This document shows, piece by piece, positions 1-64,000 of a DNA stretch of 64,000 nucleotides. Source of the DNA: a virus (lineage: Duplodnaviria; Caudoviricetes); IMG/VR virus record IMGVR_UViG_3300024999_001770, positions 1,730-65,729 of that record. One strand, given 5' to 3'. The notes under the pieces were generated by a model, which was not told where the DNA came from, made no database searches, and saw nothing but the letters and a program-made list of their open reading frames with translations. Both the position numbers and the translations under genes were made by a program. Position 1 is the first letter of the stretch, and the number at the start of each line of letters is the position of its first letter.

Positions 1-847
1 AGGAGTCGAATCAGAAGACCTAATTAAACGTCGAGAACGCTATGATTGCGAGGTGCCTAAAGATGTACTAGTGCTAACCTGTGGAGTTGACGTACAGGAT
101 AACCGGCTTGAATACGAGATCGTCGGCTGGGGGATAGAGTGTGAATCATGGGGAATACAGTACGGTGTAATCATGGGTGATCCTGGGCAATTAACCACAA
201 TTACTAGTCCAAGTGGCGTAAAGATTCAGTCGGTATGGGAGTTACTTGACGCTGTTCTGACTAAGTCTTATCAGCGTGCCGATGGACAGACACTACAAAT
301 CATGACAACCTGCGTCGACACTGGTTATCACACCAAAGCTGTTTATAAGTTTTGCAAACCCAGAGAGATTAGAAGAGTATGGTCTATTAAAGGCAGCAGT
401 GTAAGTAGTGCATCATTTATTAATCGTCCTAAAAAGAGAAATAGTGATGGCGTATGGCTATTTAGCATAGGAGTTGACACGGGCAAAGACTCCCTTACCT
501 CTGATTTAAAGATAGAATTTGAAGGTCCTAGATATTGCCACTTTCCTATTGACGCAGTGAAGGGTTACGATAGGGCCTATTTTGATGGCCTAACGTCAGA
601 GCATCGAGTTGCGCGATGGGTCAAGGGAAAAGAGAAGCTTAACTGGGAAAAACGAACATCTAGCGCAAGGAATGAACCATTTGACCTTCGAAATTATGCT
701 ACAGCAGCCTTCGAGATACTCAATCCACCACTGGAAAAGATAAAAATGTTGCAGGAAACAGGGAGTAATAAGCCGAAAACAGTAACGCAAGGGACAAAAA
801 CAACGCAGAGAAGGTCAGGATTAGCCAGTAAAGGAGTTCAATTATGA
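1..847 (+). CDS. Terminase large subunit (lambda gpA family), 5'-truncated C-terminal nuclease part
   Basis: Frame is open from the window start; motifs LTCGVDVQDNRLE, CVDTGY and RNEPFDLRNYA are typical of gpA; lies upstream of the gpW-like gene and portal. Confidence 0.93.
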   Translation, partial: GVESEDLIKRRERYDCEVPKDVLVLTCGVDVQDNRLEYEIVGWGIECESWGIQYGVIMGDPGQLTTITSPSGVKIQSVWELLDAVLTKSYQRADGQTLQIMTTCVDTGYHTKAVYKFCKPREIRRVWSIKGSSVSSASFINRPKKRNSDGVWLFSIGVDTGKDSLTSDLKIEFEGPRYCHFPIDAVKGYDRAYFDGLTSEHRVARWVKGKEKLNWEKRTSSARNEPFDLRNYATAAFEILNPPLEKIKMLQETGSNKPKTVTQGTKTTQRRSGLASKGVQL

Positions 848-1077
848 GCCGATTAACAGATCTACAGGCCCGTCTAGACCAATATACCAAGTGCGAGATA
901 GCTATTTTGGACGGTGCACAAAGCTATGGCATCGGATCTCGCAACTTAACAAGGGCAAATCTCAAAGATATATCCGATATGATCAAATATTTAGAACAAG
1001 AACTAACCGCAGAACAAGCCAAAGCGTCTGGCAAACGACGTAACTGGTCGGGCGGTATCATCCCCAGGGATTTTTAG
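844..1077 (+). CDS. gpW-like head-tail joining/head completion protein
   Basis: 77 aa with QSYGIGSRNLTRANL motif, between terminase and portal as in lambda-like heads. Confidence 0.8.
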   Translation: MSRLTDLQARLDQYTKCEIAILDGAQSYGIGSRNLTRANLKDISDMIKYLEQELTAEQAKASGKRRNWSGGIIPRDF

Positions 1078-1086
1078 GAGGTCGCC

Positions 1087-2679
1087 ATGAACATCTTCGA
1101 CCGTGCAATATCAGCAGTCGCTCCCGTCACAGCACTCAAGCGAATGGCCGCGAGAAAAACAATCGAGATACTAAACTACGGTTACAGCGAGGGCGGTGCA
1201 TCCGGTCAAAAGAAGTCCATGCGTGGATGGAGGGCCAATGCGACAAGTCCAAAGGATGACATCGACTCAAACCTTAATACCCTTAGAGCAAGATCACGTG
1301 ATCTCTTCATGAATTCCCCCCTTGCTAACGCCGCCTTGAAAACAATCAAGACAAACGTTGTTGGTCCTGGTTTGAAGCTGAAGTGTCATATAGACGCGGA
1401 TAAATTAGGAATAACAGAAGACCATGCGAGTGCTATGGGGCAAGAAATCGAGAGAGAGTTCTCGCTTTGGGCAGAGAGTAAACACTGCGACGCTTTGAAG
1501 ATGAACGACTTTAACGATCTACAAGGTCTCGCATTTCTTGGAGCAATTATGAATGGTGATTCCTTTACCCTTTTTAAATATGCCAAGCCAACAACTTGGA
1601 TGCCGTACGGCCTACGGCTACATGTCATCGAAGGAGACCGGGTTTCAACTCCTTACTCTTCAATCATGCTATCCGGTAATGTCGATGGGATAAACCCAAC
1701 GAACCAAAACAGAATCATCTCTGGTATTGAATTGGATTCTGATGGAGCGGTAATTGCTTATCACGTTTCTAACCAATACCCAATTGCGACTGGCCTAGAC
1801 TCTGGAACAATAAGACAGTGGCAAAGGATCGAGGCATTTGGCAGAAACACAGGTCGACCGAACGTGCTACAGCTCATGGAAACTGAACGAGCAGAACAAC
1901 GGCGTGGTGTTCCGGTGCTTGCGCCGGTTATAGAAACCTTGAAACAACTCACTAGATACACGGAGGCAGAACTCATGGCCTCTGTTGTTGCGGGAATGTT
2001 CACAGTTTTTATTACAACGGATGGACCGACAAGCGAAATGCCATTCGGTAGCATGGTTCCAGTGGAAGATCAAGTTGCCCCATCAGACCCAGCAGTCTAC
2101 GAGATGGGAAATGCAGGGATAAATGTATTGGGCCCGGGAGAGTCGATTGAGACCGCTAATCCCGGAAGACCAAACAGCCAGTTTGATGCATTTGTAACAT
2201 CTTTAACAACTCAAATTGGAGCATCGCTTGAAATACCGCGTGAGTTATTACTCAAAGCATTTACGTCTAGTTACAGCGCAAGCCGAGCAGCCTTGCTTGA
2301 GGCCTATAAGATGTTCAGGACTAGGCGCACATGGACAGCTAAAGAGTTTAATCAACCGGTTTACGAAGAATGGATGGATGAAGCGGTTGGGAGTGGGCGC
2401 ATCAAAGCCCCTGGATATTTCAATGACCCTGCAATTCGGAGGGCTTATCTACGGTCAGAGTGGACAGGCCTTGCTCCCGGTATGCTCAACCCGGCTGTCG
2501 AGGTTGCAGCGGCCGGCAAACGCATTGCATTAGGTCTCGCAACCCGCGAAAAAGAAACAATCGAGCTCACGGGCGGTGATTTCAGCCGCAACTTAAAACA
2601 ACTTGCCCGAGAAGCTAGGCAAATGAGGGAGGCGGGACTTATGGAGGAACTAGTTCCGGTTGTTCCCGTAACGGAGTAA
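1087..2679 (+). CDS. Portal protein, lambda family
   Basis: 530 aa; LRARSRDL, RGVPVLAPV and YSASRAALLE motifs; position. Confidence 0.95.
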   Translation: MNIFDRAISAVAPVTALKRMAARKTIEILNYGYSEGGASGQKKSMRGWRANATSPKDDIDSNLNTLRARSRDLFMNSPLANAALKTIKTNVVGPGLKLKCHIDADKLGITEDHASAMGQEIEREFSLWAESKHCDALKMNDFNDLQGLAFLGAIMNGDSFTLFKYAKPTTWMPYGLRLHVIEGDRVSTPYSSIMLSGNVDGINPTNQNRIISGIELDSDGAVIAYHVSNQYPIATGLDSGTIRQWQRIEAFGRNTGRPNVLQLMETERAEQRRGVPVLAPVIETLKQLTRYTEAELMASVVAGMFTVFITTDGPTSEMPFGSMVPVEDQVAPSDPAVYEMGNAGINVLGPGESIETANPGRPNSQFDAFVTSLTTQIGASLEIPRELLLKAFTSSYSASRAALLEAYKMFRTRRTWTAKEFNQPVYEEWMDEAVGSGRIKAPGYFNDPAIRRAYLRSEWTGLAPGMLNPAVEVAAAGKRIALGLATREKETIELTGGDFSRNLKQLAREARQMREAGLMEELVPVVPVTE

Positions 2680-2725
2680 TCTGATTCGTGCAACTAAAAG
2701 GTTCGACAAGAGGAGGCTAAGATAT

Positions 2726-2956
2726 ATGGAATTAGAAAAAATGAGCGAGTTAGAGTTCGTGGTAAAAACTGCAATCAAAACCAAGCAGTCCCTTGGGCTA
2801 CTGATTGAAATGCCAGGGTTTGAGTTTCCGGAGATGATTGTCAATCCTGTCGAAAACTTAGAAAAGAAACTTGAGTATTACAAAAATACTTATGGTGAAG
2901 ATTTGGAGCATAAGCACGCAAAGGGTATCAAGATCATAGCCTATACTTTTTGCTAA
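2726..2956 (+). CDS. Small hypothetical phage protein
   Basis: RBS GAGGAGG; 76-aa ORF. Confidence 0.65.
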   Translation: MELEKMSELEFVVKTAIKTKQSLGLLIEMPGFEFPEMIVNPVENLEKKLEYYKNTYGEDLEHKHAKGIKIIAYTFC

Positions 2957-2960
2957 TCAT

Positions 2961-3248
2961 TTATTAAAATTGAAAAAGCTGTGTTAAGGAGCAAAAGGGT
3001 AATGATATAATAGGCTGATAGGGGGATGAGTAAATGCATGAATGCGACAAGAAACCAAAAGACGATGCGCAATTTATTAATTTTTATCACGACAGCAAAT
3101 TAGGAGATAATGTCTATTATTGTGATTACTGCGGTGAACGATTGGACGTAACTAAAGAAACGGCGATAAAATATGGTCATCCAAAACGCCGTAAATTCTC
3201 TGATGAGATTCCAGAATGAATACCTTGTTTGTTAAAATTGAAAAAACT
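2961..3248 (+). repeat. Direct repeat TT(A/G)TTAAAATTGAAAAA(G/A)CT at 2961-2980 and 3229-3248 flanking the 61-aa moron
   Basis: 18/20 identity read from the sequence. Confidence 0.7.
3034..3219 (+). CDS. Small Cys-containing moron protein (CDYC)
   Basis: Own extended -10 (TGATATAAT), RBS GGGGG, downstream hairpin, flanked by a 20-bp direct repeat. Confidence 0.6.
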   Translation: MHECDKKPKDDAQFINFYHDSKLGDNVYYCDYCGERLDVTKETAIKYGHPKRRKFSDEIPE

Positions 3249-3256
3249 ATCGATTT

Positions 3257-3282
3257 AACACCCTTACATTAGGGGTGTTTTT
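3257..3282 (+). terminator. Rho-independent terminator
   Basis: AACACCCT-tacatt-AGGGGTGTT followed by a T-run. Confidence 0.65.
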
Positions 3283-3304
3283 CTTATGTTGAGAGGGGCT
3301 GATA

Positions 3305-4495
3305 ATGTTGGAGTTCTGGAACTTTGTAAATAATCCGGAAAATGAAAATGAAGTCGAACTTCGCATCGAAGGAGACATTGTTTGTGGCGATAATGCGTGG
3401 TTATATGAGTGGTTTGGAATACCTGTAGCCTCAAAAAATGCATTTAGGCTTGAATTAGCTAAACACAAGGGTAAGGACATAGTCCTCTGGATTGACTCTA
3501 ATGGCGGGGATGTTTTTGCTGCAACCGGAATGTATAACGCACTAATGGAGCATAAAAAGGATGGCGCAAAAATAACCTCAAAGACTGAAAAGGCCATGAG
3601 TGCTGCAACTATTCCACCCATGGCCGCAGATGAAAGATTGGTAAGCCCTGGATCTATGACCATGGTGCACAACCCTCTTACGGGGATCCGCGGATATGCC
3701 TCTGATCTAAGAAAAACGGCAGATGTACTTGATGAAGTTAAAGAGGCCATCATCAATGCTTATCAGCTCGGGACAGGCAGATCGAGGGAAGATATCTCTC
3801 TGATGATGGACAACGAGACATACATGAGCGCAAGCACAGCGATCAAGGAAGGCTTTGCAACTGGAATACTATACACAGACAAGCAATCCGTGGAGCCTAT
3901 CGAAAATACGTTCATGTTTAGTCGCCAATTGTCCATACAAAACAGTGTCACGGATTCAATGAAGCTGTTTTTTGAGCAACATGGCAAAGATCAAGTAGTT
4001 CCACCTATTACCGCCGTAGTAACGGATCCAAATCAAAAGGAGAGTGGGAACACAGTGGATATTAAAGACATTAAAAACATCGAAGAACTTCGTCAACACC
4101 TTCCGGAGTTTTGCAACCAACTAGAAGCGTCGGCACAAGCAACAGCACAGGCCGCACATGTTACTGCTCAAGCCGCAGCTCAAACTGCAGAGCGTGATCG
4201 CTTAAAAGGTATTGATGAAATTTCAGCTCTGATTGATCCCGCATTGGTCGCCAAGGCAAAATATGAGGAACCAATCACAGCAGAGGCCCTTGCTTTCCAA
4301 GCCTTCAAAGCAAATGCGGCCAAGGGAGAAACTTATGTGGCAACACGCGCAGCAGAGGTGCAAAACTCTGGTTCAAGCGGAGTAGGTGCTGGTGCGGGTC
4401 AAACTCAAGATGAAATTGATTCTGCGCTAGAGGCTGCAATCGTTAACCGAGTTGCAGCATCAGCCAACCAAAAAAGAAAGGTGGAAGCTAACTAA
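3305..4495 (+). CDS. Head maturation protease (ClpP type) with C-terminal scaffold domain
   Basis: IDSNGGDVF, AMSAAT, MVHNP and ETYMSA ClpP motifs; Ala-rich helical C-terminus; internal RBS plus in-frame GTG at 4055. Confidence 0.9.
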   Translation: MLEFWNFVNNPENENEVELRIEGDIVCGDNAWLYEWFGIPVASKNAFRLELAKHKGKDIVLWIDSNGGDVFAATGMYNALMEHKKDGAKITSKTEKAMSAATIPPMAADERLVSPGSMTMVHNPLTGIRGYASDLRKTADVLDEVKEAIINAYQLGTGRSREDISLMMDNETYMSASTAIKEGFATGILYTDKQSVEPIENTFMFSRQLSIQNSVTDSMKLFFEQHGKDQVVPPITAVVTDPNQKESGNTVDIKDIKNIEELRQHLPEFCNQLEASAQATAQAAHVTAQAAAQTAERDRLKGIDEISALIDPALVAKAKYEEPITAEALAFQAFKANAAKGETYVATRAAEVQNSGSSGVGAGAGQTQDEIDSALEAAIVNRVAASANQKRKVEAN

Positions 4496-5481
4496 TGGCA
4501 AAGCAACTTTACGAAGTCGATGCGACTCCAGCCACGTACGACAATCTATTTGCCGACCTTGCTATTACTATTTTAACCAAGGGGATTACCCTTAAAGCTG
4601 CACAAGGGATCATTAAGAGAGGGTCCGTCCTTGGTTTAATCGCCCTTGCTGTAGGGACCATCGTTGTAGGTGATAACACAGGTGACGCAACAATTGCGCC
4701 GGCCACTCTTGCTACAAACGCACAATTGGGAAATTACAAAGTCATTTGCAATAAGGCACCCAATAAACCTCTTGCGGTCGGCGCGATAACTCCAAGCGCT
4801 ACTAATACCGGTGATGCTGCGATTGCTACCGCTGTTTTGGCGACTAATGCTCAGTTGGGAACCTACAAAATAAACTGCATTACAACTGTTAGTCAGGCCG
4901 GTGCTGATGATGCAGTATTCTCAGTATTTGCTCCCGACGGTTCCCGTCTTGCAGATGCCACCCAAGGCGTAGAGTACGCTGGTGGACACCTGGAATTCAC
5001 TATCAGTGATGCAACTGCTGTAGACAGTGTGGTTGGTGATACTTATATCATTGCCGTAGCTGTGGGTGCCAGTGCAAATGACGCTGTTTTCTCAGTATTT
5101 GCTCCCGACGGAAGACGTCTAGTAGATGCTATTCAACACGTAGCCTATGCTGGGGGACATGTAGTCTTTACGATTTCAAACGCAACGGCAGTTGATAGCA
5201 TAGTCGGCGACTCGTATACCATCCCAGTGATTGCAGGTTCCGGCCTTGCTGTTTTAGTCAACAGCGTCAATAAAGATGGGAGTAACTTAGCTGACTCCGT
5301 TTTATCCGACGATGTTGACACCGGAGCTGCTGGAGCGACCACTAACATCACATATGCCGCGTATATTCAGGGTCACTTCAACCGCAAAGCTCTAATCTTT
5401 GGCGGCGCAGATACCGCCGCAGTCCACGAAGATCGATTACGTGACGTTGGTATTGTCCTTAAAGACAATATCGCGTACTAA
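4495..5481 (+). CDS. Head decoration protein (lambda gpD-like) with a nested duplicated insertion
   Basis: YDNLFA...IKRGSVLG N-terminus and AYIQGHFNRKAL...LRDVGIVLK C-terminus; between protease and capsid. Confidence 0.8.
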   Translation: MAKQLYEVDATPATYDNLFADLAITILTKGITLKAAQGIIKRGSVLGLIALAVGTIVVGDNTGDATIAPATLATNAQLGNYKVICNKAPNKPLAVGAITPSATNTGDAAIATAVLATNAQLGTYKINCITTVSQAGADDAVFSVFAPDGSRLADATQGVEYAGGHLEFTISDATAVDSVVGDTYIIAVAVGASANDAVFSVFAPDGRRLVDAIQHVAYAGGHVVFTISNATAVDSIVGDSYTIPVIAGSGLAVLVNSVNKDGSNLADSVLSDDVDTGAAGATTNITYAAYIQGHFNRKALIFGGADTAAVHEDRLRDVGIVLKDNIAY

Positions 5482-5500
5482 AAAGAGGAGGTAAAACACT

Positions 5501-6544
5501 TTGGATTTAAATATTTATCGCACACAGACACTCTTAAAGGTCGTTAGAATCATGCTCCCATCCCACTCATTTCTGCGTTCGACGTTCTTCCCTGGACAAA
5601 CAACCTTTATTACAGAGGATGTCCTAATTGATTACAAGAAGAGCAAGCGCAAAATGGCTCCCTTCGTTGCACCGAGAGCTGGCGGCATCACGATGGAACG
5701 CCAAGGGTATACAGTCCAGCGATATACCGCTCCACGGATCGCGCCACAGCGAATGATCACAATCGATGACATCATGATCCGGGGCATGGGTGAAAATATG
5801 TTCAGCCAACAAACCCCAGCCAACCGCCAAGCTGATCTTCTTGGTCAAGATCTTTTCGAACTGGATGAAATGATCGCCCGTCGTGAAGAATGGATGATTC
5901 GCGAAATCCTTTTCGGTGGAAAAATCACCATGAAAGGGTTCGTTGACAAAACTCTCACGCAGACAGTTGACCAAGAATTGGATTATCAGTTCGGAAACAG
6001 CATTATCCTAGAGACTGGTGATCTCTGGAGCGCAGATACATCTACGAAATATGAAGATCTCAAAGCATGGCGGTTACAGGTCATTCAAAAGTCTGGGTTC
6101 TCTCCAAAGATTGTAATATTCGGGCAGGATGCCAGCACGGAGTTTGTTAATGACGCTGAAATCCAGAAAAAACTTAATCAATTCAATGGGACCCTTGCCA
6201 TAATGAAGCCGTCGGTTATTGATGACGCAGTAACTTATATCGGCGTTCTGCCTGAGCTTGGCCTAGAGCTTTATACCTATAATGAATGGTACATTGACGA
6301 CGCAGGAGTAGAACAACCCATGATTCCAACCGACCACGTCCTAATGGGTCGCAAAAACATGGGAGAATTGCTCTATGGAGCCGTCACCCAGCTTGAGGGC
6401 GGCCAGTTCGTGACGATCGAGGGAACACGTATACCAAAATCATGGGCCAATGAGAATGACGACCAGCGCTTAATCCGTTTGATCTCTAGTCCCGTTCCTC
6501 GTCCGGACGATATCGACGCATGGCTTGTCGCAAAAGTTCTGTAG
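5501..6544 (+). CDS. Major capsid protein (lambda gpE family)
   Basis: 347 aa; KMAPFVAPRAGG, IARREEWM and SSPVP motifs. Confidence 0.93.
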   Translation: MDLNIYRTQTLLKVVRIMLPSHSFLRSTFFPGQTTFITEDVLIDYKKSKRKMAPFVAPRAGGITMERQGYTVQRYTAPRIAPQRMITIDDIMIRGMGENMFSQQTPANRQADLLGQDLFELDEMIARREEWMIREILFGGKITMKGFVDKTLTQTVDQELDYQFGNSIILETGDLWSADTSTKYEDLKAWRLQVIQKSGFSPKIVIFGQDASTEFVNDAEIQKKLNQFNGTLAIMKPSVIDDAVTYIGVLPELGLELYTYNEWYIDDAGVEQPMIPTDHVLMGRKNMGELLYGAVTQLEGGQFVTIEGTRIPKSWANENDDQRLIRLISSPVPRPDDIDAWLVAKVL

Positions 6545-6555
6545 GGGGAATAAGC

Positions 6556-6903
6556 ATGATCGTAGTAGTGAGTAAAAAAGGGGTCAGAGTCAAGGCTCAT
6601 GGAAAATATCACGGCCTTGGCGAGACCATAAACGAGTTAACAGAAGCAGAAGCGAAACGACTAGTTGATGGAGGGACATGTGAATATGCTCCCTCCTCTT
6701 TTGTTCCTCGTGATTCTGTTTCAGACGCTCAGACACCTGATGAGGTCGATAAGGCTGAGGAAGTTAAGGTTGATGAGCAACAAAAAGTACCGGAAGCTGG
6801 CGCGAAGATTAAGCTATCGACAGGCAAAAAAGCAAAGGTAGATACCGAAACGTCCGAGGAGAGTAACGAGGTGGGTCCGGACACATCCCATCCTTTGGTG
6901 TAG
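6556..6903 (+). CDS. Head-associated hypothetical protein
   Basis: ATG 6556 with RBS GGGGG; follows the capsid gene; acidic low-complexity C-terminus. Confidence 0.6.
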   Translation: MIVVVSKKGVRVKAHGKYHGLGETINELTEAEAKRLVDGGTCEYAPSSFVPRDSVSDAQTPDEVDKAEEVKVDEQQKVPEAGAKIKLSTGKKAKVDTETSEESNEVGPDTSHPLV

Positions 6904-6906
6904 CTT

Positions 6907-7215
6907 ATGGGATTCAAGAATTGTATCGATACCGACCTAAAAGTATTCTTAAATATTGACGAATTTTCTGAGCTGCACACCGTTGATGGCGTGCAGCTTT
7001 CAATTGTTGTTGACAATGAAAAGTTGAAGGAACGTCAGGCAAAAGCAGAATACGGATATAAGGGAGATATCCTTTTCTATATCCAAAAAACTGTATATGG
7101 CGATGCTCCAGCAATAGGCCAAATCGTGAACTTTGATGGTGAGGTATGTAGGGTATCTGACTTCCAGGATGATAATGGTATGTACTCAATTACACTGGAG
7201 TCGAACATGTCATGA
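6907..7215 (+). CDS. Head-tail joining protein (gpFII-like)
   Basis: VFLNIDEFSELHTVDG motif; position. Confidence 0.7.
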   Translation: MGFKNCIDTDLKVFLNIDEFSELHTVDGVQLSIVVDNEKLKERQAKAEYGYKGDILFYIQKTVYGDAPAIGQIVNFDGEVCRVSDFQDDNGMYSITLESNMS

Positions 7216-7790
7216 TCTACATCAGCAATGAGGACGTACGGGCCGTTGGACGCCGCCTTGGAGAGTACAACAAAAAAGCTCCTGCCGTTATTATGAGGGC
7301 CTTAAACAGGGCTGCCGATTCTGCAAAGACTGAAGTTGCTAGACAGGCCACTGAAAACTACTGGGTAAAATCTACTGAAGTTAAAAAGACTATGACAATT
7401 ACAAAAGCATCAAAAGGTACGCTACAGGCGGTTGTCACTTCGAAAGCAACTAGAAGAGAATTGATAGCGTTTAAGGTGAGCCCTAAAAAACCAACTCCCA
7501 AAAAACCACCTAAAATGGTAAAAGTGGCGGTTAAAAAAGAAGGTGGATTAAGAGAGTTGCTGGGGACTTTTGTGCAGGCGGGGACATCTAGCGGCAAGCC
7601 ACATGTTTTACAGAGAGCAACATCAAAGAGATACCCTATTCATATCAAGTATGGTCCGTCGGTGCCAGAGATGATTGGAGCAAATTTAAGTAAACGGCAA
7701 TTCAAGCGGTTCGTGGAAGATAAAGTTAAAGAAACATACGAACGGCGCTTAGATCATGAAATCGCTCGGATTATTGAGGGGGGAAGGTAA
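7212..7790 (+). CDS. Minor tail protein Z-like (neck)
   Basis: Basic; RALNRA, RYPI..KYGPSVPEMI and RLDHEI motifs. Confidence 0.8.
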   Translation: MIYISNEDVRAVGRRLGEYNKKAPAVIMRALNRAADSAKTEVARQATENYWVKSTEVKKTMTITKASKGTLQAVVTSKATRRELIAFKVSPKKPTPKKPPKMVKVAVKKEGGLRELLGTFVQAGTSSGKPHVLQRATSKRYPIHIKYGPSVPEMIGANLSKRQFKRFVEDKVKETYERRLDHEIARIIEGGR

Positions 7791-8257
7791 TGATTCCGGT
7801 ACTCTTGCAGGACTTTCTTGTCAAAGAAGCCAAAAAACTGTTTGACGGATTTACCTTGAAGAATGCCAAAGGCGAAGAAGTCCCCCTTAACGTGTGCCCT
7901 CAGCGTCTACCAGCCCGAAAGGGCCAAAAAGACACGGCGCACTACCCTTTCCTCGTTATACAGTTGCTTGATGGCAAAGACCCGACAGAGCTAGGCCCTA
8001 ATCAATGCAGGGTTCTTTTTTATTGCGGTGTATATGATGACACGGACGATTACCAGGGATATCGTGATTCTCTTAATATGATTCAAAAGCTTTATGATCA
8101 TTTAATGCGAAAACGCGTATTCGATAAAAAATATAGGGTCGAATACCCTATTGAATGGTCTGTTACTGAGGAAGATTATTATCCCTATTACTATGCTGGC
8201 TTAGAGACTACTTGGACAGTAGGAAAAATCTCTATGGAAGATGACGAATTAACTTAA
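7790..8257 (+). CDS. Tail terminator/completion protein
   Basis: 155 aa directly before the sheath gene; YPYY motif. Confidence 0.6.
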   Translation: MIPVLLQDFLVKEAKKLFDGFTLKNAKGEEVPLNVCPQRLPARKGQKDTAHYPFLVIQLLDGKDPTELGPNQCRVLFYCGVYDDTDDYQGYRDSLNMIQKLYDHLMRKRVFDKKYRVEYPIEWSVTEEDYYPYYYAGLETTWTVGKISMEDDELT

Positions 8258-8270
8258 AGGAGTTGATAAA

Positions 8271-9731
8271 ATGCCTTATAACCACGGCGTGTATGTGCAG
8301 GAGAATCCTACTTCGGTAGTCGCTCCCCTAACCGCAGACAGTGCAGTACAGGTAATTATAGGCACTGCACCGGTTAACCTGCTTGATGACCCAGCAAGCG
8401 CTTTCAATAAGCCACTTTTGGCTAATACCTTCGCAGAAGCATCGGCAAAGGTAGGTTACTCTGATACATTTGCTGATTATACCCTGTGCCAAGCTATTGA
8501 TGCCAGTTTTCGGGTATTCAACGTGGCGCCCCTGGTACTAATAAACGTGCTAGATCCGGCAACCCACAAAGAATCCATCGCGGCATCCCTGAAAGCTATC
8601 ACAAATAATCAGGTGCTGATTCCTGAAGAGGGAATCTTGAAGGCGGGTCTTGTTGTTAAAAATGAAGAAACCCTTGTTACGTATGACCTTACCGACGATT
8701 ATACCCTTGAGTTTGACACTAGCGGCTATCTGCTTTTGAAAGTTGTCACTGGTGGCCAAATTGCTATTGATGCAGAAACCAAGCTAAGTATTGCATATGA
8801 CAAGCTCAAGCCTAGCCTTGTTGATAAAGATGACATCATAGGCAGCTATACTGCCGCCACTGGTGTATATGCGGGACTTGAATGTGTGTCGCAGGTTTAT
8901 CCCCGGCTGGGGCTAGTCCCCTGCTTGCTGTTAGCGCCAGGCTGGAGTCATATCCCGGAGGTTGGAACTGCTCTGAGCGCTAAGTGTGAGAGCATCAACG
9001 GCGTATTTAAGGCTAATTGCCTAAAGGACATTGACTCTACCGCAAATGGTGTAGTTGAATACTCCAGTGCTAAAGCCTGGAAAGATACAAATTCCTACAC
9101 CGGCAAGCATGATATTGTTTGCTGGCCAATGTGCAAGATCGGGACCAGGAAGTACCACATGAGCGCGTTAATGGCGGCCCTGATCGCTTACACTGACGCT
9201 AGTAATGGCGGGGTGCCTTACGTATCGCCATCAAACAAGAGCATGGGGATATCAGGTGCAATTCTTGATAGCGGTACAGAGGTATTTCTTGACCAGCTTC
9301 AAGCCAACCTCCTCAACGGCGGCGGGATTTGCACCGTGATTAATCTCAATGGCTGGCGTTCTTGGGGAAATAATACCGGCATTTACCCGACTTCAACAGA
9401 CGTAAAGGATCGCTTTATCCCAGTCCGACGTATGTTTGATTGGTGGGGGAATAGCTTTATCCTCACATATTTTCAAAAGGTAGATAGTCCGTTAAATAAA
9501 AGGCTCATAGAGGCGGTTGTCGATAGCGAAAATATTCGAGCCAACGGCTATAAGGCACGGTTCCAGATTGCCGATGCGCATATTGAATACAGTGTGGCAG
9601 AGAACCCGGTCACGGACCTGCTAAACGGAAAGATCACATTCCACCAGTATCTAACCCCGTTCCCCCCAGCAGAAACTATTGTGAATGTGCTTGAGTTCGA
9701 CCCGACTGCTTTAACTGCAGCTCTAGAATAA
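8271..9731 (+). CDS. Contractile tail sheath protein
   Basis: YNHGVYVQE, IGTAPVN, YVSPSNK, WGNNT and FIPVRRMFDW motifs. Confidence 0.95.
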   Translation: MPYNHGVYVQENPTSVVAPLTADSAVQVIIGTAPVNLLDDPASAFNKPLLANTFAEASAKVGYSDTFADYTLCQAIDASFRVFNVAPLVLINVLDPATHKESIAASLKAITNNQVLIPEEGILKAGLVVKNEETLVTYDLTDDYTLEFDTSGYLLLKVVTGGQIAIDAETKLSIAYDKLKPSLVDKDDIIGSYTAATGVYAGLECVSQVYPRLGLVPCLLLAPGWSHIPEVGTALSAKCESINGVFKANCLKDIDSTANGVVEYSSAKAWKDTNSYTGKHDIVCWPMCKIGTRKYHMSALMAALIAYTDASNGGVPYVSPSNKSMGISGAILDSGTEVFLDQLQANLLNGGGICTVINLNGWRSWGNNTGIYPTSTDVKDRFIPVRRMFDWWGNSFILTYFQKVDSPLNKRLIEAVVDSENIRANGYKARFQIADAHIEYSVAENPVTDLLNGKITFHQYLTPFPPAETIVNVLEFDPTALTAALE

Positions 9732-9748
9732 AGGAGGCGTAACCAGTT

Positions 9749-10273
9749 ATGAGTGAAGTAAACCCTATTCCCGAAAAAGTTGTTAATTTCAATGTCTATG
9801 ACGAAGGCGAAAAGCTAGTTGGAGTGTCTGGCGAAGTCACGCTCCCTAACCTAGAGGCCATGACGGAAACTATCTCTGGTGCAGGGATAGCGGGTGAATA
9901 CGAAAGCCCTACTCCCGGCCATTTTGGCAGCATCACGACAGAGATTCCCTTTAGGACTCTCTATGACAGTTCCTTTAAGCTTATGGTACCTGGCGGCAGA
10001 ACGATCACCCTGCGAGCATCCCAGCAGTCCTACGATGTAGCAGGTGGGGAAATCAAGCATCGGGGACTAAAGATTGTACTAAAAGTTATGCCGAAAGGAC
10101 TAGATCTTGGCAAGCTTGCGGTGGGAAGCCCAACAGACACAAAAAACAGTCTCGAAGTCTTGTATATCAAGATCGTTGAAAACGGAAAGACTTTACTTGA
10201 ACTGGATAAGCAGAATTTCGTCTTCATCGTCAACGGTACTGATGTCCTGGCAGATGTCAGGGACCAAATTTAG
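9749..10273 (+). CDS. Major tail tube protein (P2 FII-like)
   Basis: IPEKVVNFNVY, ISGAGIAGE and ELDKQNF motifs; follows sheath. Confidence 0.9.
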   Translation: MSEVNPIPEKVVNFNVYDEGEKLVGVSGEVTLPNLEAMTETISGAGIAGEYESPTPGHFGSITTEIPFRTLYDSSFKLMVPGGRTITLRASQQSYDVAGGEIKHRGLKIVLKVMPKGLDLGKLAVGSPTDTKNSLEVLYIKIVENGKTLLELDKQNFVFIVNGTDVLADVRDQI

Positions 10274-10283
10274 GAGGGCAACC

Positions 10284-10577
10284 ATGAATAATAAAACAAT
10301 AACCCTGTCTAAACCGTACGAGTTTGAAGGTGAAACCTATACGGAAATCGATCTACAGGGACTGGACGACCTCAAGGCAAAAGACCTTTCGGTGGTCGAC
10401 AAGATTCATATTTCAAAGGGATGTAACCCTGCGATGAGCGGCCTGACAGTTGACTATGCCATGATTACTGCGAGCATGGTTACAAAAAAGCCGCTTGAAT
10501 TTTTTGAGAATCTACCCGCCAAGGACGCTATGGCCATAAAAAATGTGGTAATGCGTTTTTTTTACAAAGAGGGCTAA
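10284..10577 (+). CDS. Tail assembly chaperone (G), with -1 frameshift product (GT) ending at 10711
   Basis: ATG 10284 with RBS GGAGG; T8 run at 10556-10563; -1 frame open to TAA at 10709-10711. Confidence 0.85.
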   Translation: MNNKTITLSKPYEFEGETYTEIDLQGLDDLKAKDLSVVDKIHISKGCNPAMSGLTVDYAMITASMVTKKPLEFFENLPAKDAMAIKNVVMRFFYKEG

Positions 10578-10758
10578 ACCCCGGAGACGGGAAAGGGCTC
10601 ATAAGAATAGCAATAAAGGCAGCAATGGCTACCTTTACTAGTGCTGAATTCTTTTTGGATTTGTCGTTAGATGATTTTTTTGAGGTGATTTCAGATATAA
10701 CTAAAAAATAAAAGCGCTCTGAAATAGGGCGCTTTTATACCGGAAACGAGGTGATACC

Positions 10759-12903
10759 ATGGCTGGCAGAGTGTACGAAACTATGTTTGAGTTAGGCGCC
10801 AGAATAAACAGCTCTTTCGGAAGTGCCTTTACGAACGCTCAAAATCAACTCGAAGCTACTAGTGGGCAGACTGAAAAAGCTAATACAATGTTTGGCAAGT
10901 TGGGCGCTGGGTTAGGCGTGGCGGCGGTAGGAATAGGCGCAGCGGCTTTAGCCGCCGGAGGATTAGCGGTTAGCGTCAGCGATGATTTGCAGAAGTCTCT
11001 CAACGGAGTGCAATCCGCAAGCGGTATAGCAGATGACGCCATGGCAGGCATGAAAGAAACCATGATTGCGATCTACAATGACAATTTTGGCGAGAACTTT
11101 GAAGAAATTGGCGCGGCCATGACTACAGTTAGCCAACAAACGGGATTAGCCGGAGACGCTTTAAAAGAAACTACTGAAAGTGCCTTACTACTAAAGGATA
11201 CTTTTGAATTAGAGGTTGCGGATAGCGTCAAAGGTGCCAATCAACTTATGAAGCAATTCGGGGATGATAGCACGGAAGCCTATAACCTCATAGCTCAAGG
11301 TGCTCAAAGTGGACTAAATGCTAATGGTGATTTGCTGGACACGTTGAATGAGTATGGCGGAACGTTTGCCGCACAAGGGTTTTCGAGTGTAGAAATGTTC
11401 AATATGCTTTCCAATGCCTCAAAGTCAGGTATCCGAGACGTAGATTTAGCCGCGGACGCAATAAAAGAATTCGGGATTAGGTCCAAGGATGGAAGTACGA
11501 CTTCAGCGGCAGGATTCGATGCATTAGGACTGAACGCCGCATCGATGACTAAGGCCTTTGCCACTGGCGGTGATACCGCAAAAGTAGCCTTTAGTAAGAC
11601 AACCGCAGCCCTACTCGCGATGAAAGACCCTGTAGCGCAAAATGCCGCAGGAGTAGCCTTGTTTGGTGCTCAATTTGAGGATATGGGGATTAAGGGAATT
11701 ACGGCCTTGGTCAATACACAGGGTAGTATTAGTAAGACAACGGATGCTTTGGGTAAAATTAACGCTGTAAAATACAATACTTTCGGCGAGGCAATGGAGG
11801 GCATAAAACGTAATTTACAGACAGGATTATTGCTTCCACTTGGCGAGAAGATACTACCAAAACTCAATGAATTTGCAGGATGGATTACTGCTAATATGCC
11901 AGCGATCCAGAATGAAATTGAGTACGCGTTTAATGAAGCTGGAAAAGCCGTTACTTTTCTATCTGACAACATGGATATTATCATCCCTGTACTTGCTGGA
12001 GTTGTAGGCGGCATAGTTGCCTTTGAAGTAATAACTACGGTAGTAGGTCTAATCAAATCCTTTCAACTCGCCACAGAGGGAGTGACTATCGCACAATGGT
12101 TATTTAACGCAGCTATGACTGCTAATCCTATTGGTATAGCTGTGGTAGCAATAGCGGCGTTAATAGCTGCAGGGGTCGCGCTGTGGATGAACTGGGACAC
12201 CGTAAAGGCAAAAGCATTAGAGCTATGGGAAGGAGTCAAGAGTACTTTTGTTGGCGTAGGAGAATGGTTCAGCAGTAATGTAGTAGAGCCTATAAAAAGC
12301 GTCTTCTCCGATATCGGCGACTGGTTTGACAATAATGTAATTCAACCGATCTTAGGGTTAGTCCCTAATTGGTTAAAGAAAATATTCTCAGGTGGTAGTG
12401 CATCCGCAAGCTTAACTGTAACATCAGATACAGGAGATATCCCCGGTAATGCAGAGGGAACAGATAACTGGCGTGGCGGCCTTACCTGGGTAGGGGAACA
12501 GGGTCCTGAGCTAGTGAATCTTCCGAGTGGCGCACAGGTTTTTTCAAACCCAAAATCATTAGCTATGGTTCGGAACGTAAACCAAAATGTTATACCGGCT
12601 AAAGCGAGCGCAATAGCCGGTATGGTTCAGGACGTAAACCAAAACGTTATACCTAACGCTAATAGTGAGGATAAGAATCAGGCTAGACTCACGCTATCTG
12701 ATTTGGAGGGCAAGCTCCAACGATCTAGTATAACAAACAATGATACTTCTTTCGCCCCAGTATTTTCCCCTCAAATAACTATTGAGGGCAATGCAGACGA
12801 AGCAACAGTAACAAAGGTTATAAAAATGTCCTTCGATGAATTCAAGAGGTTTATGAAGCAATATGAAAACGATAAACACAGACTCCAATTCTCCCCCAGT
12901 TAG
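10759..12903 (+). CDS. Tape measure protein
   Basis: 714 aa, Ala/Gly-rich, MTANPIG and W-repeats, C-terminal VGEQGPELV motif. Confidence 0.93.
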   Translation: MAGRVYETMFELGARINSSFGSAFTNAQNQLEATSGQTEKANTMFGKLGAGLGVAAVGIGAAALAAGGLAVSVSDDLQKSLNGVQSASGIADDAMAGMKETMIAIYNDNFGENFEEIGAAMTTVSQQTGLAGDALKETTESALLLKDTFELEVADSVKGANQLMKQFGDDSTEAYNLIAQGAQSGLNANGDLLDTLNEYGGTFAAQGFSSVEMFNMLSNASKSGIRDVDLAADAIKEFGIRSKDGSTTSAAGFDALGLNAASMTKAFATGGDTAKVAFSKTTAALLAMKDPVAQNAAGVALFGAQFEDMGIKGITALVNTQGSISKTTDALGKINAVKYNTFGEAMEGIKRNLQTGLLLPLGEKILPKLNEFAGWITANMPAIQNEIEYAFNEAGKAVTFLSDNMDIIIPVLAGVVGGIVAFEVITTVVGLIKSFQLATEGVTIAQWLFNAAMTANPIGIAVVAIAALIAAGVALWMNWDTVKAKALELWEGVKSTFVGVGEWFSSNVVEPIKSVFSDIGDWFDNNVIQPILGLVPNWLKKIFSGGSASASLTVTSDTGDIPGNAEGTDNWRGGLTWVGEQGPELVNLPSGAQVFSNPKSLAMVRNVNQNVIPAKASAIAGMVQDVNQNVIPNANSEDKNQARLTLSDLEGKLQRSSITNNDTSFAPVFSPQITIEGNADEATVTKVIKMSFDEFKRFMKQYENDKHRLQFSPS

Positions 12904-12916
12904 AGGAGGGACATGA

Positions 12917-13123
12917 ATGTCATACACAACTAAACAGGGTGATATGTGGGACTCGATGGCAAAGAGTCTTTATGGAAGCGAGAAATACACAGAGCAATTA
13001 ATGCAAGCCAATACCTCTAATATCTCGACCGTAGTTTTCCCTGCAGGGGTAGTATTAACAGTGCCCGAGGTGAATGCAGGGGCCAACACCAACACGTCAT
13101 CCCTGCCGCCATGGAGGACTTGA
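12917..13123 (+). CDS. Tail protein X (LysM-like)
   Basis: YTTKQGDMWD...LPPW. Confidence 0.88.
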   Translation: MSYTTKQGDMWDSMAKSLYGSEKYTEQLMQANTSNISTVVFPAGVVLTVPEVNAGANTNTSSLPPWRT

Positions 13124-13124
13124 T

Positions 13125-14138
13125 ATGTTAGCACGTAGAGTAAGTATCGACATTGTTTACCAGGGCGTTAATATTTCGGGCAGCATTGCAAATGATTTGG
13201 AATCTTTTAGCTATACGGACAATGCAAGAGAGACAGCAGATTCTATATCTATTACGCTTAAGGACGATGCTGGCAAGTGGATCTCTACCTGGGCTCCGGA
13301 ACAGGGCGACAAAATAAAAGCTTCTATCCTTACAACAAACTGGCGAAAAGAGGGGGACACTCAGAAGCTAGATTGCGGCGCATTCATGGTTGACGAGCCA
13401 GAATATGCAGGCCGACCCAGAACATTATCGCTTAATGCGGCAGCCCTTCCATCGGATAATAATTTCAGGGACACGACAAAAAGCCGGACGTGGGAAAATG
13501 TAACGACAAAGAACCTTGCAAATGATATTGCGTCTAATGCTGGGCTTTCTCTTTATTATGATACGGCAAAAATTTTTACGATCTCATATCTCGAGCAGAG
13601 TGAGCAGGCAGATAGTGCTTTCCTTGCAGATGTTTGTTCTAGATATGGACTAAGCCTCAAAATATACAATGATAGAATAGTGATGTTCTCTGAACAGGAA
13701 TACGAGGCCAGAGAGCCTATTGCATCAGTTACCGAAGAAATGACCGAAGGTAATTGGTCAGCAAAGAAGTCGCTTACTGGGACCGGGTATGATGCTTGTG
13801 TATTAACTTATACCCCGCCTGATTCTGGTCAGAAGTTACAATATACATTCGAACTTAATTCATCCCCAAAAAAGATCCTTAGGATCAACCAGGATGTAAC
13901 AAGTGTGGCAGAAGCAGAGATTGTTGCGAAGGCTGAACTAAGAAAAGCGAATACCAAACAGTATACAATGACTTTTACTGTACCTGGTAATGTTGATTTT
14001 ATCGCAAGTTCAATAATCAGGGTTACAGGGTTCGGAGTATTTGATAGCAAATACTATATCGATAAGGTTGATCATAGCATTGGGAGTAAGTTTACTTCAT
14101 CGTTAGAGCTTCACCGAGTGCTGGAAGGAGGATATTAA
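13125..14138 (+). CDS. Baseplate hub / late control D (P2 gpD-like)
   Basis: ATG 13125 with RBS GGAGG; SYTDN..ADSISITL, EQADSAFL and YYIDKVDHSI motifs. Confidence 0.88.
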   Translation: MLARRVSIDIVYQGVNISGSIANDLESFSYTDNARETADSISITLKDDAGKWISTWAPEQGDKIKASILTTNWRKEGDTQKLDCGAFMVDEPEYAGRPRTLSLNAAALPSDNNFRDTTKSRTWENVTTKNLANDIASNAGLSLYYDTAKIFTISYLEQSEQADSAFLADVCSRYGLSLKIYNDRIVMFSEQEYEAREPIASVTEEMTEGNWSAKKSLTGTGYDACVLTYTPPDSGQKLQYTFELNSSPKKILRINQDVTSVAEAEIVAKAELRKANTKQYTMTFTVPGNVDFIASSIIRVTGFGVFDSKYYIDKVDHSIGSKFTSSLELHRVLEGGY

Positions 14139-14566
14139 TGCTAAAAAACATGATTCGAATAGGAAAAATATCCTCGGTTAATGCAACCAAGGGTACGGTG
14201 AGAGTGGTAATAGATGACCAACAGGATATAGTGACCAATGAGCTGCCATTGCTGGCGGGCGAATATAACATGCCTGAGGCGGGGGACCTGGTTCTTTGCC
14301 TATTTTTAGGTAACGGAATATCAAGCGGGTTTTGCCTCGGGAAGTATTTTTCGACTGTGAGCCCCCCACCAGTGACAGATTCGCAGATAATTTATAAGGA
14401 TTTTGGAGACGGATCTTATATCAAGTACGACAAAGGCTCTAAAACATTAACTATTAAGACTGATAACGTGGCTATTGAAGGCAATCTTAGCGTAACCGGC
14501 AATATATCAGCAACAGGAACTATTCTCGATGTAGGTGGTAACACGAACAACCACTCTCACTCGTAG
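14138..14566 (+). CDS. Baseplate spike protein V
   Basis: IRIGKISSV N-terminus and C-terminal HSH iron-binding motif. Confidence 0.88.
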   Translation: MLKNMIRIGKISSVNATKGTVRVVIDDQQDIVTNELPLLAGEYNMPEAGDLVLCLFLGNGISSGFCLGKYFSTVSPPPVTDSQIIYKDFGDGSYIKYDKGSKTLTIKTDNVAIEGNLSVTGNISATGTILDVGGNTNNHSHS

Positions 14567-14581
14567 CGGGATGGTGATTAT

Positions 14582-14983
14582 ATGATTGGGTACTTTGGCA
14601 AGGACATTATTTTTGAAACCAGCGATCAGCGCATCCTTACCTTTTCCGGACTTAAGCAGGAGATCGCAAGCCGTTGGGGTAGTCATGAGCTCATCGGCGC
14701 AAAACCTAGGACTGAGTACATAGGTCCTGGACTTGATACGATTTCTTTTACCGTAGATTTAAACGGCAATAATGGAGTGAAGCCACGTACCGAAATGGAC
14801 CTATGGTTAGTTAAAGCAAGGGACGGAGTAGCGGAAACCTTTGTTATTGGTGATAAGCCCTTGGGTGCAGACAAATGGATAGTTAAGTCGGTAAGTCAAG
14901 CATGGAACACGGTATTTAACCACGGTGAGATTTTCTCTGGCAAGGTAGACGTTACACTTGAAGAATATATTTCAGTGCTGTAG
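14582..14983 (+). CDS. Tail protein (P2 gpU-like)
   Basis: EYIGPGLDTISF and VTLEEY motifs. Confidence 0.85.
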   Translation: MIGYFGKDIIFETSDQRILTFSGLKQEIASRWGSHELIGAKPRTEYIGPGLDTISFTVDLNGNNGVKPRTEMDLWLVKARDGVAETFVIGDKPLGADKWIVKSVSQAWNTVFNHGEIFSGKVDVTLEEYISVL

Positions 14984-14995
14984 GGAGGAGATCTT

Positions 14996-15304
14996 GTGAT
15001 GATAGAGTTAAGCGATGTCGTCCTGCAGATTGATTTCTCTGCAACCGGCACGGATGAAGTAATTCAGAATGTAAAAACGATCATAACTACCCCGGCCGGC
15101 ACGGTCCCCTTTGATCGCGACTTCGGGATTGACTGGAGTCTGCTTGACCTGCCGATCGGAGAATCCATGGCTAAGCTGACGGTGGAATATATCGAAAAAA
15201 TTAAAAAATACGAACCTAGGGCTAGTGTAAATAGCATATCTTTTACAGCAAATGACTCTGGCCAGCTCATACCAAAGGTGGTGATTAACATTGTCAACGC
15301 TTAG
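14996..15304 (+). CDS. Baseplate wedge protein W / gp25-like
   Basis: GTVPFDRDFG and KYEPRA motifs. Confidence 0.88.
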   Translation: MMIELSDVVLQIDFSATGTDEVIQNVKTIITTPAGTVPFDRDFGIDWSLLDLPIGESMAKLTVEYIEKIKKYEPRASVNSISFTANDSGQLIPKVVINIVNA

Positions 15305-16436
15305 CAATCTTCCGGACATCAACTTTGTAGACACCAATGTTGAAACCTTACTGACTAGCATGATAGCTGAATACGAAGCGGCGTATCTGGCTCAGACAGG
15401 AACGGCCAAAACGCTCCAGCCAGGGGATCCGGTGCGGATATGGATCTACACACAGGCGCTCCGAGTTTATCAAGCCCTTTTACTCATTGACTCAACAGCA
15501 AAGCGCAATCTTTTAAGGTATGCGAACAGCAACTACCTCGATAATCTGGGGGCGCGATATGGGACAAGAGGAACGAGGCTTGCAGCAGACAAGGCCGTTG
15601 TCATAGTTAGGTACACTTTATCGGCAGTACAAGCAGGAGATATTACGATTCCGGCGGGTAATAGAACAAGTCCAGGGGCTAATGTGTTTTTTGCCACTTC
15701 AGCGGCAGCGGTAATTCCTGCTGGAAGCACAACTCTTGACGTTGCCTCGGAATGCACAGCAGCAGGGGTAGCAGGGAACGGCTACACGGCAGGACAGGTA
15801 AACATATTGGTAGACCCTATTGCTTATGTTGCAAGCGCTAGTAATATTAACACTAGCCAGGGTGGCGCTGATATTGAGACAGACGATGCTTACAGAGAGC
15901 GTCTTTTTTTATTGCCTGAATCATTCAGTGTAGCAGGACCTTCGGAGGCTTATGAATATTTTACCAAGCAGTACAGCTCATCAATTGCCGACGTTAAGGT
16001 GACCTCGCCCACTGCTGGGGAGGTTGACGTTAGGTTTATCTTAGAGAATGGAGTAGTACCAGGGGAAACGATAATCGCTGGGGTTTTGGCTTATCTAGGC
16101 GATACGAGTCGAAGACCTTTAACTGACAGCGTGACCGTGCAGGAACCAACTGCCGTGAATTATAATATTACCTTAACCTATTATATTAAGGCTAGCGACA
16201 CAACCAATGCGACGATTATTCAGGCAGCAGTTACCACTGCTATAGCTAATTACGTTATATGGCAGAAGAGTAAAATCGGGCGCAGTATTAATCCGTCAGA
16301 ATTGATTTCCAGAGTAGTTGGGGCGGGGGCAAAGAGAGTTGTTTTAACTTTACCAATCTATGAGGCCATTACAGAAACTGAGCTTGCTGTCGCCGATGCT
16401 ATAACGGTTACCTATGGGGGGCTAGAAGATGAGTAG
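15291..16436 (+). CDS. Baseplate protein J
   Basis: GGADIETDDAYRER, SVAGPSEAY and RPLTD motifs. Confidence 0.92.
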   Translation: MSTLSNLPDINFVDTNVETLLTSMIAEYEAAYLAQTGTAKTLQPGDPVRIWIYTQALRVYQALLLIDSTAKRNLLRYANSNYLDNLGARYGTRGTRLAADKAVVIVRYTLSAVQAGDITIPAGNRTSPGANVFFATSAAAVIPAGSTTLDVASECTAAGVAGNGYTAGQVNILVDPIAYVASASNINTSQGGADIETDDAYRERLFLLPESFSVAGPSEAYEYFTKQYSSSIADVKVTSPTAGEVDVRFILENGVVPGETIIAGVLAYLGDTSRRPLTDSVTVQEPTAVNYNITLTYYIKASDTTNATIIQAAVTTAIANYVIWQKSKIGRSINPSELISRVVGAGAKRVVLTLPIYEAITETELAVADAITVTYGGLEDE

Positions 16437-16998
16437 CATTTCTAGTGCTAAGCTGATAGATCTTCTCCCGCCTAACCTGCGAAGTGATCCGGATATAATC
16501 GCTGCAAGCCAAGCGTTAGATAAAGAATTTTTCATATTGGCGGGAAAAATCAAGAATGTATTAACATTCGCTGATATCGATAACGCCAGCTCTGATGTGC
16601 TGGACAATTTAGCCTGGGAACTCAACACGGATTTTTATGATTCTACATTATCTATAGCCAAAAAGAGATCCTTGGTTAAGAACGCCTTGGTATATCACTT
16701 TACCAAAGGGACTCCTTACGCTATAGAACAATTGTTGGCAGATGCCTTTGATGATGCGGAGGTACTGGAATGGTTTGACTATAGTGGAACCCCATTCTAT
16801 TTCAAGATTGTGACATCAGATTCGATAACAACTGCTGCGAAGCTGACTGACCTGAAAAGAGCTATTGATTCAGTCAAACGGGAAAGTACCAGATTGGAAC
16901 GGATTACTGTAGCCAGAGATACTCCGTTTAATACCTTTTTCGCAGCGGTGGTTTCAACTAACGATACAATTGTTGTGAATACAAATATACCCGAATAG
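16429..16998 (+). CDS. Tail protein I (P2 gpI-like)
   Basis: LDNLAW, KGTPYAIE and EWFDYSGTPFYF motifs. Confidence 0.88.
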   Translation: MSSISSAKLIDLLPPNLRSDPDIIAASQALDKEFFILAGKIKNVLTFADIDNASSDVLDNLAWELNTDFYDSTLSIAKKRSLVKNALVYHFTKGTPYAIEQLLADAFDDAEVLEWFDYSGTPFYFKIVTSDSITTAAKLTDLKRAIDSVKRESTRLERITVARDTPFNTFFAAVVSTNDTIVVNTNIPE

Positions 16999-17009
16999 GG
17001 GGGATTAAG

Positions 17010-18266
17010 TTGGCTGATTTTGGAATCATGACAATTACAAATCTGGGGCTAACGTTATACGCAAAGGCGCAGACAGGGACAGCAATTGTCTTCACGAAGA
17101 TGCAGGTAGGCTCGGGGGATCTATCGGTTGGTCAAGCTATCGCAACCCTGACAGCCTTGATTGATTCAGAATTTGATGTGGCCATATCAGGCATTACCGT
17201 TGATACTGCAAACCATGTAGCTCGGGTTAAAGGAACGAAGGATAATACCGGGATGCTGGCGGGGCTGATAACAAAAGAATTAGGCTTGTTTGCCACCGAT
17301 CCGGATGATGGTGAAATATTATATGCCTATACCAACGCTGGCGACTTGGGCGATTATATCCCACCAGCAGCCGACGGTTTATTTACCCGGACTTATAAAA
17401 TCAATGCTGCGATCGGCAATGCTACAAATGTTACTATAGTAGTGCCACAGGATGTATATGCAACCCTGGAAGATCTTGAGGACCTGCAAAGTGAGACAGG
17501 TGTTTTATTAGCAACAAAGGAAACGCCTGCCGGAGCACAGGCCAAAGCTGATGCTGCAGCTGCAATTGGAGTTGCAGCTGCGGGAGCGGTACAGGAAGAG
17601 CTTGCTATACATCAGGCGGATTATGCGCACAATTACAAAAAAGATGCTGGTAGTACAGACGCTTATGTTGTTGCTCTTGATCCTGCCATAACCTCATATA
17701 CAGAAGGAATGACGTTAGACATATTTTGCAAAACCGCTAACACAGGAGCAGCAACATTAGATGCTGGTGGAGGAGCAAAAGACCTTCGGAAATATTACAA
17801 TGATGCTTTAGAAACTGGGGATATTGAGGCAGGTGCTATTATCACCGTCAAATGGGACTCCGCTAATGATTGGTGGCAAGTAACAAGCGGAATAAAAGTT
17901 ACGGTTGTTGATGGAACTACAGCAGTAAAAGGTATAGTGCAATTATCGACTTCTACTTCAAGCACAAGTACCACTTTAGCAGCAACTCCTAGTGCAGTAA
18001 AAGCAGCTTATGACTTAGCCAATTCTGGCGCTAGGATACTAACTGGCGAATATACTGGAGATGGGAGTTACGGTAGGACAATATCCATAGGAGTTACACC
18101 AAAGATGGTTATTGTGCAACAATCAAATTATGGTGATGGGGGCGCAATATCTAAAACAAATACTTCTTACGACAATTCTATAGTGTCCGGAGGTTTTAAG
18201 GTTGGGGACGCATCACCAGCTCTAAACACTAATGGTATAACCTATCATTGGGCAGCGGCCTATTAG
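17010..18266 (+). CDS. Tail fibre protein with constant N-terminal anchor and candidate exchangeable C-terminal part
   Basis: ELGLFATDPDDGEILYAY anchor; fibre repeat KGIVQLS...AATPSAVKAAYDLA; internal dif-like site at HQADY. Confidence 0.88.
   Translation: MADFGIMTITNLGLTLYAKAQTGTAIVFTKMQVGSGDLSVGQAIATLTALIDSEFDVAISGITVDTANHVARVKGTKDNTGMLAGLITKELGLFATDPDDGEILYAYTNAGDLGDYIPPAADGLFTRTYKINAAIGNATNVTIVVPQDVYATLEDLEDLQSETGVLLATKETPAGAQAKADAAAAIGVAAAGAVQEELAIHQADYAHNYKKDAGSTDAYVVALDPAITSYTEGMTLDIFCKTANTGAATLDAGGGAKDLRKYYNDALETGDIEAGAIITVKWDSANDWWQVTSGIKVTVVDGTTAVKGIVQLSTSTSSTSTTLAATPSAVKAAYDLANSGARILTGEYTGDGSYGRTISIGVTPKMVIVQQSNYGDGGAISKTNTSYDNSIVSGGFKVGDASPALNTNGITYHWAAAY
17604..17631 (+). other. 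Candidate tyrosine-recombinase site 1 (GCTATACATCA-GGCGGA-TTATGCGCACA) inside the tail-fibre ORF
   Basis: Shares ATTATGCGCA with sites 2 and 3; right arm is the reverse complement of the XerC arm of E. coli dif. Confidence 0.6.
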
Positions 18267-18276
18267 GAGGGAAAGC

Positions 18277-18885
18277 GTGGTAATTATTGTAGATTTAATA
18301 ACCAAACAAGTTAAACGGAACATAGGAACCAACAGCATGTTTCCAGATGGAAATATACCCAATGTAGAGCTTCAACCAAATGAACAGGCGGTCAAAATAC
18401 ATGATAATTCCCCATTAGCTCAGATAATATCTCTTGCAATGCCGGGGTATTATGACTTGGTTTTTAACGAATTGGGCGAGGCGATTGACGTTGTTGTCAC
18501 AAAGACTATAGCTGAGTACCAAACTCCTTCCCTCTCAGAAACACAACAACAAAAAATCCTAGAACTAAACATAGCTTGCAACCAAGAGATTCTAAATGGC
18601 TTTTCAAGTTCTTGTACAGGATTATCACATCAATACAAATTTGATATGGAATATCAAGGTAACTTCTCTAAAAAAATGGGTCTACTTGCGCTAGTTCCTA
18701 CTATCCAGTCAGTAGATTGGCCTACGAAGGATATGGGCGTAGTTGAGCATACAAGAGAACAATTTATTCAACTCATCATAGATGGTCAAACGCATATGGA
18801 AACGAAGATATTTCGGTATTTCGGGATGAAGGCACAAATTGAAGCATGTGAAACCGTTGAAGCAGTTAATGAATTTGTTTGGTAG
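18277..18885 (+). CDS. Tail-fibre-associated protein/chaperone (DUF4376-like C-terminus)
   Basis: Follows the fibre gene; CNQEILNGFSS, HTREQFIQL and terminal VW. Confidence 0.7.
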   Translation: MVIIVDLITKQVKRNIGTNSMFPDGNIPNVELQPNEQAVKIHDNSPLAQIISLAMPGYYDLVFNELGEAIDVVVTKTIAEYQTPSLSETQQQKILELNIACNQEILNGFSSSCTGLSHQYKFDMEYQGNFSKKMGLLALVPTIQSVDWPTKDMGVVEHTREQFIQLIIDGQTHMETKIFRYFGMKAQIEACETVEAVNEFVW

Positions 18886-19110
18886 GTGCAATTAATGAAA
18901 AGGTATCTATGGAATTTACTAATCTCAATTGATCAATTATGCAATGCAATTCTCGGAGGATTCCCCGATGAAACAATGAGTTCGCGGATGGGGAAGCGCG
19001 TAGCAAAAAAAGATAGCCCTCTTTGCAATTTTATTTGCAAGTTGCTGAACAAAATTGACAAAGATCACTGTATCAAATCAATTGAGAAGGACGAAGGATT
19101 ACAGATGTAG
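18886..19110 (+). CDS. Small conserved phage protein
   Basis: LISIDQLCNAILGGFPDETMSSRMGK...DKDHC pattern commonly found after tail fibres. Confidence 0.75.
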   Translation: MQLMKRYLWNLLISIDQLCNAILGGFPDETMSSRMGKRVAKKDSPLCNFICKLLNKIDKDHCIKSIEKDEGLQM

Positions 19111-19112
19111 TT

Positions 19113-19149
19113 ATGTCGCAGTAGACGCATTATGCGCATTAATGCGCAC
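19113..19149 (+). other. Candidate recombination site 2 (ATGTCGCAGTA-GACGCA-TTATGCGCAT, followed by an extra TAATGCGCAC)
   Basis: Starts 2 bp after the TAG of the upstream gene; same arm and orientation as site 1. Confidence 0.6.
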
Positions 19150-19245
19150 GAATTTAATATTTGTTTTTCGTGGTGATAACATATAAAATTATCATACGGG
19201 GTAAATCTTGAATTGCATTCCTGTAACCAGAGAGGAGTAAATAAA

Positions 19246-19473
19246 GTGGAGATAAAGCACGTAACGCCCCAAGAAGCCACTGATATTATTAATACAAAGC
19301 AACCGATTGGACTATTTCGCACGACCGGCGTTTTGAACACGGGATCAGCCGTAGATGGTATATATCTCGCTATTAATAATAGCGATGGCAATGCGCTGGT
19401 AAAGCAATTTATACACATAGGAGATTGTATGCAATGGCTTAGGTCAATACAAAAAAGACAATTACCAAATTGA
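19246..19473 (+). CDS. 75-aa hypothetical protein forming a one-gene cassette between sites 2 and 3
   Basis: RBS GAGGAG plus GTG 19246; its stop TGA overlaps site 3. Confidence 0.7.
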   Translation: MEIKHVTPQEATDIINTKQPIGLFRTTGVLNTGSAVDGIYLAINNSDGNALVKQFIHIGDCMQWLRSIQKRQLPN

Positions 19474-19488
19474 CTCATTATGCGCAGC
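19461..19488 (+). other. Candidate recombination site 3 (ATTACCAAATT-GACTCA-TTATGCGCAGC)
   Basis: Core differs from site 2 by one base; same arm; overlaps the ORF stop codon. Confidence 0.55.
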
Positions 19489-19490
19489 AA

Positions 19491-19521
19491 AAGGTCCCTA
19501 GTCGAAATGGCTAGGGACCTT
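19491..19521. terminator. Hairpin AAGGTCCCTAGTC-gaaat-GGCTAGGGACCTT closing the cassette array
   Basis: 13-bp stem. Confidence 0.6.
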
Positions 19522-19551
19522 AAAAATTGAAATTAAGAGAGGGATGAAATC

Positions 19552-19821
19552 GTGAAAGAGCAACCAGAATTGACCATTAAACTTACCATAGACGCAAGCG
19601 AAGCACTGGAAACCTTAGCAAACGTGAAAGAAAATCTTGAACAAATCGTGGGACTGCAGGGAAAAATAGCCGAACAGAAAGTGCAAGTTTCCGTCCGGCA
19701 AGTGACAATAAATCCTATAAGAATTGAGTTACCTAAAGAATTTAGTGTGGATGAATTTATTGCGAAACTAGAGAAAAACCTATTATCTGGTCTACAAACA
19801 GGATCAATTCAGGGAAATTAA
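19552..19821 (+). CDS. Hypothetical protein
   Basis: RBS GAGGG plus GTG; 89 aa. Confidence 0.5.
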   Translation: MKEQPELTIKLTIDASEALETLANVKENLEQIVGLQGKIAEQKVQVSVRQVTINPIRIELPKEFSVDEFIAKLEKNLLSGLQTGSIQGN

Positions 19822-20197
19822 CATGGGTATTAGGATTGACCAGTGGAAGCAGTTCGGCGTCTATTAGTCTTATTACGGATCCATTATCAATAATATCTGG
19901 TTCACCATTTTCCTCAGCATACTTATCTACGATTTTCTTGCGCTGTTGAAAGACGATAGTTTGATCAATCCGGAAGACCTTTCCCTCAGGGGAAGTTCCT
20001 GCCTCTTTCACGAAACTTTCTTCTTCTTGTTCAAGATTGAATTCAACTAATTTACCCTTAAAAGTCCCAGCAGCTGTTAGAATAACAACGTTCATTGGGA
20101 AAGTATTTTTATCCAACGAATCTTGTAAGTTTCCAAGGATTGAAAGGGTTAATTTCTTTAGTGAAATACGATTGGGCGTTGATACTTTATCTTCCAT
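19757..20197 (-). CDS. Hypothetical moron protein with a sigmaH-type promoter
   Basis: RBS GGAGGTG; ACAGGGTTT-N11-GTCGAAT upstream (20249-20275). Confidence 0.7.
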   Translation of the reverse strand: MEDKVSTPNRISLKKLTLSILGNLQDSLDKNTFPMNVVILTAAGTFKGKLVEFNLEQEEESFVKEAGTSPEGKVFRIDQTIVFQQRKKIVDKYAEENGEPDIIDNGSVIRLIDAELLPLVNPNTHVNFPELILFVDQIIGFSLVSQ

Positions 20198-20303
20198 TTA
20201 TTTTCACCTCCTCCCTGAAACAGATTGGTTAGCCGTGATAACTACCAAATTCGACACAAAGGAGGAAAACCCTGTAAATAATAAAGAAACGCCCTGAAAG
20301 GCG

Positions 20304-20459
20304 CTATTGAACTAAGTATTGCTTATGTGACTGTTTTCTTTTTTCATCGGACAGGACAGAGTAAATCAAGGTTGTTGCAGGATCTACGTGCCCGAGAAGT
20401 CCCTGCACGGCTACCAGATCAGCACCGTTGTTTAACATTAATGTTGCGAAAGTGTGCCT
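20304..20459 (-). pseudogene. C-terminal 51 aa of the Xer-type tyrosine recombinase (separated by the RIT insertion)
   Basis: Translates [33 protein letters not shown]...YLVQ*, containing the catalytic R, H and Y. Confidence 0.95.
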
Positions 20460-20587
20460 GAGCAAATCCAAACTTTTGGATTTTCTCCGAAATCAAAACT
20501 ATAATAAAATCCAAACTTACCAACCAAAAGTAAGGGAAATCAATATCTTTAGTAGTAGAAAAGTTTGGATTTTATTTATAGACGGGA

Positions 20588-21628
20588 TCATTTCTTAAAG
20601 CCGCAGAAGTCTATCAATGATCCATTTGGGTTCTTCCATTTCTTAGTGATTTTTTTATCGTTCTCATTTTCAAGCGTTGCCAGTGCTTTCGCTTTATCCT
20701 CTGTCGTTATATCAAGGTAGATCATGGTGGTCTCCAAGTGCTTATGTCCAAGAAGGAAACTGACTTGCAAGACGTTAAGCCCATCTTCAATCCAGTGAGA
20801 GGCTTTTCCATGGCGAAATTGATGGGCATGTATGGTTAATGGCACATCCACGCATATTTCGTGTGCTTTCTTACCATACATCTTCAATCTTTTGTCTATT
20901 GCAGGTTCCGTCATCTTCACATATTTTCCACCCACTCTGGAATAAAAAAGGTAGGCATCCGGATCCGCCGGATTTCCATGGACTTCATACACATATTTTT
21001 TGATATGTGAGACTGCTCTTGGTAGAAGATAAAGCGTCCTTGTCTTCTGGCCCTTGCCGACAATGGTGACATACGGCTTCTTCTGATCCATGTGCAATTG
21101 TTTGATCCTTACTGACAGGATCTCGTCCAGTCTTGCTGCAGTCGCATACAAAAGGATCATGAAAACAAGATCCCTTTTCCCAATGCTTGTAGCCGGATCC
21201 GGTAATGACAGCATGGCGTTAACGGCATCCCGTGTCAGTCCACTGACTTTCTTAGGGACGCATTTCTGCCTTTTAATTGACCTTGCATCCTGATACAGGT
21301 ACATGAATCTGACATCCCGGCTGCCAACATACTCAAGAAAGACGCGGATAGAAGCAAGACGTACATTACATGTGTCCGGACAGCAGTTGCGGCTTTCTTT
21401 AAGCCATCGGATCCATTTCTCGATATACAGCTTTTCGAAGCATGCCTTTGTGAAATCAGAGGGCGTTATACCTTCGGATTCGAGGAACAGCACATAAAGA
21501 GTTAATGCATCCTTATAAGATTTCAGTGTACGTTCACTATTTGTCAGGCTACCTGGAGCATAATCATAAAGGAAAGTCGCTATGTATCGTGAGAATGTCA
21601 CAGCTTCATTATTATTCTTCATCATCAA
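20588..21628 (-). CDS. ritC: RIT tyrosine recombinase C
   Basis: ATAARLDE, GKGQKTR, HAHQFRH and LGHKHLETTMIY motifs. Confidence 0.9.
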   Translation of the reverse strand: MMMKNNNEAVTFSRYIATFLYDYAPGSLTNSERTLKSYKDALTLYVLFLESEGITPSDFTKACFEKLYIEKWIRWLKESRNCCPDTCNVRLASIRVFLEYVGSRDVRFMYLYQDARSIKRQKCVPKKVSGLTRDAVNAMLSLPDPATSIGKRDLVFMILLYATAARLDEILSVRIKQLHMDQKKPYVTIVGKGQKTRTLYLLPRAVSHIKKYVYEVHGNPADPDAYLFYSRVGGKYVKMTEPAIDKRLKMYGKKAHEICVDVPLTIHAHQFRHGKASHWIEDGLNVLQVSFLLGHKHLETTMIYLDITTEDKAKALATLENENDKKITKKWKNPNGSLIDFCGFKK

Positions 21629-22583
21629 CCACCTCTGGTACTATGGCATTGAAATCCAACTCCGTCTTGTCGATCAGAATATCAGCAAGACGGGGAACGA
21701 TTGAATAATAATAACGTGTCGCCTCTATAGAACGATGCCCCATGGATTTTGAAAGATAATGCAGCTTATCGCTGAATTCATAACCATCATCACTCCAACT
21801 ATTGATGTTTACGATTGCATAATGATGGCGGACATCATATGCGACAGGCGAAGCCACAGAACCATTCGCCTTGTTCCACAGCGCACGAAAGTTATCCTGT
21901 ACCCAATCCCTGGAATAGTGGGGGCCTTTGCTGGACTGGAAGAAATATGCCCTGGACGGCTGCAGTTCAGAAATCGCCTGATTGTATTTCGTCATAAGGT
22001 TGGTCATCGTATCATGCATCGCGATATAATGCTGGTCATATCCTTTCGATCTCTGGATATCAATGACACCACGTTCAAGGTCGACGTTCTCTGTCCTGAG
22101 CAGCCTCGCCTCAGTTGTACGCATACCAGTGCTGTATAATAAACGGAAAAAGACTGGAACCGTGAACTTCCTTATGACCGATGCCCGCCTTCCGAGATAT
22201 GGCTGAATACTATCACAGACATGGAAGAAACGTTTCAGTTCATCCTCCTCAAATGCATATGGAATGTATGTTTGGGGTTCTGGTCTGAGGACAGCAGGAG
22301 GAAGGACATCCGTAAGCTCCCTGCATCGTAGGTAATCAATGAACGTCCTTATGACCCTAGTCCTAGTTTCATATGAGCGGTTTGTTTCGGTATCCCTTTT
22401 GGCACACCAAACATCAACCATCTCCTGTGTTAGTACCGTACTCGACTGATAGTTGTCAGCACAGAAATGGTCGAAAAGCTTGATGTTCAGCCCATAACAC
22501 GGTTCGTTCCATGAACCGGATGCCTTACGGTATTCAATAAAGCGTTCTATTAGCTTTGAAAAACCAGATCTGAACTGGCTCAT
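21612..22583 (-). CDS. ritB: RIT tyrosine recombinase B
   Basis: STGMRTTE, YDVRHHYA and MGHRSIEATRYY motifs. Confidence 0.9.
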   Translation of the reverse strand: MSQFRSGFSKLIERFIEYRKASGSWNEPCYGLNIKLFDHFCADNYQSSTVLTQEMVDVWCAKRDTETNRSYETRTRVIRTFIDYLRCRELTDVLPPAVLRPEPQTYIPYAFEEDELKRFFHVCDSIQPYLGRRASVIRKFTVPVFFRLLYSTGMRTTEARLLRTENVDLERGVIDIQRSKGYDQHYIAMHDTMTNLMTKYNQAISELQPSRAYFFQSSKGPHYSRDWVQDNFRALWNKANGSVASPVAYDVRHHYAIVNINSWSDDGYEFSDKLHYLSKSMGHRSIEATRYYYSIVPRLADILIDKTELDFNAIVPEVVDDEE

Positions 22584-23839
22584 GGACAGAACACCCCCTC
22601 ACTTACCGGGAATGCCTCTATACTTAAAGTGCATTCTTTCAGGTGCACAAGGTCAGCATGGAGGTATGGATCCAATGAATGGGGGTTTGAATGCCCCAGC
22701 GTCTGACTGATAACCGGCCGAGGGATTCCGCTGCCCAGGAAAGATGTCGCGACATTGTGCCTGAAAAGATGCGTTCCACGACGGTCGCCTTTTTTCTGCC
22801 GCAAAGAAGCGGCTTTATAAATTTTGGCTGCCTGATGCCAGACAGCACTAGCTTTAAACGGATAATGAGGATAAACCTCGCTAAGAAACAAGTGAGTATC
22901 GTTGCTTTTGGGCCGTTCATTTACAAGATAATCATAAATGGAATTTCCAATAGTTGCTGTAAGAGGAAGAACTAGCGGTTGTCCAGTCTTCTGTTGCAGA
23001 AAATGTATTTCGTCAGCATCCCAGTCAATGGAACTGAGTTCCATCTCAGCGATATCGCACGCTCTTATCCCTGTAAAGAACAGTAGTTTACCAACCGCCC
23101 TGTCTCGTAATGATAAGCCAGAATTTCTGTCATCAAGCAAGGCATGGATGGATTCAACTTCTTCAGATGTGAGAAACTGGATATTTTTTCTTTTGGGGCG
23201 TATCGGAGGAAGGTATGCAAGGAGAATCTGACATTCTTTTTCTTTCCAGCCAATCCCAGCTTTAAAAACAGCCGCTAGCTGTTTTTTGTAGCTACTACAC
23301 TTAGAAACCTTGCCCTCGCTGTCAAGAAAAAAGGAGAGCACATCTTCTTCATTGATACAGTCAAGACTTTGTAAGCCTTTCTTTTGCATGGCACAGAGGA
23401 AAGTTGATGCGGCAGACGCATTCCCATAAATTGTCCGTTCTTTCAGACCGCGGAGTTTATCTGATGCCATGTAAAAATCTATAAATTCCTTGAATTCTGG
23501 GATAAGTTGATAATAAGTGCCTCGTTTTATGAAACAGTTTTTGATTCTTCTGTTCGGATATTCTCCATAAAGATCGAATTGCTGTATGGCTCCAAATGCT
23601 ATCCTTTGGTTCTTCTTATACAGTTTCGATTCTGATTTATGTACCCGGTCATTGTAGACATCAATATAAGATTGCCATGATCTATACTTTTCATTTTTCA
23701 GTATCCATTTGATATCCTCATGAACAAGCCGGATATAGCTTTCTGTGTATTCCTCCTTTTCAATGTAATCCAATAGTTCACGATAATGCTGTTGCAAATG
23801 TGTAAAATCCATATATGAACACCTCCTTGGTTTTATCAT
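22580..23839 (-). CDS. ritA: RIT tyrosine recombinase A
   Basis: TGIRACD, HLFRHNVA and LGHSNPHSLDPY motifs. Confidence 0.9.
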   Translation of the reverse strand: MIKPRRCSYMDFTHLQQHYRELLDYIEKEEYTESYIRLVHEDIKWILKNEKYRSWQSYIDVYNDRVHKSESKLYKKNQRIAFGAIQQFDLYGEYPNRRIKNCFIKRGTYYQLIPEFKEFIDFYMASDKLRGLKERTIYGNASAASTFLCAMQKKGLQSLDCINEEDVLSFFLDSEGKVSKCSSYKKQLAAVFKAGIGWKEKECQILLAYLPPIRPKRKNIQFLTSEEVESIHALLDDRNSGLSLRDRAVGKLLFFTGIRACDIAEMELSSIDWDADEIHFLQQKTGQPLVLPLTATIGNSIYDYLVNERPKSNDTHLFLSEVYPHYPFKASAVWHQAAKIYKAASLRQKKGDRRGTHLFRHNVATSFLGSGIPRPVISQTLGHSNPHSLDPYLHADLVHLKECTLSIEAFPVSEGVFCP

Positions 23840-23946
23840 ATATGAGTCTTACCTTCAAAATAAAATCCAAACTTTATAGAAGCCAAAGCCTATGGTTTAT
23901 TTGATTTTTGGCAGATAGTTTGGATTTTATTATAGTTTTGATTTCT

Positions 23947-24792
23947 GAAAATATGAGGATGCACGTTTTTGGTGACCTCTGATCGACCGGCTATGACCTT
24001 AACCTCTCGCTGGATGCCCTTTGCCGAAAGCCTTCGGTAAGGCCGGCGCTCCGTTACAAACAGTGCGTCCACGGTGTCGGAACGCTTCTTTAGGTATTTT
24101 TGCAAGTGATACATGGCTTTAAAGCTAAAATAAACGGGACGCTGTTTATTTCCTTTTCCAACAACAACCACTGACATTGCTTGATAGTCGATATCTCCCC
24201 GGTTCAATTGTTGTACTTCGGTGAGACGCGCCCCAGTGGCATAGTATACCTCAATGAGTGCTCGTTCTCGGGGTGTGACACAGGCCTCGCGGATCATCTC
24301 AAGTTCTTCTATCGTGAGTGCCTTTGGTGCTCTTTGTTCTTTCTTTGGTGGCTTGATTTGCTTAGTTGCGTCGTTGGGAATTATTTTCTCTGCCGTCAGC
24401 CAGCCGAACATAGATTTTAGAACAGACAATTTCTTGGATATTGAAGAAGTTTTGAGGTGATCGAATTCGCTAAGGAAGATCCTGATGTCTGCAGTGGTGA
24501 TCTCATCAGTAGCTTTGTGGATGTGTTCAGAAAAGATCCGAAGTTCAAGAGTGTAACTTTCTAGCGTTGAAATAGCGAGGCCCTCGAGCTTTTTACCGGC
24601 CAAGAACAGTTTGATTTTGGCTGCTAGATCGGGATGGCCGTTGGGTACCAGCGCTGGCTTGATGTCGTATTGGGAAAGGATGACGGAAAGTGTTTTCTGT
24701 AATTCAAGCTTGTCCAGATTTGGGCAAAAAATGGCGCCCACCACCTGCTCGAGCAGAATTTCAGCGGTTGAGCTAAGTATTTGTTGAGACAT
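23947..24792 (-). pseudogene. N-terminal 282 aa of the Xer-type tyrosine recombinase, interrupted at the HxxR motif
   Basis: ATGARLTE, GKGNKQR and VHPHIF, then reads into the RIT inverted repeat; joining to 20304-20459 gives 333 aa. Confidence 0.95.
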
Positions 24793-24809
24793 ATCTCTTT
24801 TCGCTCCTC

Positions 24810-24912
24810 TTGTTTAACCCGGAGCGATCACCTACAATATAAATGTAAGGCGCTCCGGTGTCTTCTATAAGCACTCGTCTAGGCCGGCAAGCTAGGGACG
24901 GGTGCTTTCTTG
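24810..24912 (+). ncRNA. Candidate antisense RNA to the recombinase leader
   Basis: TTGTTT-N17-TACAAT (24810-24838), no ORF, terminal hairpin AAGCACTCGTC...GACGGGTGCTTT. Confidence 0.55.
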
Positions 24913-25206
24913 TTGGGTAACTAATTCAATTGCGGAATCAACTTCCTTAATACATCTCTCGTAATTAGCCTTACGAGCCTTAAGGAGCTTCACGAGGGCA
25001 TTCCGTGCACGTTTTTTAACCACCATAAACTGCTCGCCATACGATTCGGTATTAACTTTGACCATAAGCGCGTCCGGGAATTGCTCTTTTATAAACGGAA
25101 ATATGTCGTCTGCGAGTTCTTCGTTGGCCAGATAGTGGGGAGTTCCTTTTCTCTTGCTAATTTCCTTTACTGTCCATTCAGCGTGGTCTCTGTTAAATTC
25201 TTTCAC
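24892..25206 (-). CDS. Hypothetical protein upstream of the recombinase
   Basis: RBS AAGGAGG plus GTG; 104 aa. Confidence 0.7.
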   Translation of the reverse strand: MKEFNRDHAEWTVKEISKRKGTPHYLANEELADDIFPFIKEQFPDALMVKVNTESYGEQFMVVKKRARNALVKLLKARKANYERCIKEVDSAIELVTQQESTRP

Positions 25207-25209
25207 AGA

Positions 25210-25359
25210 TTATCCCTCCTTTACGCTATGAACTCTGTGGGTAAACAACCATTTTCCCAGAGGTTTTGAGTAGTAGTATTCTTTGCCGCATTTGCAGGTA
25301 CAGTTTGAGTTTTTGGCTGCTTTGGTAGTAGCTCCGCAAGTGCAGGTTAGCCTTTTCAT
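25210..25359 (-). CDS. 49-aa Cys-rich protein (MKRLTCTCG...CTCKCG), absent from the ORF track
   Basis: RBS GAGGAGG; translated by hand. Confidence 0.6.
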   Translation of the reverse strand: MKRLTCTCGATTKAAKNSNCTCKCGKEYYYSKPLGKWLFTHRVHSVKEG

Positions 25360-25515
25360 TATTGTTTCCTCCTCTGTTTTTGATCAACTCTCTAATGCTT
25401 TTGATCAACCTTATGATTATATTATACAGAAAATACATCAACCTGTCAACTATTATAATCAGAGTATTGATGTTTTTTATTAAATATGTTATCATCTTTT
25501 TAAAGAGGTGTTAAC

Positions 25516-25728
25516 ATGATCGAAAATAAGCTAAGTGAAGTCATGGGTCGAAAACGCTTGAAGATATCCGACGTGATCGAGGGTACTGGATTAGCTCGTA
25601 ATACTGTGGCGGAGATGTACCACGGGAGGTCGAAGGCAACTAATTTCGAGACACTCGATAAGCTCTGCACCTTCTTGGATGTCGGAGTGGGGGAGTTATT
25701 AGAACACAAAAAAGACGCTGAAGTTTAA
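25516..25728 (+). CDS. XRE/Cro-type HTH regulator
   Basis: TGLARNTV and FETLDKLCTFLDVGVGELLE motifs; divergent from the recombinase operon. Confidence 0.88.
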   Translation: MIENKLSEVMGRKRLKISDVIEGTGLARNTVAEMYHGRSKATNFETLDKLCTFLDVGVGELLEHKKDAEV

Positions 25729-25815
25729 TCTTTAGCGTCTTTTGTATTACGAGTTATTTTTAATCGCCAACGATGGCGGTTATTTTTATGGGTAGCAACG
25801 AAAGGATGGCGAAAA

Positions 25816-26217
25816 ATGAACGTAAAAGAGTTTAGCTTTAGTACCATGATAGCTGCAGTAGGGACGGTCGTGAGCGCATGCCTGGGAGGGTGGGATAGGG
25901 GATTACAAGCGCTCATATACTGCATGGCCCTAGATTACGCATTTGGGCTATTGGGAGCCATCAAAAACAAGCAAGTAAACAGCGAGACCATGTTTTGGGG
26001 CGGCATCCGGAAAGGGTCCATCCTTGCAGTCTTGTCCATTGCTGTCGTGTTGGATGGCCTAGTAGGAAATCACGAACCAATTTTTCGCACGATGGCTGTC
26101 TATTTTTACGTAGGGAGAGAAGGGTGGTCTATAGCAGAAAACTTGGGCATCCTTGGGGTGCCATTGCCAGGAGGGCTTAAAAAAATATTGACTCAACTAC
26201 AGGAGAAGGGGGATTAA
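25816..26217 (+). CDS. Holin (toxin secretion/phage lysis holin family)
   Basis: LGGWD, GIRKG and EGWSIAENLG..GVPLP motifs. Confidence 0.92.
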   Translation: MNVKEFSFSTMIAAVGTVVSACLGGWDRGLQALIYCMALDYAFGLLGAIKNKQVNSETMFWGGIRKGSILAVLSIAVVLDGLVGNHEPIFRTMAVYFYVGREGWSIAENLGILGVPLPGGLKKILTQLQEKGD

Positions 26218-26218
26218 C

Positions 26219-27058
26219 GTGAGTGACATAATTTATGATCTGGTATTCGACCCGGGACACGGGGGATCTGATCCGGGAGCATTAGGACCAACGACCAGGG
26301 AGAAAAATAATGTGCTGATACTGGCCAAAAAAACAGCGACATACCTAGAACAAACTGGGCGCTTTAGGGTGAAGTTCACCAGGACTACTGACATAGATTT
26401 CTGTGGTGGAGCGCACTACAGTGAAGATCTGGATCTTAAGAATCGGGTTAATGTGGCCAATGCTCTGGGTGGAAAAGCATTCGTTTCATTCCATAATAAC
26501 TCAGCTGCAGCAAAAGCATACGGAAATGAAGTATACGCTGCAGCTGCAGGAGGCGAAGGGGAGAAACTGGCCAAGGCTATACGCGCTCGGATGGCCGCGC
26601 AGCTTGACATGGTAGACCGCGGTGTTAAGTTCGCAGGGTGGTATGTATGCAAATGGACCGATATGCCGGCCGTGCTCATTGAGTACGGCTTTATTAATTC
26701 CGAGGAAGCTGTAATCTTGGACAAGATGGACCAGGCGGCCCTAACGATTGCCCAAGGAATCGGTGACCATTTTGGCGTAAGTGTCAATGCACCAAGAAAG
26801 GAGGCATACGACGTGAAAGAAGCTGTTTTGGCTTATGGAATCGAAGATTACCTGGTACCCGCACGCAGAGAATCAATTAAGCTCGGTAACTGTGCTGTAT
26901 TTACTAGGCTCGATGACAAAAAACCACCGGCAGACGTTTTCAAGGCAGAGCACTTGACCATTGTCGGTGGCGGATCCGTCGGTCATCCAAATGAAACAAT
27001 TCTATCAGGGGAAACGTGGGGAGATACCGCAGCTGCTGTAAGCGCAACCGGCGCGTAA
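26219..27058 (+). CDS. Endolysin, N-acetylmuramoyl-L-alanine amidase (Amidase_3) with C-terminal domain
   Basis: DPGHGG.DPGA, SFHNNS and PAVLIEYGFI motifs; internal RBS plus GTG at 26813. Confidence 0.93.
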   Translation: MSDIIYDLVFDPGHGGSDPGALGPTTREKNNVLILAKKTATYLEQTGRFRVKFTRTTDIDFCGGAHYSEDLDLKNRVNVANALGGKAFVSFHNNSAAAKAYGNEVYAAAAGGEGEKLAKAIRARMAAQLDMVDRGVKFAGWYVCKWTDMPAVLIEYGFINSEEAVILDKMDQAALTIAQGIGDHFGVSVNAPRKEAYDVKEAVLAYGIEDYLVPARRESIKLGNCAVFTRLDDKKPPADVFKAEHLTIVGGGSVGHPNETILSGETWGDTAAAVSATGA

Positions 27059-27117
27059 TACCCCCAAGCATAATCGCAAGCGCTTGCCAATTTGAAAATA
27101 TAAAAGGGGGAAATAGA

Positions 27118-27618
27118 ATGTCAGTTCAAAACGTAACCTTGTTGATTGCTATCCTATCCTTGGTATGTTTCTTCGGAACGATGTACGGGATCCAGGTGCT
27201 AGTTAAGCAGGGTAAAGACCCGGGTAAACAACTGCAGGTAGCTGATGCTATCGTGGATACGGTGGCATCGGCCCACACAGCTTTGGAGACTTTTATCCCA
27301 GATCCCGTAGATAATATTATTGATACGGTCCTTAAGATAACACAGGTAGGTGTGCATTCAGCGCAGCAACTTTATAATAGTGGACAACTTCCTCCTGATC
27401 TGCGGAAAGACCAGGCGACGGATTATGCAGTCAATATGATCAAGCTAACTGGGCGTGAGATTACGCCGGAATTAGAACAGACGATTAGAAATACTGCGGA
27501 GGCAGCCGTATTCGTGATGAAGCAAAAGGATCAGAAGTTGGATTCCGTGGTACCAATAAAGGATCAACAGCTAACAACTTTTCAACCAGCGATTGAACAA
27601 ATTCCGCAATCAACATAA
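27118..27618 (+). CDS. Second holin-like membrane protein (LL-H-like)
   Basis: ATG 27118 with RBS; single N-terminal TM helix; VHSAQQLY and AEAAVF motifs. Confidence 0.65.
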   Translation: MSVQNVTLLIAILSLVCFFGTMYGIQVLVKQGKDPGKQLQVADAIVDTVASAHTALETFIPDPVDNIIDTVLKITQVGVHSAQQLYNSGQLPPDLRKDQATDYAVNMIKLTGREITPELEQTIRNTAEAAVFVMKQKDQKLDSVVPIKDQQLTTFQPAIEQIPQST

Positions 27619-27632
27619 TAACGATAGATCAC

Positions 27633-27664
27633 GAGCCCCCACTGAAAGGTGGGGGCTATTTTTA
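27633..27664 (+). terminator. Terminator of the lysis/late operon
   Basis: AGCCCCCAC-tgaaag-GTGGGGGCT followed by a T-run. Confidence 0.8.
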
Positions 27665-27711
27665 TGTCTTTCTTCTCATAATAATGTCTAAGACGCGTAG
27701 TATCATAATAA

Positions 27712-27954
27712 ATGAAATGGGGGATTAGTTTAATGGTGCTTTATCAAGTCTCTTACGAAGAAAACGATATGTGGTACACCGCAGGGTATACCTTTGCTCA
27801 TGATGGATTTCAGGCAATTGATCTTGTTCGCATAAAGCGTTTGGGCGACATTTGTAAGAAAACTGGAATGAATCGTGATGAGGTTATGAATGAAATGAAC
27901 TTTGACTTTATGGAAGTTACTACCATAGATCAAGAAAATATTTATAAAAGTTAA
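27712..27954 (+). CDS. Small hypothetical protein
   Basis: ORF only; start uncertain. Confidence 0.45.
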   Translation: MKWGISLMVLYQVSYEENDMWYTAGYTFAHDGFQAIDLVRIKRLGDICKKTGMNRDEVMNEMNFDFMEVTTIDQENIYKS

Positions 27955-28033
27955 ATTATATTTGAATTTTAGGCAGGAAAATACAAAGAAAAGTGGAAAA
28001 GGTTCCCTTTAGGAACATTTAGGAGGGAACCTT

Positions 28034-29092
28034 ATGCGTACAGTTAAAGAGGTAACTATCAAAAATGCCATAGCCCACTCTTTGGACAATAGCATTGATT
28101 CATCGAGATTAAGTGATTACGAATTAGATCTAGACGAAAAAGTAGTTAGCTTCATTAGAACCCATGTTCTAAAATCCCTGGAGGATGAAAAAATAAGGGC
28201 TGCAAAGTATGAAGCTGGTCGAAACATTGTGAAAGAAAGTGCAGATAGTATATTTGATTTCCCAGAGAAATTTTTAGAGGAATCTAAAGAAATTGCGAGG
28301 CAGCTATTTCTGGCAATGCAATCTAACAAAAACATAACTTCTGCAGATTTGATTGTTTCCCTTTATGAAGGAAACGGTCAGAACTATCTTGCAGTTCTAA
28401 AAATGGATTATCAGAGTACATACATTACTGAAAGTAAAGTCATTAGCGGAAAAACTAAAATAGTATTAACTGATAAGGGAATCAGCTTGCCGAATATCCG
28501 TCAGAAATTACAAAAATGCGTTTTTTTTAAAAGAAGTATCACAGAAGATGCGGATGTAGAAACTGCAAATAACACTTACGATATGCTTTTAATAGATAGG
28601 CAGGCAAGGCAAGAGTCAGAAAGAGATATCGCTCAGTATTTTGCAACAACATTTTTAAAGTGTAAGTTAGTGTTGAACGATAAGGATAGAACCAAGAAAT
28701 TCCACTTGAAAGTCAAAAAATATGTAAATGAATTTTTGGCCGATCAACCAGAAGAACAAAAAAGGGTTTTGGATAGTTTGGAAGTTACTTTGAGAAACCA
28801 ACAACATGTTAGTGCTGTTGAATTTTCAAATAACCATTTCTCAGAAGAGCAAAGGCAATTATTCTTGGATTTCTTAGTTAATGAAGGCCTTTCTGATTTT
28901 GAATTTGTGCCGGACAAAGAGTATGTGCAGGCAAAGTATAAAATCAGGAAGATAAGAACTAACGAAAAAATTGAAGTTTCTTTACTAGATGATGATTACA
29001 AGAATCCAGAAAAATTTAGTTACGAGCCCGTTGAGGGCGGCAGGTATAATCTTACTATAAAGAGTGTAAAAGTAACTGACTGGGGCGGATGA
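28034..29092 (+). CDS. Nucleoid-associated protein (NA37/YejK-like family)
   Basis: IAHSLD, SKEIARQLF..M, SADLIV, LAVLKMDY and QKLQKC motifs. Confidence 0.8.
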   Translation: MRTVKEVTIKNAIAHSLDNSIDSSRLSDYELDLDEKVVSFIRTHVLKSLEDEKIRAAKYEAGRNIVKESADSIFDFPEKFLEESKEIARQLFLAMQSNKNITSADLIVSLYEGNGQNYLAVLKMDYQSTYITESKVISGKTKIVLTDKGISLPNIRQKLQKCVFFKRSITEDADVETANNTYDMLLIDRQARQESERDIAQYFATTFLKCKLVLNDKDRTKKFHLKVKKYVNEFLADQPEEQKRVLDSLEVTLRNQQHVSAVEFSNNHFSEEQRQLFLDFLVNEGLSDFEFVPDKEYVQAKYKIRKIRTNEKIEVSLLDDDYKNPEKFSYEPVEGGRYNLTIKSVKVTDWGG

Positions 29093-29096
29093 TTTT

Positions 29097-30617
29097 ATGA
29101 ATGCCTTATTTAGTAAAATTGATAACTTAGTGGCTAAAATACATACCGAACATATAAAAGATGAACCGGGGATATTTGAGGCGCACGGCACCATAGATAT
29201 CGGCGGATTAAATATCGAGGAATTGATCGCCTTGGTTGAAGCATTCGGTATCGCTTTGTACATAAAACTTATTCAGAAATCAGGTAGCGACATGGTGATC
29301 AGCCTGAATACTACGGAATCTCAAATTGTTGAGTATATTGATGAATCTAAGGATTGTGGTGAAAGTTCCTTCAACGTAGTTATATCGCTTGCTAAAGTAA
29401 ATTTACTTGATCATATTCTAGAGGAAAAACCAAATAGTATTCAACCGATTGTTTTTATATATTACGATAAGTTTTTTGATTGGGTCACGAAAGTAAGTTT
29501 CGAAGAACTAGAAAAAACGTTTTCGCCGGATTGTTTAAATGTAATCTTTATAATGGAAAAGGAAATAATGCTTTCCAATGACCATTTGTTGGTAATTGGT
29601 GGGAATTTAGATGGGGCTATTAACTCTATTAACAATTGCGTTAACCCTGATAGTACGTACCAGTTAGGCAAAGAAACAATTGTATTGCGAAATAACAACT
29701 GTAGTTGGTTGCATGGTACTAATTATTTAACTCCACAGTATTTTTACTTTAAGCCAGATCAATTGGCCACTTTCGAAGGACTTGGTAAAGCCTTTTCATT
29801 AAAAATCCTTAATTTAGTCGTACCATTTTTAGCTTCTTCAACAACGACCGAAGAGTCAGGGTACTGCATAGCAACGATTCTCGGTTATAAAGCTGTTAAA
29901 TTAAACTTAGGTACATGCTGTAATGTTGACCAAGAACAAGTACTTAAGGCGTATGAGTTATTTAACTGGATATATAGAGAGTCAAATACAACAGACAAAT
30001 TGGGGATATTTAGAAATATAGTTAGTCTATATTTAACGAAAGATACTGACTTAAATATAGACTCGTTTTTAGAACATATAAACGATATTTCATATTCAAC
30101 TAGGTCAAGTTTTGATGTTTATTTAAAGGAGAATGTGAAACTATATTTTGAGCAAAGGAAAAAGATTGAGGACTTTATTCAAGGAAAAATCAAGGAGATA
30201 ACTGACCAAATTTCGGCAGTTGTTGGACTAATGAGCAAGAATTTAATAACTACAATTGGCGCAATTCTTGCGGCAATCTTGACCCAAGTCAATAAACCTA
30301 GTAGTAATCTGGCTAATATAGCAATCCTATCGTACATGGTATTTGTAGCTTTGAGCACGGCCTATTATTCTTCATTTACGATGATTAGTGTTTGTCAATC
30401 CATAGCTTCATATGACCATAACATTAAATACGCCAGGAAAACCCTAAATGATGATGATGTTACGGACTTAGCTGGAAACTTTGTTCGGAATAAGAAAATT
30501 GTGTTTTATTGTTTTTGGGGGGTTACATTGTTCATAAGCCTTGCGTTGATAGGTATTGGAGTATTTCTTTTGGCATATCCAGGAGTTTTACTTCAGTTAC
30601 AGACACCGATAAAATAA
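29097..30617 (+). CDS. 506-aa protein with coiled coil and about three C-terminal TM helices; partner of the NA37 gene
   Basis: 4-bp gap to upstream gene; hydrophobic C-terminal segments; AT-rich. Confidence 0.75.
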   Translation: MNALFSKIDNLVAKIHTEHIKDEPGIFEAHGTIDIGGLNIEELIALVEAFGIALYIKLIQKSGSDMVISLNTTESQIVEYIDESKDCGESSFNVVISLAKVNLLDHILEEKPNSIQPIVFIYYDKFFDWVTKVSFEELEKTFSPDCLNVIFIMEKEIMLSNDHLLVIGGNLDGAINSINNCVNPDSTYQLGKETIVLRNNNCSWLHGTNYLTPQYFYFKPDQLATFEGLGKAFSLKILNLVVPFLASSTTTEESGYCIATILGYKAVKLNLGTCCNVDQEQVLKAYELFNWIYRESNTTDKLGIFRNIVSLYLTKDTDLNIDSFLEHINDISYSTRSSFDVYLKENVKLYFEQRKKIEDFIQGKIKEITDQISAVVGLMSKNLITTIGAILAAILTQVNKPSSNLANIAILSYMVFVALSTAYYSSFTMISVCQSIASYDHNIKYARKTLNDDDVTDLAGNFVRNKKIVFYCFWGVTLFISLALIGIGVFLLAYPGVLLQLQTPIK

Positions 30618-30676
30618 TTAAAGATGATCTCTAGTGGATTGGGGGTGCTGATCGAGGAGTTGTGTGGAGAGCGTTA

Positions 30677-30706
30677 AAGTCCTTACTATTGTGGTAGGGG
30701 CTTTTT
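30677..30706 (+). terminator. Terminator
   Basis: AAGTCCTTACTA...TGGTAGGGGCTTTTT. Confidence 0.6.
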
Positions 30707-30895
30707 ATATTTTTGTGAGACAGGTTTCTCGTAATTTCGCGAGGAAGTTGTGAGATGATTATATCGTCTCGAGTTAATCGGGTATTTCAATAAGTATATT
30801 ATACGGGCGCGTGATTGTTTGGTTGTAAGTAATCTGGATTTTGGAATAAACCGAGGCTTGATGTAACTAAAATTATAATACTGAGGAGCATTTAT

Positions 30896-31720
30896 ATGGA
30901 TATTTCGAGAGAGAAAATAGAAGAATCAGGCAATAATATTACATATGCATATTTTCGTTTTTCAAGTACAAGAAGTAGGGTTAATCTTCTGCTTGATGCA
31001 AGCAGGCACGGATTAGATGATAAATTAAGCAAAATAAATAGCATTTTAGATAAACTCAACGATCCAGAGGGGACCATCGGTATATGTGAAAAGGCTGAAA
31101 AATTTCAAATACTTAAAAGAGAAGACGGAATGTTCGAATTCAACTTAGGCGAAAGTGAATTGGAGATAATGAAATGCGCAATGGAACATTCCCGCAAAGA
31201 ACATTCCGAAGTAGATACATACCTATACTCTGTACTTCTGGTTTTTATTTGGGGAGCTTTTGAAGCGTACTGTACTATGCTTTTTGGTGAATTATTTATA
31301 AAGCAACCCTTAATGTTAAAAACTAATGATAAAATTTCCTATTGTGAAATTATTGAAAATATAAGCAATCCACTAGAATTACTGATTGAGAAGGAGTTGA
31401 ATAAAATAGGCCATTTTAAAATTAAAGAAATGGTTCTATATTTTAAAGAAAAGGTTAAATTTTCCTTTACTCCTGACGAAGAGAGTAAAATGAAAGAGAT
31501 ATATAACATAAGAAATATTATTGCTCATGCTACTGGGATTGTGCGTTCCGATGCTGCCAATGAGTTACCAAAAAGTATATCTATCAAAGAAAATGAGATT
31601 TTACTGTCTAAGGAATACCTAGATGAAGCGGTTGAAGCTATATTTGGTGTTGTAGAACGAATACAAAAACATATCGAATTAAAATTTTCAAAAAACAAAG
31701 TGGAATTTGATACTTTATGA
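30896..31720 (+). CDS. HEPN-domain protein (putative RNase)
   Basis: Upstream AFEAY glutamate and RNIIAH (Rx4H) motif; helical; AT-rich. Confidence 0.7.
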   Translation: MDISREKIEESGNNITYAYFRFSSTRSRVNLLLDASRHGLDDKLSKINSILDKLNDPEGTIGICEKAEKFQILKREDGMFEFNLGESELEIMKCAMEHSRKEHSEVDTYLYSVLLVFIWGAFEAYCTMLFGELFIKQPLMLKTNDKISYCEIIENISNPLELLIEKELNKIGHFKIKEMVLYFKEKVKFSFTPDEESKMKEIYNIRNIIAHATGIVRSDAANELPKSISIKENEILLSKEYLDEAVEAIFGVVERIQKHIELKFSKNKVEFDTL

Positions 31721-31820
31721 ATATTTATTCATAGCTTTCTCTAGCCAAGCAGGGCCATCACTTCATAATAACAGAATGCTTGAACGTTAGTAACGTTCAG
31801 AATGCAAGAGGAGAACCCTT

Positions 31821-32069
31821 ATGAAAATCCTCTCAACCCCCATCGAAGTCCTAGCCCACTTCGAAGAAAACGGCACACCCCACCCACTCCGCCTCAAGCT
31901 TAACGGCGAAACAATCAAGATAGAACAGGTAGTATCAGTAACCGAAGAGAAGCTGGCCGGCAATCGAATACTCATTTTTAGGTGCCAGAGTGAGATTAAG
32001 GGGGAGCTAAAGCCATTCGAGATTAAGTATGAGTTGGGTACCTGTAAGTGGTTTTTGTGGAAGATGTAG
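31821..32069 (+). CDS. Conserved small Firmicute hypothetical protein
   Basis: RBS GAGGAG; PIEVLAHF..GTPHP...FRCQS...KWFL. Confidence 0.75.
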   Translation: MKILSTPIEVLAHFEENGTPHPLRLKLNGETIKIEQVVSVTEEKLAGNRILIFRCQSEIKGELKPFEIKYELGTCKWFLWKM

Positions 32070-32155
32070 CATAATAACAGTGGTCCACAGGCATACTAAC
32101 CCTCGTATTGTCACACGTCCTACTTGCCCTCATCGGAAACGGTGGGGGCTTTTTT
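32069..32155 (+). ncRNA. Candidate sigmaG-driven ~50-nt small RNA
   Basis: GCATA-N18-CATACTA (32069-32098), then an ORF-less stretch ending in a hairpin and T-run. Confidence 0.5.
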
Positions 32156-32291
32156 ATTTGTAGAGACTTTAGTCATGGCGTAGTAGGGCTTTAGCATCAT
32201 TTTATATCTACTTCGACTATATCCGGCAGGGAAATGAAAATACGAGGAGGAATATACTGTAAAACATGCATGGCGGGAGGCGATAATTAAA

Positions 32292-32501
32292 TTGATCATA
32301 ATTGACAAAACCGTCTGCAAACAAATCGCCTACTACAGACAAAAACGTAATTTAACCAGGGAAGAGTTAGCTTCTAATGTCGGTATCCGCCTTAATCACC
32401 TTATTAAGATTGAAGCCGGATTAAGAATTCCCCGTATTAACGAGCTCGTACAATTAGCGGCGGGGCTAAGTATCTCGATCGATGAATTGGTTAATAGTTA
32501 A
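32292..32501 (+). CDS. XRE-family HTH regulator
   Basis: LTREELA...KIEAG.R.P pattern; RBS GGGAGG. Confidence 0.85.
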   Translation: MIIIDKTVCKQIAYYRQKRNLTREELASNVGIRLNHLIKIEAGLRIPRINELVQLAAGLSISIDELVNS

Positions 32502-32597
32502 GTAAGGCTCTTGCTAAACGGTGGGGGCTTCTTCATTTTTCAGGAACGGGTAAAAATAATAAAAACAGCCCCCGGCTTTCGCCAGGGACCAATAATC

Positions 32598-33461
32598 TCA
32601 CACCTTCGTTCGTGTTTGACCGAGTTCGAACTCGTGAACCTGTGCGATCAAGGTCTGAATCTTATCTTGGAAGGCGTCAACCTTGATCGCATATTCATCC
32701 TTGAGTTTAGTGGTCGCCTCCAGAACCCGGTTACTTGCCTCAACTCCGGCCGCATGAATCTGCAGGTCAGCCATTTTTTGTGCGGCGGCAATGGCTTTTT
32801 CATGTTCCTTTTCAGCATTAGCCAAGCGCTCTTTTGTGAGTTCGAGGATTTGGCCGTTTTGAACAGCTTCGGACCGCAGTCTTTCGATTAGACGCTGGCT
32901 ATCGTCATGCTGTGCCCGCAGCTGCTGAACTTCGGCTTCCATCTCGGCCACGGTCCCGATCTGGGCCTCCATAGTTTCGTTTTTCCCGGTTAGCAGATCA
33001 ATGGTAATTCGATTCGATTTGTTAACGGCTTCAAGTTCGCCGTTTCGCTCAGAAAGCTCCTTGAGTTGATCTTGGATTTCGGACAGATCCAGCCGGGCCT
33101 TGTCGCGTTCGGCTTCAGCCTGTAGTCTACTCTTATCCACCTGGTCAACAATGCCTTGATGCACTCGTTTTTCTTGATCGATACTTTCTGCGAAATTTTC
33201 CTTAAGATCGTGCAGCTTTTGAACCATGTTGGTAAAGATTGATTCGGCATGAGAGAGATGATAGCGGAGTTGTTGCATATCTTCGGTTTGCTCGGTGTCG
33301 CTGCTGGCTAATAAATTAGTTTTGAATTGTGCCACCATGGCCGAGAAAAGATCCTTTTGGCTAAGTCCTGTGCGCTCGACCAATACTGATACGTCAGACA
33401 TGACCTCATCGTTGGTGCGGACAGAGTAAAGTGGTGGCTTGTTTTTTGCTTCATCGGACAA
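32598..33461 (-). CDS. N-terminal RHH-like DNA-binding domain plus long coiled coil
   Basis: YSVRT strand then two helices; heptad-rich remainder; RBS AAGGAGG. Confidence 0.7.
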   Translation of the reverse strand: MSDEAKNKPPLYSVRTNDEVMSDVSVLVERTGLSQKDLFSAMVAQFKTNLLASSDTEQTEDMQQLRYHLSHAESIFTNMVQKLHDLKENFAESIDQEKRVHQGIVDQVDKSRLQAEAERDKARLDLSEIQDQLKELSERNGELEAVNKSNRITIDLLTGKNETMEAQIGTVAEMEAEVQQLRAQHDDSQRLIERLRSEAVQNGQILELTKERLANAEKEHEKAIAAAQKMADLQIHAAGVEASNRVLEATTKLKDEYAIKVDAFQDKIQTLIAQVHEFELGQTRTKV

Positions 33462-33484
33462 ATCAATGACCTCCTTAAATAATA

Positions 33485-33540
33485 TGTAAACATTTAACCC
33501 CCTATATAAGCCGTGTTTACCTATGTAAACATGTTTACAT
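33485..33540. promoter_or_regulatory. TGTAAACA operator array including the 18-bp palindrome ATGTAAACATGTTTACAT
   Basis: Half-sites at 33485 and 33513, palindrome at 33523-33540, upstream of the coiled-coil gene. Confidence 0.6.
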
Positions 33541-33933
33541 TATGTATACTATTATTATAGCACCAATATTTGTTAGTTGCAAGAATTTAGAAAGTTACTG
33601 AAGCATAAAAGATAGCCCTTCGGTTGTTGTACCGGAGGGCTATCTTTGTTATTCCTTTGACTTTTTTAGTTCGTAAACATGTTTCTCGATCTCCCTCATC
33701 GACTCGACCAGCCTCGAATTCGCTGCTCTATACCATTCCGGACAGCTACTTTGATTATGTAGTAGAGGAGAACGAGAGATAGGAACCAGAGGCAGAGGAA
33801 GAGAATCGTGTTGGGGGGGAGGAATGAGTTAGGGATCATCCTTTCATAAGAGTATGCCCGCGGCTGGAGTGCCGCGGGCATACATAATCTTTAGTTACTC
33901 TTTACCCTAAAACTGCCTTAATTAAACAGTCAC

Positions 33934-34746
33934 CTATTTGCCATCGTTTACATCACTCGCTCCAAACCAAATACCAAGGGTCTTTGAACTCTGTAAGTGG
34001 TACTTAACGTTACCCCTTACAGTAGATTTGTCAGCTTCTGCAAGATTCGCGTTGTCCCCCATGGCTCCCACATCCCTGAGGATGTTGCCACGTTCAGAAG
34101 CCGAAAGGTCTTGGTTGGTTGTATGGATAAGCAATCCCCAAGAAAGGATTACATTCGATGCGGTCTTAGGATTAGACAACCCTTGCCCGGCCGCTATTAT
34201 CATAACATCTCGAATTGATCCATCTGCTTTATTAACAGTCCCCAGTAAGCCGTGGCTATCGTTAAATTGGTATCGAAACGTATCCTGCGCTGGCCCGTTC
34301 TCGACATTGATTTTCGATATTTTGAAATCAGACATATTTAGCGACGTGGCGCTTGAATTCCATTTGTCTTTAAACTCATTAGGCTTCAATCCAATCGTTC
34401 CGGGTATTTTTTTGGCATTAGCTTCAGCCGCAGCTTTTTCCGCAGCCGCCTTAGCTTCAGCCTCCTGTTTGGTTTTCAGTTCAGCATCAGTCTTTTCTTT
34501 AGCTAACTGCTCAGGAGTCTTTGCAACGGTTGCCACAGTTGGGACGGAGGTTGGTGGGGTCGGAGTGGTAGTGGTATTGGGTGAATTGATTGCAAAAACA
34601 CAGAATAACACAAACATAACCAAGGCAGCCAATAAAGTTTGTTTTCGCGTATACTTCTTTTCGCCTTTTGAAATCCATTTGGGATTGATAGTAACTACCA
34701 GCATTAATAGAAAAAGTAGAAAACTCACGATACCGAGAAACTTCAT
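33934..34746 (-). CDS. Membrane-anchored extracellular protein
   Basis: Two N-terminal TM helices, Thr/Pro linker, Ala/Glu/Lys stalk, globular C-terminus; sigmaH-like promoter at 34793-34819. Confidence 0.75.
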   Translation of the reverse strand: MKFLGIVSFLLFLLMLVVTINPKWISKGEKKYTRKQTLLAALVMFVLFCVFAINSPNTTTTPTPPTSVPTVATVAKTPEQLAKEKTDAELKTKQEAEAKAAAEKAAAEANAKKIPGTIGLKPNEFKDKWNSSATSLNMSDFKISKINVENGPAQDTFRYQFNDSHGLLGTVNKADGSIRDVMIIAAGQGLSNPKTASNVILSWGLLIHTTNQDLSASERGNILRDVGAMGDNANLAEADKSTVRGNVKYHLQSSKTLGIWFGASDVNDGK

Positions 34747-34857
34747 TCGAGATCAGCTCCTTTTAATTTGATTCAATGAAAACCTTTAAAACCTTCTGCG
34801 TGGTATAGTCTTTTCCTGCAACTCGACAGGATTAATGGTTTTGCGCTAAAATTTGCA

Positions 34858-34905
34858 ATGGTCGTTACCTTAGTCGCTTACTTGATCGTTAACTTAGTCG
34901 CTAAT
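34858..34905 (+). repeat. Four degenerate 12-bp tandem repeats
   Basis: ATGGTCGTTACC TTAGTCGCTTAC TTGATCGTTAAC TTAGTCGCTAAT. Confidence 0.6.
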
Positions 34906-35055
34906 ACGACCAATGTACAAGCTAAAACCCGCATAAATCAAGCAAATATTTTCTGAAAAAGAGGGTTAAAGGGAGGAAGATAGGGGTCCAGGGGGAAGCG
35001 GAGGGAACAGGGAAAAGAAATTTTAGCTTTCGCGGAATCAGAGTGGGGGAGGGGC

Positions 35056-35637
35056 CTACCTAAGATACCCCATCGGATCGACTGTCTTCCCATTCCTCCG
35101 TATCTCAAAATGTAAGTGTGGTCCGGTTGAATTGCCTGTATTTCCGCATGTCCCTATTTTCGCCTTTGCAATGATAGACCATCCCGCCTTAACACTTATC
35201 CCATTTAGATGAGCATATAGAGATTCTACGCCACGGCCATGGTCCAATACGACGAAGTTGCCATATACCTGATTATACTCTACGCGCGTCACAGTGCCTC
35301 CTTTGGATGCCCATACGGTTGTTCCAGCTTGACCAGCTATGTCAATTCCGTGGTTGGTGGGGTTATAACCTTGAGTAATATTCCCAGCCATGGGCATTTC
35401 CCAATCTCCCTTTCCTATCCCGCTTAATTTATCGGCTGTATCTTGGAGGTCTTCAGCTCGGGCAGACCATTTTTCGATTACTGGGGTTAGATCCTGCATG
35501 GTGCTTAGTAAGCCGATCATAATCGCAACCATAAATACTAGGTTGGCGAGTTGTTTTCTATTAACCCCAATAAGGATTGTATAAGCAATGAATGATCCTA
35601 TCGAAACGAGAAGTAAATGAAAAATCCATATAGACAC
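35056..35637 (-). CDS. M23 (LytM) peptidase with two N-terminal TM helices
   Basis: HGIDI (HxxxD variant), YAHL and STGPHLHFE motifs. Confidence 0.9.
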   Translation of the reverse strand: MSIWIFHLLLVSIGSFIAYTILIGVNRKQLANLVFMVAIMIGLLSTMQDLTPVIEKWSARAEDLQDTADKLSGIGKGDWEMPMAGNITQGYNPTNHGIDIAGQAGTTVWASKGGTVTRVEYNQVYGNFVVLDHGRGVESLYAHLNGISVKAGWSIIAKAKIGTCGNTGNSTGPHLHFEIRRNGKTVDPMGYLR

Positions 35638-35638
35638 T

Positions 35639-35875
35639 TCACATCACACCTGTTGTAAATTCAAAAAACTTCTTGAGTAGCTGCCATGCGACAGTTACGA
35701 CCGAAAGGATAGCGACAATCGTTGTTGCCGTTCTGAGCATGTTTGCGACCTGACCCTTATTAACTGCTCCTAAAATCAATTCGCCCAACCAAGATCCTAC
35801 GCCAAGCATAACTAAAACAATGATCACGAAGCCAGGTCTACCGAATCCGAACACTTGAACTGCTGCTTCTGCCAT
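35639..35875 (-). CDS. Small two-TM protein, reminiscent of SpoIIIAC/AD
   Basis: TM-short polar linker-TM, 78 aa. Confidence 0.6.
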   Translation of the reverse strand: MAEAAVQVFGFGRPGFVIIVLVMLGVGSWLGELILGAVNKGQVANMLRTATTIVAILSVVTVAWQLLKKFFEFTTGVM

Positions 35876-36521
35876 TTAAGCATTCCTCCTTCACGTAATC
35901 TAGTGAATAAACCTTGAATTCCAAGTTGTGAACGTTTTCCTTTTGGATCTTCTCATTAAGCTTCTTTACCCGGCCGGTAGTCACGACGATGATGGGCGGG
36001 AAACGTTTAGAGAGAGGAACCCACCACATTTTAATATAAGATTCTGAGGCATAAAGATCATTGTAGCGTCTAACCTTAACCCCGAAATCGTTCCCACTTT
36101 CATCAATGTCTAATTCAACAAATAGGAAGGTAAGTGAATCTTTCCATAAGTTTTTAATTCCAACAAATGCATCTGGCCGAACTAGTTTATAATCCTTAAC
36201 CTCACGATTGAAAGAGTGTAAGCGTTCCATGGAATTGAGCGTTGATGTGATCCATACGTAAATCCAAGATACTCCTAGAACGTGCTCCAATTGGCCTGGC
36301 TTACTGTCCGTGTAATAATAATTTGGTTCATCCAAAGATATTCTTGCTCGCTTGATTGCCTTGCGATCAGTAAGCTTCTTAAGTCTGCGCTGAACGATTC
36401 GGAGGACATTATCCGGGAAAAGTAGAAGCTTTATTTGATCCGTATTTAGGGCACCGTGAGTTTCCAAGAGTCGGAATAACTCCTTATCGCGGTGGGAGCA
36501 TTTTGCGTGGTTGCTCAACAA
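35838..36521 (-). CDS. Replication-relaxation family protein
   Basis: N-terminal wHTH, LEHVL, RPDAF, FVELD and KVRRY motifs; overlaps the FtsK gene. Confidence 0.85.
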   Translation of the reverse strand: MLSNHAKCSHRDKELFRLLETHGALNTDQIKLLLFPDNVLRIVQRRLKKLTDRKAIKRARISLDEPNYYYTDSKPGQLEHVLGVSWIYVWITSTLNSMERLHSFNREVKDYKLVRPDAFVGIKNLWKDSLTFLFVELDIDESGNDFGVKVRRYNDLYASESYIKMWWVPLSKRFPPIIVVTTGRVKKLNEKIQKENVHNLEFKVYSLDYVKEECLNGRSSSSSVRIR

Positions 36522-45439: not shown

Positions 45440-45871
45440 ATGAACTACCTTAAAAAAGGCCTAGTCGTAATCGCAGGATCGTTTGCGTTCAACGTCTTAG
45501 AAACTTGGCATTTTGGTTGGAACTTATACCCACAAAGCACTTTAGAAGGATTCGCTAGCATGGCTACAGGAGTTGGCCTATCAATTGGATTTGCTCTTAT
45601 GTCTGGTCACGTAATCGCTTCAGTACTTGATCTAACCATTCAAAAAAGGGAATCCATGAAGCAATTAGTAGCTCTTGTGAAAATTTCTTACTATTACCGT
45701 CAGTCAGGAAAGGCACTTGACAAGGCCCTGGAGGCTCTTAACAAGGAGGCTCTTAACCAGGAAGATGTTAACCAGGAAGATATTGACGAGGCCGAGAGGT
45801 ATGAGGCGGTTTATCACGAGTACGAGAAGAAGGCCTCGGCTTGCGACTGGCGGAAAGAGGAATCCCTATGA
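45440..45871 (+). CDS. Hypothetical membrane protein
   Basis: RBS GGAGG plus ATG; two hydrophobic segments. Confidence 0.55.
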   Translation: MNYLKKGLVVIAGSFAFNVLETWHFGWNLYPQSTLEGFASMATGVGLSIGFALMSGHVIASVLDLTIQKRESMKQLVALVKISYYYRQSGKALDKALEALNKEALNQEDVNQEDIDEAERYEAVYHEYEKKASACDWRKEESL

Positions 45872-46048
45872 ACCACACTCAAGCCGTACTTCTAGGCCAC
45901 GTAATCCCGATGCTCACAGCCTTTCAGCTTTGGTGCTGGTATCAATCAGGCAAACGCAAAAAAGTCCGTCAACGGGCCAACGTCAACGGACTCAAGGGAA
46001 AATCAATCATCATTAGTATACCACAACTCAGGAAGGGGATGAAATGAG

Positions 46049-46330
46049 TTGTTAGCGCTTTCCTATACGGAAGCCGTAAGACTTAACTATTACGCCCTGG
46101 TGATTTCAATCCTCGGCGAGTGTCTCCCTGAGATGGCCTTTGAGAAATTGCAGAGCGATAAGCCAGGAAATGTTAAAAACCAGTTAACGTCCGAGGACTG
46201 GGACGACATGGCGAAACTGCGTGAACAAGGTGTTTATTATAAGGACCTTGAGGCGATTTACGGCTTAAACATGGGTCATATTTGCCGGAATCTAAAGAGT
46301 CTTAAAGCTAAAAAAGAAATTGGAGGATGA
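46049..46330 (+). CDS. Hypothetical protein with a C-terminal HTH-like region
   Basis: NYYAL..SI and MAKLREQG..YKDL...YG patterns. Confidence 0.6.
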   Translation: MLALSYTEAVRLNYYALVISILGECLPEMAFEKLQSDKPGNVKNQLTSEDWDDMAKLREQGVYYKDLEAIYGLNMGHICRNLKSLKAKKEIGG

Positions 46331-46333
46331 ATT

Positions 46334-46972
46334 ATGTTTATAACCCTAGGATTTCTCAAGGAAAAATCAGCTTGCGGTGCAGGACAAAGATATTTCGCGG
46401 ATCATTTCCCTGAAGGTGCAGAGTACCAAGCCGTATTGGATGTCTTGGCGAAGGAGAATCAAGACGGTTACGCAGATTGGTTAATGGAGGCCGTTGGAAA
46501 AACTGATGCTGTTATGGAGATCGACGGAGATTTAGAGATTGAGGGAAACATTTTCTTCGCGGGATTAATTAAAGTGAGCGGATTTATAAAAGCAAGTTTA
46601 CGCATCAAGGCAGGCAGTGGCATCAAGGCAGGCAGTGGCATCAAGGCAGGCAGTGGCATCAAGGCAGGCAGTGGCATCGAGGCAGGCTGGGGCATCAAGG
46701 CAGGCAGTGGCATCGAGGCAGGCAGTGGCATCGAGGCAGGCTGGGGCATCAAGGCAGGCAGTGGCATCAAGGCAGGCAGTGGCATCGAGGCAGGCAGTGG
46801 CATCGAGGCAGGCTGGGGCATCAAGGCAGGCAGTGGCATCGAGGCAGGCGATGATTACGGAATTTACGCAGGACTGAGAGTCCGAATTTCATTGAAAGCG
46901 CAATACGCGGTAGTAGTTGCAAAAGAAGCGCCTAAAAACTTATTGCTCGGTATTTTCAAGGCCAAGGAATAA
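46334..46972 (+). CDS. Hexapeptide-repeat (GI[K/E]AG[S/W]) beta-solenoid-like protein
   Basis: 14 hexapeptide units; RBS GGAGG. Confidence 0.8.
   Translation: MFITLGFLKEKSACGAGQRYFADHFPEGAEYQAVLDVLAKENQDGYADWLMEAVGKTDAVMEIDGDLEIEGNIFFAGLIKVSGFIKASLRIKAGSGIKAGSGIKAGSGIKAGSGIEAGWGIKAGSGIEAGSGIEAGWGIKAGSGIKAGSGIEAGSGIEAGWGIKAGSGIEAGDDYGIYAGLRVRISLKAQYAVVVAKEAPKNLLLGIFKAKE
46601..46852 (+). repeat. 14 x 18-bp tandem repeat GGCATC(A/G)AGGCAGGC(AGT/TGG)
   Basis: Read directly from the sequence. Confidence 0.95.
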
Positions 46973-46985
46973 CCAATCGTAGGAG

Positions 46986-47261
46986 GTGGACTCCATGGTA
47001 CTTAAACAAGAGTTATCCGTAAAATGCCAGTGTGGACAAGTTATGGAGTTCCCGGGAGGCCAAGTCAAATCGGTATGCAGCTGTGGTGCCGTATGGGAAC
47101 TCGGCACTGAAGGTTTTTGGTCTATTACCTCGTTTGTGCTGATCTTAGCAAAGCCTGTAGCGGAGCCCCCAGTAGTTGAGACCGAGGTAAGGCTAAGGGC
47201 AGATGAATATCCGCGTTATCCAAGATCCAAGAAACGCAGAAAGGCGGGTAAAGGATGCTGA
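46986..47261 (+). CDS. Small Cys-rich hypothetical protein
   Basis: CQCG...CSCG; RBS GGAGG. Confidence 0.6.
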   Translation: MDSMVLKQELSVKCQCGQVMEFPGGQVKSVCSCGAVWELGTEGFWSITSFVLILAKPVAEPPVVETEVRLRADEYPRYPRSKKRRKAGKGC

Positions 47262-47524
47262 AAAAGGTCGGGAAGGTTGTTCGTAAGGTATTGCGTGATC
47301 TTAAAGCCGAATCGCTCAAGCGTGAAGACGAGGCTCATAAGATCGAGCAAGAGACGCGCCGGATTGAGAAGAAACTCGATAGTCAGGAGTCTGATCACAA
47401 GACTATTGCTACTGTTAGTGATGATGGCGTAATCGTGGATTACATGGACGGCAGGAATATTAGTCAGAGGGGCGTTACTCCGATGTTTATTAGACCGTTC
47501 GGGATGCGGGAAAAGAAATGGTAA
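47255..47524 (+). CDS. Hypothetical protein
   Basis: Overlapping ORF in the early operon. Confidence 0.5.
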   Translation: MLKKVGKVVRKVLRDLKAESLKREDEAHKIEQETRRIEKKLDSQESDHKTIATVSDDGVIVDYMDGRNISQRGVTPMFIRPFGMREKKW

Positions 47525-47709
47525 CTCACGCGTCCAGGGACAGGTATAGCGATGGTAAAAATCTTTCCAAGGCCGTACAGGTTGCAAAATGCGGAAACTC
47601 AGTGCCTCCAGTGTGGCCTGATGCGCTTGTTAGGTCTAATTTGCCAGATCTTTGTAGCGGAACAAAACCAATTGAGGAAGGAGAATTCATTTGGACCAAT
47701 TCGAATTAG
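47518..47709 (+). pseudogene. C-terminal remnant of a C5-cytosine DNA methyltransferase
   Basis: QVAKCGNSVPP..DALVRSNLP matches motif X of phage Dcm proteins; no other motifs present. Confidence 0.7.
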
Positions 47710-48026
47710 AAGTCTCAACCGCACTCAACGAGCTAGGCATCAAGCCCAATCTTCACGGCCATAAGTGCATAAAGGTGGCACTGAACATCCTGCACGAAAC
47801 CCCATCGGCAATCCTTCAAATCGGCAAGTTCTACTCAGCAATAGGGAACACCGTTGGAGTATCACCCAGTAAGGTTGTTAAGAACATTACATTCGCCTTG
47901 GAAAATGTAAGCTCTGATTTTAATGCTCAAAAGAAAGTTCTGGGTACTGCGAGGGAAATGAGCACTACGGAGTTTGTCGCGACGCTTAGCGAGGCGATAA
48001 AGCTTAGGTTGGCGGATAAGGAGTAA
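47691..48026 (+). CDS. Spo0A C-terminal (DNA-binding) domain homologue lacking a receiver domain
   Basis: LNELGIKPNLHGHKCI...FYSAIG....SPSKV.KNI..ALE...TTEFVA parallels Spo0A_C. Confidence 0.8.
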   Translation: MDQFELEVSTALNELGIKPNLHGHKCIKVALNILHETPSAILQIGKFYSAIGNTVGVSPSKVVKNITFALENVSSDFNAQKKVLGTAREMSTTEFVATLSEAIKLRLADKE

Positions 48027-48050
48027 GCAGTCGTGGAGGTGAACTAGGTA

Positions 48051-49292
48051 TTGAAAAAACAAAGCATATTTAAATATGCCGAGTTACAGGAAATGCAATC
48101 ATGGGAACTCGATAAAAAGATTGAAGCAGCCAAGGAAGTAATTCGTGAAACATTTAAACAGGGTAAAAAAATCGCTCTTGCCTTTTCTGGCGGCAAAGAC
48201 TCAACTGCGCTATGGCATTTAATCCTTACGACATGTCCAGAGCAAGCCAAGGATATGGTTGTTATTTTCGGCAATACGGGTGTTGAGTATCCAGAAAGCC
48301 TCAATTTCGCTAGGAAGCTCGGTAGGGATTGGGGTGGAGAGAACTTCCATGAAACAAAGCTAGATCGACTGAAAGTACCACGTCTGAGATATGAAGCACA
48401 AAAAGAAGTATTGTCACTGATCGAAGAGCTCGGAGAAATCGGAAAATACCTAAACAAGAAAGGCCGTTTACTTTCTACAGACAAGCTGAATGAAGCTGTG
48501 ACTCCCGAGATGTGGGAAGACTTTCGTCAACGCAAGCTTGTTTGGGAGAAAGGAACACTCGTCAGCTTTTGGTTCATCGCAGAACAGTACGGCTTTCCTA
48601 TCTTAGGCAAAGACGCCACAAAACTTGATGCTCCCCGGATTAACATTAACGTGTTCCTGAAGTACAGCCCGGAACAGTCGAAGGGTAACGACAGATATTA
48701 CGAAATGCTGAGAAAGTTCCCAGATATGAGAATATCTCATAGTTGTTGTAACTTCATCAAGGAACGACCTTCGCAAAAGCTCCAAAAGAAACTTGGATGT
48801 GACACGCTCTTTCGAGGTCTGTTGGCAAGTGAATCGAGGCGCAGGACTTTTACCTTTCTCGACTATGGATTTCTATACAATACGGCTGACAATTATTTGT
48901 ATTCCAACCCTTTGTCAATTTGGAATGATGTTGATGTTTGGGATTATATACACAAATTTGATGTGCCTTATGCACCGTTGTATGACCTGATAGATGAGGG
49001 CGGGAAAAAACTGTTTGAACGTAATGGCTGCTACACTTGTGGTACTGGCCTTGCTTACGAGAGAAATAACATTGAAATCCTACGCAAATATTACCAGCAA
49101 AAATGGGAGGCTTTAATGAGATATGGCATGGCAAAGGAGATGAAAACATTTGCCTGTGCTATCAGTGACGACATAAGGTTGAACGCCCTAGAGCATGACT
49201 GGCTATTAGATATGAGGCCGTGCGCATTCGATAGGTTGACACCGAGGAAAAACATACTCGAAGACCTACAATACGGAACATTATTATTTTAA
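48051..49292 (+). CDS. PAPS-reductase-family (PP-loop) protein
   Basis: AFSGGKDS, FGNTGVEYPE, CC..IKE.P, ESRRR, PLSIW and RNGCYTC motifs. Confidence 0.88.
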   Translation: MKKQSIFKYAELQEMQSWELDKKIEAAKEVIRETFKQGKKIALAFSGGKDSTALWHLILTTCPEQAKDMVVIFGNTGVEYPESLNFARKLGRDWGGENFHETKLDRLKVPRLRYEAQKEVLSLIEELGEIGKYLNKKGRLLSTDKLNEAVTPEMWEDFRQRKLVWEKGTLVSFWFIAEQYGFPILGKDATKLDAPRININVFLKYSPEQSKGNDRYYEMLRKFPDMRISHSCCNFIKERPSQKLQKKLGCDTLFRGLLASESRRRTFTFLDYGFLYNTADNYLYSNPLSIWNDVDVWDYIHKFDVPYAPLYDLIDEGGKKLFERNGCYTCGTGLAYERNNIEILRKYYQQKWEALMRYGMAKEMKTFACAISDDIRLNALEHDWLLDMRPCAFDRLTPRKNILEDLQYGTLLF

Positions 49293-49436
49293 GGGGCTGG
49301 CATAATGCCAAACTTCACAAGTAACTGGCAAGGATTATGGCTTAGGGAAAGGCGAAAACACCGATTGCATGGAGTGCGGTGCAAGCTTTGAGGCATATAT
49401 TCACTCAACTAATTTAGAGGGGGAAGATGATGAGTA

Positions 49437-50708
49437 ATGAGTATTAAGATCAACAAACTGGAAATAGAAAACGTCAAGCGCGTAAAGGCTGTCAAAATCG
49501 AGTTTACTGCAAATGGCCTGACCGTGATTGGCGGTAAAAACAATCAAGGCAAAACGTCTGTACTGGACGCTATAGCGTGGGTCTTAGGAGGAAACTCATA
49601 TAAGCCTTCCGATGCACAGCGGACTGGATCAGTCATTCCACCTAACCTTCATATGGTCATGTCTAATGGGTTGGTCGTAGAAAGGAAGGGTAAAAATAGC
49701 GATCTAAAAGTCATTGATCCGAACGGTCAAAAAGGCGGGCAAAAGCTTCTTGACGAGTTTGTCGGGCAGTTAGCCCTTGATCTACCTAAGTTTATGCAAG
49801 CGACTAGCAAAGAAAAGGCCAATACCTTGCTTCAGATCATCGGCGTGGGGGACAAGTTGTATGAGCTAGGGAAGCAGGAGCAGGAAACATACAACAAGCG
49901 CAAAACTATTGGTCAGATCAAAGATCAGAAAAGCAAGTTTGCAAAGGAAATGACCTATCACCCTGATGCGCCGAAAGAGCCAATTTCAGCCGGTGATCTA
50001 ATCAAGCAGCAGCAAGAAATACTCGCTCGTAACGGAGCTAATCAGTCAAAACGCCAAAGACTTCGGGAGATCTCGACAACCGTTAATAATTTATCAAACC
50101 AAATGGCTGAATTGCAAAGGAGATTGGACGCTGCACTTGCCGATCAAGAAGTTGCAAGCAAGCCAGCTCTTGATCTTCACGACGAAAGCACTGAAGAGCT
50201 GGAAAACAATATTACCAACATTGAGTCCATCAACATTAAGGTAAGAGCCAATCTTGACAAAGACAAGGCCGAACAGGATGCCCTTGAATACAGCAACCAG
50301 TATGCTGCCCTTACGGCGCAAGTAGAGGGCATCAGGAAAGAGAAGGTTGACCTACTTACCAATGCAGACCTACCTCTCCCTAACCTATCAGTCGTAGATG
50401 GTGAATTGACCTACAACGGTAGAAAATGGGATGGCATGAGTGGATCTGATCAGCTAAAAGTGTCGGTGGCCATCGTGAGAAAGCTTAATCCTAATTGTGG
50501 TTTTGTTCTTATGGATAAGCTGGAGCAGATGGACATGGATACCATGAACGAGTTCGGACAGTGGCTGGAAGCTGAGGGATTGCAAGCTATAGCCACCAGG
50601 GTGTCAACTGGTGATGAGTGCTCGATCATTATTGAAGACGGTTATGTCAAGGGAGCAGATGAATCGGTTCAGGAAGTAGCTCCGACATGGAAGGCTGGTG
50701 AGTTTTGA
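49437..50708 (+). CDS. SMC/SbcC-like ATPase
   Basis: GKNNQGKTS, coiled coil, MSGSDQ and LMDKLE motifs. Confidence 0.88.
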   Translation: MSIKINKLEIENVKRVKAVKIEFTANGLTVIGGKNNQGKTSVLDAIAWVLGGNSYKPSDAQRTGSVIPPNLHMVMSNGLVVERKGKNSDLKVIDPNGQKGGQKLLDEFVGQLALDLPKFMQATSKEKANTLLQIIGVGDKLYELGKQEQETYNKRKTIGQIKDQKSKFAKEMTYHPDAPKEPISAGDLIKQQQEILARNGANQSKRQRLREISTTVNNLSNQMAELQRRLDAALADQEVASKPALDLHDESTEELENNITNIESINIKVRANLDKDKAEQDALEYSNQYAALTAQVEGIRKEKVDLLTNADLPLPNLSVVDGELTYNGRKWDGMSGSDQLKVSVAIVRKLNPNCGFVLMDKLEQMDMDTMNEFGQWLEAEGLQAIATRVSTGDECSIIIEDGYVKGADESVQEVAPTWKAGEF

Positions 50709-51457
50709 TGCCAGAACGTAAAGATCTTATTCTTCATCTGTGGAATCGTGTTAATCGATCTGGAATAAAGGAGCTTATTGACTTTTTGAATGAGTCTGAC
50801 TTTTTCCAAGCCCCATGCTCAGTGAAATACCATTTAGCAAAACAGGGAGGTTTGGCAGAACACAGTTTGAATGTCTATGGCCTACTGGATGAAAAAGTAA
50901 ATCGGTTTAAAATTGATGTTCCAGAAGAATCAGTGATTATTTGTGGCCTTGGTCACGATCTCTGCAAGATTAACTTTTACCAAGAAGGAGGGGATCCGTG
51001 CAGTGATTCCCAATACAGTTACCTTTGTAGTCTTTGGGCACAAAAACAGGGGATATTTTTAGGTACGAATGTAAAACCAGACCTATTTATAAAACTATTA
51101 GGGGAAGATGGTCAGTTTCTACGATCAATTCCTTCTGCAAGTGCAACGATCTTGATCGATTGGCTTAAGAATCGACATCGAGATCCATTCCCAGAATTAC
51201 CAGTTGTGTATTCGATTAAGGATCAGCTCCCCTTGGGCCACGGCGAGAAGTCATTAAGCGTTCTTCAAGGCTTTATTAAACTTACTGAGTTTGAGAAGCT
51301 TGCAATTCGCTGGCATATGGGGGCCTGGGACTTGAGTGACTATTCCGGTAGGTGGGCCTTTAATAACGCCAACAAAATGACGCCCCTTGTGGCATTACTT
51401 TCAACAGCAGACTTTGAAGCGGGGAATATTTTGGAAAGAGAAGAGGTTGAATTTTAA
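50705..51457 (+). CDS. HD-domain hydrolase
   Basis: YHLA..GGLAEHS, HDLCK, LGHGEKS and IRWHMG motifs. Confidence 0.85.
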   Translation: MMPERKDLILHLWNRVNRSGIKELIDFLNESDFFQAPCSVKYHLAKQGGLAEHSLNVYGLLDEKVNRFKIDVPEESVIICGLGHDLCKINFYQEGGDPCSDSQYSYLCSLWAQKQGIFLGTNVKPDLFIKLLGEDGQFLRSIPSASATILIDWLKNRHRDPFPELPVVYSIKDQLPLGHGEKSLSVLQGFIKLTEFEKLAIRWHMGAWDLSDYSGRWAFNNANKMTPLVALLSTADFEAGNILEREEVEF

Positions 51458-51459
51458 TT

Positions 51460-52575
51460 ATGCAAATATCACGCGGTAAAATCGCAAGTGCTCAAAAGTG
51501 CGTAATTTATGGACCGGAAGGCATTGGCAAATCAACCTTCTTGTCAAAATTCCCTAATATCATTTTTGCAGACGTAGAGGGAAGTACCAAAAAGCTAGAT
51601 GTTGCCAGAACCCCTAAGCCAAGTAGCTGGACTATGCTCCTTGAGCAAGTTAGATATTTTATCAAAAACCCTCACAAATTAAACACTTTTGGCTTAGATA
51701 CTGCAGATTGGGCAGAAAAATTATGTGCTGTAGAATTATGTGCAAAATCCAACAAGGATGGAATTGAAGGATTTGGATATGGCAAGGGGTACACCTATCT
51801 TGCCGAGGAATTCGGAAAGCTACTAAATCTGTTGGAAGAACTCGTTGAGGCCGGAGTAAATGTTGTAATTGCCGCCCATGCTTTTACGAGAAAATTCGAT
51901 CTTCCAGATGAAATGGGATCATACGATAGGTGGGAATTAAAACTTACTAAGTATGTAGCTCCCATGGTTCGAGAATGGGCAGATATGGTTTTATTTATAA
52001 ACTATAAGACCTATGTTGTTGATGTAGATGGTCAGGGCTTGCAAAAGGGCAAAAATAAGGCCCAAGGCGGGAAGCGTGTCATGTATACTACGCACCACAT
52101 ATGCTGGGATGCCAAGAACCGCCATGATCTAAAGGAAGAATTGCCTTTTGATTTTAAGGAAATTGCTCATTGTATACCAGTTAAGGGAAGCGCAACTACT
52201 CCACTGGTCACCAAAGATCCGGAGCAAAAGCCAGTGGATAAACCTTCTAATCCAGAAGTAAAAATAAACGAGCCAGCTAAGACGGAACAAACCACAATTA
52301 CAGAACCACAAAAAAAAGAAATCAAAGAGCCATTGACCCAGCAGAATCCGCCTAAGCAAGACCTAACTGGTGTTCCTAAGCCACTGGCAGACCTGATGGC
52401 TGCAAACAGCGTAACAGTTGAGGAAATCCAACAGGCTGTAGCCAGCAAAGGATATTACCCATTAAACGCACCAATATCAAATTATGATCCTAACTTTGTT
52501 TCTGGTGTTCTCGTTGCAGCATGGACCCAGGTGTTCCAGATGATCAAAGATTTTAGGGATGATATACCTTACTGA
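51460..52575 (+). CDS. AAA_24 / Sak4-like recombination ATPase
   Basis: YGPEGIGKST, GYGKGY and WDAKNRH motifs. Confidence 0.88.
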   Translation: MQISRGKIASAQKCVIYGPEGIGKSTFLSKFPNIIFADVEGSTKKLDVARTPKPSSWTMLLEQVRYFIKNPHKLNTFGLDTADWAEKLCAVELCAKSNKDGIEGFGYGKGYTYLAEEFGKLLNLLEELVEAGVNVVIAAHAFTRKFDLPDEMGSYDRWELKLTKYVAPMVREWADMVLFINYKTYVVDVDGQGLQKGKNKAQGGKRVMYTTHHICWDAKNRHDLKEELPFDFKEIAHCIPVKGSATTPLVTKDPEQKPVDKPSNPEVKINEPAKTEQTTITEPQKKEIKEPLTQQNPPKQDLTGVPKPLADLMAANSVTVEEIQQAVASKGYYPLNAPISNYDPNFVSGVLVAAWTQVFQMIKDFRDDIPY

Positions 52576-52634
52576 TACAACATTGTAAACTAACCACGGC
52601 CGAGAAAAGTTGACAATAGAGGAGGAAACAATCA

Positions 52635-53093
52635 ATGAGTGACGAAGGACGCGAGTTTAGTTGGGACGATCAAATCGAGAATGACGGACCAGATTTTGTG
52701 GTATTGCCAGAAGGTGACTATGACTTTGAGGTTGTGACCTTTGAGCGTGCCAGACACAACGGCAGCGATAAGCTTCCCCCATGCAATAAGGCGATTGTTC
52801 ACATCAAGATACAAGGATCACAAGGCGAGACCACTATTAAACATAATCTGTTTTTACACTCGATAACCGAAGGTATGTTGTGTGCGTTCTTCACTGGCAT
52901 CGGTCAACGCAAGAAAGGCGAAAAGGTTACGATGAACTGGAACGCTGTAGTCGGAGCAAAGGGCCGCTGTAGAGTCGGAGTCCGTAAGTGGACGAGTGAT
53001 AAGGGTAATGAAATGACTAACAATGAAATCAAGAAATTCTATGATCCGGGAGAAGCAACGCCGGCCAAAAGTTTTGAGGCTGGGAGGTTTTAG
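52635..53093 (+). CDS. DUF669-like single-stranded DNA-binding protein
   Basis: LPEGDYDF...NEIKKF; follows the Sak4-like gene. Confidence 0.75.
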   Translation: MSDEGREFSWDDQIENDGPDFVVLPEGDYDFEVVTFERARHNGSDKLPPCNKAIVHIKIQGSQGETTIKHNLFLHSITEGMLCAFFTGIGQRKKGEKVTMNWNAVVGAKGRCRVGVRKWTSDKGNEMTNNEIKKFYDPGEATPAKSFEAGRF

Positions 53094-53096
53094 TCA

Positions 53097-54716
53097 ATGC
53101 AGCTTAGGAAATATCAAGAGGAAGCAAAAGCAGCGGTTCTGGATCAATGGGCCAACAACATACTCAAAACCCTATTGGTGCTCGTAACTGGCGGAGGCAA
53201 GACCATAATATTTTCAAAGATCGCTGAGGAATGCGTTAAAGACGGTGAGCGAGTTTTAATACTTGCTCACCGAGGGGAACTACTTGATCAAGCAGCCGAC
53301 AAAATGATGAAAGCGACTGGCCTTGGTTGTGCAGTAGAAAAGGCTGAGAGCTCATGTATGGATAGCTGGTATCGTGTAGTCGTTGGATCAGTGCAAACGC
53401 TCATGAGGGAAAAGCGCCTCATGCAATTTCCACCTGATTATTTTAATACCATCATAGTCGATGAGGCCCACCACTGCTTATCTGATAGCTACCAACGCGT
53501 TCTTGGTTATTTTGATAAGGCAAAGGTACTGGGTGTTACTGCTACGCCTGATCGTGGTGATATGAAGAATCTAGGCCAATATTTTGAAACCTTAGCCTAC
53601 GAATACACGTTGCCCAAGGCTATCAAGGAAGGTTATTTGTGTAAGATAAAGGCTCAAACTATCCCGCTAAAATTGGACTTAACAGGCGTAGGATCACAGG
53701 CCGGTGATTATAAGACTTCCGACTTAGGCAATGCCTTGGACCCTTATTTGCACCAAATTGCCGATGAGATGGCAAAGTACTGCATGGATCGCAAAACTGT
53801 TGTCTTCTTACCGCTAATTAAGACATCACAGAAGTTCCGCGATGTCTTAGAGTCTAAGGGATTCAGCGCAGCAGAAGTAAATGGTACTAGCGAGGATCGG
53901 GCGCAGATCCTTAAGGATTTTGAAACCGGCAAATATAACGTGCTTTGTAACTCCATGCTACTCACAGAAGGTTGGGATTGTCCTGCAGTGGACTGTATTG
54001 TCGTTCTTAGACCAACTAAAATCAGAAGTCTTTATGTACAGATGGTCGGGCGCGGTACCCGCTTATTTGATGGTAAAGACTATTTATTACTCTTAGACTT
54101 TTTATGGCACACAGAAAAACACGAGCTTTGTCACCCGGCCCATTTGATCTGTTCTTCGCCAGAAGTAGCTCAAATCATGACTGAGAACATCGAAGAAGCT
54201 GGCTACCCAGTAGATATTCAAGAAGCTGAAGTCAAGGCCACAGAGGACGCAGTGGCCGCCCGGGAGGAAGCACTAGCAAAACAACTCCAAGAAATGAAAC
54301 ATCGGAAGCGCAAGCTCGTGGATCCTCTCCAATTCGAAATGAGTATCCAAGCTGAAGACCTAGCCAGCTATGTCCCAGCGTTTGGTTGGGAGATGGGGCC
54401 ACCTTCAGATAAACAGGTCAAGACACTTGAGAAATTAGGAATATTCCCGGATCAGGTCGAGAGTGCTGGCAAGGCTGCCAAGCTTTTAGACAAGTTAGAT
54501 ATGCGTCGAACGGAAGGATTAACGACACCAAAGCAAATTCGATTTTTGGAGGGCCGTGGGTTTGAACACGTTGGAACATGGGAGTTTGAGGTAGCAAAAA
54601 AGCTCATTGACCGAGTTGCTGCCAATGGTTGGCGGGTACCTCATGACATCAACCCATCGGAGTATAAGCCAGTAATTAATAATCACGATTCGAGTATGGG
54701 AGGAATATGGCTATGA
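53097..54716 (+). CDS. SF2 DEAD/DEAH helicase
   Basis: TGGGKT, DEAHH, TATP and QMVGRGTR motifs. Confidence 0.93.
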   Translation: MQLRKYQEEAKAAVLDQWANNILKTLLVLVTGGGKTIIFSKIAEECVKDGERVLILAHRGELLDQAADKMMKATGLGCAVEKAESSCMDSWYRVVVGSVQTLMREKRLMQFPPDYFNTIIVDEAHHCLSDSYQRVLGYFDKAKVLGVTATPDRGDMKNLGQYFETLAYEYTLPKAIKEGYLCKIKAQTIPLKLDLTGVGSQAGDYKTSDLGNALDPYLHQIADEMAKYCMDRKTVVFLPLIKTSQKFRDVLESKGFSAAEVNGTSEDRAQILKDFETGKYNVLCNSMLLTEGWDCPAVDCIVVLRPTKIRSLYVQMVGRGTRLFDGKDYLLLLDFLWHTEKHELCHPAHLICSSPEVAQIMTENIEEAGYPVDIQEAEVKATEDAVAAREEALAKQLQEMKHRKRKLVDPLQFEMSIQAEDLASYVPAFGWEMGPPSDKQVKTLEKLGIFPDQVESAGKAAKLLDKLDMRRTEGLTTPKQIRFLEGRGFEHVGTWEFEVAKKLIDRVAANGWRVPHDINPSEYKPVINNHDSSMGGIWL

Positions 54717-55777
54717 GGTTTTCATGCCACAAATCAATCCTAAACGAAGGAATTGCAGCTGTACAAAAAGCTGTAGCAACTAAATCAATGCTTATCCTTC
54801 AAGGTGTCCTCGTTTCCCTCAAGGGAAGTGACCTCCAATTTACAGCAACAGACCTAGAAATGGGCATACAGCACACAATTCACATTATTGACGCGCAAAA
54901 GGAAGGATCTTGTGTTGTGCCAGCAAAACTATTTAGCGATATCATCAAGAAACTTCCGAACTCTCAAGTTGATATTGAGGTAAAAGATGGTCAAATGTTT
55001 ATTAACTACAAGGGATCATCTATAGAGTTACAAATCTTACCGGCCGATGAATTTCCGACACTTCCTGAAGGATCAGATATGGAGATAATCATCCCATCCG
55101 ATGTACTAAAAAAAGGCGTAACCAAAACGATTAAAGCCGTAGCAACCGAAACAAATCGACCAGTGTTTACCGGGATACTAATAGCCATAAAAGATGGTGG
55201 AATAGAGTTTGTCGCGACTGATACCCATCGACTGGCCATCTTGTCAAGCAGCATAGATTATTATGGAGAATTCAAAGCCATTATCCCGGCTAAGGCATTA
55301 TTGGAAGCTTTGAAATTCAGTGGAGATATAAAACTAAAGGTGTCTAGTGGCTCTCAAATCATTCTTGAATCTAACGCAACGAAGGTGTTCGCTCGAACGA
55401 TTGATGGACAGTTTCCAAATTATAATCAAGTAATACCACAAGCCCATTTAACCTCCATAAAGTTATCGAACGAGGAATTTAAAGGATCCATTAACCGAGC
55501 CATTTTGTTCACCGATAGCGATTCTAAGGTGATTAAATTAGATGGCTCGAAGAGGATTTCTATAGTGAGTGGAAGCCAGAAAGGAAAGATTAACGAGCAT
55601 ATTGATGTGGAGCATACTGGTGAACCTGTTGAGATCGCAGTTAATGCTCGGTTCATCTTGGACGCACTGGACTCTGTTGGCGAAACGGTTGAAATGGAAT
55701 TGAATGGAGCGTTTTCGCCGGTGATGCTTAGAGATGAGGGATATATCCATATCGTGTTACCGGTTAGGGTGTCTTAG
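54707..55777 (+). CDS. dnaN: DNA polymerase III beta sliding clamp (phage copy)
   Basis: ATDLE, ATDTHRLA, G.FPNY..VIP and LPVR motifs. Confidence 0.92.
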   Translation: MAMRFSCHKSILNEGIAAVQKAVATKSMLILQGVLVSLKGSDLQFTATDLEMGIQHTIHIIDAQKEGSCVVPAKLFSDIIKKLPNSQVDIEVKDGQMFINYKGSSIELQILPADEFPTLPEGSDMEIIIPSDVLKKGVTKTIKAVATETNRPVFTGILIAIKDGGIEFVATDTHRLAILSSSIDYYGEFKAIIPAKALLEALKFSGDIKLKVSSGSQIILESNATKVFARTIDGQFPNYNQVIPQAHLTSIKLSNEEFKGSINRAILFTDSDSKVIKLDGSKRISIVSGSQKGKINEHIDVEHTGEPVEIAVNARFILDALDSVGETVEMELNGAFSPVMLRDEGYIHIVLPVRVS

Positions 55778-58273
55778 ATGGAGTATATCGATTTTTTGAA
55801 ATCGAAGATAACTCTGGCAAAAGATACTGGATTTGTTATTTCTCCAGATGAAGTTAATCCGATTCTCAAACCACACCAACGAGACGCAGTAATTTGGGCT
55901 ATCAAGGGCGGCAGAAGGGCACTTTTCGAATCCTTTGGGCTAGGTAAAACGATTCAGGAATTAGAGTTTTGCCGCATTGTGACGGACCGCAAAGGTGGGT
56001 ATGCTCTAATAGTTTTACCACTTGGAGTTAAACAAGAATTTACGAAAGATGCTGTCAATTTACTTAGAATGGAAGCGCCTGAGTATGTCCGGAATATGGT
56101 CGAAGTTAGGCAATCCAAGGGGCGAATCATGATAACAAATTATGAGCGTGTCAGAGATGGTGACATTGACCCTAAGTATTTCATTGCTACCTCATTGGAT
56201 GAAGCATCTGTATTAAGAAGTTACGGTTCACTCACCTATCAGACGTTCTTAGGTAAATTTAAGGGCGTGCCATTTAAGCTAGTAAGCACGGCTACGCCTT
56301 CGCCAAACAAGTACAAAGAGCTAATTCATTATGCTGGGTACCTCGAGGTAATGGACACCGGATTAGCGCTTACAAAGTTCTTTCAAAGGGATTCAACCAA
56401 GGCAAATCAACTCACCCTATACCCTCATAAAGAGGTTGAATTTTGGCTATGGATGTCGAGCTGGGCGCTGTTTATCACTAAGCCATCAGACCTTGGATAC
56501 TCGGACGATGGATACGATCTTCCTCCAATGGAAATCAGGTACCACGAAATCCCGACAGATCATTCAGGTGCAGGATCAGAAAGGGACGGACAAGGTAAAA
56601 TTTTTAGGGACGCTGCACTTGGGCTGAAGGACGCGGCACGAGAGAAGAGAGAGAGTATCAATGAGCGCGTCAGGAAGATGACTGAGATAGTTCAGAATAA
56701 TCCAGATGACCATTTCATACTTTGGCACGATTTAGAGGCAGAGAGACACGCTATAAAAAAAGCTTTGCCCGAATCGGTTGAAATTTATGGTAACCAAGAC
56801 TACGAGATTAGGGAAAAACGAGTTATTGACTTTTCTGAGGGAAAAACTCGTTTGTTCGCTACGAAGAAAGAGCTCAGTGGAAGTGGTTGTAACTTCCAGT
56901 ACCATTGCCACAGGGAAGTATTTCTAGGTATTGATTATCAATTTAATGATTTTTTTCAAGCTATTCACAGGGTTTACCGATTTCTCCAGAAGGAACCAGT
57001 TATTATTGACATCATCTACACCGAGTCAGAGCGGCAAATCCTGCAAGTTCTTCAAAAGAAATGGGAACAACATAATTACCTTGCGGAGAAAATGACGGAG
57101 ATTATCAAGAGATACGGCCTATCTACCACTTCACTCATGGACAAGATGGCCAGAAGTATTGGAGTTGAGAGAGTGAAAATTGAATCAGAACACTTCACAG
57201 CTGTAAATAACGATTGCATTTTAGAAGTGGCAGGAATGGAAGAGAATAGCATGGATTTATGGTTCAGCTCAATTCCTTTCTCCACTCACTATGAATATTC
57301 TCCGAGTTATAACGACTTTGGCCATAACGAGGACACAGACAAGTTCTTCGAGCAAATGGACTATTTAACGCCTGAAGTGCTAAGAACATTGAAGCCCGGC
57401 AGAGTATTCGTTTGCCATGTTAAGGATCGTGTACTTTTTGGCAATGCAACGGGTACCGGAATGCCGACGATTGAGCCCTTTCACAGCCTTTGCATTCACC
57501 ACTACATGAGGCATGGATTCCAGTATTTCGGCATGATCACAATTGTTACGGATGTTGTGCGGGAGAATAACCAAACCTATCGTCTAGGATGGTCGGAGCA
57601 ATGCAAGGATGGATCTAAGATGGGTGTTGGTTGCCCAGAGTACATCTTGTTATTCAGGAAGTTACCGAGCGATACAAGCACAGCCTATGCAGATATTCCG
57701 GTTGTGAAAACCAAGGATGAATATACTCGAGCACAGTGGCAGATTGATGCGCATGGTTTTTGGAGATCATCCGGGGATAGATTTCTTTCCAAGGATGAGA
57801 TCAAGTCCGTTGACGTTGGCAAGCTGCAGTCTGTTTATCGAAAATTTTCCCGTGAGTCAATCTATAGCTACGAAGAACACGTGGAGATCGCAAAGAGGTT
57901 AGATGCCGATGGTCATCTTCCAGCATCGTTTATGGTTGTGGCTCCGGGATCATGGACTGATGAAGTTTGGGACGACATTAACCGGATGAGGACGTTTAAT
58001 TCAGATCAAAAGCGAAAGAATTTACAAATGCATGTTTGTCCCCTTCAGTTCGATACCGTTGAGCGAATCATTAACCGCTATTCCAATCCCGGAGAATTAG
58101 TGGGTGACTTCTTCGGAGGACTAATGACGGTACCTGAAAGGGCAGTAAAACTAGGCCGTAGAGGTTATGGTATTGAATTGAGTGTTGATTATTTCAGGGA
58201 TGGAGTTAGCTATCTTAAGGCTGCTGAAGAAAAAGTAAGCATGCCATCGTTATTCGATTTCATGGAGGGATAA
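55778..58273 (+). CDS. SNF2-like helicase fused to an N4/N6 DNA methyltransferase
   Basis: GLGKT, DEAS and QAIHR motifs; SIPF, HVCPLQ and DFFGG methylase motifs. Confidence 0.88.
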   Translation: MEYIDFLKSKITLAKDTGFVISPDEVNPILKPHQRDAVIWAIKGGRRALFESFGLGKTIQELEFCRIVTDRKGGYALIVLPLGVKQEFTKDAVNLLRMEAPEYVRNMVEVRQSKGRIMITNYERVRDGDIDPKYFIATSLDEASVLRSYGSLTYQTFLGKFKGVPFKLVSTATPSPNKYKELIHYAGYLEVMDTGLALTKFFQRDSTKANQLTLYPHKEVEFWLWMSSWALFITKPSDLGYSDDGYDLPPMEIRYHEIPTDHSGAGSERDGQGKIFRDAALGLKDAAREKRESINERVRKMTEIVQNNPDDHFILWHDLEAERHAIKKALPESVEIYGNQDYEIREKRVIDFSEGKTRLFATKKELSGSGCNFQYHCHREVFLGIDYQFNDFFQAIHRVYRFLQKEPVIIDIIYTESERQILQVLQKKWEQHNYLAEKMTEIIKRYGLSTTSLMDKMARSIGVERVKIESEHFTAVNNDCILEVAGMEENSMDLWFSSIPFSTHYEYSPSYNDFGHNEDTDKFFEQMDYLTPEVLRTLKPGRVFVCHVKDRVLFGNATGTGMPTIEPFHSLCIHHYMRHGFQYFGMITIVTDVVRENNQTYRLGWSEQCKDGSKMGVGCPEYILLFRKLPSDTSTAYADIPVVKTKDEYTRAQWQIDAHGFWRSSGDRFLSKDEIKSVDVGKLQSVYRKFSRESIYSYEEHVEIAKRLDADGHLPASFMVVAPGSWTDEVWDDINRMRTFNSDQKRKNLQMHVCPLQFDTVERIINRYSNPGELVGDFFGGLMTVPERAVKLGRRGYGIELSVDYFRDGVSYLKAAEEKVSMPSLFDFMEG

Positions 58274-58294
58274 ATAATAGACCGATAAGGCTAC

Positions 58295-58477
58295 TTATTC
58301 AGCAGTCTTATCGGTCACACTGGAAGGGTTTTCTTGATCCTTATCAATAATCCAACGGTTGTCAATCTTAACAGCTATAACCTTCCCGGCGGCACAAAGG
58401 TTTTTGATATATCCGGGCTTTAATCCCCAAAGATTGGCGGCTTCGTTTACTCCCATGATGTTACTTAAAACACTCAT
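58295..58477 (-). CDS. Excisionase/MerR-like HTH protein
   Basis: MGVNEAANLWGL...GKVIAVKI..RWII. Confidence 0.8.
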   Translation of the reverse strand: MSVLSNIMGVNEAANLWGLKPGYIKNLCAAGKVIAVKIDNRWIIDKDQENPSSVTDKTAE

Positions 58478-58656
58478 TGTTTAACGATCACCCAATCACC
58501 GGATATTGCCCTAAACTCGATTTGTGCAACAGTATCCAGTTTACTACACTCCTCAGTCAACCATTCATCGTTATCGTTGTCTTCCAAAAACTGAGAAAGT
58601 GAACCGTTGAAAACCTCATTACCGTCGTTGTGTACCATAATTTCCATGTCGATCAT
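58474..58656 (-). CDS. Small acidic hypothetical protein
   Basis: RBS AAAGGA; overlaps the HTH gene by 4 bp. Confidence 0.6.
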   Translation of the reverse strand: MIDMEIMVHNDGNEVFNGSLSQFLEDNDNDEWLTEECSKLDTVAQIEFRAISGDWVIVKQ

Positions 58657-58665
58657 CCTTTCGAT

Positions 58666-58720
58666 TATGCGTTAACGCACTTAATACATTCAATATATCA
58701 TATGCGTTAACGCACTGTAA
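58666..58720 (-). promoter_or_regulatory. Promoter with two palindromic TGCGTTAACGCA operators
   Basis: Operators at 58668-58679 and 58703-58714; minus-strand TTTACA-N18-TATATT. Confidence 0.7.
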
Positions 58721-58759
58721 ATGATATCTTAGTAGTTTGTGTAAGTAATTTATGGAGGG

Positions 58760-61018
58760 TTGATAGGGGGCATAGACTTGGAAAAACAAACCGATCTGCT
58801 CGAAATATTAGATCACATTGACCCTGCTCAGCTAAATTACCAAGACTGGGTAAACGTCGGCATGGGACTAAAGGAAGCAGGATTTACCGCGTCCGCATGG
58901 GATGAGTGGAGCCGTGGTGATTCACGTCGCTACCATGCTGGCGAGTGCTTTAAAAAATGGGATAGCTTCCACGGAAACGCGAAACCAATCACAGCGGGAA
59001 CAATCGTTCAGATGGCAATGGACCAAGGATGGCAGCCTGATAGATCAGAAAGCGCACACGAGCTGGATTGGGATTCTGTTATTGGTACCAAGGATGACTT
59101 GACGATCATTGACAAGAACTGGGTAGAGGGTAAAGAGGTAATAGAGCCGGTATCGTGGGACCATGTAGCACAACTTGTGAAGTATCTCGAAACTCTTTTC
59201 GAAGCATCAGAGAATGTAGGCTATGTCACTGGTACTTATGAAATGAAAGACGATAAGACTGGAGAAATAGTCAACAAGCCTACTAAAGGAAACTGTGACC
59301 GTACAGCTGGTCAATTAATTGAACTGCTTAGCATATGCGATGGAGACATTGGGGCTGTTATTGGTGACTACAAGCCCGAGGTTGGAGCATGGATTCGATT
59401 CAATCCATTGGACGGTAAAGGCGTTAAGAACGAAAATGTCACTGATTTCAGATTCTCCTTAGTTGAATCTGATGAAATGGAAATTGACAAGCAAAATGCA
59501 ATAATCCGTGAACTTGAGTTGCCTGTTGCATGTTTAGTTCACAGTGGCAAGAAAAGTTTGCACGCAATTGTAAGAATCGATGCTGATACTTATGAAGAAT
59601 ATCGCAAAAGAGTTGACTACTTATACAATGTTTGTGCTAAGAATGGCCTCAAGGTAGACACGCAAAACCGCAATCCATCAAGGCTTTCTCGAATGCCTGG
59701 AGTAATGCGTAACGGCCAGAAACAGTTTATTGTGGATACCAACATTGGCAAGGAATCATGGAAGGACTGGCAAGAATGGATCGAGGGTATTAACGACGAT
59801 CTGCCTGAGCCAGAGAGCATGGCCACATATTGGGATAACTTGCCCGATCTGTCGCCACCTCTCATCCATAATATACTCAGACAGGGCCATAAGATGATGT
59901 TAGCTGGGCCAAGTAAAGCCGGTAAGTCGTTTGCTCTCATCGAGCTATGTTGTGCCATTGCAGAGGGTAAAAAATGGATGGGTTGGGATTGCGCCCAAGG
60001 GAAGATCATGTACTTAAACCTTGAGCTTGATAGGGCTAGCTGCCTACATCGTTTCAAGGATGTATATCAAGACTTAGGGTGGGAGCCGAGGAACTTGGGC
60101 AATATTGATGTTTGGAATCTAAGGGGAAAATCAGTCCCGATGGATAAGTTGGCACCTAAACTGATTAGAAGGGCACAAAAGAAAAACTACACAGCCATTA
60201 TCATCGATCCCATTTACAAGGTCATTACCGGTGATGAAAATAGTGCCGACCAGATGGCTGCCTTTTGTAATCAATTTGACCGAGTTTGCACCGAATTAGG
60301 GGTCGCCGTGATCTATTGCCATCATCATTCGAAGGGTAGCCAAGGCAATAAGCGGAGTATGGATAGGTCTTCGGGATCGGGTGTATTTGCCCGGGATCCG
60401 GATGCACTCTTGGATCTTATTGAACTTGATTTAACGGACTCACTCCTTAAGCAGGAAGAGAATAAAGCCGTCTGCAAGGTGTGCGAATCATGGCTACGAA
60501 AGCATGTTCAGCGTTGGGAAGATGAAGTATCTCAAGACGATTTATGCAGTGAAAAGCAAATGATATTGGCCTGTGACAAACTGCTAGGGCAAGAATTATA
60601 TCGGGAAATGCTCAATGAAATCTATCCAGTTAGGCAGAAAGTACGGCAGAGGTCAGCGTGGAGAATCGAAGGAACGCTGAGAGAATTCCCTAAATTTAAC
60701 CCTGTGAATATTTGGTTTGATTATCCTACGCACCAGGTGGACGAGGTAGGAAGCTTAAAAGACGTCGAGACTGAAGGGGCAGCACCATCGTGGAAAAGTA
60801 ATTTTGGTAAGAAAAAAGATCCTCAAGAACGCAAGAAGGAACGACTAGATTCACTAGAAACTGCTATCAAGGGATGCTCTTTTGATGGAAATATTACAGT
60901 TCAGGCGCTCTCGGAATACATGGGGACAGTGGATAAAACAGTACGAAATAGAATCAAGGAGCATCCAAAATATGAAATTGTCCAAAATGAAGTTAGGGAA
61001 ATAATCGAGAAAAGGTAA
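58760..61018 (+). CDS. Primase-helicase (PriCT-2 + RepA-like AAA_25)
   Basis: YQDWVNVGM, HSGKKSLH, GPSKAGKS, IIDPIY and HHHSKG motifs; start possibly TTG 58778. Confidence 0.9.
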   Translation: MIGGIDLEKQTDLLEILDHIDPAQLNYQDWVNVGMGLKEAGFTASAWDEWSRGDSRRYHAGECFKKWDSFHGNAKPITAGTIVQMAMDQGWQPDRSESAHELDWDSVIGTKDDLTIIDKNWVEGKEVIEPVSWDHVAQLVKYLETLFEASENVGYVTGTYEMKDDKTGEIVNKPTKGNCDRTAGQLIELLSICDGDIGAVIGDYKPEVGAWIRFNPLDGKGVKNENVTDFRFSLVESDEMEIDKQNAIIRELELPVACLVHSGKKSLHAIVRIDADTYEEYRKRVDYLYNVCAKNGLKVDTQNRNPSRLSRMPGVMRNGQKQFIVDTNIGKESWKDWQEWIEGINDDLPEPESMATYWDNLPDLSPPLIHNILRQGHKMMLAGPSKAGKSFALIELCCAIAEGKKWMGWDCAQGKIMYLNLELDRASCLHRFKDVYQDLGWEPRNLGNIDVWNLRGKSVPMDKLAPKLIRRAQKKNYTAIIIDPIYKVITGDENSADQMAAFCNQFDRVCTELGVAVIYCHHHSKGSQGNKRSMDRSSGSGVFARDPDALLDLIELDLTDSLLKQEENKAVCKVCESWLRKHVQRWEDEVSQDDLCSEKQMILACDKLLGQELYREMLNEIYPVRQKVRQRSAWRIEGTLREFPKFNPVNIWFDYPTHQVDEVGSLKDVETEGAAPSWKSNFGKKKDPQERKKERLDSLETAIKGCSFDGNITVQALSEYMGTVDKTVRNRIKEHPKYEIVQNEVREIIEKR

Positions 61019-61285
61019 CCTTTTTCCTTTAGGGAAAGTAGGAAAAAGATCGAGAATTACTTTCCCTAAAGGAAGAAAAAGTCGGTGTTTTATTATTTCC
61101 CTATTACTTTCCCTCAGGGAAGAAAAAGTCGGTGTTTTATCGAGATTTTCCCTCAGGGAAAGGGAAAGGGAAAATCTATACTACGTATAGGTGTTTTTCC
61201 CTTTCCCTAGCACGTGGGTTACGGGGGAAAGTAAGGAGGCGTCGGTGGCCCTCCTTACCTTCCTTCCCCTATCCGTAACTAGGAG
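61019..61285. repeat. Probable replication origin with TTCCCT/AGGGAA repeats
   Basis: 38-bp direct repeat at 61056-61093 and 61103-61140 (2 mismatches); palindromes near 61161-61208 and 61218-61279. Confidence 0.65.
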
Positions 61286-61336
61286 AATTTTTCAGAGGGT
61301 TAAAAAAGGCGAATGTAAAATTAAGGAGGTAAAAAT

Positions 61337-61888
61337 ATGGAAGCTCAGAAATTGATTGCTGTTGAAGAATTTAATGGCAAGTACAAAATCAACGAAGATT
61401 ATCGACCGGTCGCTGAAGCTCTAAAAACAAAATTCAAAGAGCTTGAATATGTGCCAGTTAAAAATATCCTGTTCATCGAAAACACTGAGGACAAGCGCAA
61501 GAAGAATAACTTAATTGTTTATGCTCAGATAAGCAAGATGCCGCCAAAGTTTGAGGAGATTATTTATCAAGTAACTAAAAAACGCTTTGAGTACATGCTG
61601 GAGATCTTCAAGGAAAACACAATGCAAATGAGCAGGTCGCAGATCATCGCGCTGATCTATCACGAGCTAAAACATATTCAGTTGGTGCAGTCAAAGGATG
61701 GTCCCAAGATCGATCTCGTTGGCCATGACGTAGAAGACTGGCTAAACATGGTTGAGAAACTGGGGCTTAACTGGGCTAGTACCAAAGGATCAATACCCAA
61801 CCTCTTGGACGAAGATATTAACTGGGAGAGCATCGAAGGGCCACATAGTCTTTTCCCTGCTGAAATATCACTAAAGCTGGTGAAATAA
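61337..61888 (+). CDS. Putative phage metallopeptidase
   Basis: YHELKH (HExxH) and GHDVEDW motifs. Confidence 0.8.
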   Translation: MEAQKLIAVEEFNGKYKINEDYRPVAEALKTKFKELEYVPVKNILFIENTEDKRKKNNLIVYAQISKMPPKFEEIIYQVTKKRFEYMLEIFKENTMQMSRSQIIALIYHELKHIQLVQSKDGPKIDLVGHDVEDWLNMVEKLGLNWASTKGSIPNLLDEDINWESIEGPHSLFPAEISLKLVK

Positions 61889-62287
61889 ATGCGAATAGAG
61901 TTTTTTATGCCGATGGAACCACCAACGTCAACACACCAGATGAAAAAAGCTAGATGTGTAAAAGGCAAACCGCAGTTTTACGAACCAACTGAGCTACAAG
62001 TCGTAAGGGCTAAACTAAAGGCTCATTTAGCTGGGCATATCCCTAGCGAGAGATTGTATGGAGCATTAAGACTTGTCACAAAGTGGTGTTTCCCAATTAC
62101 CCATAAGCACAATCAAGACGGAGAATACAAGACTACCAGGCCAGATGCTGACAACATGATCAAGTTGCTTAAGGATGTTATGACGGATCTTGGCTACTGG
62201 TACGATGATGCACAAGTGGCATCGGAGATTACTGAAAAATTTTGGGCCAAGGTACCCGGTATTTATGTGGTCATCGAAAGCCTTTAA
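61889..62287 (+). CDS. rusA: RusA-family Holliday junction resolvase
   Basis: RPDADNMIKLLKD and DDAQV motifs. Confidence 0.9.
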   Translation: MRIEFFMPMEPPTSTHQMKKARCVKGKPQFYEPTELQVVRAKLKAHLAGHIPSERLYGALRLVTKWCFPITHKHNQDGEYKTTRPDADNMIKLLKDVMTDLGYWYDDAQVASEITEKFWAKVPGIYVVIESL

Positions 62288-62296
62288 GGTGGTGGA

Positions 62297-62644
62297 GTGA
62301 TGCAGGAGAAGAAAAGGTATCTTGGCGATCCACGGGGAGACAAAAAGGATGATCACACACACTGGCAAGAGTTACTCTGGAACTGCTGGCATATGGATCA
62401 TTCGTTGTACTATCTGCTGCATGGTATTCGATGTGGTGGGGCCGAGGTCATACGTACTCAGAATGGCTTCAGGTTAATGCCTGGTGAATGGTTAGATGAT
62501 GAGTGGGAAGAGATTAAGCGAGATAAACTTAGCCCCTTTAGGGATAAGCTGATTCATATTTTTAAACTTACTAGATTTGGCAAGGTAACAAATGAAAAGT
62601 TGCCTGATGGAGTTTTTGTAGATCAAAGGAGGATGTTTGGGTGA
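62297..62644 (+). CDS. Hypothetical protein
   Basis: DPR.D...D...W, LHGIRCGG. Confidence 0.65.
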   Translation: MMQEKKRYLGDPRGDKKDDHTHWQELLWNCWHMDHSLYYLLHGIRCGGAEVIRTQNGFRLMPGEWLDDEWEEIKRDKLSPFRDKLIHIFKLTRFGKVTNEKLPDGVFVDQRRMFG

Positions 62645-62868
62645 GATTCGGGACAGTTGAGACGGAGAGGCTTATACGAGACAAGCATTTACCAGAGGCT
62701 GGGCCAGTGAAGAGCTATCAACTCGAAGAAGAAATCGAGACTAGAATTGCCAGTAATCTACAGATCCTGATCAGGATCGGCAAGCCTCAGTTAAAAATTG
62801 AACACGATGAACGCCGAAGCGTAATTCAACAGATTATCATTGAGTGCTGTAAGGAATTAGACAAGTAA
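62641..62868 (+). CDS. Hypothetical protein
   Basis: RBS GGAGG plus GTG. Confidence 0.5.
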   Translation: MRFGTVETERLIRDKHLPEAGPVKSYQLEEEIETRIASNLQILIRIGKPQLKIEHDERRSVIQQIIIECCKELDK

Positions 62869-62894
62869 TCTTGAAAAGTGAGAGGTGATCAGGC

Positions 62895-63434
62895 ATGGGT
62901 AAAAAAACGGGTACAGTCAATATTCAGGAAATAGCTGTTGCAGCTGCTGTTGAAGCGTTGAAGGTCCACAAGAACGAGGAACGGGAGAGAGCAAGAAAAA
63001 ACAGATTCCACAACACCGAACTCCTACTTAAAAAGTATCCGAGCCTGATTAAGCACATCGAACTTTCGCAGGATAAAGTTTCGGGCGAAGATCTAGAAGC
63101 CTACAACTTCGAAGAATCTGACATGGAGGATGTTATCGTTTACGCCATAAGGCGCGGCAGGGCACGAACGCTGGTAATGGTCATGCAGGTAGAAATATCA
63201 CTGATAACGCTTCGGGAAAAGATGATCGAGCAAGGCAAACCTGAAAAGTACCTTGTTATTGACAAGCTTTACCTAGATCCTGTTAAGAGTTTAATGCCGT
63301 GGAAGGAACGAGTTCGGGTTATAGCGGCAGAACTACACTGTTGTGAAAAGTCAGTATATACGTGGAAAAATGACATGGTTGAAGAGCTAAGTATTATGAT
63401 CTTTGGCGTAGATGGCTTGCGGTTAGCGTTTTAG
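62895..63434 (+). CDS. Late transcriptional regulator (ArpU/RinA-like position and C-terminal HTH)
   Basis: HNTELLLKKY and IAAELHC.EKSVYTWKN...LS..IFG motifs; last early gene. Confidence 0.75.
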   Translation: MGKKTGTVNIQEIAVAAAVEALKVHKNEERERARKNRFHNTELLLKKYPSLIKHIELSQDKVSGEDLEAYNFEESDMEDVIVYAIRRGRARTLVMVMQVEISLITLREKMIEQGKPEKYLVIDKLYLDPVKSLMPWKERVRVIAAELHCCEKSVYTWKNDMVEELSIMIFGVDGLRLAF

Positions 63435-63451
63435 CGGGTTTTTGAAGGGCT

Positions 63452-63692
63452 TGACAACCTGCTACAATAAGTCTACATTTACACCACGAATATGCCGTGT
63501 TATAATACTAGTATCAAATTTTATGAAACGAAAATGCACAAAAGCGCTTCCGCAGGGGGCGCTTTTTCTATACCCATAGAATGCGCCTTCTCTAGGATGA
63601 TACTATCTTGATACTATTGGACACTATTTTCGTGATATAGTGATAGAGTCAAATTAAATTAATCAGACATCTCCAACGCGGAGGTGTCTTTT
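63452..63692 (+). promoter_or_regulatory. Two tandem promoter/short leader/terminator units (late control region)
   Basis: TTTACA-N17-TATAAT (63478-63506) with hairpin at 63541-63567; three GA(T/C)ACTAT repeats, TG-a-TATAGT and hairpin at 63665-63692. Confidence 0.6.
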
Positions 63693-63718
63693 CTTATTAC
63701 GTCCTGGAGGTGATTTCC

Positions 63719-63889
63719 ATGGGGTTTAATTGTGTTGGTTATGAGTACAGAGAACCTGGGCTTACACCTAATTGTGCTAATTCTAAAAACTGGGACGGCA
63801 TAAAGTGTTTAGTCCAAAAGTTGTTGGATGAGTTGCATGAGGAGAGTATAAATTTTCATGCGTTTGATCGGATGATGCGGGGGAATTGA
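63719..63889 (+). CDS. 56-aa hypothetical protein, absent from the ORF track
   Basis: RBS GGAGGTG plus ATG 63719. Confidence 0.5.
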   Translation: MGFNCVGYEYREPGLTPNCANSKNWDGIKCLVQKLLDELHEESINFHAFDRMMRGN

Positions 63890-63948
63890 GGGGTGAGGAT
63901 AGAATGATAACTGAATCGTCTCTGATATCGTTCTAGGTGGAATATGAT

Positions 63949-63990
63949 AGGTTCTTCTGGCGCTCCCTGACTCATGCGGGGCTTCAGACT
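63949..63990 (+). other. Candidate lambda-type cos site (cosQ-like + cosN-like)
   Basis: AGGTTCT-N23-GGGCTTCAGACT versus lambda GGGTCCT-N23-GGGCGGCGACCT; gpA-type terminase. Confidence 0.55.
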
Positions 63991-64000
63991 ACAACTTTTG

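Follow-up and report, generated by a model that had tools for sequence, protein, structure and literature searches.

RESULTS

Organization of the locus

The window, the whole 64-kb stretch of phage DNA that was analysed, carries a tail-fibre gene followed by the genes of a DUF4376 protein and a 74-aa protein, a short array with one 86-aa gene, two further small genes and, on the opposite strand, a split tyrosine recombinase gene (Table 1). The fibre is laid out as an N-terminal shaft to about residue 200 with a tip module beyond, and the DUF4376 protein probably serves fibre assembly or acts as an accessory to the tip. The features described in an earlier note on this DNA were all found in place when the sequence was re-read, and the drop in GC that it had reported after site 1 was seen in windowed values of 0.47 to 0.48 (17300-17749), then 0.40 to 0.42, and 0.36 to 0.38 by 18350-19100.

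Table 1. Features of the locus, with positions in the window
Feature	Position	Strand	Details
Tail-fibre gene, 418 aa	17010-18266	+	Pfam Phage_fiber_2 and Phage_tail_fib; PHROG 7037
Site 1 (fibre class)	17604-17631	+	Left arm 17604-17614, spacer GGCGGA 17615-17620, right arm 17621-17631
DUF4376 protein, 202 aa	18277-18885	+	Pfam DUF4376; PHROG 1348 "tail fiber protein"
74-aa gene, last of tip module	18886-19110	+	PHROG 3342
Site 2 (cassette class)	19113-19140	+	Left arm 19113-19123, spacer GACGCA 19124-19129, right arm 19130-19140
Second right-arm copy, one mismatch	19140-19149	+	10 bp after first copy of site 2
86-aa gene (75 aa from GTG 19246)	19213-19473	+	Weak match to PHROG 37721
Site 3 (cassette class)	19461-19488	+	Left arm 19461-19471, spacer GACTCA 19472-19477, right arm 19478-19488
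Hairpin after last site	19491-19521	+	Read from sequence
Two small genes, array to recombinase gap	19552-20197	+ and -	89 aa on +, 146 aa on -
Terminator after recombinase C part	20305-20288		
Xer-type recombinase, C part	20304-20461	-	R of HxxR to stop; PHROG integrase matches
RIT-like insert	20462-23948	-	Three tandem tyrosine recombinase genes (419, 323 and 346 aa)
Xer-type recombinase, N part	23945-24792	-	Pfam SAM_1, SAM_4, Phage_integrase positions 3-134 of 172
Large serine recombinase	40919-42523		

Geometry and spacer classes of the sites

When both strands of the 64 kb were searched, TTATGCGCA was found at 17621, 19130 and 19478, all on the + strand and within 1.9 kb, with no further copies on either strand. 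These three copies compare with 0.57 expected, and three or more were reached in 0 of 100 shuffles. A 15-mer with up to two mismatches allowed was found at the same three places (0.39 expected; at least three in 2 of 100 shuffles), and a direct-repeat search of the window returned the sites as the first family listed, with spacings of 1509 and 348. Scanning of the whole window with a weight matrix made from 27 relatives' sites gave scores of 14.1, 41.0 and 35.5 for sites 1, 2 and 3, the sole places reaching the threshold of 13.

Every TTATGCGCA copy forms the right arm of a site of 28 bp, in which a 6-bp spacer separates it from a left arm that is inverted and weaker. The 9 nt upstream were matched to the reverse complement of the right arm for each spacer length, the chance level being about 2.25 of 9. 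The match peaked at a 6-bp spacer both for fibre sites (5.57 of 9; next best, 4.14; n = 7) and for cassette sites (4.42 of 9; next best, 3.23; n = 26), in agreement with the 11-6-11 geometry put forward earlier, although the counted sites are kin by descent and the counts are not independent. The fibre site of relative L025 has its perfect arm on the left instead, so that both arms can be traced to one recognition sequence. The right arm is nearly invariant and the left arm varies from unit to unit; part of the left-arm similarity may stem from homologous gene ends just upstream. We take the right arm to be the reverse complement of the XerC arm of E. coli dif. The motif is distinct from the host dif, since the 15-mer was present in just 7 of 42 Desulfosporosinus genomes (10 matches, against 1 with the reversed control).

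Site 1 lies inside the fibre ORF at ...LAIHQADYAH, of which it encodes AIHQADYAH. Site 2 begins 14 nt past the stop of the 74-aa ORF, and site 3 overlaps the TGA of the 86-aa ORF. Across relatives the spacers fall into two classes, GGCrGA at fibre sites and GACnCA at cassette sites. As at site 2, relatives carry an additional arm copy, which follows the first by 10 or 20 bp. The hairpin after site 3 was not called by a consensus terminator scan; five relatives (L016, L017, L079, L093 and L109) likewise have GCAA and a hairpin after a site.

Homology breaks at sites 1 and 2

Homology to eight distinct relatives (nine loci) starts or stops at 17601-17632, as expected from the earlier claim that fibre divergence begins at HQADY; most relatives in the comparison are metagenome contigs, in which strain mis-joining at shared stretches is possible during assembly. 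Fibre residues 1-195 are 89% identical to those of L008, which matches the window at 76% identity over 13001-17620 and is unrelated beyond, and the fibre tip is common to other phages from residue about 196-201 on. Homology begins at 17615-17620 in L009, L012 and L013 and at 17601-17602 in L010/L011 and L014. Between L008 and L017, the left arm and spacer are common and divergence follows right after the spacer. Relative L016 matches at 17520-17620 and again at 18895-19138, thereby ending at site 2, as does L023 at 19135; the 74-aa homologues in these two relatives (82% in L016, 72% in L023) likewise stop just before a site. A stretch of 29 nt (17601-17629) is identical in the window, L014 and L023, every third codon position included, with both flanks differing. 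Contigs of four runs from two studies had joints or loose ends at 17620-17633 and 19129-19148, those at site 2 falling at 19129, 19134, 19136, 19138 and 19148.

One-gene units between direct sites

The 348-bp unit between sites 2 and 3 contains the 86-aa gene as its sole gene. One contig of run X5 leads from the left side of site 2 straight into a terminator resembling the one beyond site 3 (loose end at 19134). The only other homologue of the 86-aa gene with readable surroundings, in G022, lies in a region without sites. A 1.45-kb one-gene block is shared, at 96.8% identity and in different surroundings, by L096 (11336-12791) and L070 (11189-12642); it spans from the first spacer base of one site to the right-arm end of the next, and in L070 one more unit is inserted between the block and the same upstream terminator. 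In L070 there are at least four direct sites, which enclose three one-gene units; a 303-aa gene there indicates that units may lie on either strand. Two direct sites are present in L096 and in each of the Desulfosporosinus genomes G002, G021 and G032. The shared block, the L070 array and the breaks at sites uphold the proposal that the sites delimit units differing between phages. No excised circle, deletion or insertion product was found in the assembled contigs of four runs, in which rare forms are invisible. Beyond the array, neither the 89-aa nor the 146-aa ORF matched Pfam or PADLOC; the latter weakly matched PHROG 3773 (function unknown, E value of 3.9e-08), and both genes were missing from all relatives compared.

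A Xer-type recombinase gene beside the sites

The N part of the recombinase comprises a SAM-like domain and the catalytic domain up to the H of HxxR (64 to 87% identity to intact homologues), and intact homologues match the C part at 96% identity in their C-termini. The two parts sum to 333 codons, the length given earlier for the repaired enzyme, and the protein scores best against Xer models. It is separate from the large serine recombinase encoded elsewhere in the window, so that the distinction from a serine integrase drawn in the earlier note holds, the tyrosine recombinase gene being real but split.

Between the two parts is an insert of 3,487 bp that cuts the gene inside the HxxR codons and has 38-nt terminal inverted repeats at its ends and a 4-nt direct repeat at the joints. 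It resembles RIT elements, as outlined in PMC3414803, in its three adjacent tyrosine recombinase genes with short overlaps, its size of about 3.5 kb and its terminal inverted repeats. RITs are described in that outline mainly from alpha- and beta-proteobacteria, whereas the present insert is in a Firmicute phage and inside another recombinase gene; it is termed RIT-like. The insert was missing from all 18 distinct IMG/VR contigs carrying the recombinase, and in run X5 it was found at 95 to 99% identity with other flanks and a go-back joint from 23946 to 20461. Since it splits the recombinase, the array is probably a frozen record, able to move only with enzyme provided in trans by a related phage.

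The recombinase gene is conserved in relatives, convergent to the fibre gene, with a site 50 to 1200 nt past its stop: 50 nt in L008, 54 nt in L130, approximately 95 nt in L093, approximately 100 nt in L025, approximately 0.6 to 0.7 kb in L016 and L017, approximately 0.9 kb in the complete genome G011 and 1.2 kb in L020. Sites adjoin the gene in at least 17 records, and all 3 of the 42 Desulfosporosinus genomes that carry the gene have such a site. However, 5 of the 8 site-bearing Desulfosporosinus genomes had no close homologue at an E value of ≤1e-70, and the complete provirus G005 has one site and a terminal integrase only. The conservation of the gene beside the sites thus agrees with the earlier note, but its description of the recombinase as dedicated was too strong. 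No PF00589 gene was found in G003 (76% complete, four sites). At 11 loci of distant homologues (50 to 60% identity; Paenibacillus, Bacillus, Anoxybacillus and Halobacillus) there was no convincing site, the best scores being 16.5 and 13.4, and there were no repeated 11-mers.

DISCUSSION

A putative cassette system and its alternatives

With moderate confidence, we interpret the locus as a phage-borne, self-encoded dif-like cassette system, a variant on integron/dif-module logic. The actor would be one Xer-type, armless tyrosine recombinase of about 333 to 350 aa, which we infer to cut 28-bp dif-like core sites. Cassette sites (GACnCA) are situated after the last tail gene, near the recombinase 3' end, with single-gene units, every one closed by a left arm of its own, held between direct copies; integration of a small one-site circle would leave such a unit, and excision would remove it. 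Fibre sites (GGCrGA) are written into the L-x-x-H-Q/K-A-D-Y-A codons at the shaft/tip joint. Because their spacers are unlike, the two sites flanking the tip module should not recombine with each other. Each may instead find a partner of its own class in another phage or prophage, and two such like-with-like exchanges would swap the tip module as a whole (tip, assembly protein and small gene) in frame, as a natural form of recombinase-mediated cassette exchange. The earlier note had envisaged a 17621-19129 circle, the one-step excision of which is doubtful because GGCGGA differs from GACGCA and GACTCA and the difference is one of class across relatives; exchange of fibre with fibre and cassette with cassette sites fits better, and the interpretation given in that note is, overall, partly supported. 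Several observations count against a cassette system: no recombination product was seen in the assembled contigs, sites occur in genomes lacking the enzyme, distant homologues of the enzyme show no convincing site, the G022 homologue of the 86-aa gene has none nearby, the cassette spacers are unequal even inside the array of the window, and the letters of the fibre site double as code for a conserved peptide.

It appears unlikely that the recombinase and its nearest site serve genome-multimer resolution, with the extra sites and genes as unselected by-products and the fibre motif unrelated. In single-recombinase Xer systems (XerS, XerH) the site is beside the gene, the same one-site layout as in the many relatives with a single cassette-class site near the gene (L008, L016, L017, L025 and L130), and the best scores against Xer models and the serine integrase already there for phage integration are in keeping with such a role. 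Resolution nevertheless leaves unexplained the same arm and geometry at the shaft/tip joint with synonymous positions conserved, the homology breaks at that joint and the identical site-bounded one-gene blocks in different arrays, and several direct same-spacer sites per genome, as in L070, would be harmful to pure resolution. It is compatible with a cassette system and may describe the origin of that system.

Less probable still, the motifs would be conserved module-border linkers for general or phage-encoded homologous recombination, with the neighbouring recombinase uninvolved. Mosaicism of tail fibre genes at short conserved joints is well known, a longer stretch before site 1 (17509-17620) that is 80 to 90% identical across otherwise diverged fibres could serve ordinary recombination, and sites occur in genomes lacking the recombinase. 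However, a number of the breaks lie no more than a few bases from the spacer instead of being spread along this 110-nt stretch, and the cassette sites are non-coding, only 15 to 28 nt long, dyad symmetric with a fixed 6-bp spacer and repeated at every unit border, and the recombinase gene is found beside sites so often. A protein-binding or RNA signal of the late operon (operator/terminator region), with the fibre copy a coding coincidence, is highly improbable: although the sites contain the palindrome ATGCGCAT, many are directly followed by a hairpin, and composite sites (L003, L070 and L034) have two arm copies 10 or 20 bp, one or two helical turns, apart just upstream of TATAAT and a small gene (ribbon-helix-helix-like by eye, with no family matches), such a signal leaves unexplained the homology breaks, the motif-bounded blocks and the direct repeats around single genes, and the + strand near sites 2 and 3 had no promoter-like call.

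Comparison with known systems

Integrons (IntI, attI, attC) have a recombinase gene by a direct array of mostly one-gene units with unit-specific sites, and enzyme-less arrays are known. The proposed phage cassette system is alike in each of these respects; it differs in its short double-strand-type core sites, as opposed to the long, folded attC, and in that units are possible on either strand. Identity of the recombinase as an integron integrase was rejected (TIGR02249, 105 bits versus a cut-off of 265). IMEX elements (filamentous vibriophages and others) move DNA via dif-like sites into the host dif by means of host XerCD, whereas here the phage itself carries both the dif-like sites and the gene for the enzyme.

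The dif modules of Acinetobacter plasmids are likewise discrete gene units with a 28-bp site on either side, made up of two 11-bp arms around a 6-bp spacer; the inner arm parts are palindromic and one arm is more conserved (PMC6449649). According to PMC13141974, the units are shuffled, replaced and excised at their sites, site orientation alternates (C and D modules) and two host enzymes (XerC/XerD) do the work on plasmid replicons, whereas here all cassette sites are direct and a phage has its own single recombinase. Also unlike those modules, both arms here come from one sequence, the motif is not the host dif, and one site is inside a structural gene.

The Rin shufflon of Bifidobacterium prophages, as summarized in PMC6109161, is similar in that an armless XerD-like tyrosine recombinase, apart from the phage integrase, flanks a receptor-binding locus with short asymmetric crossover repeats at the constant/variable joint. 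Rin acts by inversion: between inverted 11-bp sites it switches segments among several silent variants of the C-terminus (PMC6109161), whereas the window has no inverted motif copy and no second tip copy, and the sites here also bound non-fibre cargo genes. Site-specific recombination at the fibre constant/variable joint is shared with Gin (Mu), Cin (P1) and Min (p15B), as these are presented in the same summary (PMC6109161), but those systems rely on serine invertases and inverted sites in a single genome, whereas the present locus has a tyrosine recombinase and direct sites.

Gene layout at the end of the late operon

The source record is 65.7 kb long and was rated complete by CheckV; the window covers 64 kb of it. 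The array of putative recombination sites is at the end of the contractile-tail late operon, with the fibre tip, the DUF4376 protein and the 74-aa gene (together, the tip module) between sites 1 and 2, and the 86-aa gene between sites 2 and 3. Each site comprises 28 bp, with a weak left arm, a 6-bp spacer and a near-invariant right arm. The large serine recombinase, encoded well downstream, is likely the phage integrase. A 352-aa NA37/YejK-like nucleoid-associated protein is encoded directly past the lysis genes (28034-29092). A megablast search of 50,697 GenBank phage records with 13 kb gave no match and hence no annotated relative, and relatives were gathered through the fibre (12 loci) and through the N-terminal part of the recombinase (16 loci).

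Features of the array region and of related loci (L-numbers, relatives' loci; G-numbers, genomes)
Feature	Source	Position	Remark
Baseplate genes	window	15291-16998	PHROGs 6 and 48
Tail fibre, 418 aa	window	17010-18266	Pfam Phage_fiber_2, Phage_tail_fib
Site 1	window	17604-17631	fibre class, inside fibre ORF
DUF4376 protein	window	18277-18885
74-aa gene	window	18886-19110
Site 2	window	19113-19140	cassette class
86-aa gene	window	19213-19473	hairpin, then two small orphan genes downstream
Site 3	window	19461-19488	cassette class
Tyrosine recombinase genes	window		minus strand; after two small orphan genes, before holin
Insert gene, 419 aa	window	22580-23839	PF00589
Insert gene, 323 aa	window	21612-22583	PF00589; 4-nt overlap
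Insert gene, 346 aa	window	20588-21628	PF00589
Holin	window	25816-26217
Amidase	window	26219-27058
Large serine recombinase	window	40919-42523
Composite site	L003	9739-9840
Composite site	L070	13743-13830
Composite site	L034	60-110 and 909-960
Recombinase stop codon to site	L008		50 nt
Recombinase stop codon to site	L130		54 nt
Recombinase stop codon to site	L093		~95 nt
Recombinase stop codon to site	L025		~100 nt
Recombinase stop codon to site	L016, L017		0.6-0.7 kb
Recombinase stop codon to site	G011		0.9 kb; complete direct-terminal-repeat genome
Recombinase stop codon to site	L020		1.2 kb
Apparently damaged Xer-type homologue	L172 (G002:C185)	2458-3471
Apparently damaged Xer-type homologue	L008	10692-11691
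Apparently damaged Xer-type homologue	L029	8001-8835
Apparently damaged Xer-type homologue	L093	243-1056

Two classes of dif-like sites

The right arm, TTATGCGCA, was found at 17621, 19130 and 19478, on the plus strand only. Exactly three copies are present in the window against 0.57 expected, and none of 100 shuffles of the window reached three. The preceding hexamers are GGCGGA, GACGCA and GACTCA, respectively, and a second copy of the arm, shifted by ten bases and carrying one mismatch, follows site 2 at 19140-19149. The three same-strand copies had been claimed in an earlier note and all lie where it put them, as do the sites relative to the reading frames and the hairpin; the GC drop that it described was measured as a modest fall, from 0.47-0.48 to 0.36-0.42.

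In the relatives, the same nine bases recur at the fibre joint (L-x-x-H-Q/K-A-D-Y-A-H/Q) and again past the last tail gene. At the non-coding sites the spacer reads GACnCA and the preceding 11 nt are a weaker inverted copy of the arm. When the upstream nine bases were slid against the reverse complement of the arm with spacers of 0 to 12, the mean dyad match was highest at a six-bp spacer, reaching 5.57 of 9 at fibre sites (n = 7) and 4.42 of 9 at cassette sites (n = 26), these sites being related by descent and their counts therefore not independent. Every other spacer scored lower, and about 2.25 of 9 is expected by chance. Both site classes thus have two inverted arms about a 6-bp spacer, the geometry expected of an Xer cognate site. 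In PMC6449649, dif-type sites are described as 28-bp sequences in which two 11-bp arms, one of them better conserved, flank a 6-bp centre and have palindromic inner parts, an anatomy with which the sites of this family agree.

In the fibre site of relative L025 the left arm is perfect and the right arm weak; both arms are therefore copies of one recognition sequence, as a single-enzyme system would have. Arm strengths are swapped in this way in the fibre-class sites at L025 11072, L024 3758 and L142 237, where the spacer is the reverse complement on the strand searched. The spacer classes were kept apart across all relatives, with GGCGGA or GGCAGA at fibre sites versus GACnCA at cassette sites.

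A composite form of the site was also observed, in which two copies of the right arm, 10 or 20 bp apart, are followed by a conserved C-rich stretch and TATAAT. It always lies upstream of a 58-62-aa gene whose product is ribbon-helix-helix-like by eye, without a family match, and could be a regulator or an accessory recombination factor. A 15-mer search for the motif in IMG/VR returned at least 100 stretches; among the matches listed, about 85 were unrelated coding sequence of other phage groups and only about 15 belonged to the site family, the raw count itself being uninformative.

Homology breaks at the sites

The earlier note expected fibre homology to break at HQADY, and the breaks against the relatives do fall at site 1 (17601-17632). 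L008 is 76% identical to the window over 13001-17620 and unrelated beyond, and similarity to L017 ends at 17632. Conversely, similarity begins at 17615-17620 for L009, L012 and L013, and at 17601-17602 for L010/L011 and L014. L016 matches the window over 17520-17620 and 18895-19138. L008 and L017 have the left arm and spacer in common with each other and diverge from the first base past the spacer. The only stretch in common with L023 is 17601-17629, at 29/29 bases. Over these 29 nt the window, L014 and L023 agree at every position, synonymous ones included, with both flanks differing, a pattern indicative of selection acting on the DNA itself or of its recent exchange.

Contigs assembled from four runs of two studies had joints or loose ends at three positions around site 1 (17620, 17629 and 17633) and at five around site 2 (19129, 19134, 19136, 19138 and 19148), bearing in mind that three of the four runs may be the window's own source and that mixed-strain contigs can break at shared stretches. 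Parts uncovered in runs X4 and X5, as well as the depth figures, were left out of the evidence, and no recombination product was directly seen in the assembled contigs of the four runs.

Immediately upstream of site 1, about 110 nt at 17509-17620, coding for ...KETPAGAQAKADAAAAIGVAAAGAVQEELAIHQ, constitute a second, longer conserved joint that is 80-90% identical across the fibres of L003, L016 and L017, the N-terminal parts of which are only about 50% identical in protein. At the other end, the 80 nt past the recombinase stop codon (20224-20303, terminator included) are 82-88% identical in many relatives with differing neighbouring cargo, and this stretch is the fixed far border of the variable region.

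Units bounded by sites

A block with 96.8% identity was found in two relatives, L096 (11336-12791) and L070 (11189-12642). It extends from the first spacer base of one site through the final base of the next site's right arm and carries a single 388-aa gene with Big_2 and Big_3 domains. In L096 its neighbours are the tail-gene terminator on one side and the holin on the other. The order in L070 is the same terminator, a decayed site, a 303-aa DUF5677 gene on the opposite strand, a site, the shared block, another site, a 201-aa gene and a composite site, which makes three one-gene units and at least four direct sites. Further direct site pairs, 0.6-2 kb apart, were observed in the Desulfosporosinus genomes G002, G021 and G032. 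These loci have the form of an integron-type array, in which mostly single-gene units each end in a site of the same orientation; the window has two units, L070 three, and L096, G002, G021 and G032 one each. Pfam matches of the cargo were limited to Big_2/Big_3, DUF5677 and DUF6338, and none of 10 cargo proteins matched a defence function in PADLOC.

In a contig of run X5, what adjoins the left side of site 2 is a decayed right arm with a terminator resembling the one after site 3; this contig represents a relative without the 86-aa unit. The L016 locus was ruled out as the window minus 348 bp, since the 615 nt following its site are unrelated to the window. No relative of the unit was found in IMG/VR, and the metagenome contigs gave one weak partial match with no site nearby. 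The gene itself has two relatives in the protein collection, of which the one with readable surroundings, L167 (G022:C37, 10171-10368), is 83% identical over residues 12-77. It belongs to a Desulfosporosinus prophage, where it follows a helix-turn-helix gene and lies beyond the lysin, and no sites were found around it; the 86-aa gene therefore also travels by other means. Mobility of the unit by way of the sites would rest only on the cassette-less X5 contig end and the L016 layout.

An Xer-type recombinase interrupted by a RIT-like insert

The earlier note placed an Xer-type recombinase, distinct from the serine integrase, beside the array. A tyrosine recombinase is indeed encoded there and the serine recombinase is separate, but the gene is split by an insert. 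Its N part, a 300-aa ORF at 23890-24792, matches SAM_1, SAM_4 and catalytic positions 3-134 of 172 (Pfam), and its C part, a 55-aa ORF at 20304-20471, matches integrase C-termini (PHROGs); the break, read from the sequence, is between H and R of HxxR. The intact homologue in L003 aligns to XerD 1a0p (E value of 3.6e-29) and to XerA. The Xer-type domains are present, comprising a SAM-like core-binding domain and Phage_integrase with R..HxxR..H/W..Y, the residues being read by eye. Scores fell below the cut-offs of all the curated models, with 206 bits for XerA (cut-off 220), 195 for XerC (335), 194 for XerD (330) and 79 for XerS (267). The recombinase is Xer-like and outside every named equivalog. 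Nor is it an integron integrase, scoring 105 bits with TIGR02249 (cut-off 265) and 60 with PRK15417 (435).

The insert region (20458-23948) carries three tandem tyrosine recombinase genes within 3,487 bp, with 38-nt terminal inverted repeats that are 92% complementary and a 4-nt direct repeat at the joints. RIT elements are described in PMC3414803 as having three adjacent tyrosine recombinase genes that overlap, a length of about 3.5 kb and terminal inverted repeats, and the insert conforms to this description. The element was also found, at 95-99% identity and with different flanks, in the sediment metagenome of run X5, which belongs to another study. A joint there that leads back from the right end of the element to its left end (23946 to 20461, with one additional letter) is a circle or a tandem copy, which suggests that the RIT-like element is currently mobile.

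The recombinase halves abut in all 18 distinct IMG/VR contigs with the gene and in the genome loci, and the insert is therefore peculiar to the window's phage, in which the enzyme is predicted to be dead and the array would be a frozen record. The match is in two pieces in 3 of the 18 contigs (L008, L029 and L093), suggesting a frameshift. At several loci the Xer-type homologue looks damaged, with one in-frame TGA or a match split over two frames, and loss of the enzyme may be common.

Association of the recombinase with the sites

Loci that carry the recombinase gene have a cassette-class site beyond its stop codon, without exception in convergent orientation, at distances of 50 nt to 1.2 kb. 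Among 42 Desulfosporosinus genomes, the gene was detected at E≤1e-70 in three, all with an adjoining site. The 15-mer was found in seven of the 42, with 10 matches against 1 for the reversed control, and is therefore neither random nor chromosomal dif. Mimicry of host dif was ruled out by its absence from the other 35. In two host genomes the 11-mer was present 3 and 6 times; of these nine occurrences, five look random, and the other four, all in G002, carry the extended site.

Other observations speak against a tight enzyme-site system. Five of the eight site-bearing Desulfosporosinus genomes (seven exact, one decayed) are without a close recombinase homologue. In the complete provirus G005 a single site is accompanied by a terminal integrase only, and G003, 76% complete, has four sites and no PF00589 gene in 29.9 kb. 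Around Bacillales prophage homologues at 50-60% identity, no site was detected by matrix or repeated words, and the 86-aa relative counts on the same side. A search near 18 recombinase loci for repeated 11-mers with TTATG or CATAA found no array.

Proposed mechanism and alternatives

We tentatively propose, at somewhat less than an even chance of being right, that some Firmicute phages have their own integron-like device, consisting of a single Xer-type recombinase and two heterospecific dif-like site classes. The fibre-class site, located at the shaft/tip joint, would permit in-frame replacement of the whole receptor-binding module through double site-specific exchange, with another phage or a prophage as partner, and at cassette-class sites one-gene cargo would be captured or shed between the tail and lysis genes. 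The cassette sites would act as attachment sites of small circles; each unit carries its own left arm and has spacer and right arm in common with its neighbours, the arrangement expected after integration into a resident site.

Tyrosine recombinases such as Cre, Flp, lambda Int and XerCD normally need identical spacers in the two partner sites. Since the fibre and cassette spacers differ, the tip module is probably protected from deletion within one genome, and would be exchangeable between genomes through two like-with-like crossovers. The earlier note had the tip excised as a single circle; the different spacers favour the two crossovers instead, although the same outcome is reached.

The gene and site pairs could also be read as serving mainly multimer resolution at present, which we consider unlikely; the system may nevertheless have originated from such a pair. 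An inversion switch was ruled out for the window by the complete lack of reverse-strand copies. In the relatives, matches on the reverse strand can be traced to palindromic extension of the arm or to a decayed copy, and stop codons interrupt them; reverse-strand readings of L003 stop within a few codons.

Comparison with known systems

Rare illegitimate or relaxed homologous recombination is the usual explanation for tail-fibre mosaicism and for the moron hotspot that lies between tail and lysis genes. If exchange at two site classes is correct, a defined enzyme and defined sites of 28 bp would underlie both, and phages would trade host range and accessory genes through programmed recombination, not chance mosaicism. 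Defined sites would make module exchange predictable from sequence and testable in a plasmid assay, and would supply a natural heterospecific site pair for swapping phage receptor-binding modules in laboratory strains. Fibre diversification would proceed by replacement, not inversion, and the logic of integrons and Acinetobacter dif modules would extend to phages of anaerobic spore-formers (Desulfosporosinus and relatives). No description of such phage arrays was found in a full-text literature search, subscription journals being outside its scope.

The 28-bp sites with a 6-bp spacer are not integron attC sites, and a repeat search of the window found no long palindromes at the unit ends. Host XerC/XerD acting at host-dif-like sites does not fit, the motif being absent from 35 of 42 genomes of the genus and the enzyme being phage-encoded. 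Acinetobacter dif modules, as described in PMC13141974, depend on host XerCD, alternate in site orientation (C/D, D/C) and reside on plasmid replicons, whereas the cassette-class sites are direct in each array. The Rin shufflon of Bifidobacterium prophages (PMC6109161) has an armless tyrosine recombinase beside a receptor-binding gene and inverts among silent variants; an invertible fibre switch of this or the Gin type is not what was found here, with no inverted copy in the window and a single tip-like segment at each locus. Acinetobacter dif modules, integrons and the Rin shufflon are the closest systems described; the phage arrays have features in common with each of them and depart from a defining feature of each.

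Follow-up and report, generated by a model that had tools for sequence, protein, structure and literature searches.

A putative RIT-type element in the HxxR codons of a phage tyrosine recombinase gene, and the target preference of its lineage

A tailed phage (IMG/VR record IMGVR_UViG_3300024999_001770; the 64,000-nt stretch analysed is called the window) holds two separated pieces of a recombinase gene, with three further recombinase genes between them. We asked what divided this gene, whether the event was a site-specific insertion, and whether the site is characteristic of the inserted DNA. The carrier phage is very abundant in its own sample.

A conserved phage recombinase gene is divided at its HxxR codons

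A minus-strand ORF at 23890-24792 reads ...NVHPHIF and then continues into the DNA of the element, and the other piece of the interrupted recombinase lies in a minus-strand ORF at 20304-20471. The parts of the gene and a conserved site beside it are as follows.

23951-24792, minus strand: 5' part of the recombinase, XerC/D-like, from M1 to ..V-H-P-H-I (ORF, Pfam and phrog matches)
20304-20457, minus strand: 3' part of the recombinase, from the third base of the R codon, then HTFAT..LLGH..LIY..LVQ and stop (ORF; PF00589 profile positions 132-170)
24819-24858, no strand assigned: imperfect, conserved palindrome a short distance upstream of the recombinase gene (folds as DNA at -11.2 kcal/mol, z -2.8)

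The 5' part matched the integrase family phrog_1 (4.3e-33) and contains SAM-like N-domains (PF02899 and PF13495) in addition to positions 3-134 of the 172-position PF00589 profile. As the 3' part covers positions 132-170, a single PF00589 domain has been cut at about position 133, which places the split between H-I-F and R-H-T of a 333-aa XerC/D-like recombinase. Scripted joining of the halves across either of the two 6-bp spacers described below gave 1,002 nt, or 333 codons with no internal stops, in which the motif reads HIFR or HMLR depending on the spacer. This bears out the original prediction that removing the element leaves an open 333-codon frame with HxxR kept.

The gene was intact, with its halves contiguous, at the same position in 48 of 49 related viral loci. 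Intact homologues are 333-342 aa long and have 264-292 of the 333 residues in common with the joined recombinase; a motif search of 21 intact viral loci found an unbroken ..HPHxFRHTFA.. in all 21. The 5' part is 46-86% identical to its counterparts in the 49 loci, and the 3' part matches 10 relatives, the closest ones included, at 96% identity over their C-termini.

The interrupted gene lies between tail-fibre and lysis genes, and a 534-aa serine recombinase that adjoins an HTH repressor (40919-42888) is likely the integrase of the phage. The interrupted gene therefore does not have the placement of a lysogeny integrase and was rejected as one. All five related phage records examined contain a further tyrosine recombinase in addition to the target's homologue. 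The interrupted gene is a conserved accessory (second) recombinase of this phage group, whose loss the phage evidently tolerates. The palindrome upstream was present in 15 of 15 aligned loci, with co-varying inner arms, and a contig joint in three sequencing runs (X1, X3 and X4) begins at 24838, its centre; we infer that it is a candidate cognate site of the interrupted recombinase.

The inserted DNA has the anatomy of a RIT element

The DNA between the gene halves, with the junction spacers, comprises the following features.

23945-23950, minus strand: spacer of the 5' junction, 6 bp, coding-strand sequence TTTCAG (sequence)
23858-23944, no strand assigned: inverted repeat at the ritA end, three 9-12-nt boxes (b1 23935-23944, b2 23917-23928, b3 23862-23874)
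22580-23839, minus strand: ritA-like gene, 419 aa (PF00589 1e-24, residues 222-396)
21612-22583, minus strand: ritB-like gene, 323 aa (PF00589 3.8e-19)
20588-21628, minus strand: ritC-like gene, 346 aa (PF00589 9.7e-26, residues 131-308)
20490-20577, no strand assigned: inverted repeat at the ritC end (b1' 20490-20499, b2' 20506-20517, b3' 20562-20573)
20484-20489, no strand assigned: inner spacer, 6 bp, separating palindrome P from the ritC-end repeat (sequence)
20464-20483, no strand assigned: palindrome P, 20 bp, two inverted 9-nt boxes around 2 nt (sequence and family-wide table)
20458-20463, minus strand: outer spacer of the 3' junction, 6 bp, coding-strand sequence GCTCAG (sequence)

The element proper occupies 20464-23944 (3,481 bp) and, together with one 6-bp spacer, separates the gene halves. 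Its three recombinase genes are co-oriented on the strand of the interrupted gene; ritA and ritB overlap by 4 nt (22580-22583, ATGA on the coding strand), and ritB and ritC by 17 nt from the first TTG, or less from the next ATG. The terminal inverted repeats are imperfect (97-98 nt at 77% identity, with a 38-nt core at 92%), and the box sequence in the ritA-end repeat is AAATCCAAA and variants. Palindrome P is part of the element and always adjoins the 3' part of the target gene; it is at the ritC end in the window and at the ritA end in loci L053 and L055.

The 5'-junction spacer encodes the end of I and then F, and its last two bases begin the catalytic Arg codon; we propose it as the crossover region. 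The outer spacer likewise ends in two bases that open the Arg codon with which the 3' part continues. The original prediction had noted CTGA at both junctions and removed one copy together with the element. The positions were right (20458-20461 and 23945-23948), but these are the four bases common to the 6-bp spacers TTTCAG and GCTCAG, and not a target duplication.

RIT genes are described as overlapping by 4-8 bp with ATGA (PMC3414803, PMC2864759), RitA as a protein of about 410 aa with two sequential core-binding domains, and RitC as having an extra C-terminal helix (PMC8138268). The element shares the co-oriented trio, the ATGA overlap, the length of about 3.5 kb, the imperfect terminal repeats and the palindrome at one end. 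In an AlphaFold model of its RitA (pLDDT 82.5) the catalytic domain follows two helical bundles at residues 13-91 and 114-209, which fits a long RitA with two core-binding domains; RitC extends about 38 residues beyond the PF00589 match. RitA residues R259, H357, R360 and Y392 were invariant in 39 homologues, with 442 homologues found at E<=1e-10. A tblastn search of plasmids with RitA matched 358 records in rhizobia, Cupriavidus and others, all below 60% identity and mostly at 24-33%; the sole proteobacterial match inspected, on an Agrobacterium vitis pTi plasmid, is the first gene of a trio. NCBIfam contains no RIT model and gave sub-threshold Xer matches only. Mobility as a unit is indicated by 48 and 43 distinct flanks among 84 loci, by a mini derivative and by a circle- or tandem-like joint, all detailed below. 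On these features, set against published descriptions of RIT elements, the element is RIT-type. The trio, the split PF00589 domain, the repeats and the intact homologues together uphold the proposal of a RIT-type element precisely in the HxxR codons.

The junctions are reproduced in independent contigs

Logan contigs from runs X1, X3 and X4, all of one study, cross both junctions with no differences, and a single 4,641-nt contig of X1 covers 20252-24892, again with none. The agreement of these independent contigs indicates that the junctions are not an artefact of one assembly. Contig depth is the same for the element and its flanks (207.6 for the element and 178-231 for the flanks in X1; 785 and 645-878 in X3), and the element looks fixed in this phage population.

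The original prediction had suggested searching for the empty junction and for circles. No empty site was found in the contigs of X1, X3, X4 or X5, and a probe for either spacer variant found none in IMG/VR. As contigs drop rare variants, rare excision may have gone unseen in these runs. The search for circles gave one result, in X5, a run of a different study and sample that contains an element 95-99% alike. There, one contig (depth 4.68) leads from 23946 through a single intervening letter back to 20461, in the order repeat end, 6 nt, P, 6 nt, other repeat end. This is the junction predicted for a circle, although a tandem copy could also give it. Loose ends in X5 read into other recombinase genes.

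The lineage is found at HxxR codons of many recombinase genes

We scored targeting in 84 loci (the window, 3 from GTDB and 80 from metagenomes), which had recognisable repeat boxes at 110 of 168 possible ends. Among distinct flanks on the inverted-repeat side, 40 of 48 end exactly in CAY-N6-(C/A)G, the codons of H-x-x-R, a pattern with a background of 2,536 in 814,962 positions (0.31%); the spacer form NNNN(C/A)G recurs at the same position in the same proportion, 40 of 48. On the P side, 41 of 43 distinct flanks start with R-[HRK..]-x-x-[A..] or have an LGH..Y box. PF00589 was matched by translations of 30 of 37 P-side and 21 of 38 repeat-side flanks, many of the latter shorter than 50 aa. 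The repeat-side junction is laid out as target (..CCN CAY NN), 6 nt ending in CG or AG, and the outer box of the inverted repeat. The P-side junction runs from the outer box through 6 nt, P and a further 6 nt ending in CG or AG to the target, N-CAY.., which encodes (R)H...

Orientation was not constant. P was at the ritA end and HxxR at the ritC end in 11 loci, with the opposite arrangement in 9, so that the gene trio faces either direction relative to P and target. From the two flank counts we therefore conclude that this RIT lineage homes to the HxxR motif in both orientations and that, as judged by sequence, its preference for tyrosine-recombinase genes is real and very strong. A preference of this kind had been suspected, with the suggestion to check whether other copies target the same codon in other integrases, and the same counts support it. 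The spacers at the two junctions of one insertion are identical at six of six positions in loci L106, L110 and L117, four of six in the window and one of six in L151.

The misfits, 8 of 48 repeat-side and 2 of 43 P-side flanks, are L098, the distant L099-L101, L087 (HxxK), L127 and some with no clear reading. In five loci P is absent and both ends adjoin recombinase 5' parts, and in four or five each end carries P next to a 3' part; these forms need recombination between copies or chimeric assembly as explanation. One copy is a gene-less mini element of 325 bp in the P-H-I-L-R codons of another viral recombinase (42% identical to the target in the window), which suggests that the ends of the element suffice for mobility in trans. 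On a Priestia plasmid, a more distant member (RitA identity 44.5%) interrupts an unrelated gene at the codons for H-E-L-T-H. This insertion suggests that what is recognised may be a DNA pattern such as CAY-N9-CAY, not recombinase genes as such.

Proposed mechanism and alternative explanations

Comparison of sequences makes it very probable that a mobile RIT element integrated by site-specific recombination into the H-x-x-R-H codons of the phage XerC/D-like recombinase gene, inactivating it, with the phage as vehicle. The two inverted repeats of about 90 bp would provide three 9-nt boxes each, and P two more at one end, as binding sites for the Rit recombinases. The donor would be a circle with P between the two repeat ends, and this position would give it two equivalent core sites, each made up of a P arm, a 6-bp spacer and an outer box. 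Strand exchange would occur within the spacer with heterology tolerated, as in coupling sequences, which would explain why the spacers of one insertion are alike at 6 of 6 positions in some copies and at 1 to 4 in others. After excision the frame would be open and still encode HxxR, because 6 bp are swapped for 6 bp that end in the first two Arg bases. A broader reading, which we put forward tentatively at somewhat less than even chances, is that the element acts as a "recombinase hunter": its attachment site would be the DNA coding for H-x-x-R-H of other tyrosine recombinases, a motif that would mark out phages, ICEs and other mobile DNA for it. It would disable the recombinase of its carrier while keeping the frame restorable, spread horizontally in that carrier, and enter in either orientation through the two equivalent cores around P.

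The original prediction went further, to a cassette recombinase for tail-fibre switching that the element would turn off reversibly. Such a regulated switch, in which precise excision turns the recombinase and with it tail-fibre or other switching back on, is a possibility that we consider unlikely. Both gene halves are undecayed and free of stops, the C-terminal part keeps 96% identity to 10 relatives, either spacer restores the HxxR frame, and the co-orientation of the trio with the host gene means that read-through could express it; gin in gerE, which rebuilds its gene on excision through serine recombinases (PMC5595907), is a precedent. However, the contigs of four runs and IMG/VR yielded no empty site, the element is as deep as its flanks in X1 and X3, and the 11 and 9 loci of opposite orientation indicate that the family does not share a coupling of its expression to the host gene. 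Nor were invertible tail-fibre cassettes found in the window: no inverted repeats flanked tail-fibre DNA at seed 11, and none stood above chance level. The best inverted repeat near the fibre genes (26 nt, 81%) covers the starts of two small ORFs together with their ribosome sites. Inverted repeats were few in the 49 related loci, and those inspected, in L047, are terminator hairpins. A phage tail-fibre inversion system of the Gin/Cin or shufflon type is thus not supported, as no inverted sites flanking alternative fibre segments were found.

Homology-driven recombination between the HxxR region of the target and the look-alike region of ritA is highly improbable. The 21 nt at 20441-20461 are 86% identical to the HxxR-coding stretch of ritA at 22744-22764, yet it is the outer boxes of the terminal repeats that border the junctions, and not ritA, and the same geometry is found with dozens of unrelated targets and with the gene-less mini element. 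That a repeated bacterial element was wrongly threaded into a phage contig is barely conceivable, even though RIT copies are multi-copy and often stand alone on contigs of about 3.4-3.8 kb, and zero-P and double-P metagenome forms may be chimeras. The long X1 contig, the X3 and X4 contigs across both junctions and the matching depth all oppose it, and a chimera would not be expected to have the exact halves of one gene as its flanks.

Implications

Site-specific integration into HxxR codons would give a poorly understood, widespread class of transposons a defined target. The RIT mechanism becomes directly testable, because there is now a rule at the level of the junction (outer box, 6-bp spacer ending in CG or AG, palindrome as second arm, HxxR codons as target) and a natural 325-bp mini element. 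A transposon homing to active-site codons of its own superfamily would favour landing in other mobile elements, which it could immobilise and travel with. The phage case indicates that carriage of a RIT by mobile DNA happens in nature and is tolerated. For annotation, split "integrase" pseudogenes around three integrase genes should be read as a single insertion event.

Comparison with known systems

Recombination through coupling sequences in Tn916 and CTnDOT tolerates non-identical overlaps of 6-7 bp, which leaves junction overlaps that differ, as here; unlike the present element, these are large conjugative elements with a single integrase and Xis and with AT-rich or loosely defined targets. 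Tn554 and the strand-biased circularizing elements (SE/GInt), as described in PMC10214605, resemble it in having several tyrosine recombinases, site-specific insertion with no target duplication, and six base pairs carried from donor to new site. They differ in their gene sets (TnpC/Srap, Tfp), in having no terminal palindrome with duplicated cores in that account, and in targets that are not recombinase genes (PMC10214605). Like skin, SPbeta and gin, the element lies in a coding region whose frame precise excision would restore; those elements use serine recombinases with a directionality factor under host-developmental regulation (PMC5595907), and nothing comparable was seen here. The mobile integrase cassettes of Bifidobacterium longum, sandwiched between IS3-type sequences, also have three contiguous xerC-like genes, with a 96-bp inverted repeat and a conserved 20-bp palindrome, so that their ends are built as in the present element; unlike it, they are described in that report at a level that gives no junction-level target rule or mechanism (PMC2430713).

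The element is also close to the ritABC elements of Cupriavidus metallidurans CH34, C. necator pHG1 and others. The original prediction had called RIT preference for integrase genes established, a statement that could not be traced in the literature: the accounts available name radC, IS66 tnpA and the Tn6049 transposase gene (PMC3414803, PMC2864759, PMC8138268), as well as IS3, as targets, and a 2023 table gives RIT target specificity as "not tested", with mobility never reproduced (PMC10214605 Table 1). HxxR-codon targeting by a RIT lineage appears to be new, as we found no paper stating it. The element shares with ritABC the three overlapping, co-oriented genes (a long A, a short B, and C), the size of about 3.5 kb, terminal inverted repeats, a palindrome beside ritC, multiple copies and insertion into genes of other mobile elements. 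Its RitA is only 24-33% identical to the proteobacterial plasmid copies and, unlike the published RITs, it belongs to a Bacillota lineage, is carried by a phage and has as its target the HxxR(H) codons of tyrosine-recombinase genes.

Element and interrupted gene

The virus record (65,729 bp, CheckV completeness 100%, of which the window is positions 1730-65729) carries a single copy of an element with three co-oriented tyrosine-recombinase genes, which lies inside a XerC/D-like recombinase gene and separates it into two pieces. By the number, order, sizes and overlaps of its genes, and by its length and ends, this element is a RIT (recombinase in trio) transposon.

Features of the split gene and of the element, in the direction of transcription
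ORF start 24792, minus strand: 5' piece of the XerC/D-like recombinase, which reads to ..NVHPHIF and then into foreign DNA
23945-23950: ritA-end spacer, 6 nt between the outer box b1 and the 5' part of the target
23935-23944: outer box b1
17 nt inward of b1: box b2
About 43 nt further in: box b3, inverted
22580-23839, minus strand: ritA, first tyrosine-recombinase gene of the trio, 419 aa
21612-22583, minus strand: ritB, second gene of the trio, 323 aa
20588-21628, minus strand: ritC, third gene of the trio, 346 aa
20490-20499: outer box b1' of the ritC end
20484-20489: inner spacer of the ritC end, 6 nt after b1'
20464-20483: palindrome P, 20 bp, formed by two more boxes and present at the ritC end only
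20458-20463: outer spacer of the ritC end, 6 nt, followed by the 3' part of the target
20471-20304, minus strand: 3' piece of the recombinase, an ORF that resumes the interrupted protein

The first two trio genes overlap by ATGA, and the block ends in imperfect inverted repeats of 97-98 nt with 77% identity (92% over the best 38 nt). Pfam matched PF00589 (172 profile positions) to both pieces of the interrupted gene, positions 3-134 in the 5' piece and 132-170 in the 3' piece, indicating that the insertion interrupts one catalytic domain near position 133, with H-x-x of the HxxR box on one side and R-H on the other. Relatives of the gene were found on 49 viral contigs (46-86% identity), and the halves were contiguous in all except one, which was a partial match. 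A motif search identified unbroken ..HPHxFRHTFATL.. in 21 relatives, and in the closest of these the last 50 residues were identical to the 3' piece in the window. Scripted joining across either spacer gave 1,002 nt, or 333 codons with zero internal stops, and the rejoined protein had 264-292 of its 333 residues in common with intact homologues of 333-342 aa. Both junctions were crossed with 0 differences by Logan contigs of X1, X3 and X4, three sequencing runs of one groundwater study in which X1 and X3 are possible sources of the record and X4 is a separate sample, and a single 4,641-nt Logan contig covered 20252-24892. This confirmed that the split is no artefact of one assembly. The cut domain, the 48 relatives with joined halves and the junction contigs in three runs bear out the original prediction of a recombinase split at HxxR by a RIT, which was also right about the identity of the element, the precision of its insertion and the restorable reading frame.

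Insertion-site rule

Each inverted repeat contains three copies of a 9-nt box (AAATCCAAA and variants). The CTGA originally noted at both junctions is present, and is accounted for as the TCAG shared by two 6-bp target-side spacers, which read TTTCAG and GCTCAG on the coding strand.

Database searches returned 442 RitA homologues at E<=1e-10, many of them located on 3.3-3.8-kb contigs, the expected outcome because repeats break assemblies. We collected three loci from GTDB genomes (93, 93 and 75% RitA identity) and 80 metagenome loci (48-95%); the junction count excluded four more GTDB loci (22-42%) and six from viruses (30-43%). The box architecture was uniform across the collected loci. The position of P varied between the ritC end and the ritA end, and P constantly adjoined the 3' part of the target. 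Scripted scoring found recognisable boxes at 110 of 168 possible ends; P was absent from 53 and present at 47, and the other 10 were too near the contig end. After duplicate removal, 40 of 48 flanks on the b1 side ended exactly in CAY-NNN-NNN-(C/A)G, a pattern that occurs at 0.31% of all positions in the scored loci and encodes H-x-x-R, with the first A of b1 completing the Arg codon. On the P side, 41 of 43 flanks started with R-[H/R/K..]-x-x-[A..] or had an LGH..Y box. When flank translations were each scanned alone against Pfam, PF00589 was matched by 30 of 37 from the P side and by 21 of 38 from the b1 side, where many were shorter than 50 aa. Loci with both ends showed two orientations: in 11, P was at the ritA end and HxxR at the ritC end, and in nine it was the other way round.

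Several loci departed from the rule. One element (L098) occupied a site outside recombinase genes, where each junction carries TGTGCC, and three distant relatives (L099-L101) lay outside the junction rule. Lys replaced Arg at L087, and at L127 the element end was a few codons downstream, within the 3' part of a recombinase. Five loci without P had recombinase 5' parts at both ends, and four or five loci with P at both ends had 3' parts at both. Reciprocal recombination of two oppositely configured copies, or chimeric assembly through the 3.4-kb repeat, would give these two arrangements.

Further members of the family

A distant trio, with ends built in the same way and a RitA identity of 44.5%, was found at 4900-8450 of Priestia megaterium plasmid NZ_CP069608.1. 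This trio splits the H-E-L-T-H (zincin-like) codons of an unrelated plasmid gene, and GTTGAC is present at each junction; the fragments of the split gene are absent from the PLSDB gene table, where their locus tags are skipped. The plasmid target and HxxRH both have two His codons 12 nt apart. Since the plasmid gene is unrelated, recognition may follow a DNA pattern with two His codons at this distance instead of recombinase genes as such.

Scanning for the P motif matched 20 viral stretches, of which 18 were set aside as unrelated coding palindromes. At 497-820 of a 5,458-nt viral contig (L151), which also carries other large ORFs, we identified a 325-bp gene-less copy consisting of P, the ritA-end repeat, stubs of ritA and ritC and the ritC-end repeat. 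It interrupts a recombinase that shares 42% identity (E 5e-60) with the target in the window, at the codons for ..Y-P-H-I-L-R, and is a MITE-like non-autonomous derivative of the RIT family. In a 74.6-kb viral contig (L162), a lone P at 7097-7116 forms the joint between two different tyrosine-recombinase genes, whose 3' ends meet there head to head, and is probably a remnant left after loss of the RIT body between two palindrome-bearing junctions.

Megablast with the element as query found no match among 50,697 phage records, and a scan of IMG/VR with exact RitA peptide patterns detected no close relative. A RitA profile scan of IMG/VR found only relatives at 40-43% identity, none in recombinase genes. 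Besides the plasmid copy, two distant trios were seen in four viral contigs and were not inside recombinase genes. A search of NCBIfam returned no family-specific name.

Proposed mechanism of movement

Every junction can be written as a left arm, a spacer NNNN(C/A)G and a right arm, the left arm being an arm of P or target ..CCNCAYNN and the right arm b1 or target N-CAY... We propose a circular donor in which one repeat end, 6 nt, P, 6 nt and the other repeat end would follow each other, so that the circle would have two equivalent core sites with P in common. Integration via one core or the other would produce the two orientations; alternatively, they could arise through inversion between the cores after integration. 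Strand exchange would take place inside the 6-bp spacer, with heterology tolerated. The two spacers of one insertion were alike at 6/6 bases in three loci (L106, L110 and L117), at 4/6 in the window and at 1/6 in L151, and in about nine loci the spacers flanking P were reverse complements of each other.

In X5, a sequencing run from a different study with an element 95-99% alike, a contig links 23946 back to 20461, the two separated by a single letter. This joint, seen in a single contig at depth 4.68, supports the predicted circle or a tandem junction. Loose ends in X5 continue into other recombinase genes (..PHILR| and |RHSKSVHLL).

Role of the target gene

The target gene lies between baseplate and tail-fibre genes on one side and an HTH gene, holin and amidase on the other, and had been read as a tail-fibre cassette recombinase. 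Repeat searches at two stringencies found no inverted sites or alternative fibre segments in the window. Self-comparison of 49 related loci with blastn gave few inverted repeats, and the set inspected (L047) consisted of terminator hairpins. An inverted repeat of 24-40 nt at 14051/25402 (E 0.042) was missing from the closest syntenic relative and hence dismissed as chance. A 534-aa serine recombinase (Resolvase, Recombinase and Zn-ribbon domains) adjoins an HTH_3 repressor at 40919-42888 and is likely to be the integrase of the phage. All five related phage records have a second tyrosine recombinase besides the target homologue, and one of the five has a homologue of the serine recombinase; this phage seems to have exchanged its lysogeny integrase module. 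The failure to find inverted sites, the likely serine integrase and the second recombinase in relatives together indicate that the target is a conserved accessory recombinase, and its role in a tail-fibre cassette is therefore unsupported.

Just upstream of the interrupted gene is an imperfect 40-nt palindrome (24819-24858), kept with co-varying inner arms in 15 of 15 aligned loci, which were chosen because they showed it. Contigs of X1, X3 and X4 match to its centre at 24838 and then resume at 25709, indicating a related phage that differs in the intervening 870 bp; in X4 this variant had depth 40, versus 5-7 for the window type. The palindrome may be the cognate site of the interrupted recombinase and a mosaic boundary.

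Three other features of the window were recorded. A 26-nt inverted repeat (19232-19257/20185-20210, 81%) falls on the ribosome-binding site and first codons of each of two small convergent ORFs (19213-19473, plus strand; 19757-20197, minus strand), and probably reflects no more than similar translation starts. A pair of 33-nt direct repeats (91%) lying 57 nt apart at 12564-12653 is an ordinary internal repeat of a 714-aa ORF (10759-12903), likely the tape-measure gene. The block at 28034-38677, with the lysis genes on one side and the serine-recombinase/repressor module on the other, encodes the nucleoid-associated protein NA37, an FtsK/SpoIIIE ATPase, a Replic_Relax protein and an M23 peptidase. 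This content is typical of small integrative/conjugative elements and not of phages, and could mark either a moron region or a second passenger.

Reversibility of the insertion

Rejoining gives HIFR or HMLR, depending on the spacer. Since the HxxR frame is restored either way, clean reversal of the insertion is mechanistically plausible. The proposed reversible OFF switch predicts an empty junction; the contigs of X1, X3, X4 and X5 list no such joint, and a probe with both spacer variants gave 0 matches in IMG/VR, leaving reversibility unproven. Contigs drop rare variants, so the contig search is silent on rare excision. Contig depth of the element matched that of the flanking phage, at 207.6 versus 178-231 in X1 and 785 versus 645-878 in X3. 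An approximately 10% lower depth of the element relative to the left flank was within the scatter of right-flank contigs and hence was not used. The insertion appears to be fixed in its carrier phage.

Comparison with known systems

The RitA model has two N-terminal helical domains, as described for RitA (PMC8138268), and one distant RitA match, on a Ti plasmid of Agrobacterium, is the leading gene in a trio. The gin element was ruled out as a RIT, as its recombinases are serine recombinases, as were the 'three recombinases' of Tyrovirus, which are dispersed genes. The combination of inverted repeats and palindrome is that of the 'mobile integrase cassettes' of B. longum (PMC2430713), and is likewise noted for proteobacterial RITs (PMC3414803). 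The spacer behaviour of this lineage is similar to the carry-over of 6 bp reported for Tn554 and SE elements (PMC10214605). Published targets of RIT-type elements comprise radC, IS66 tnpA, the transposase gene of Tn6049 and sequences of IS3 type (PMC3414803, PMC2864759, PMC2430713), and Table 1 of a 2023 comparison gives target specificity, empty-site formation and mode of movement of RITs as not tested (PMC10214605). A full-text literature search returned no statement of RITs homing to HxxR codons, and one may already have been published. To the insertion-site rule the present case adds a phage carrier with an apparently fixed insertion, two orientation classes, the spacer behaviour and a circle-like junction.
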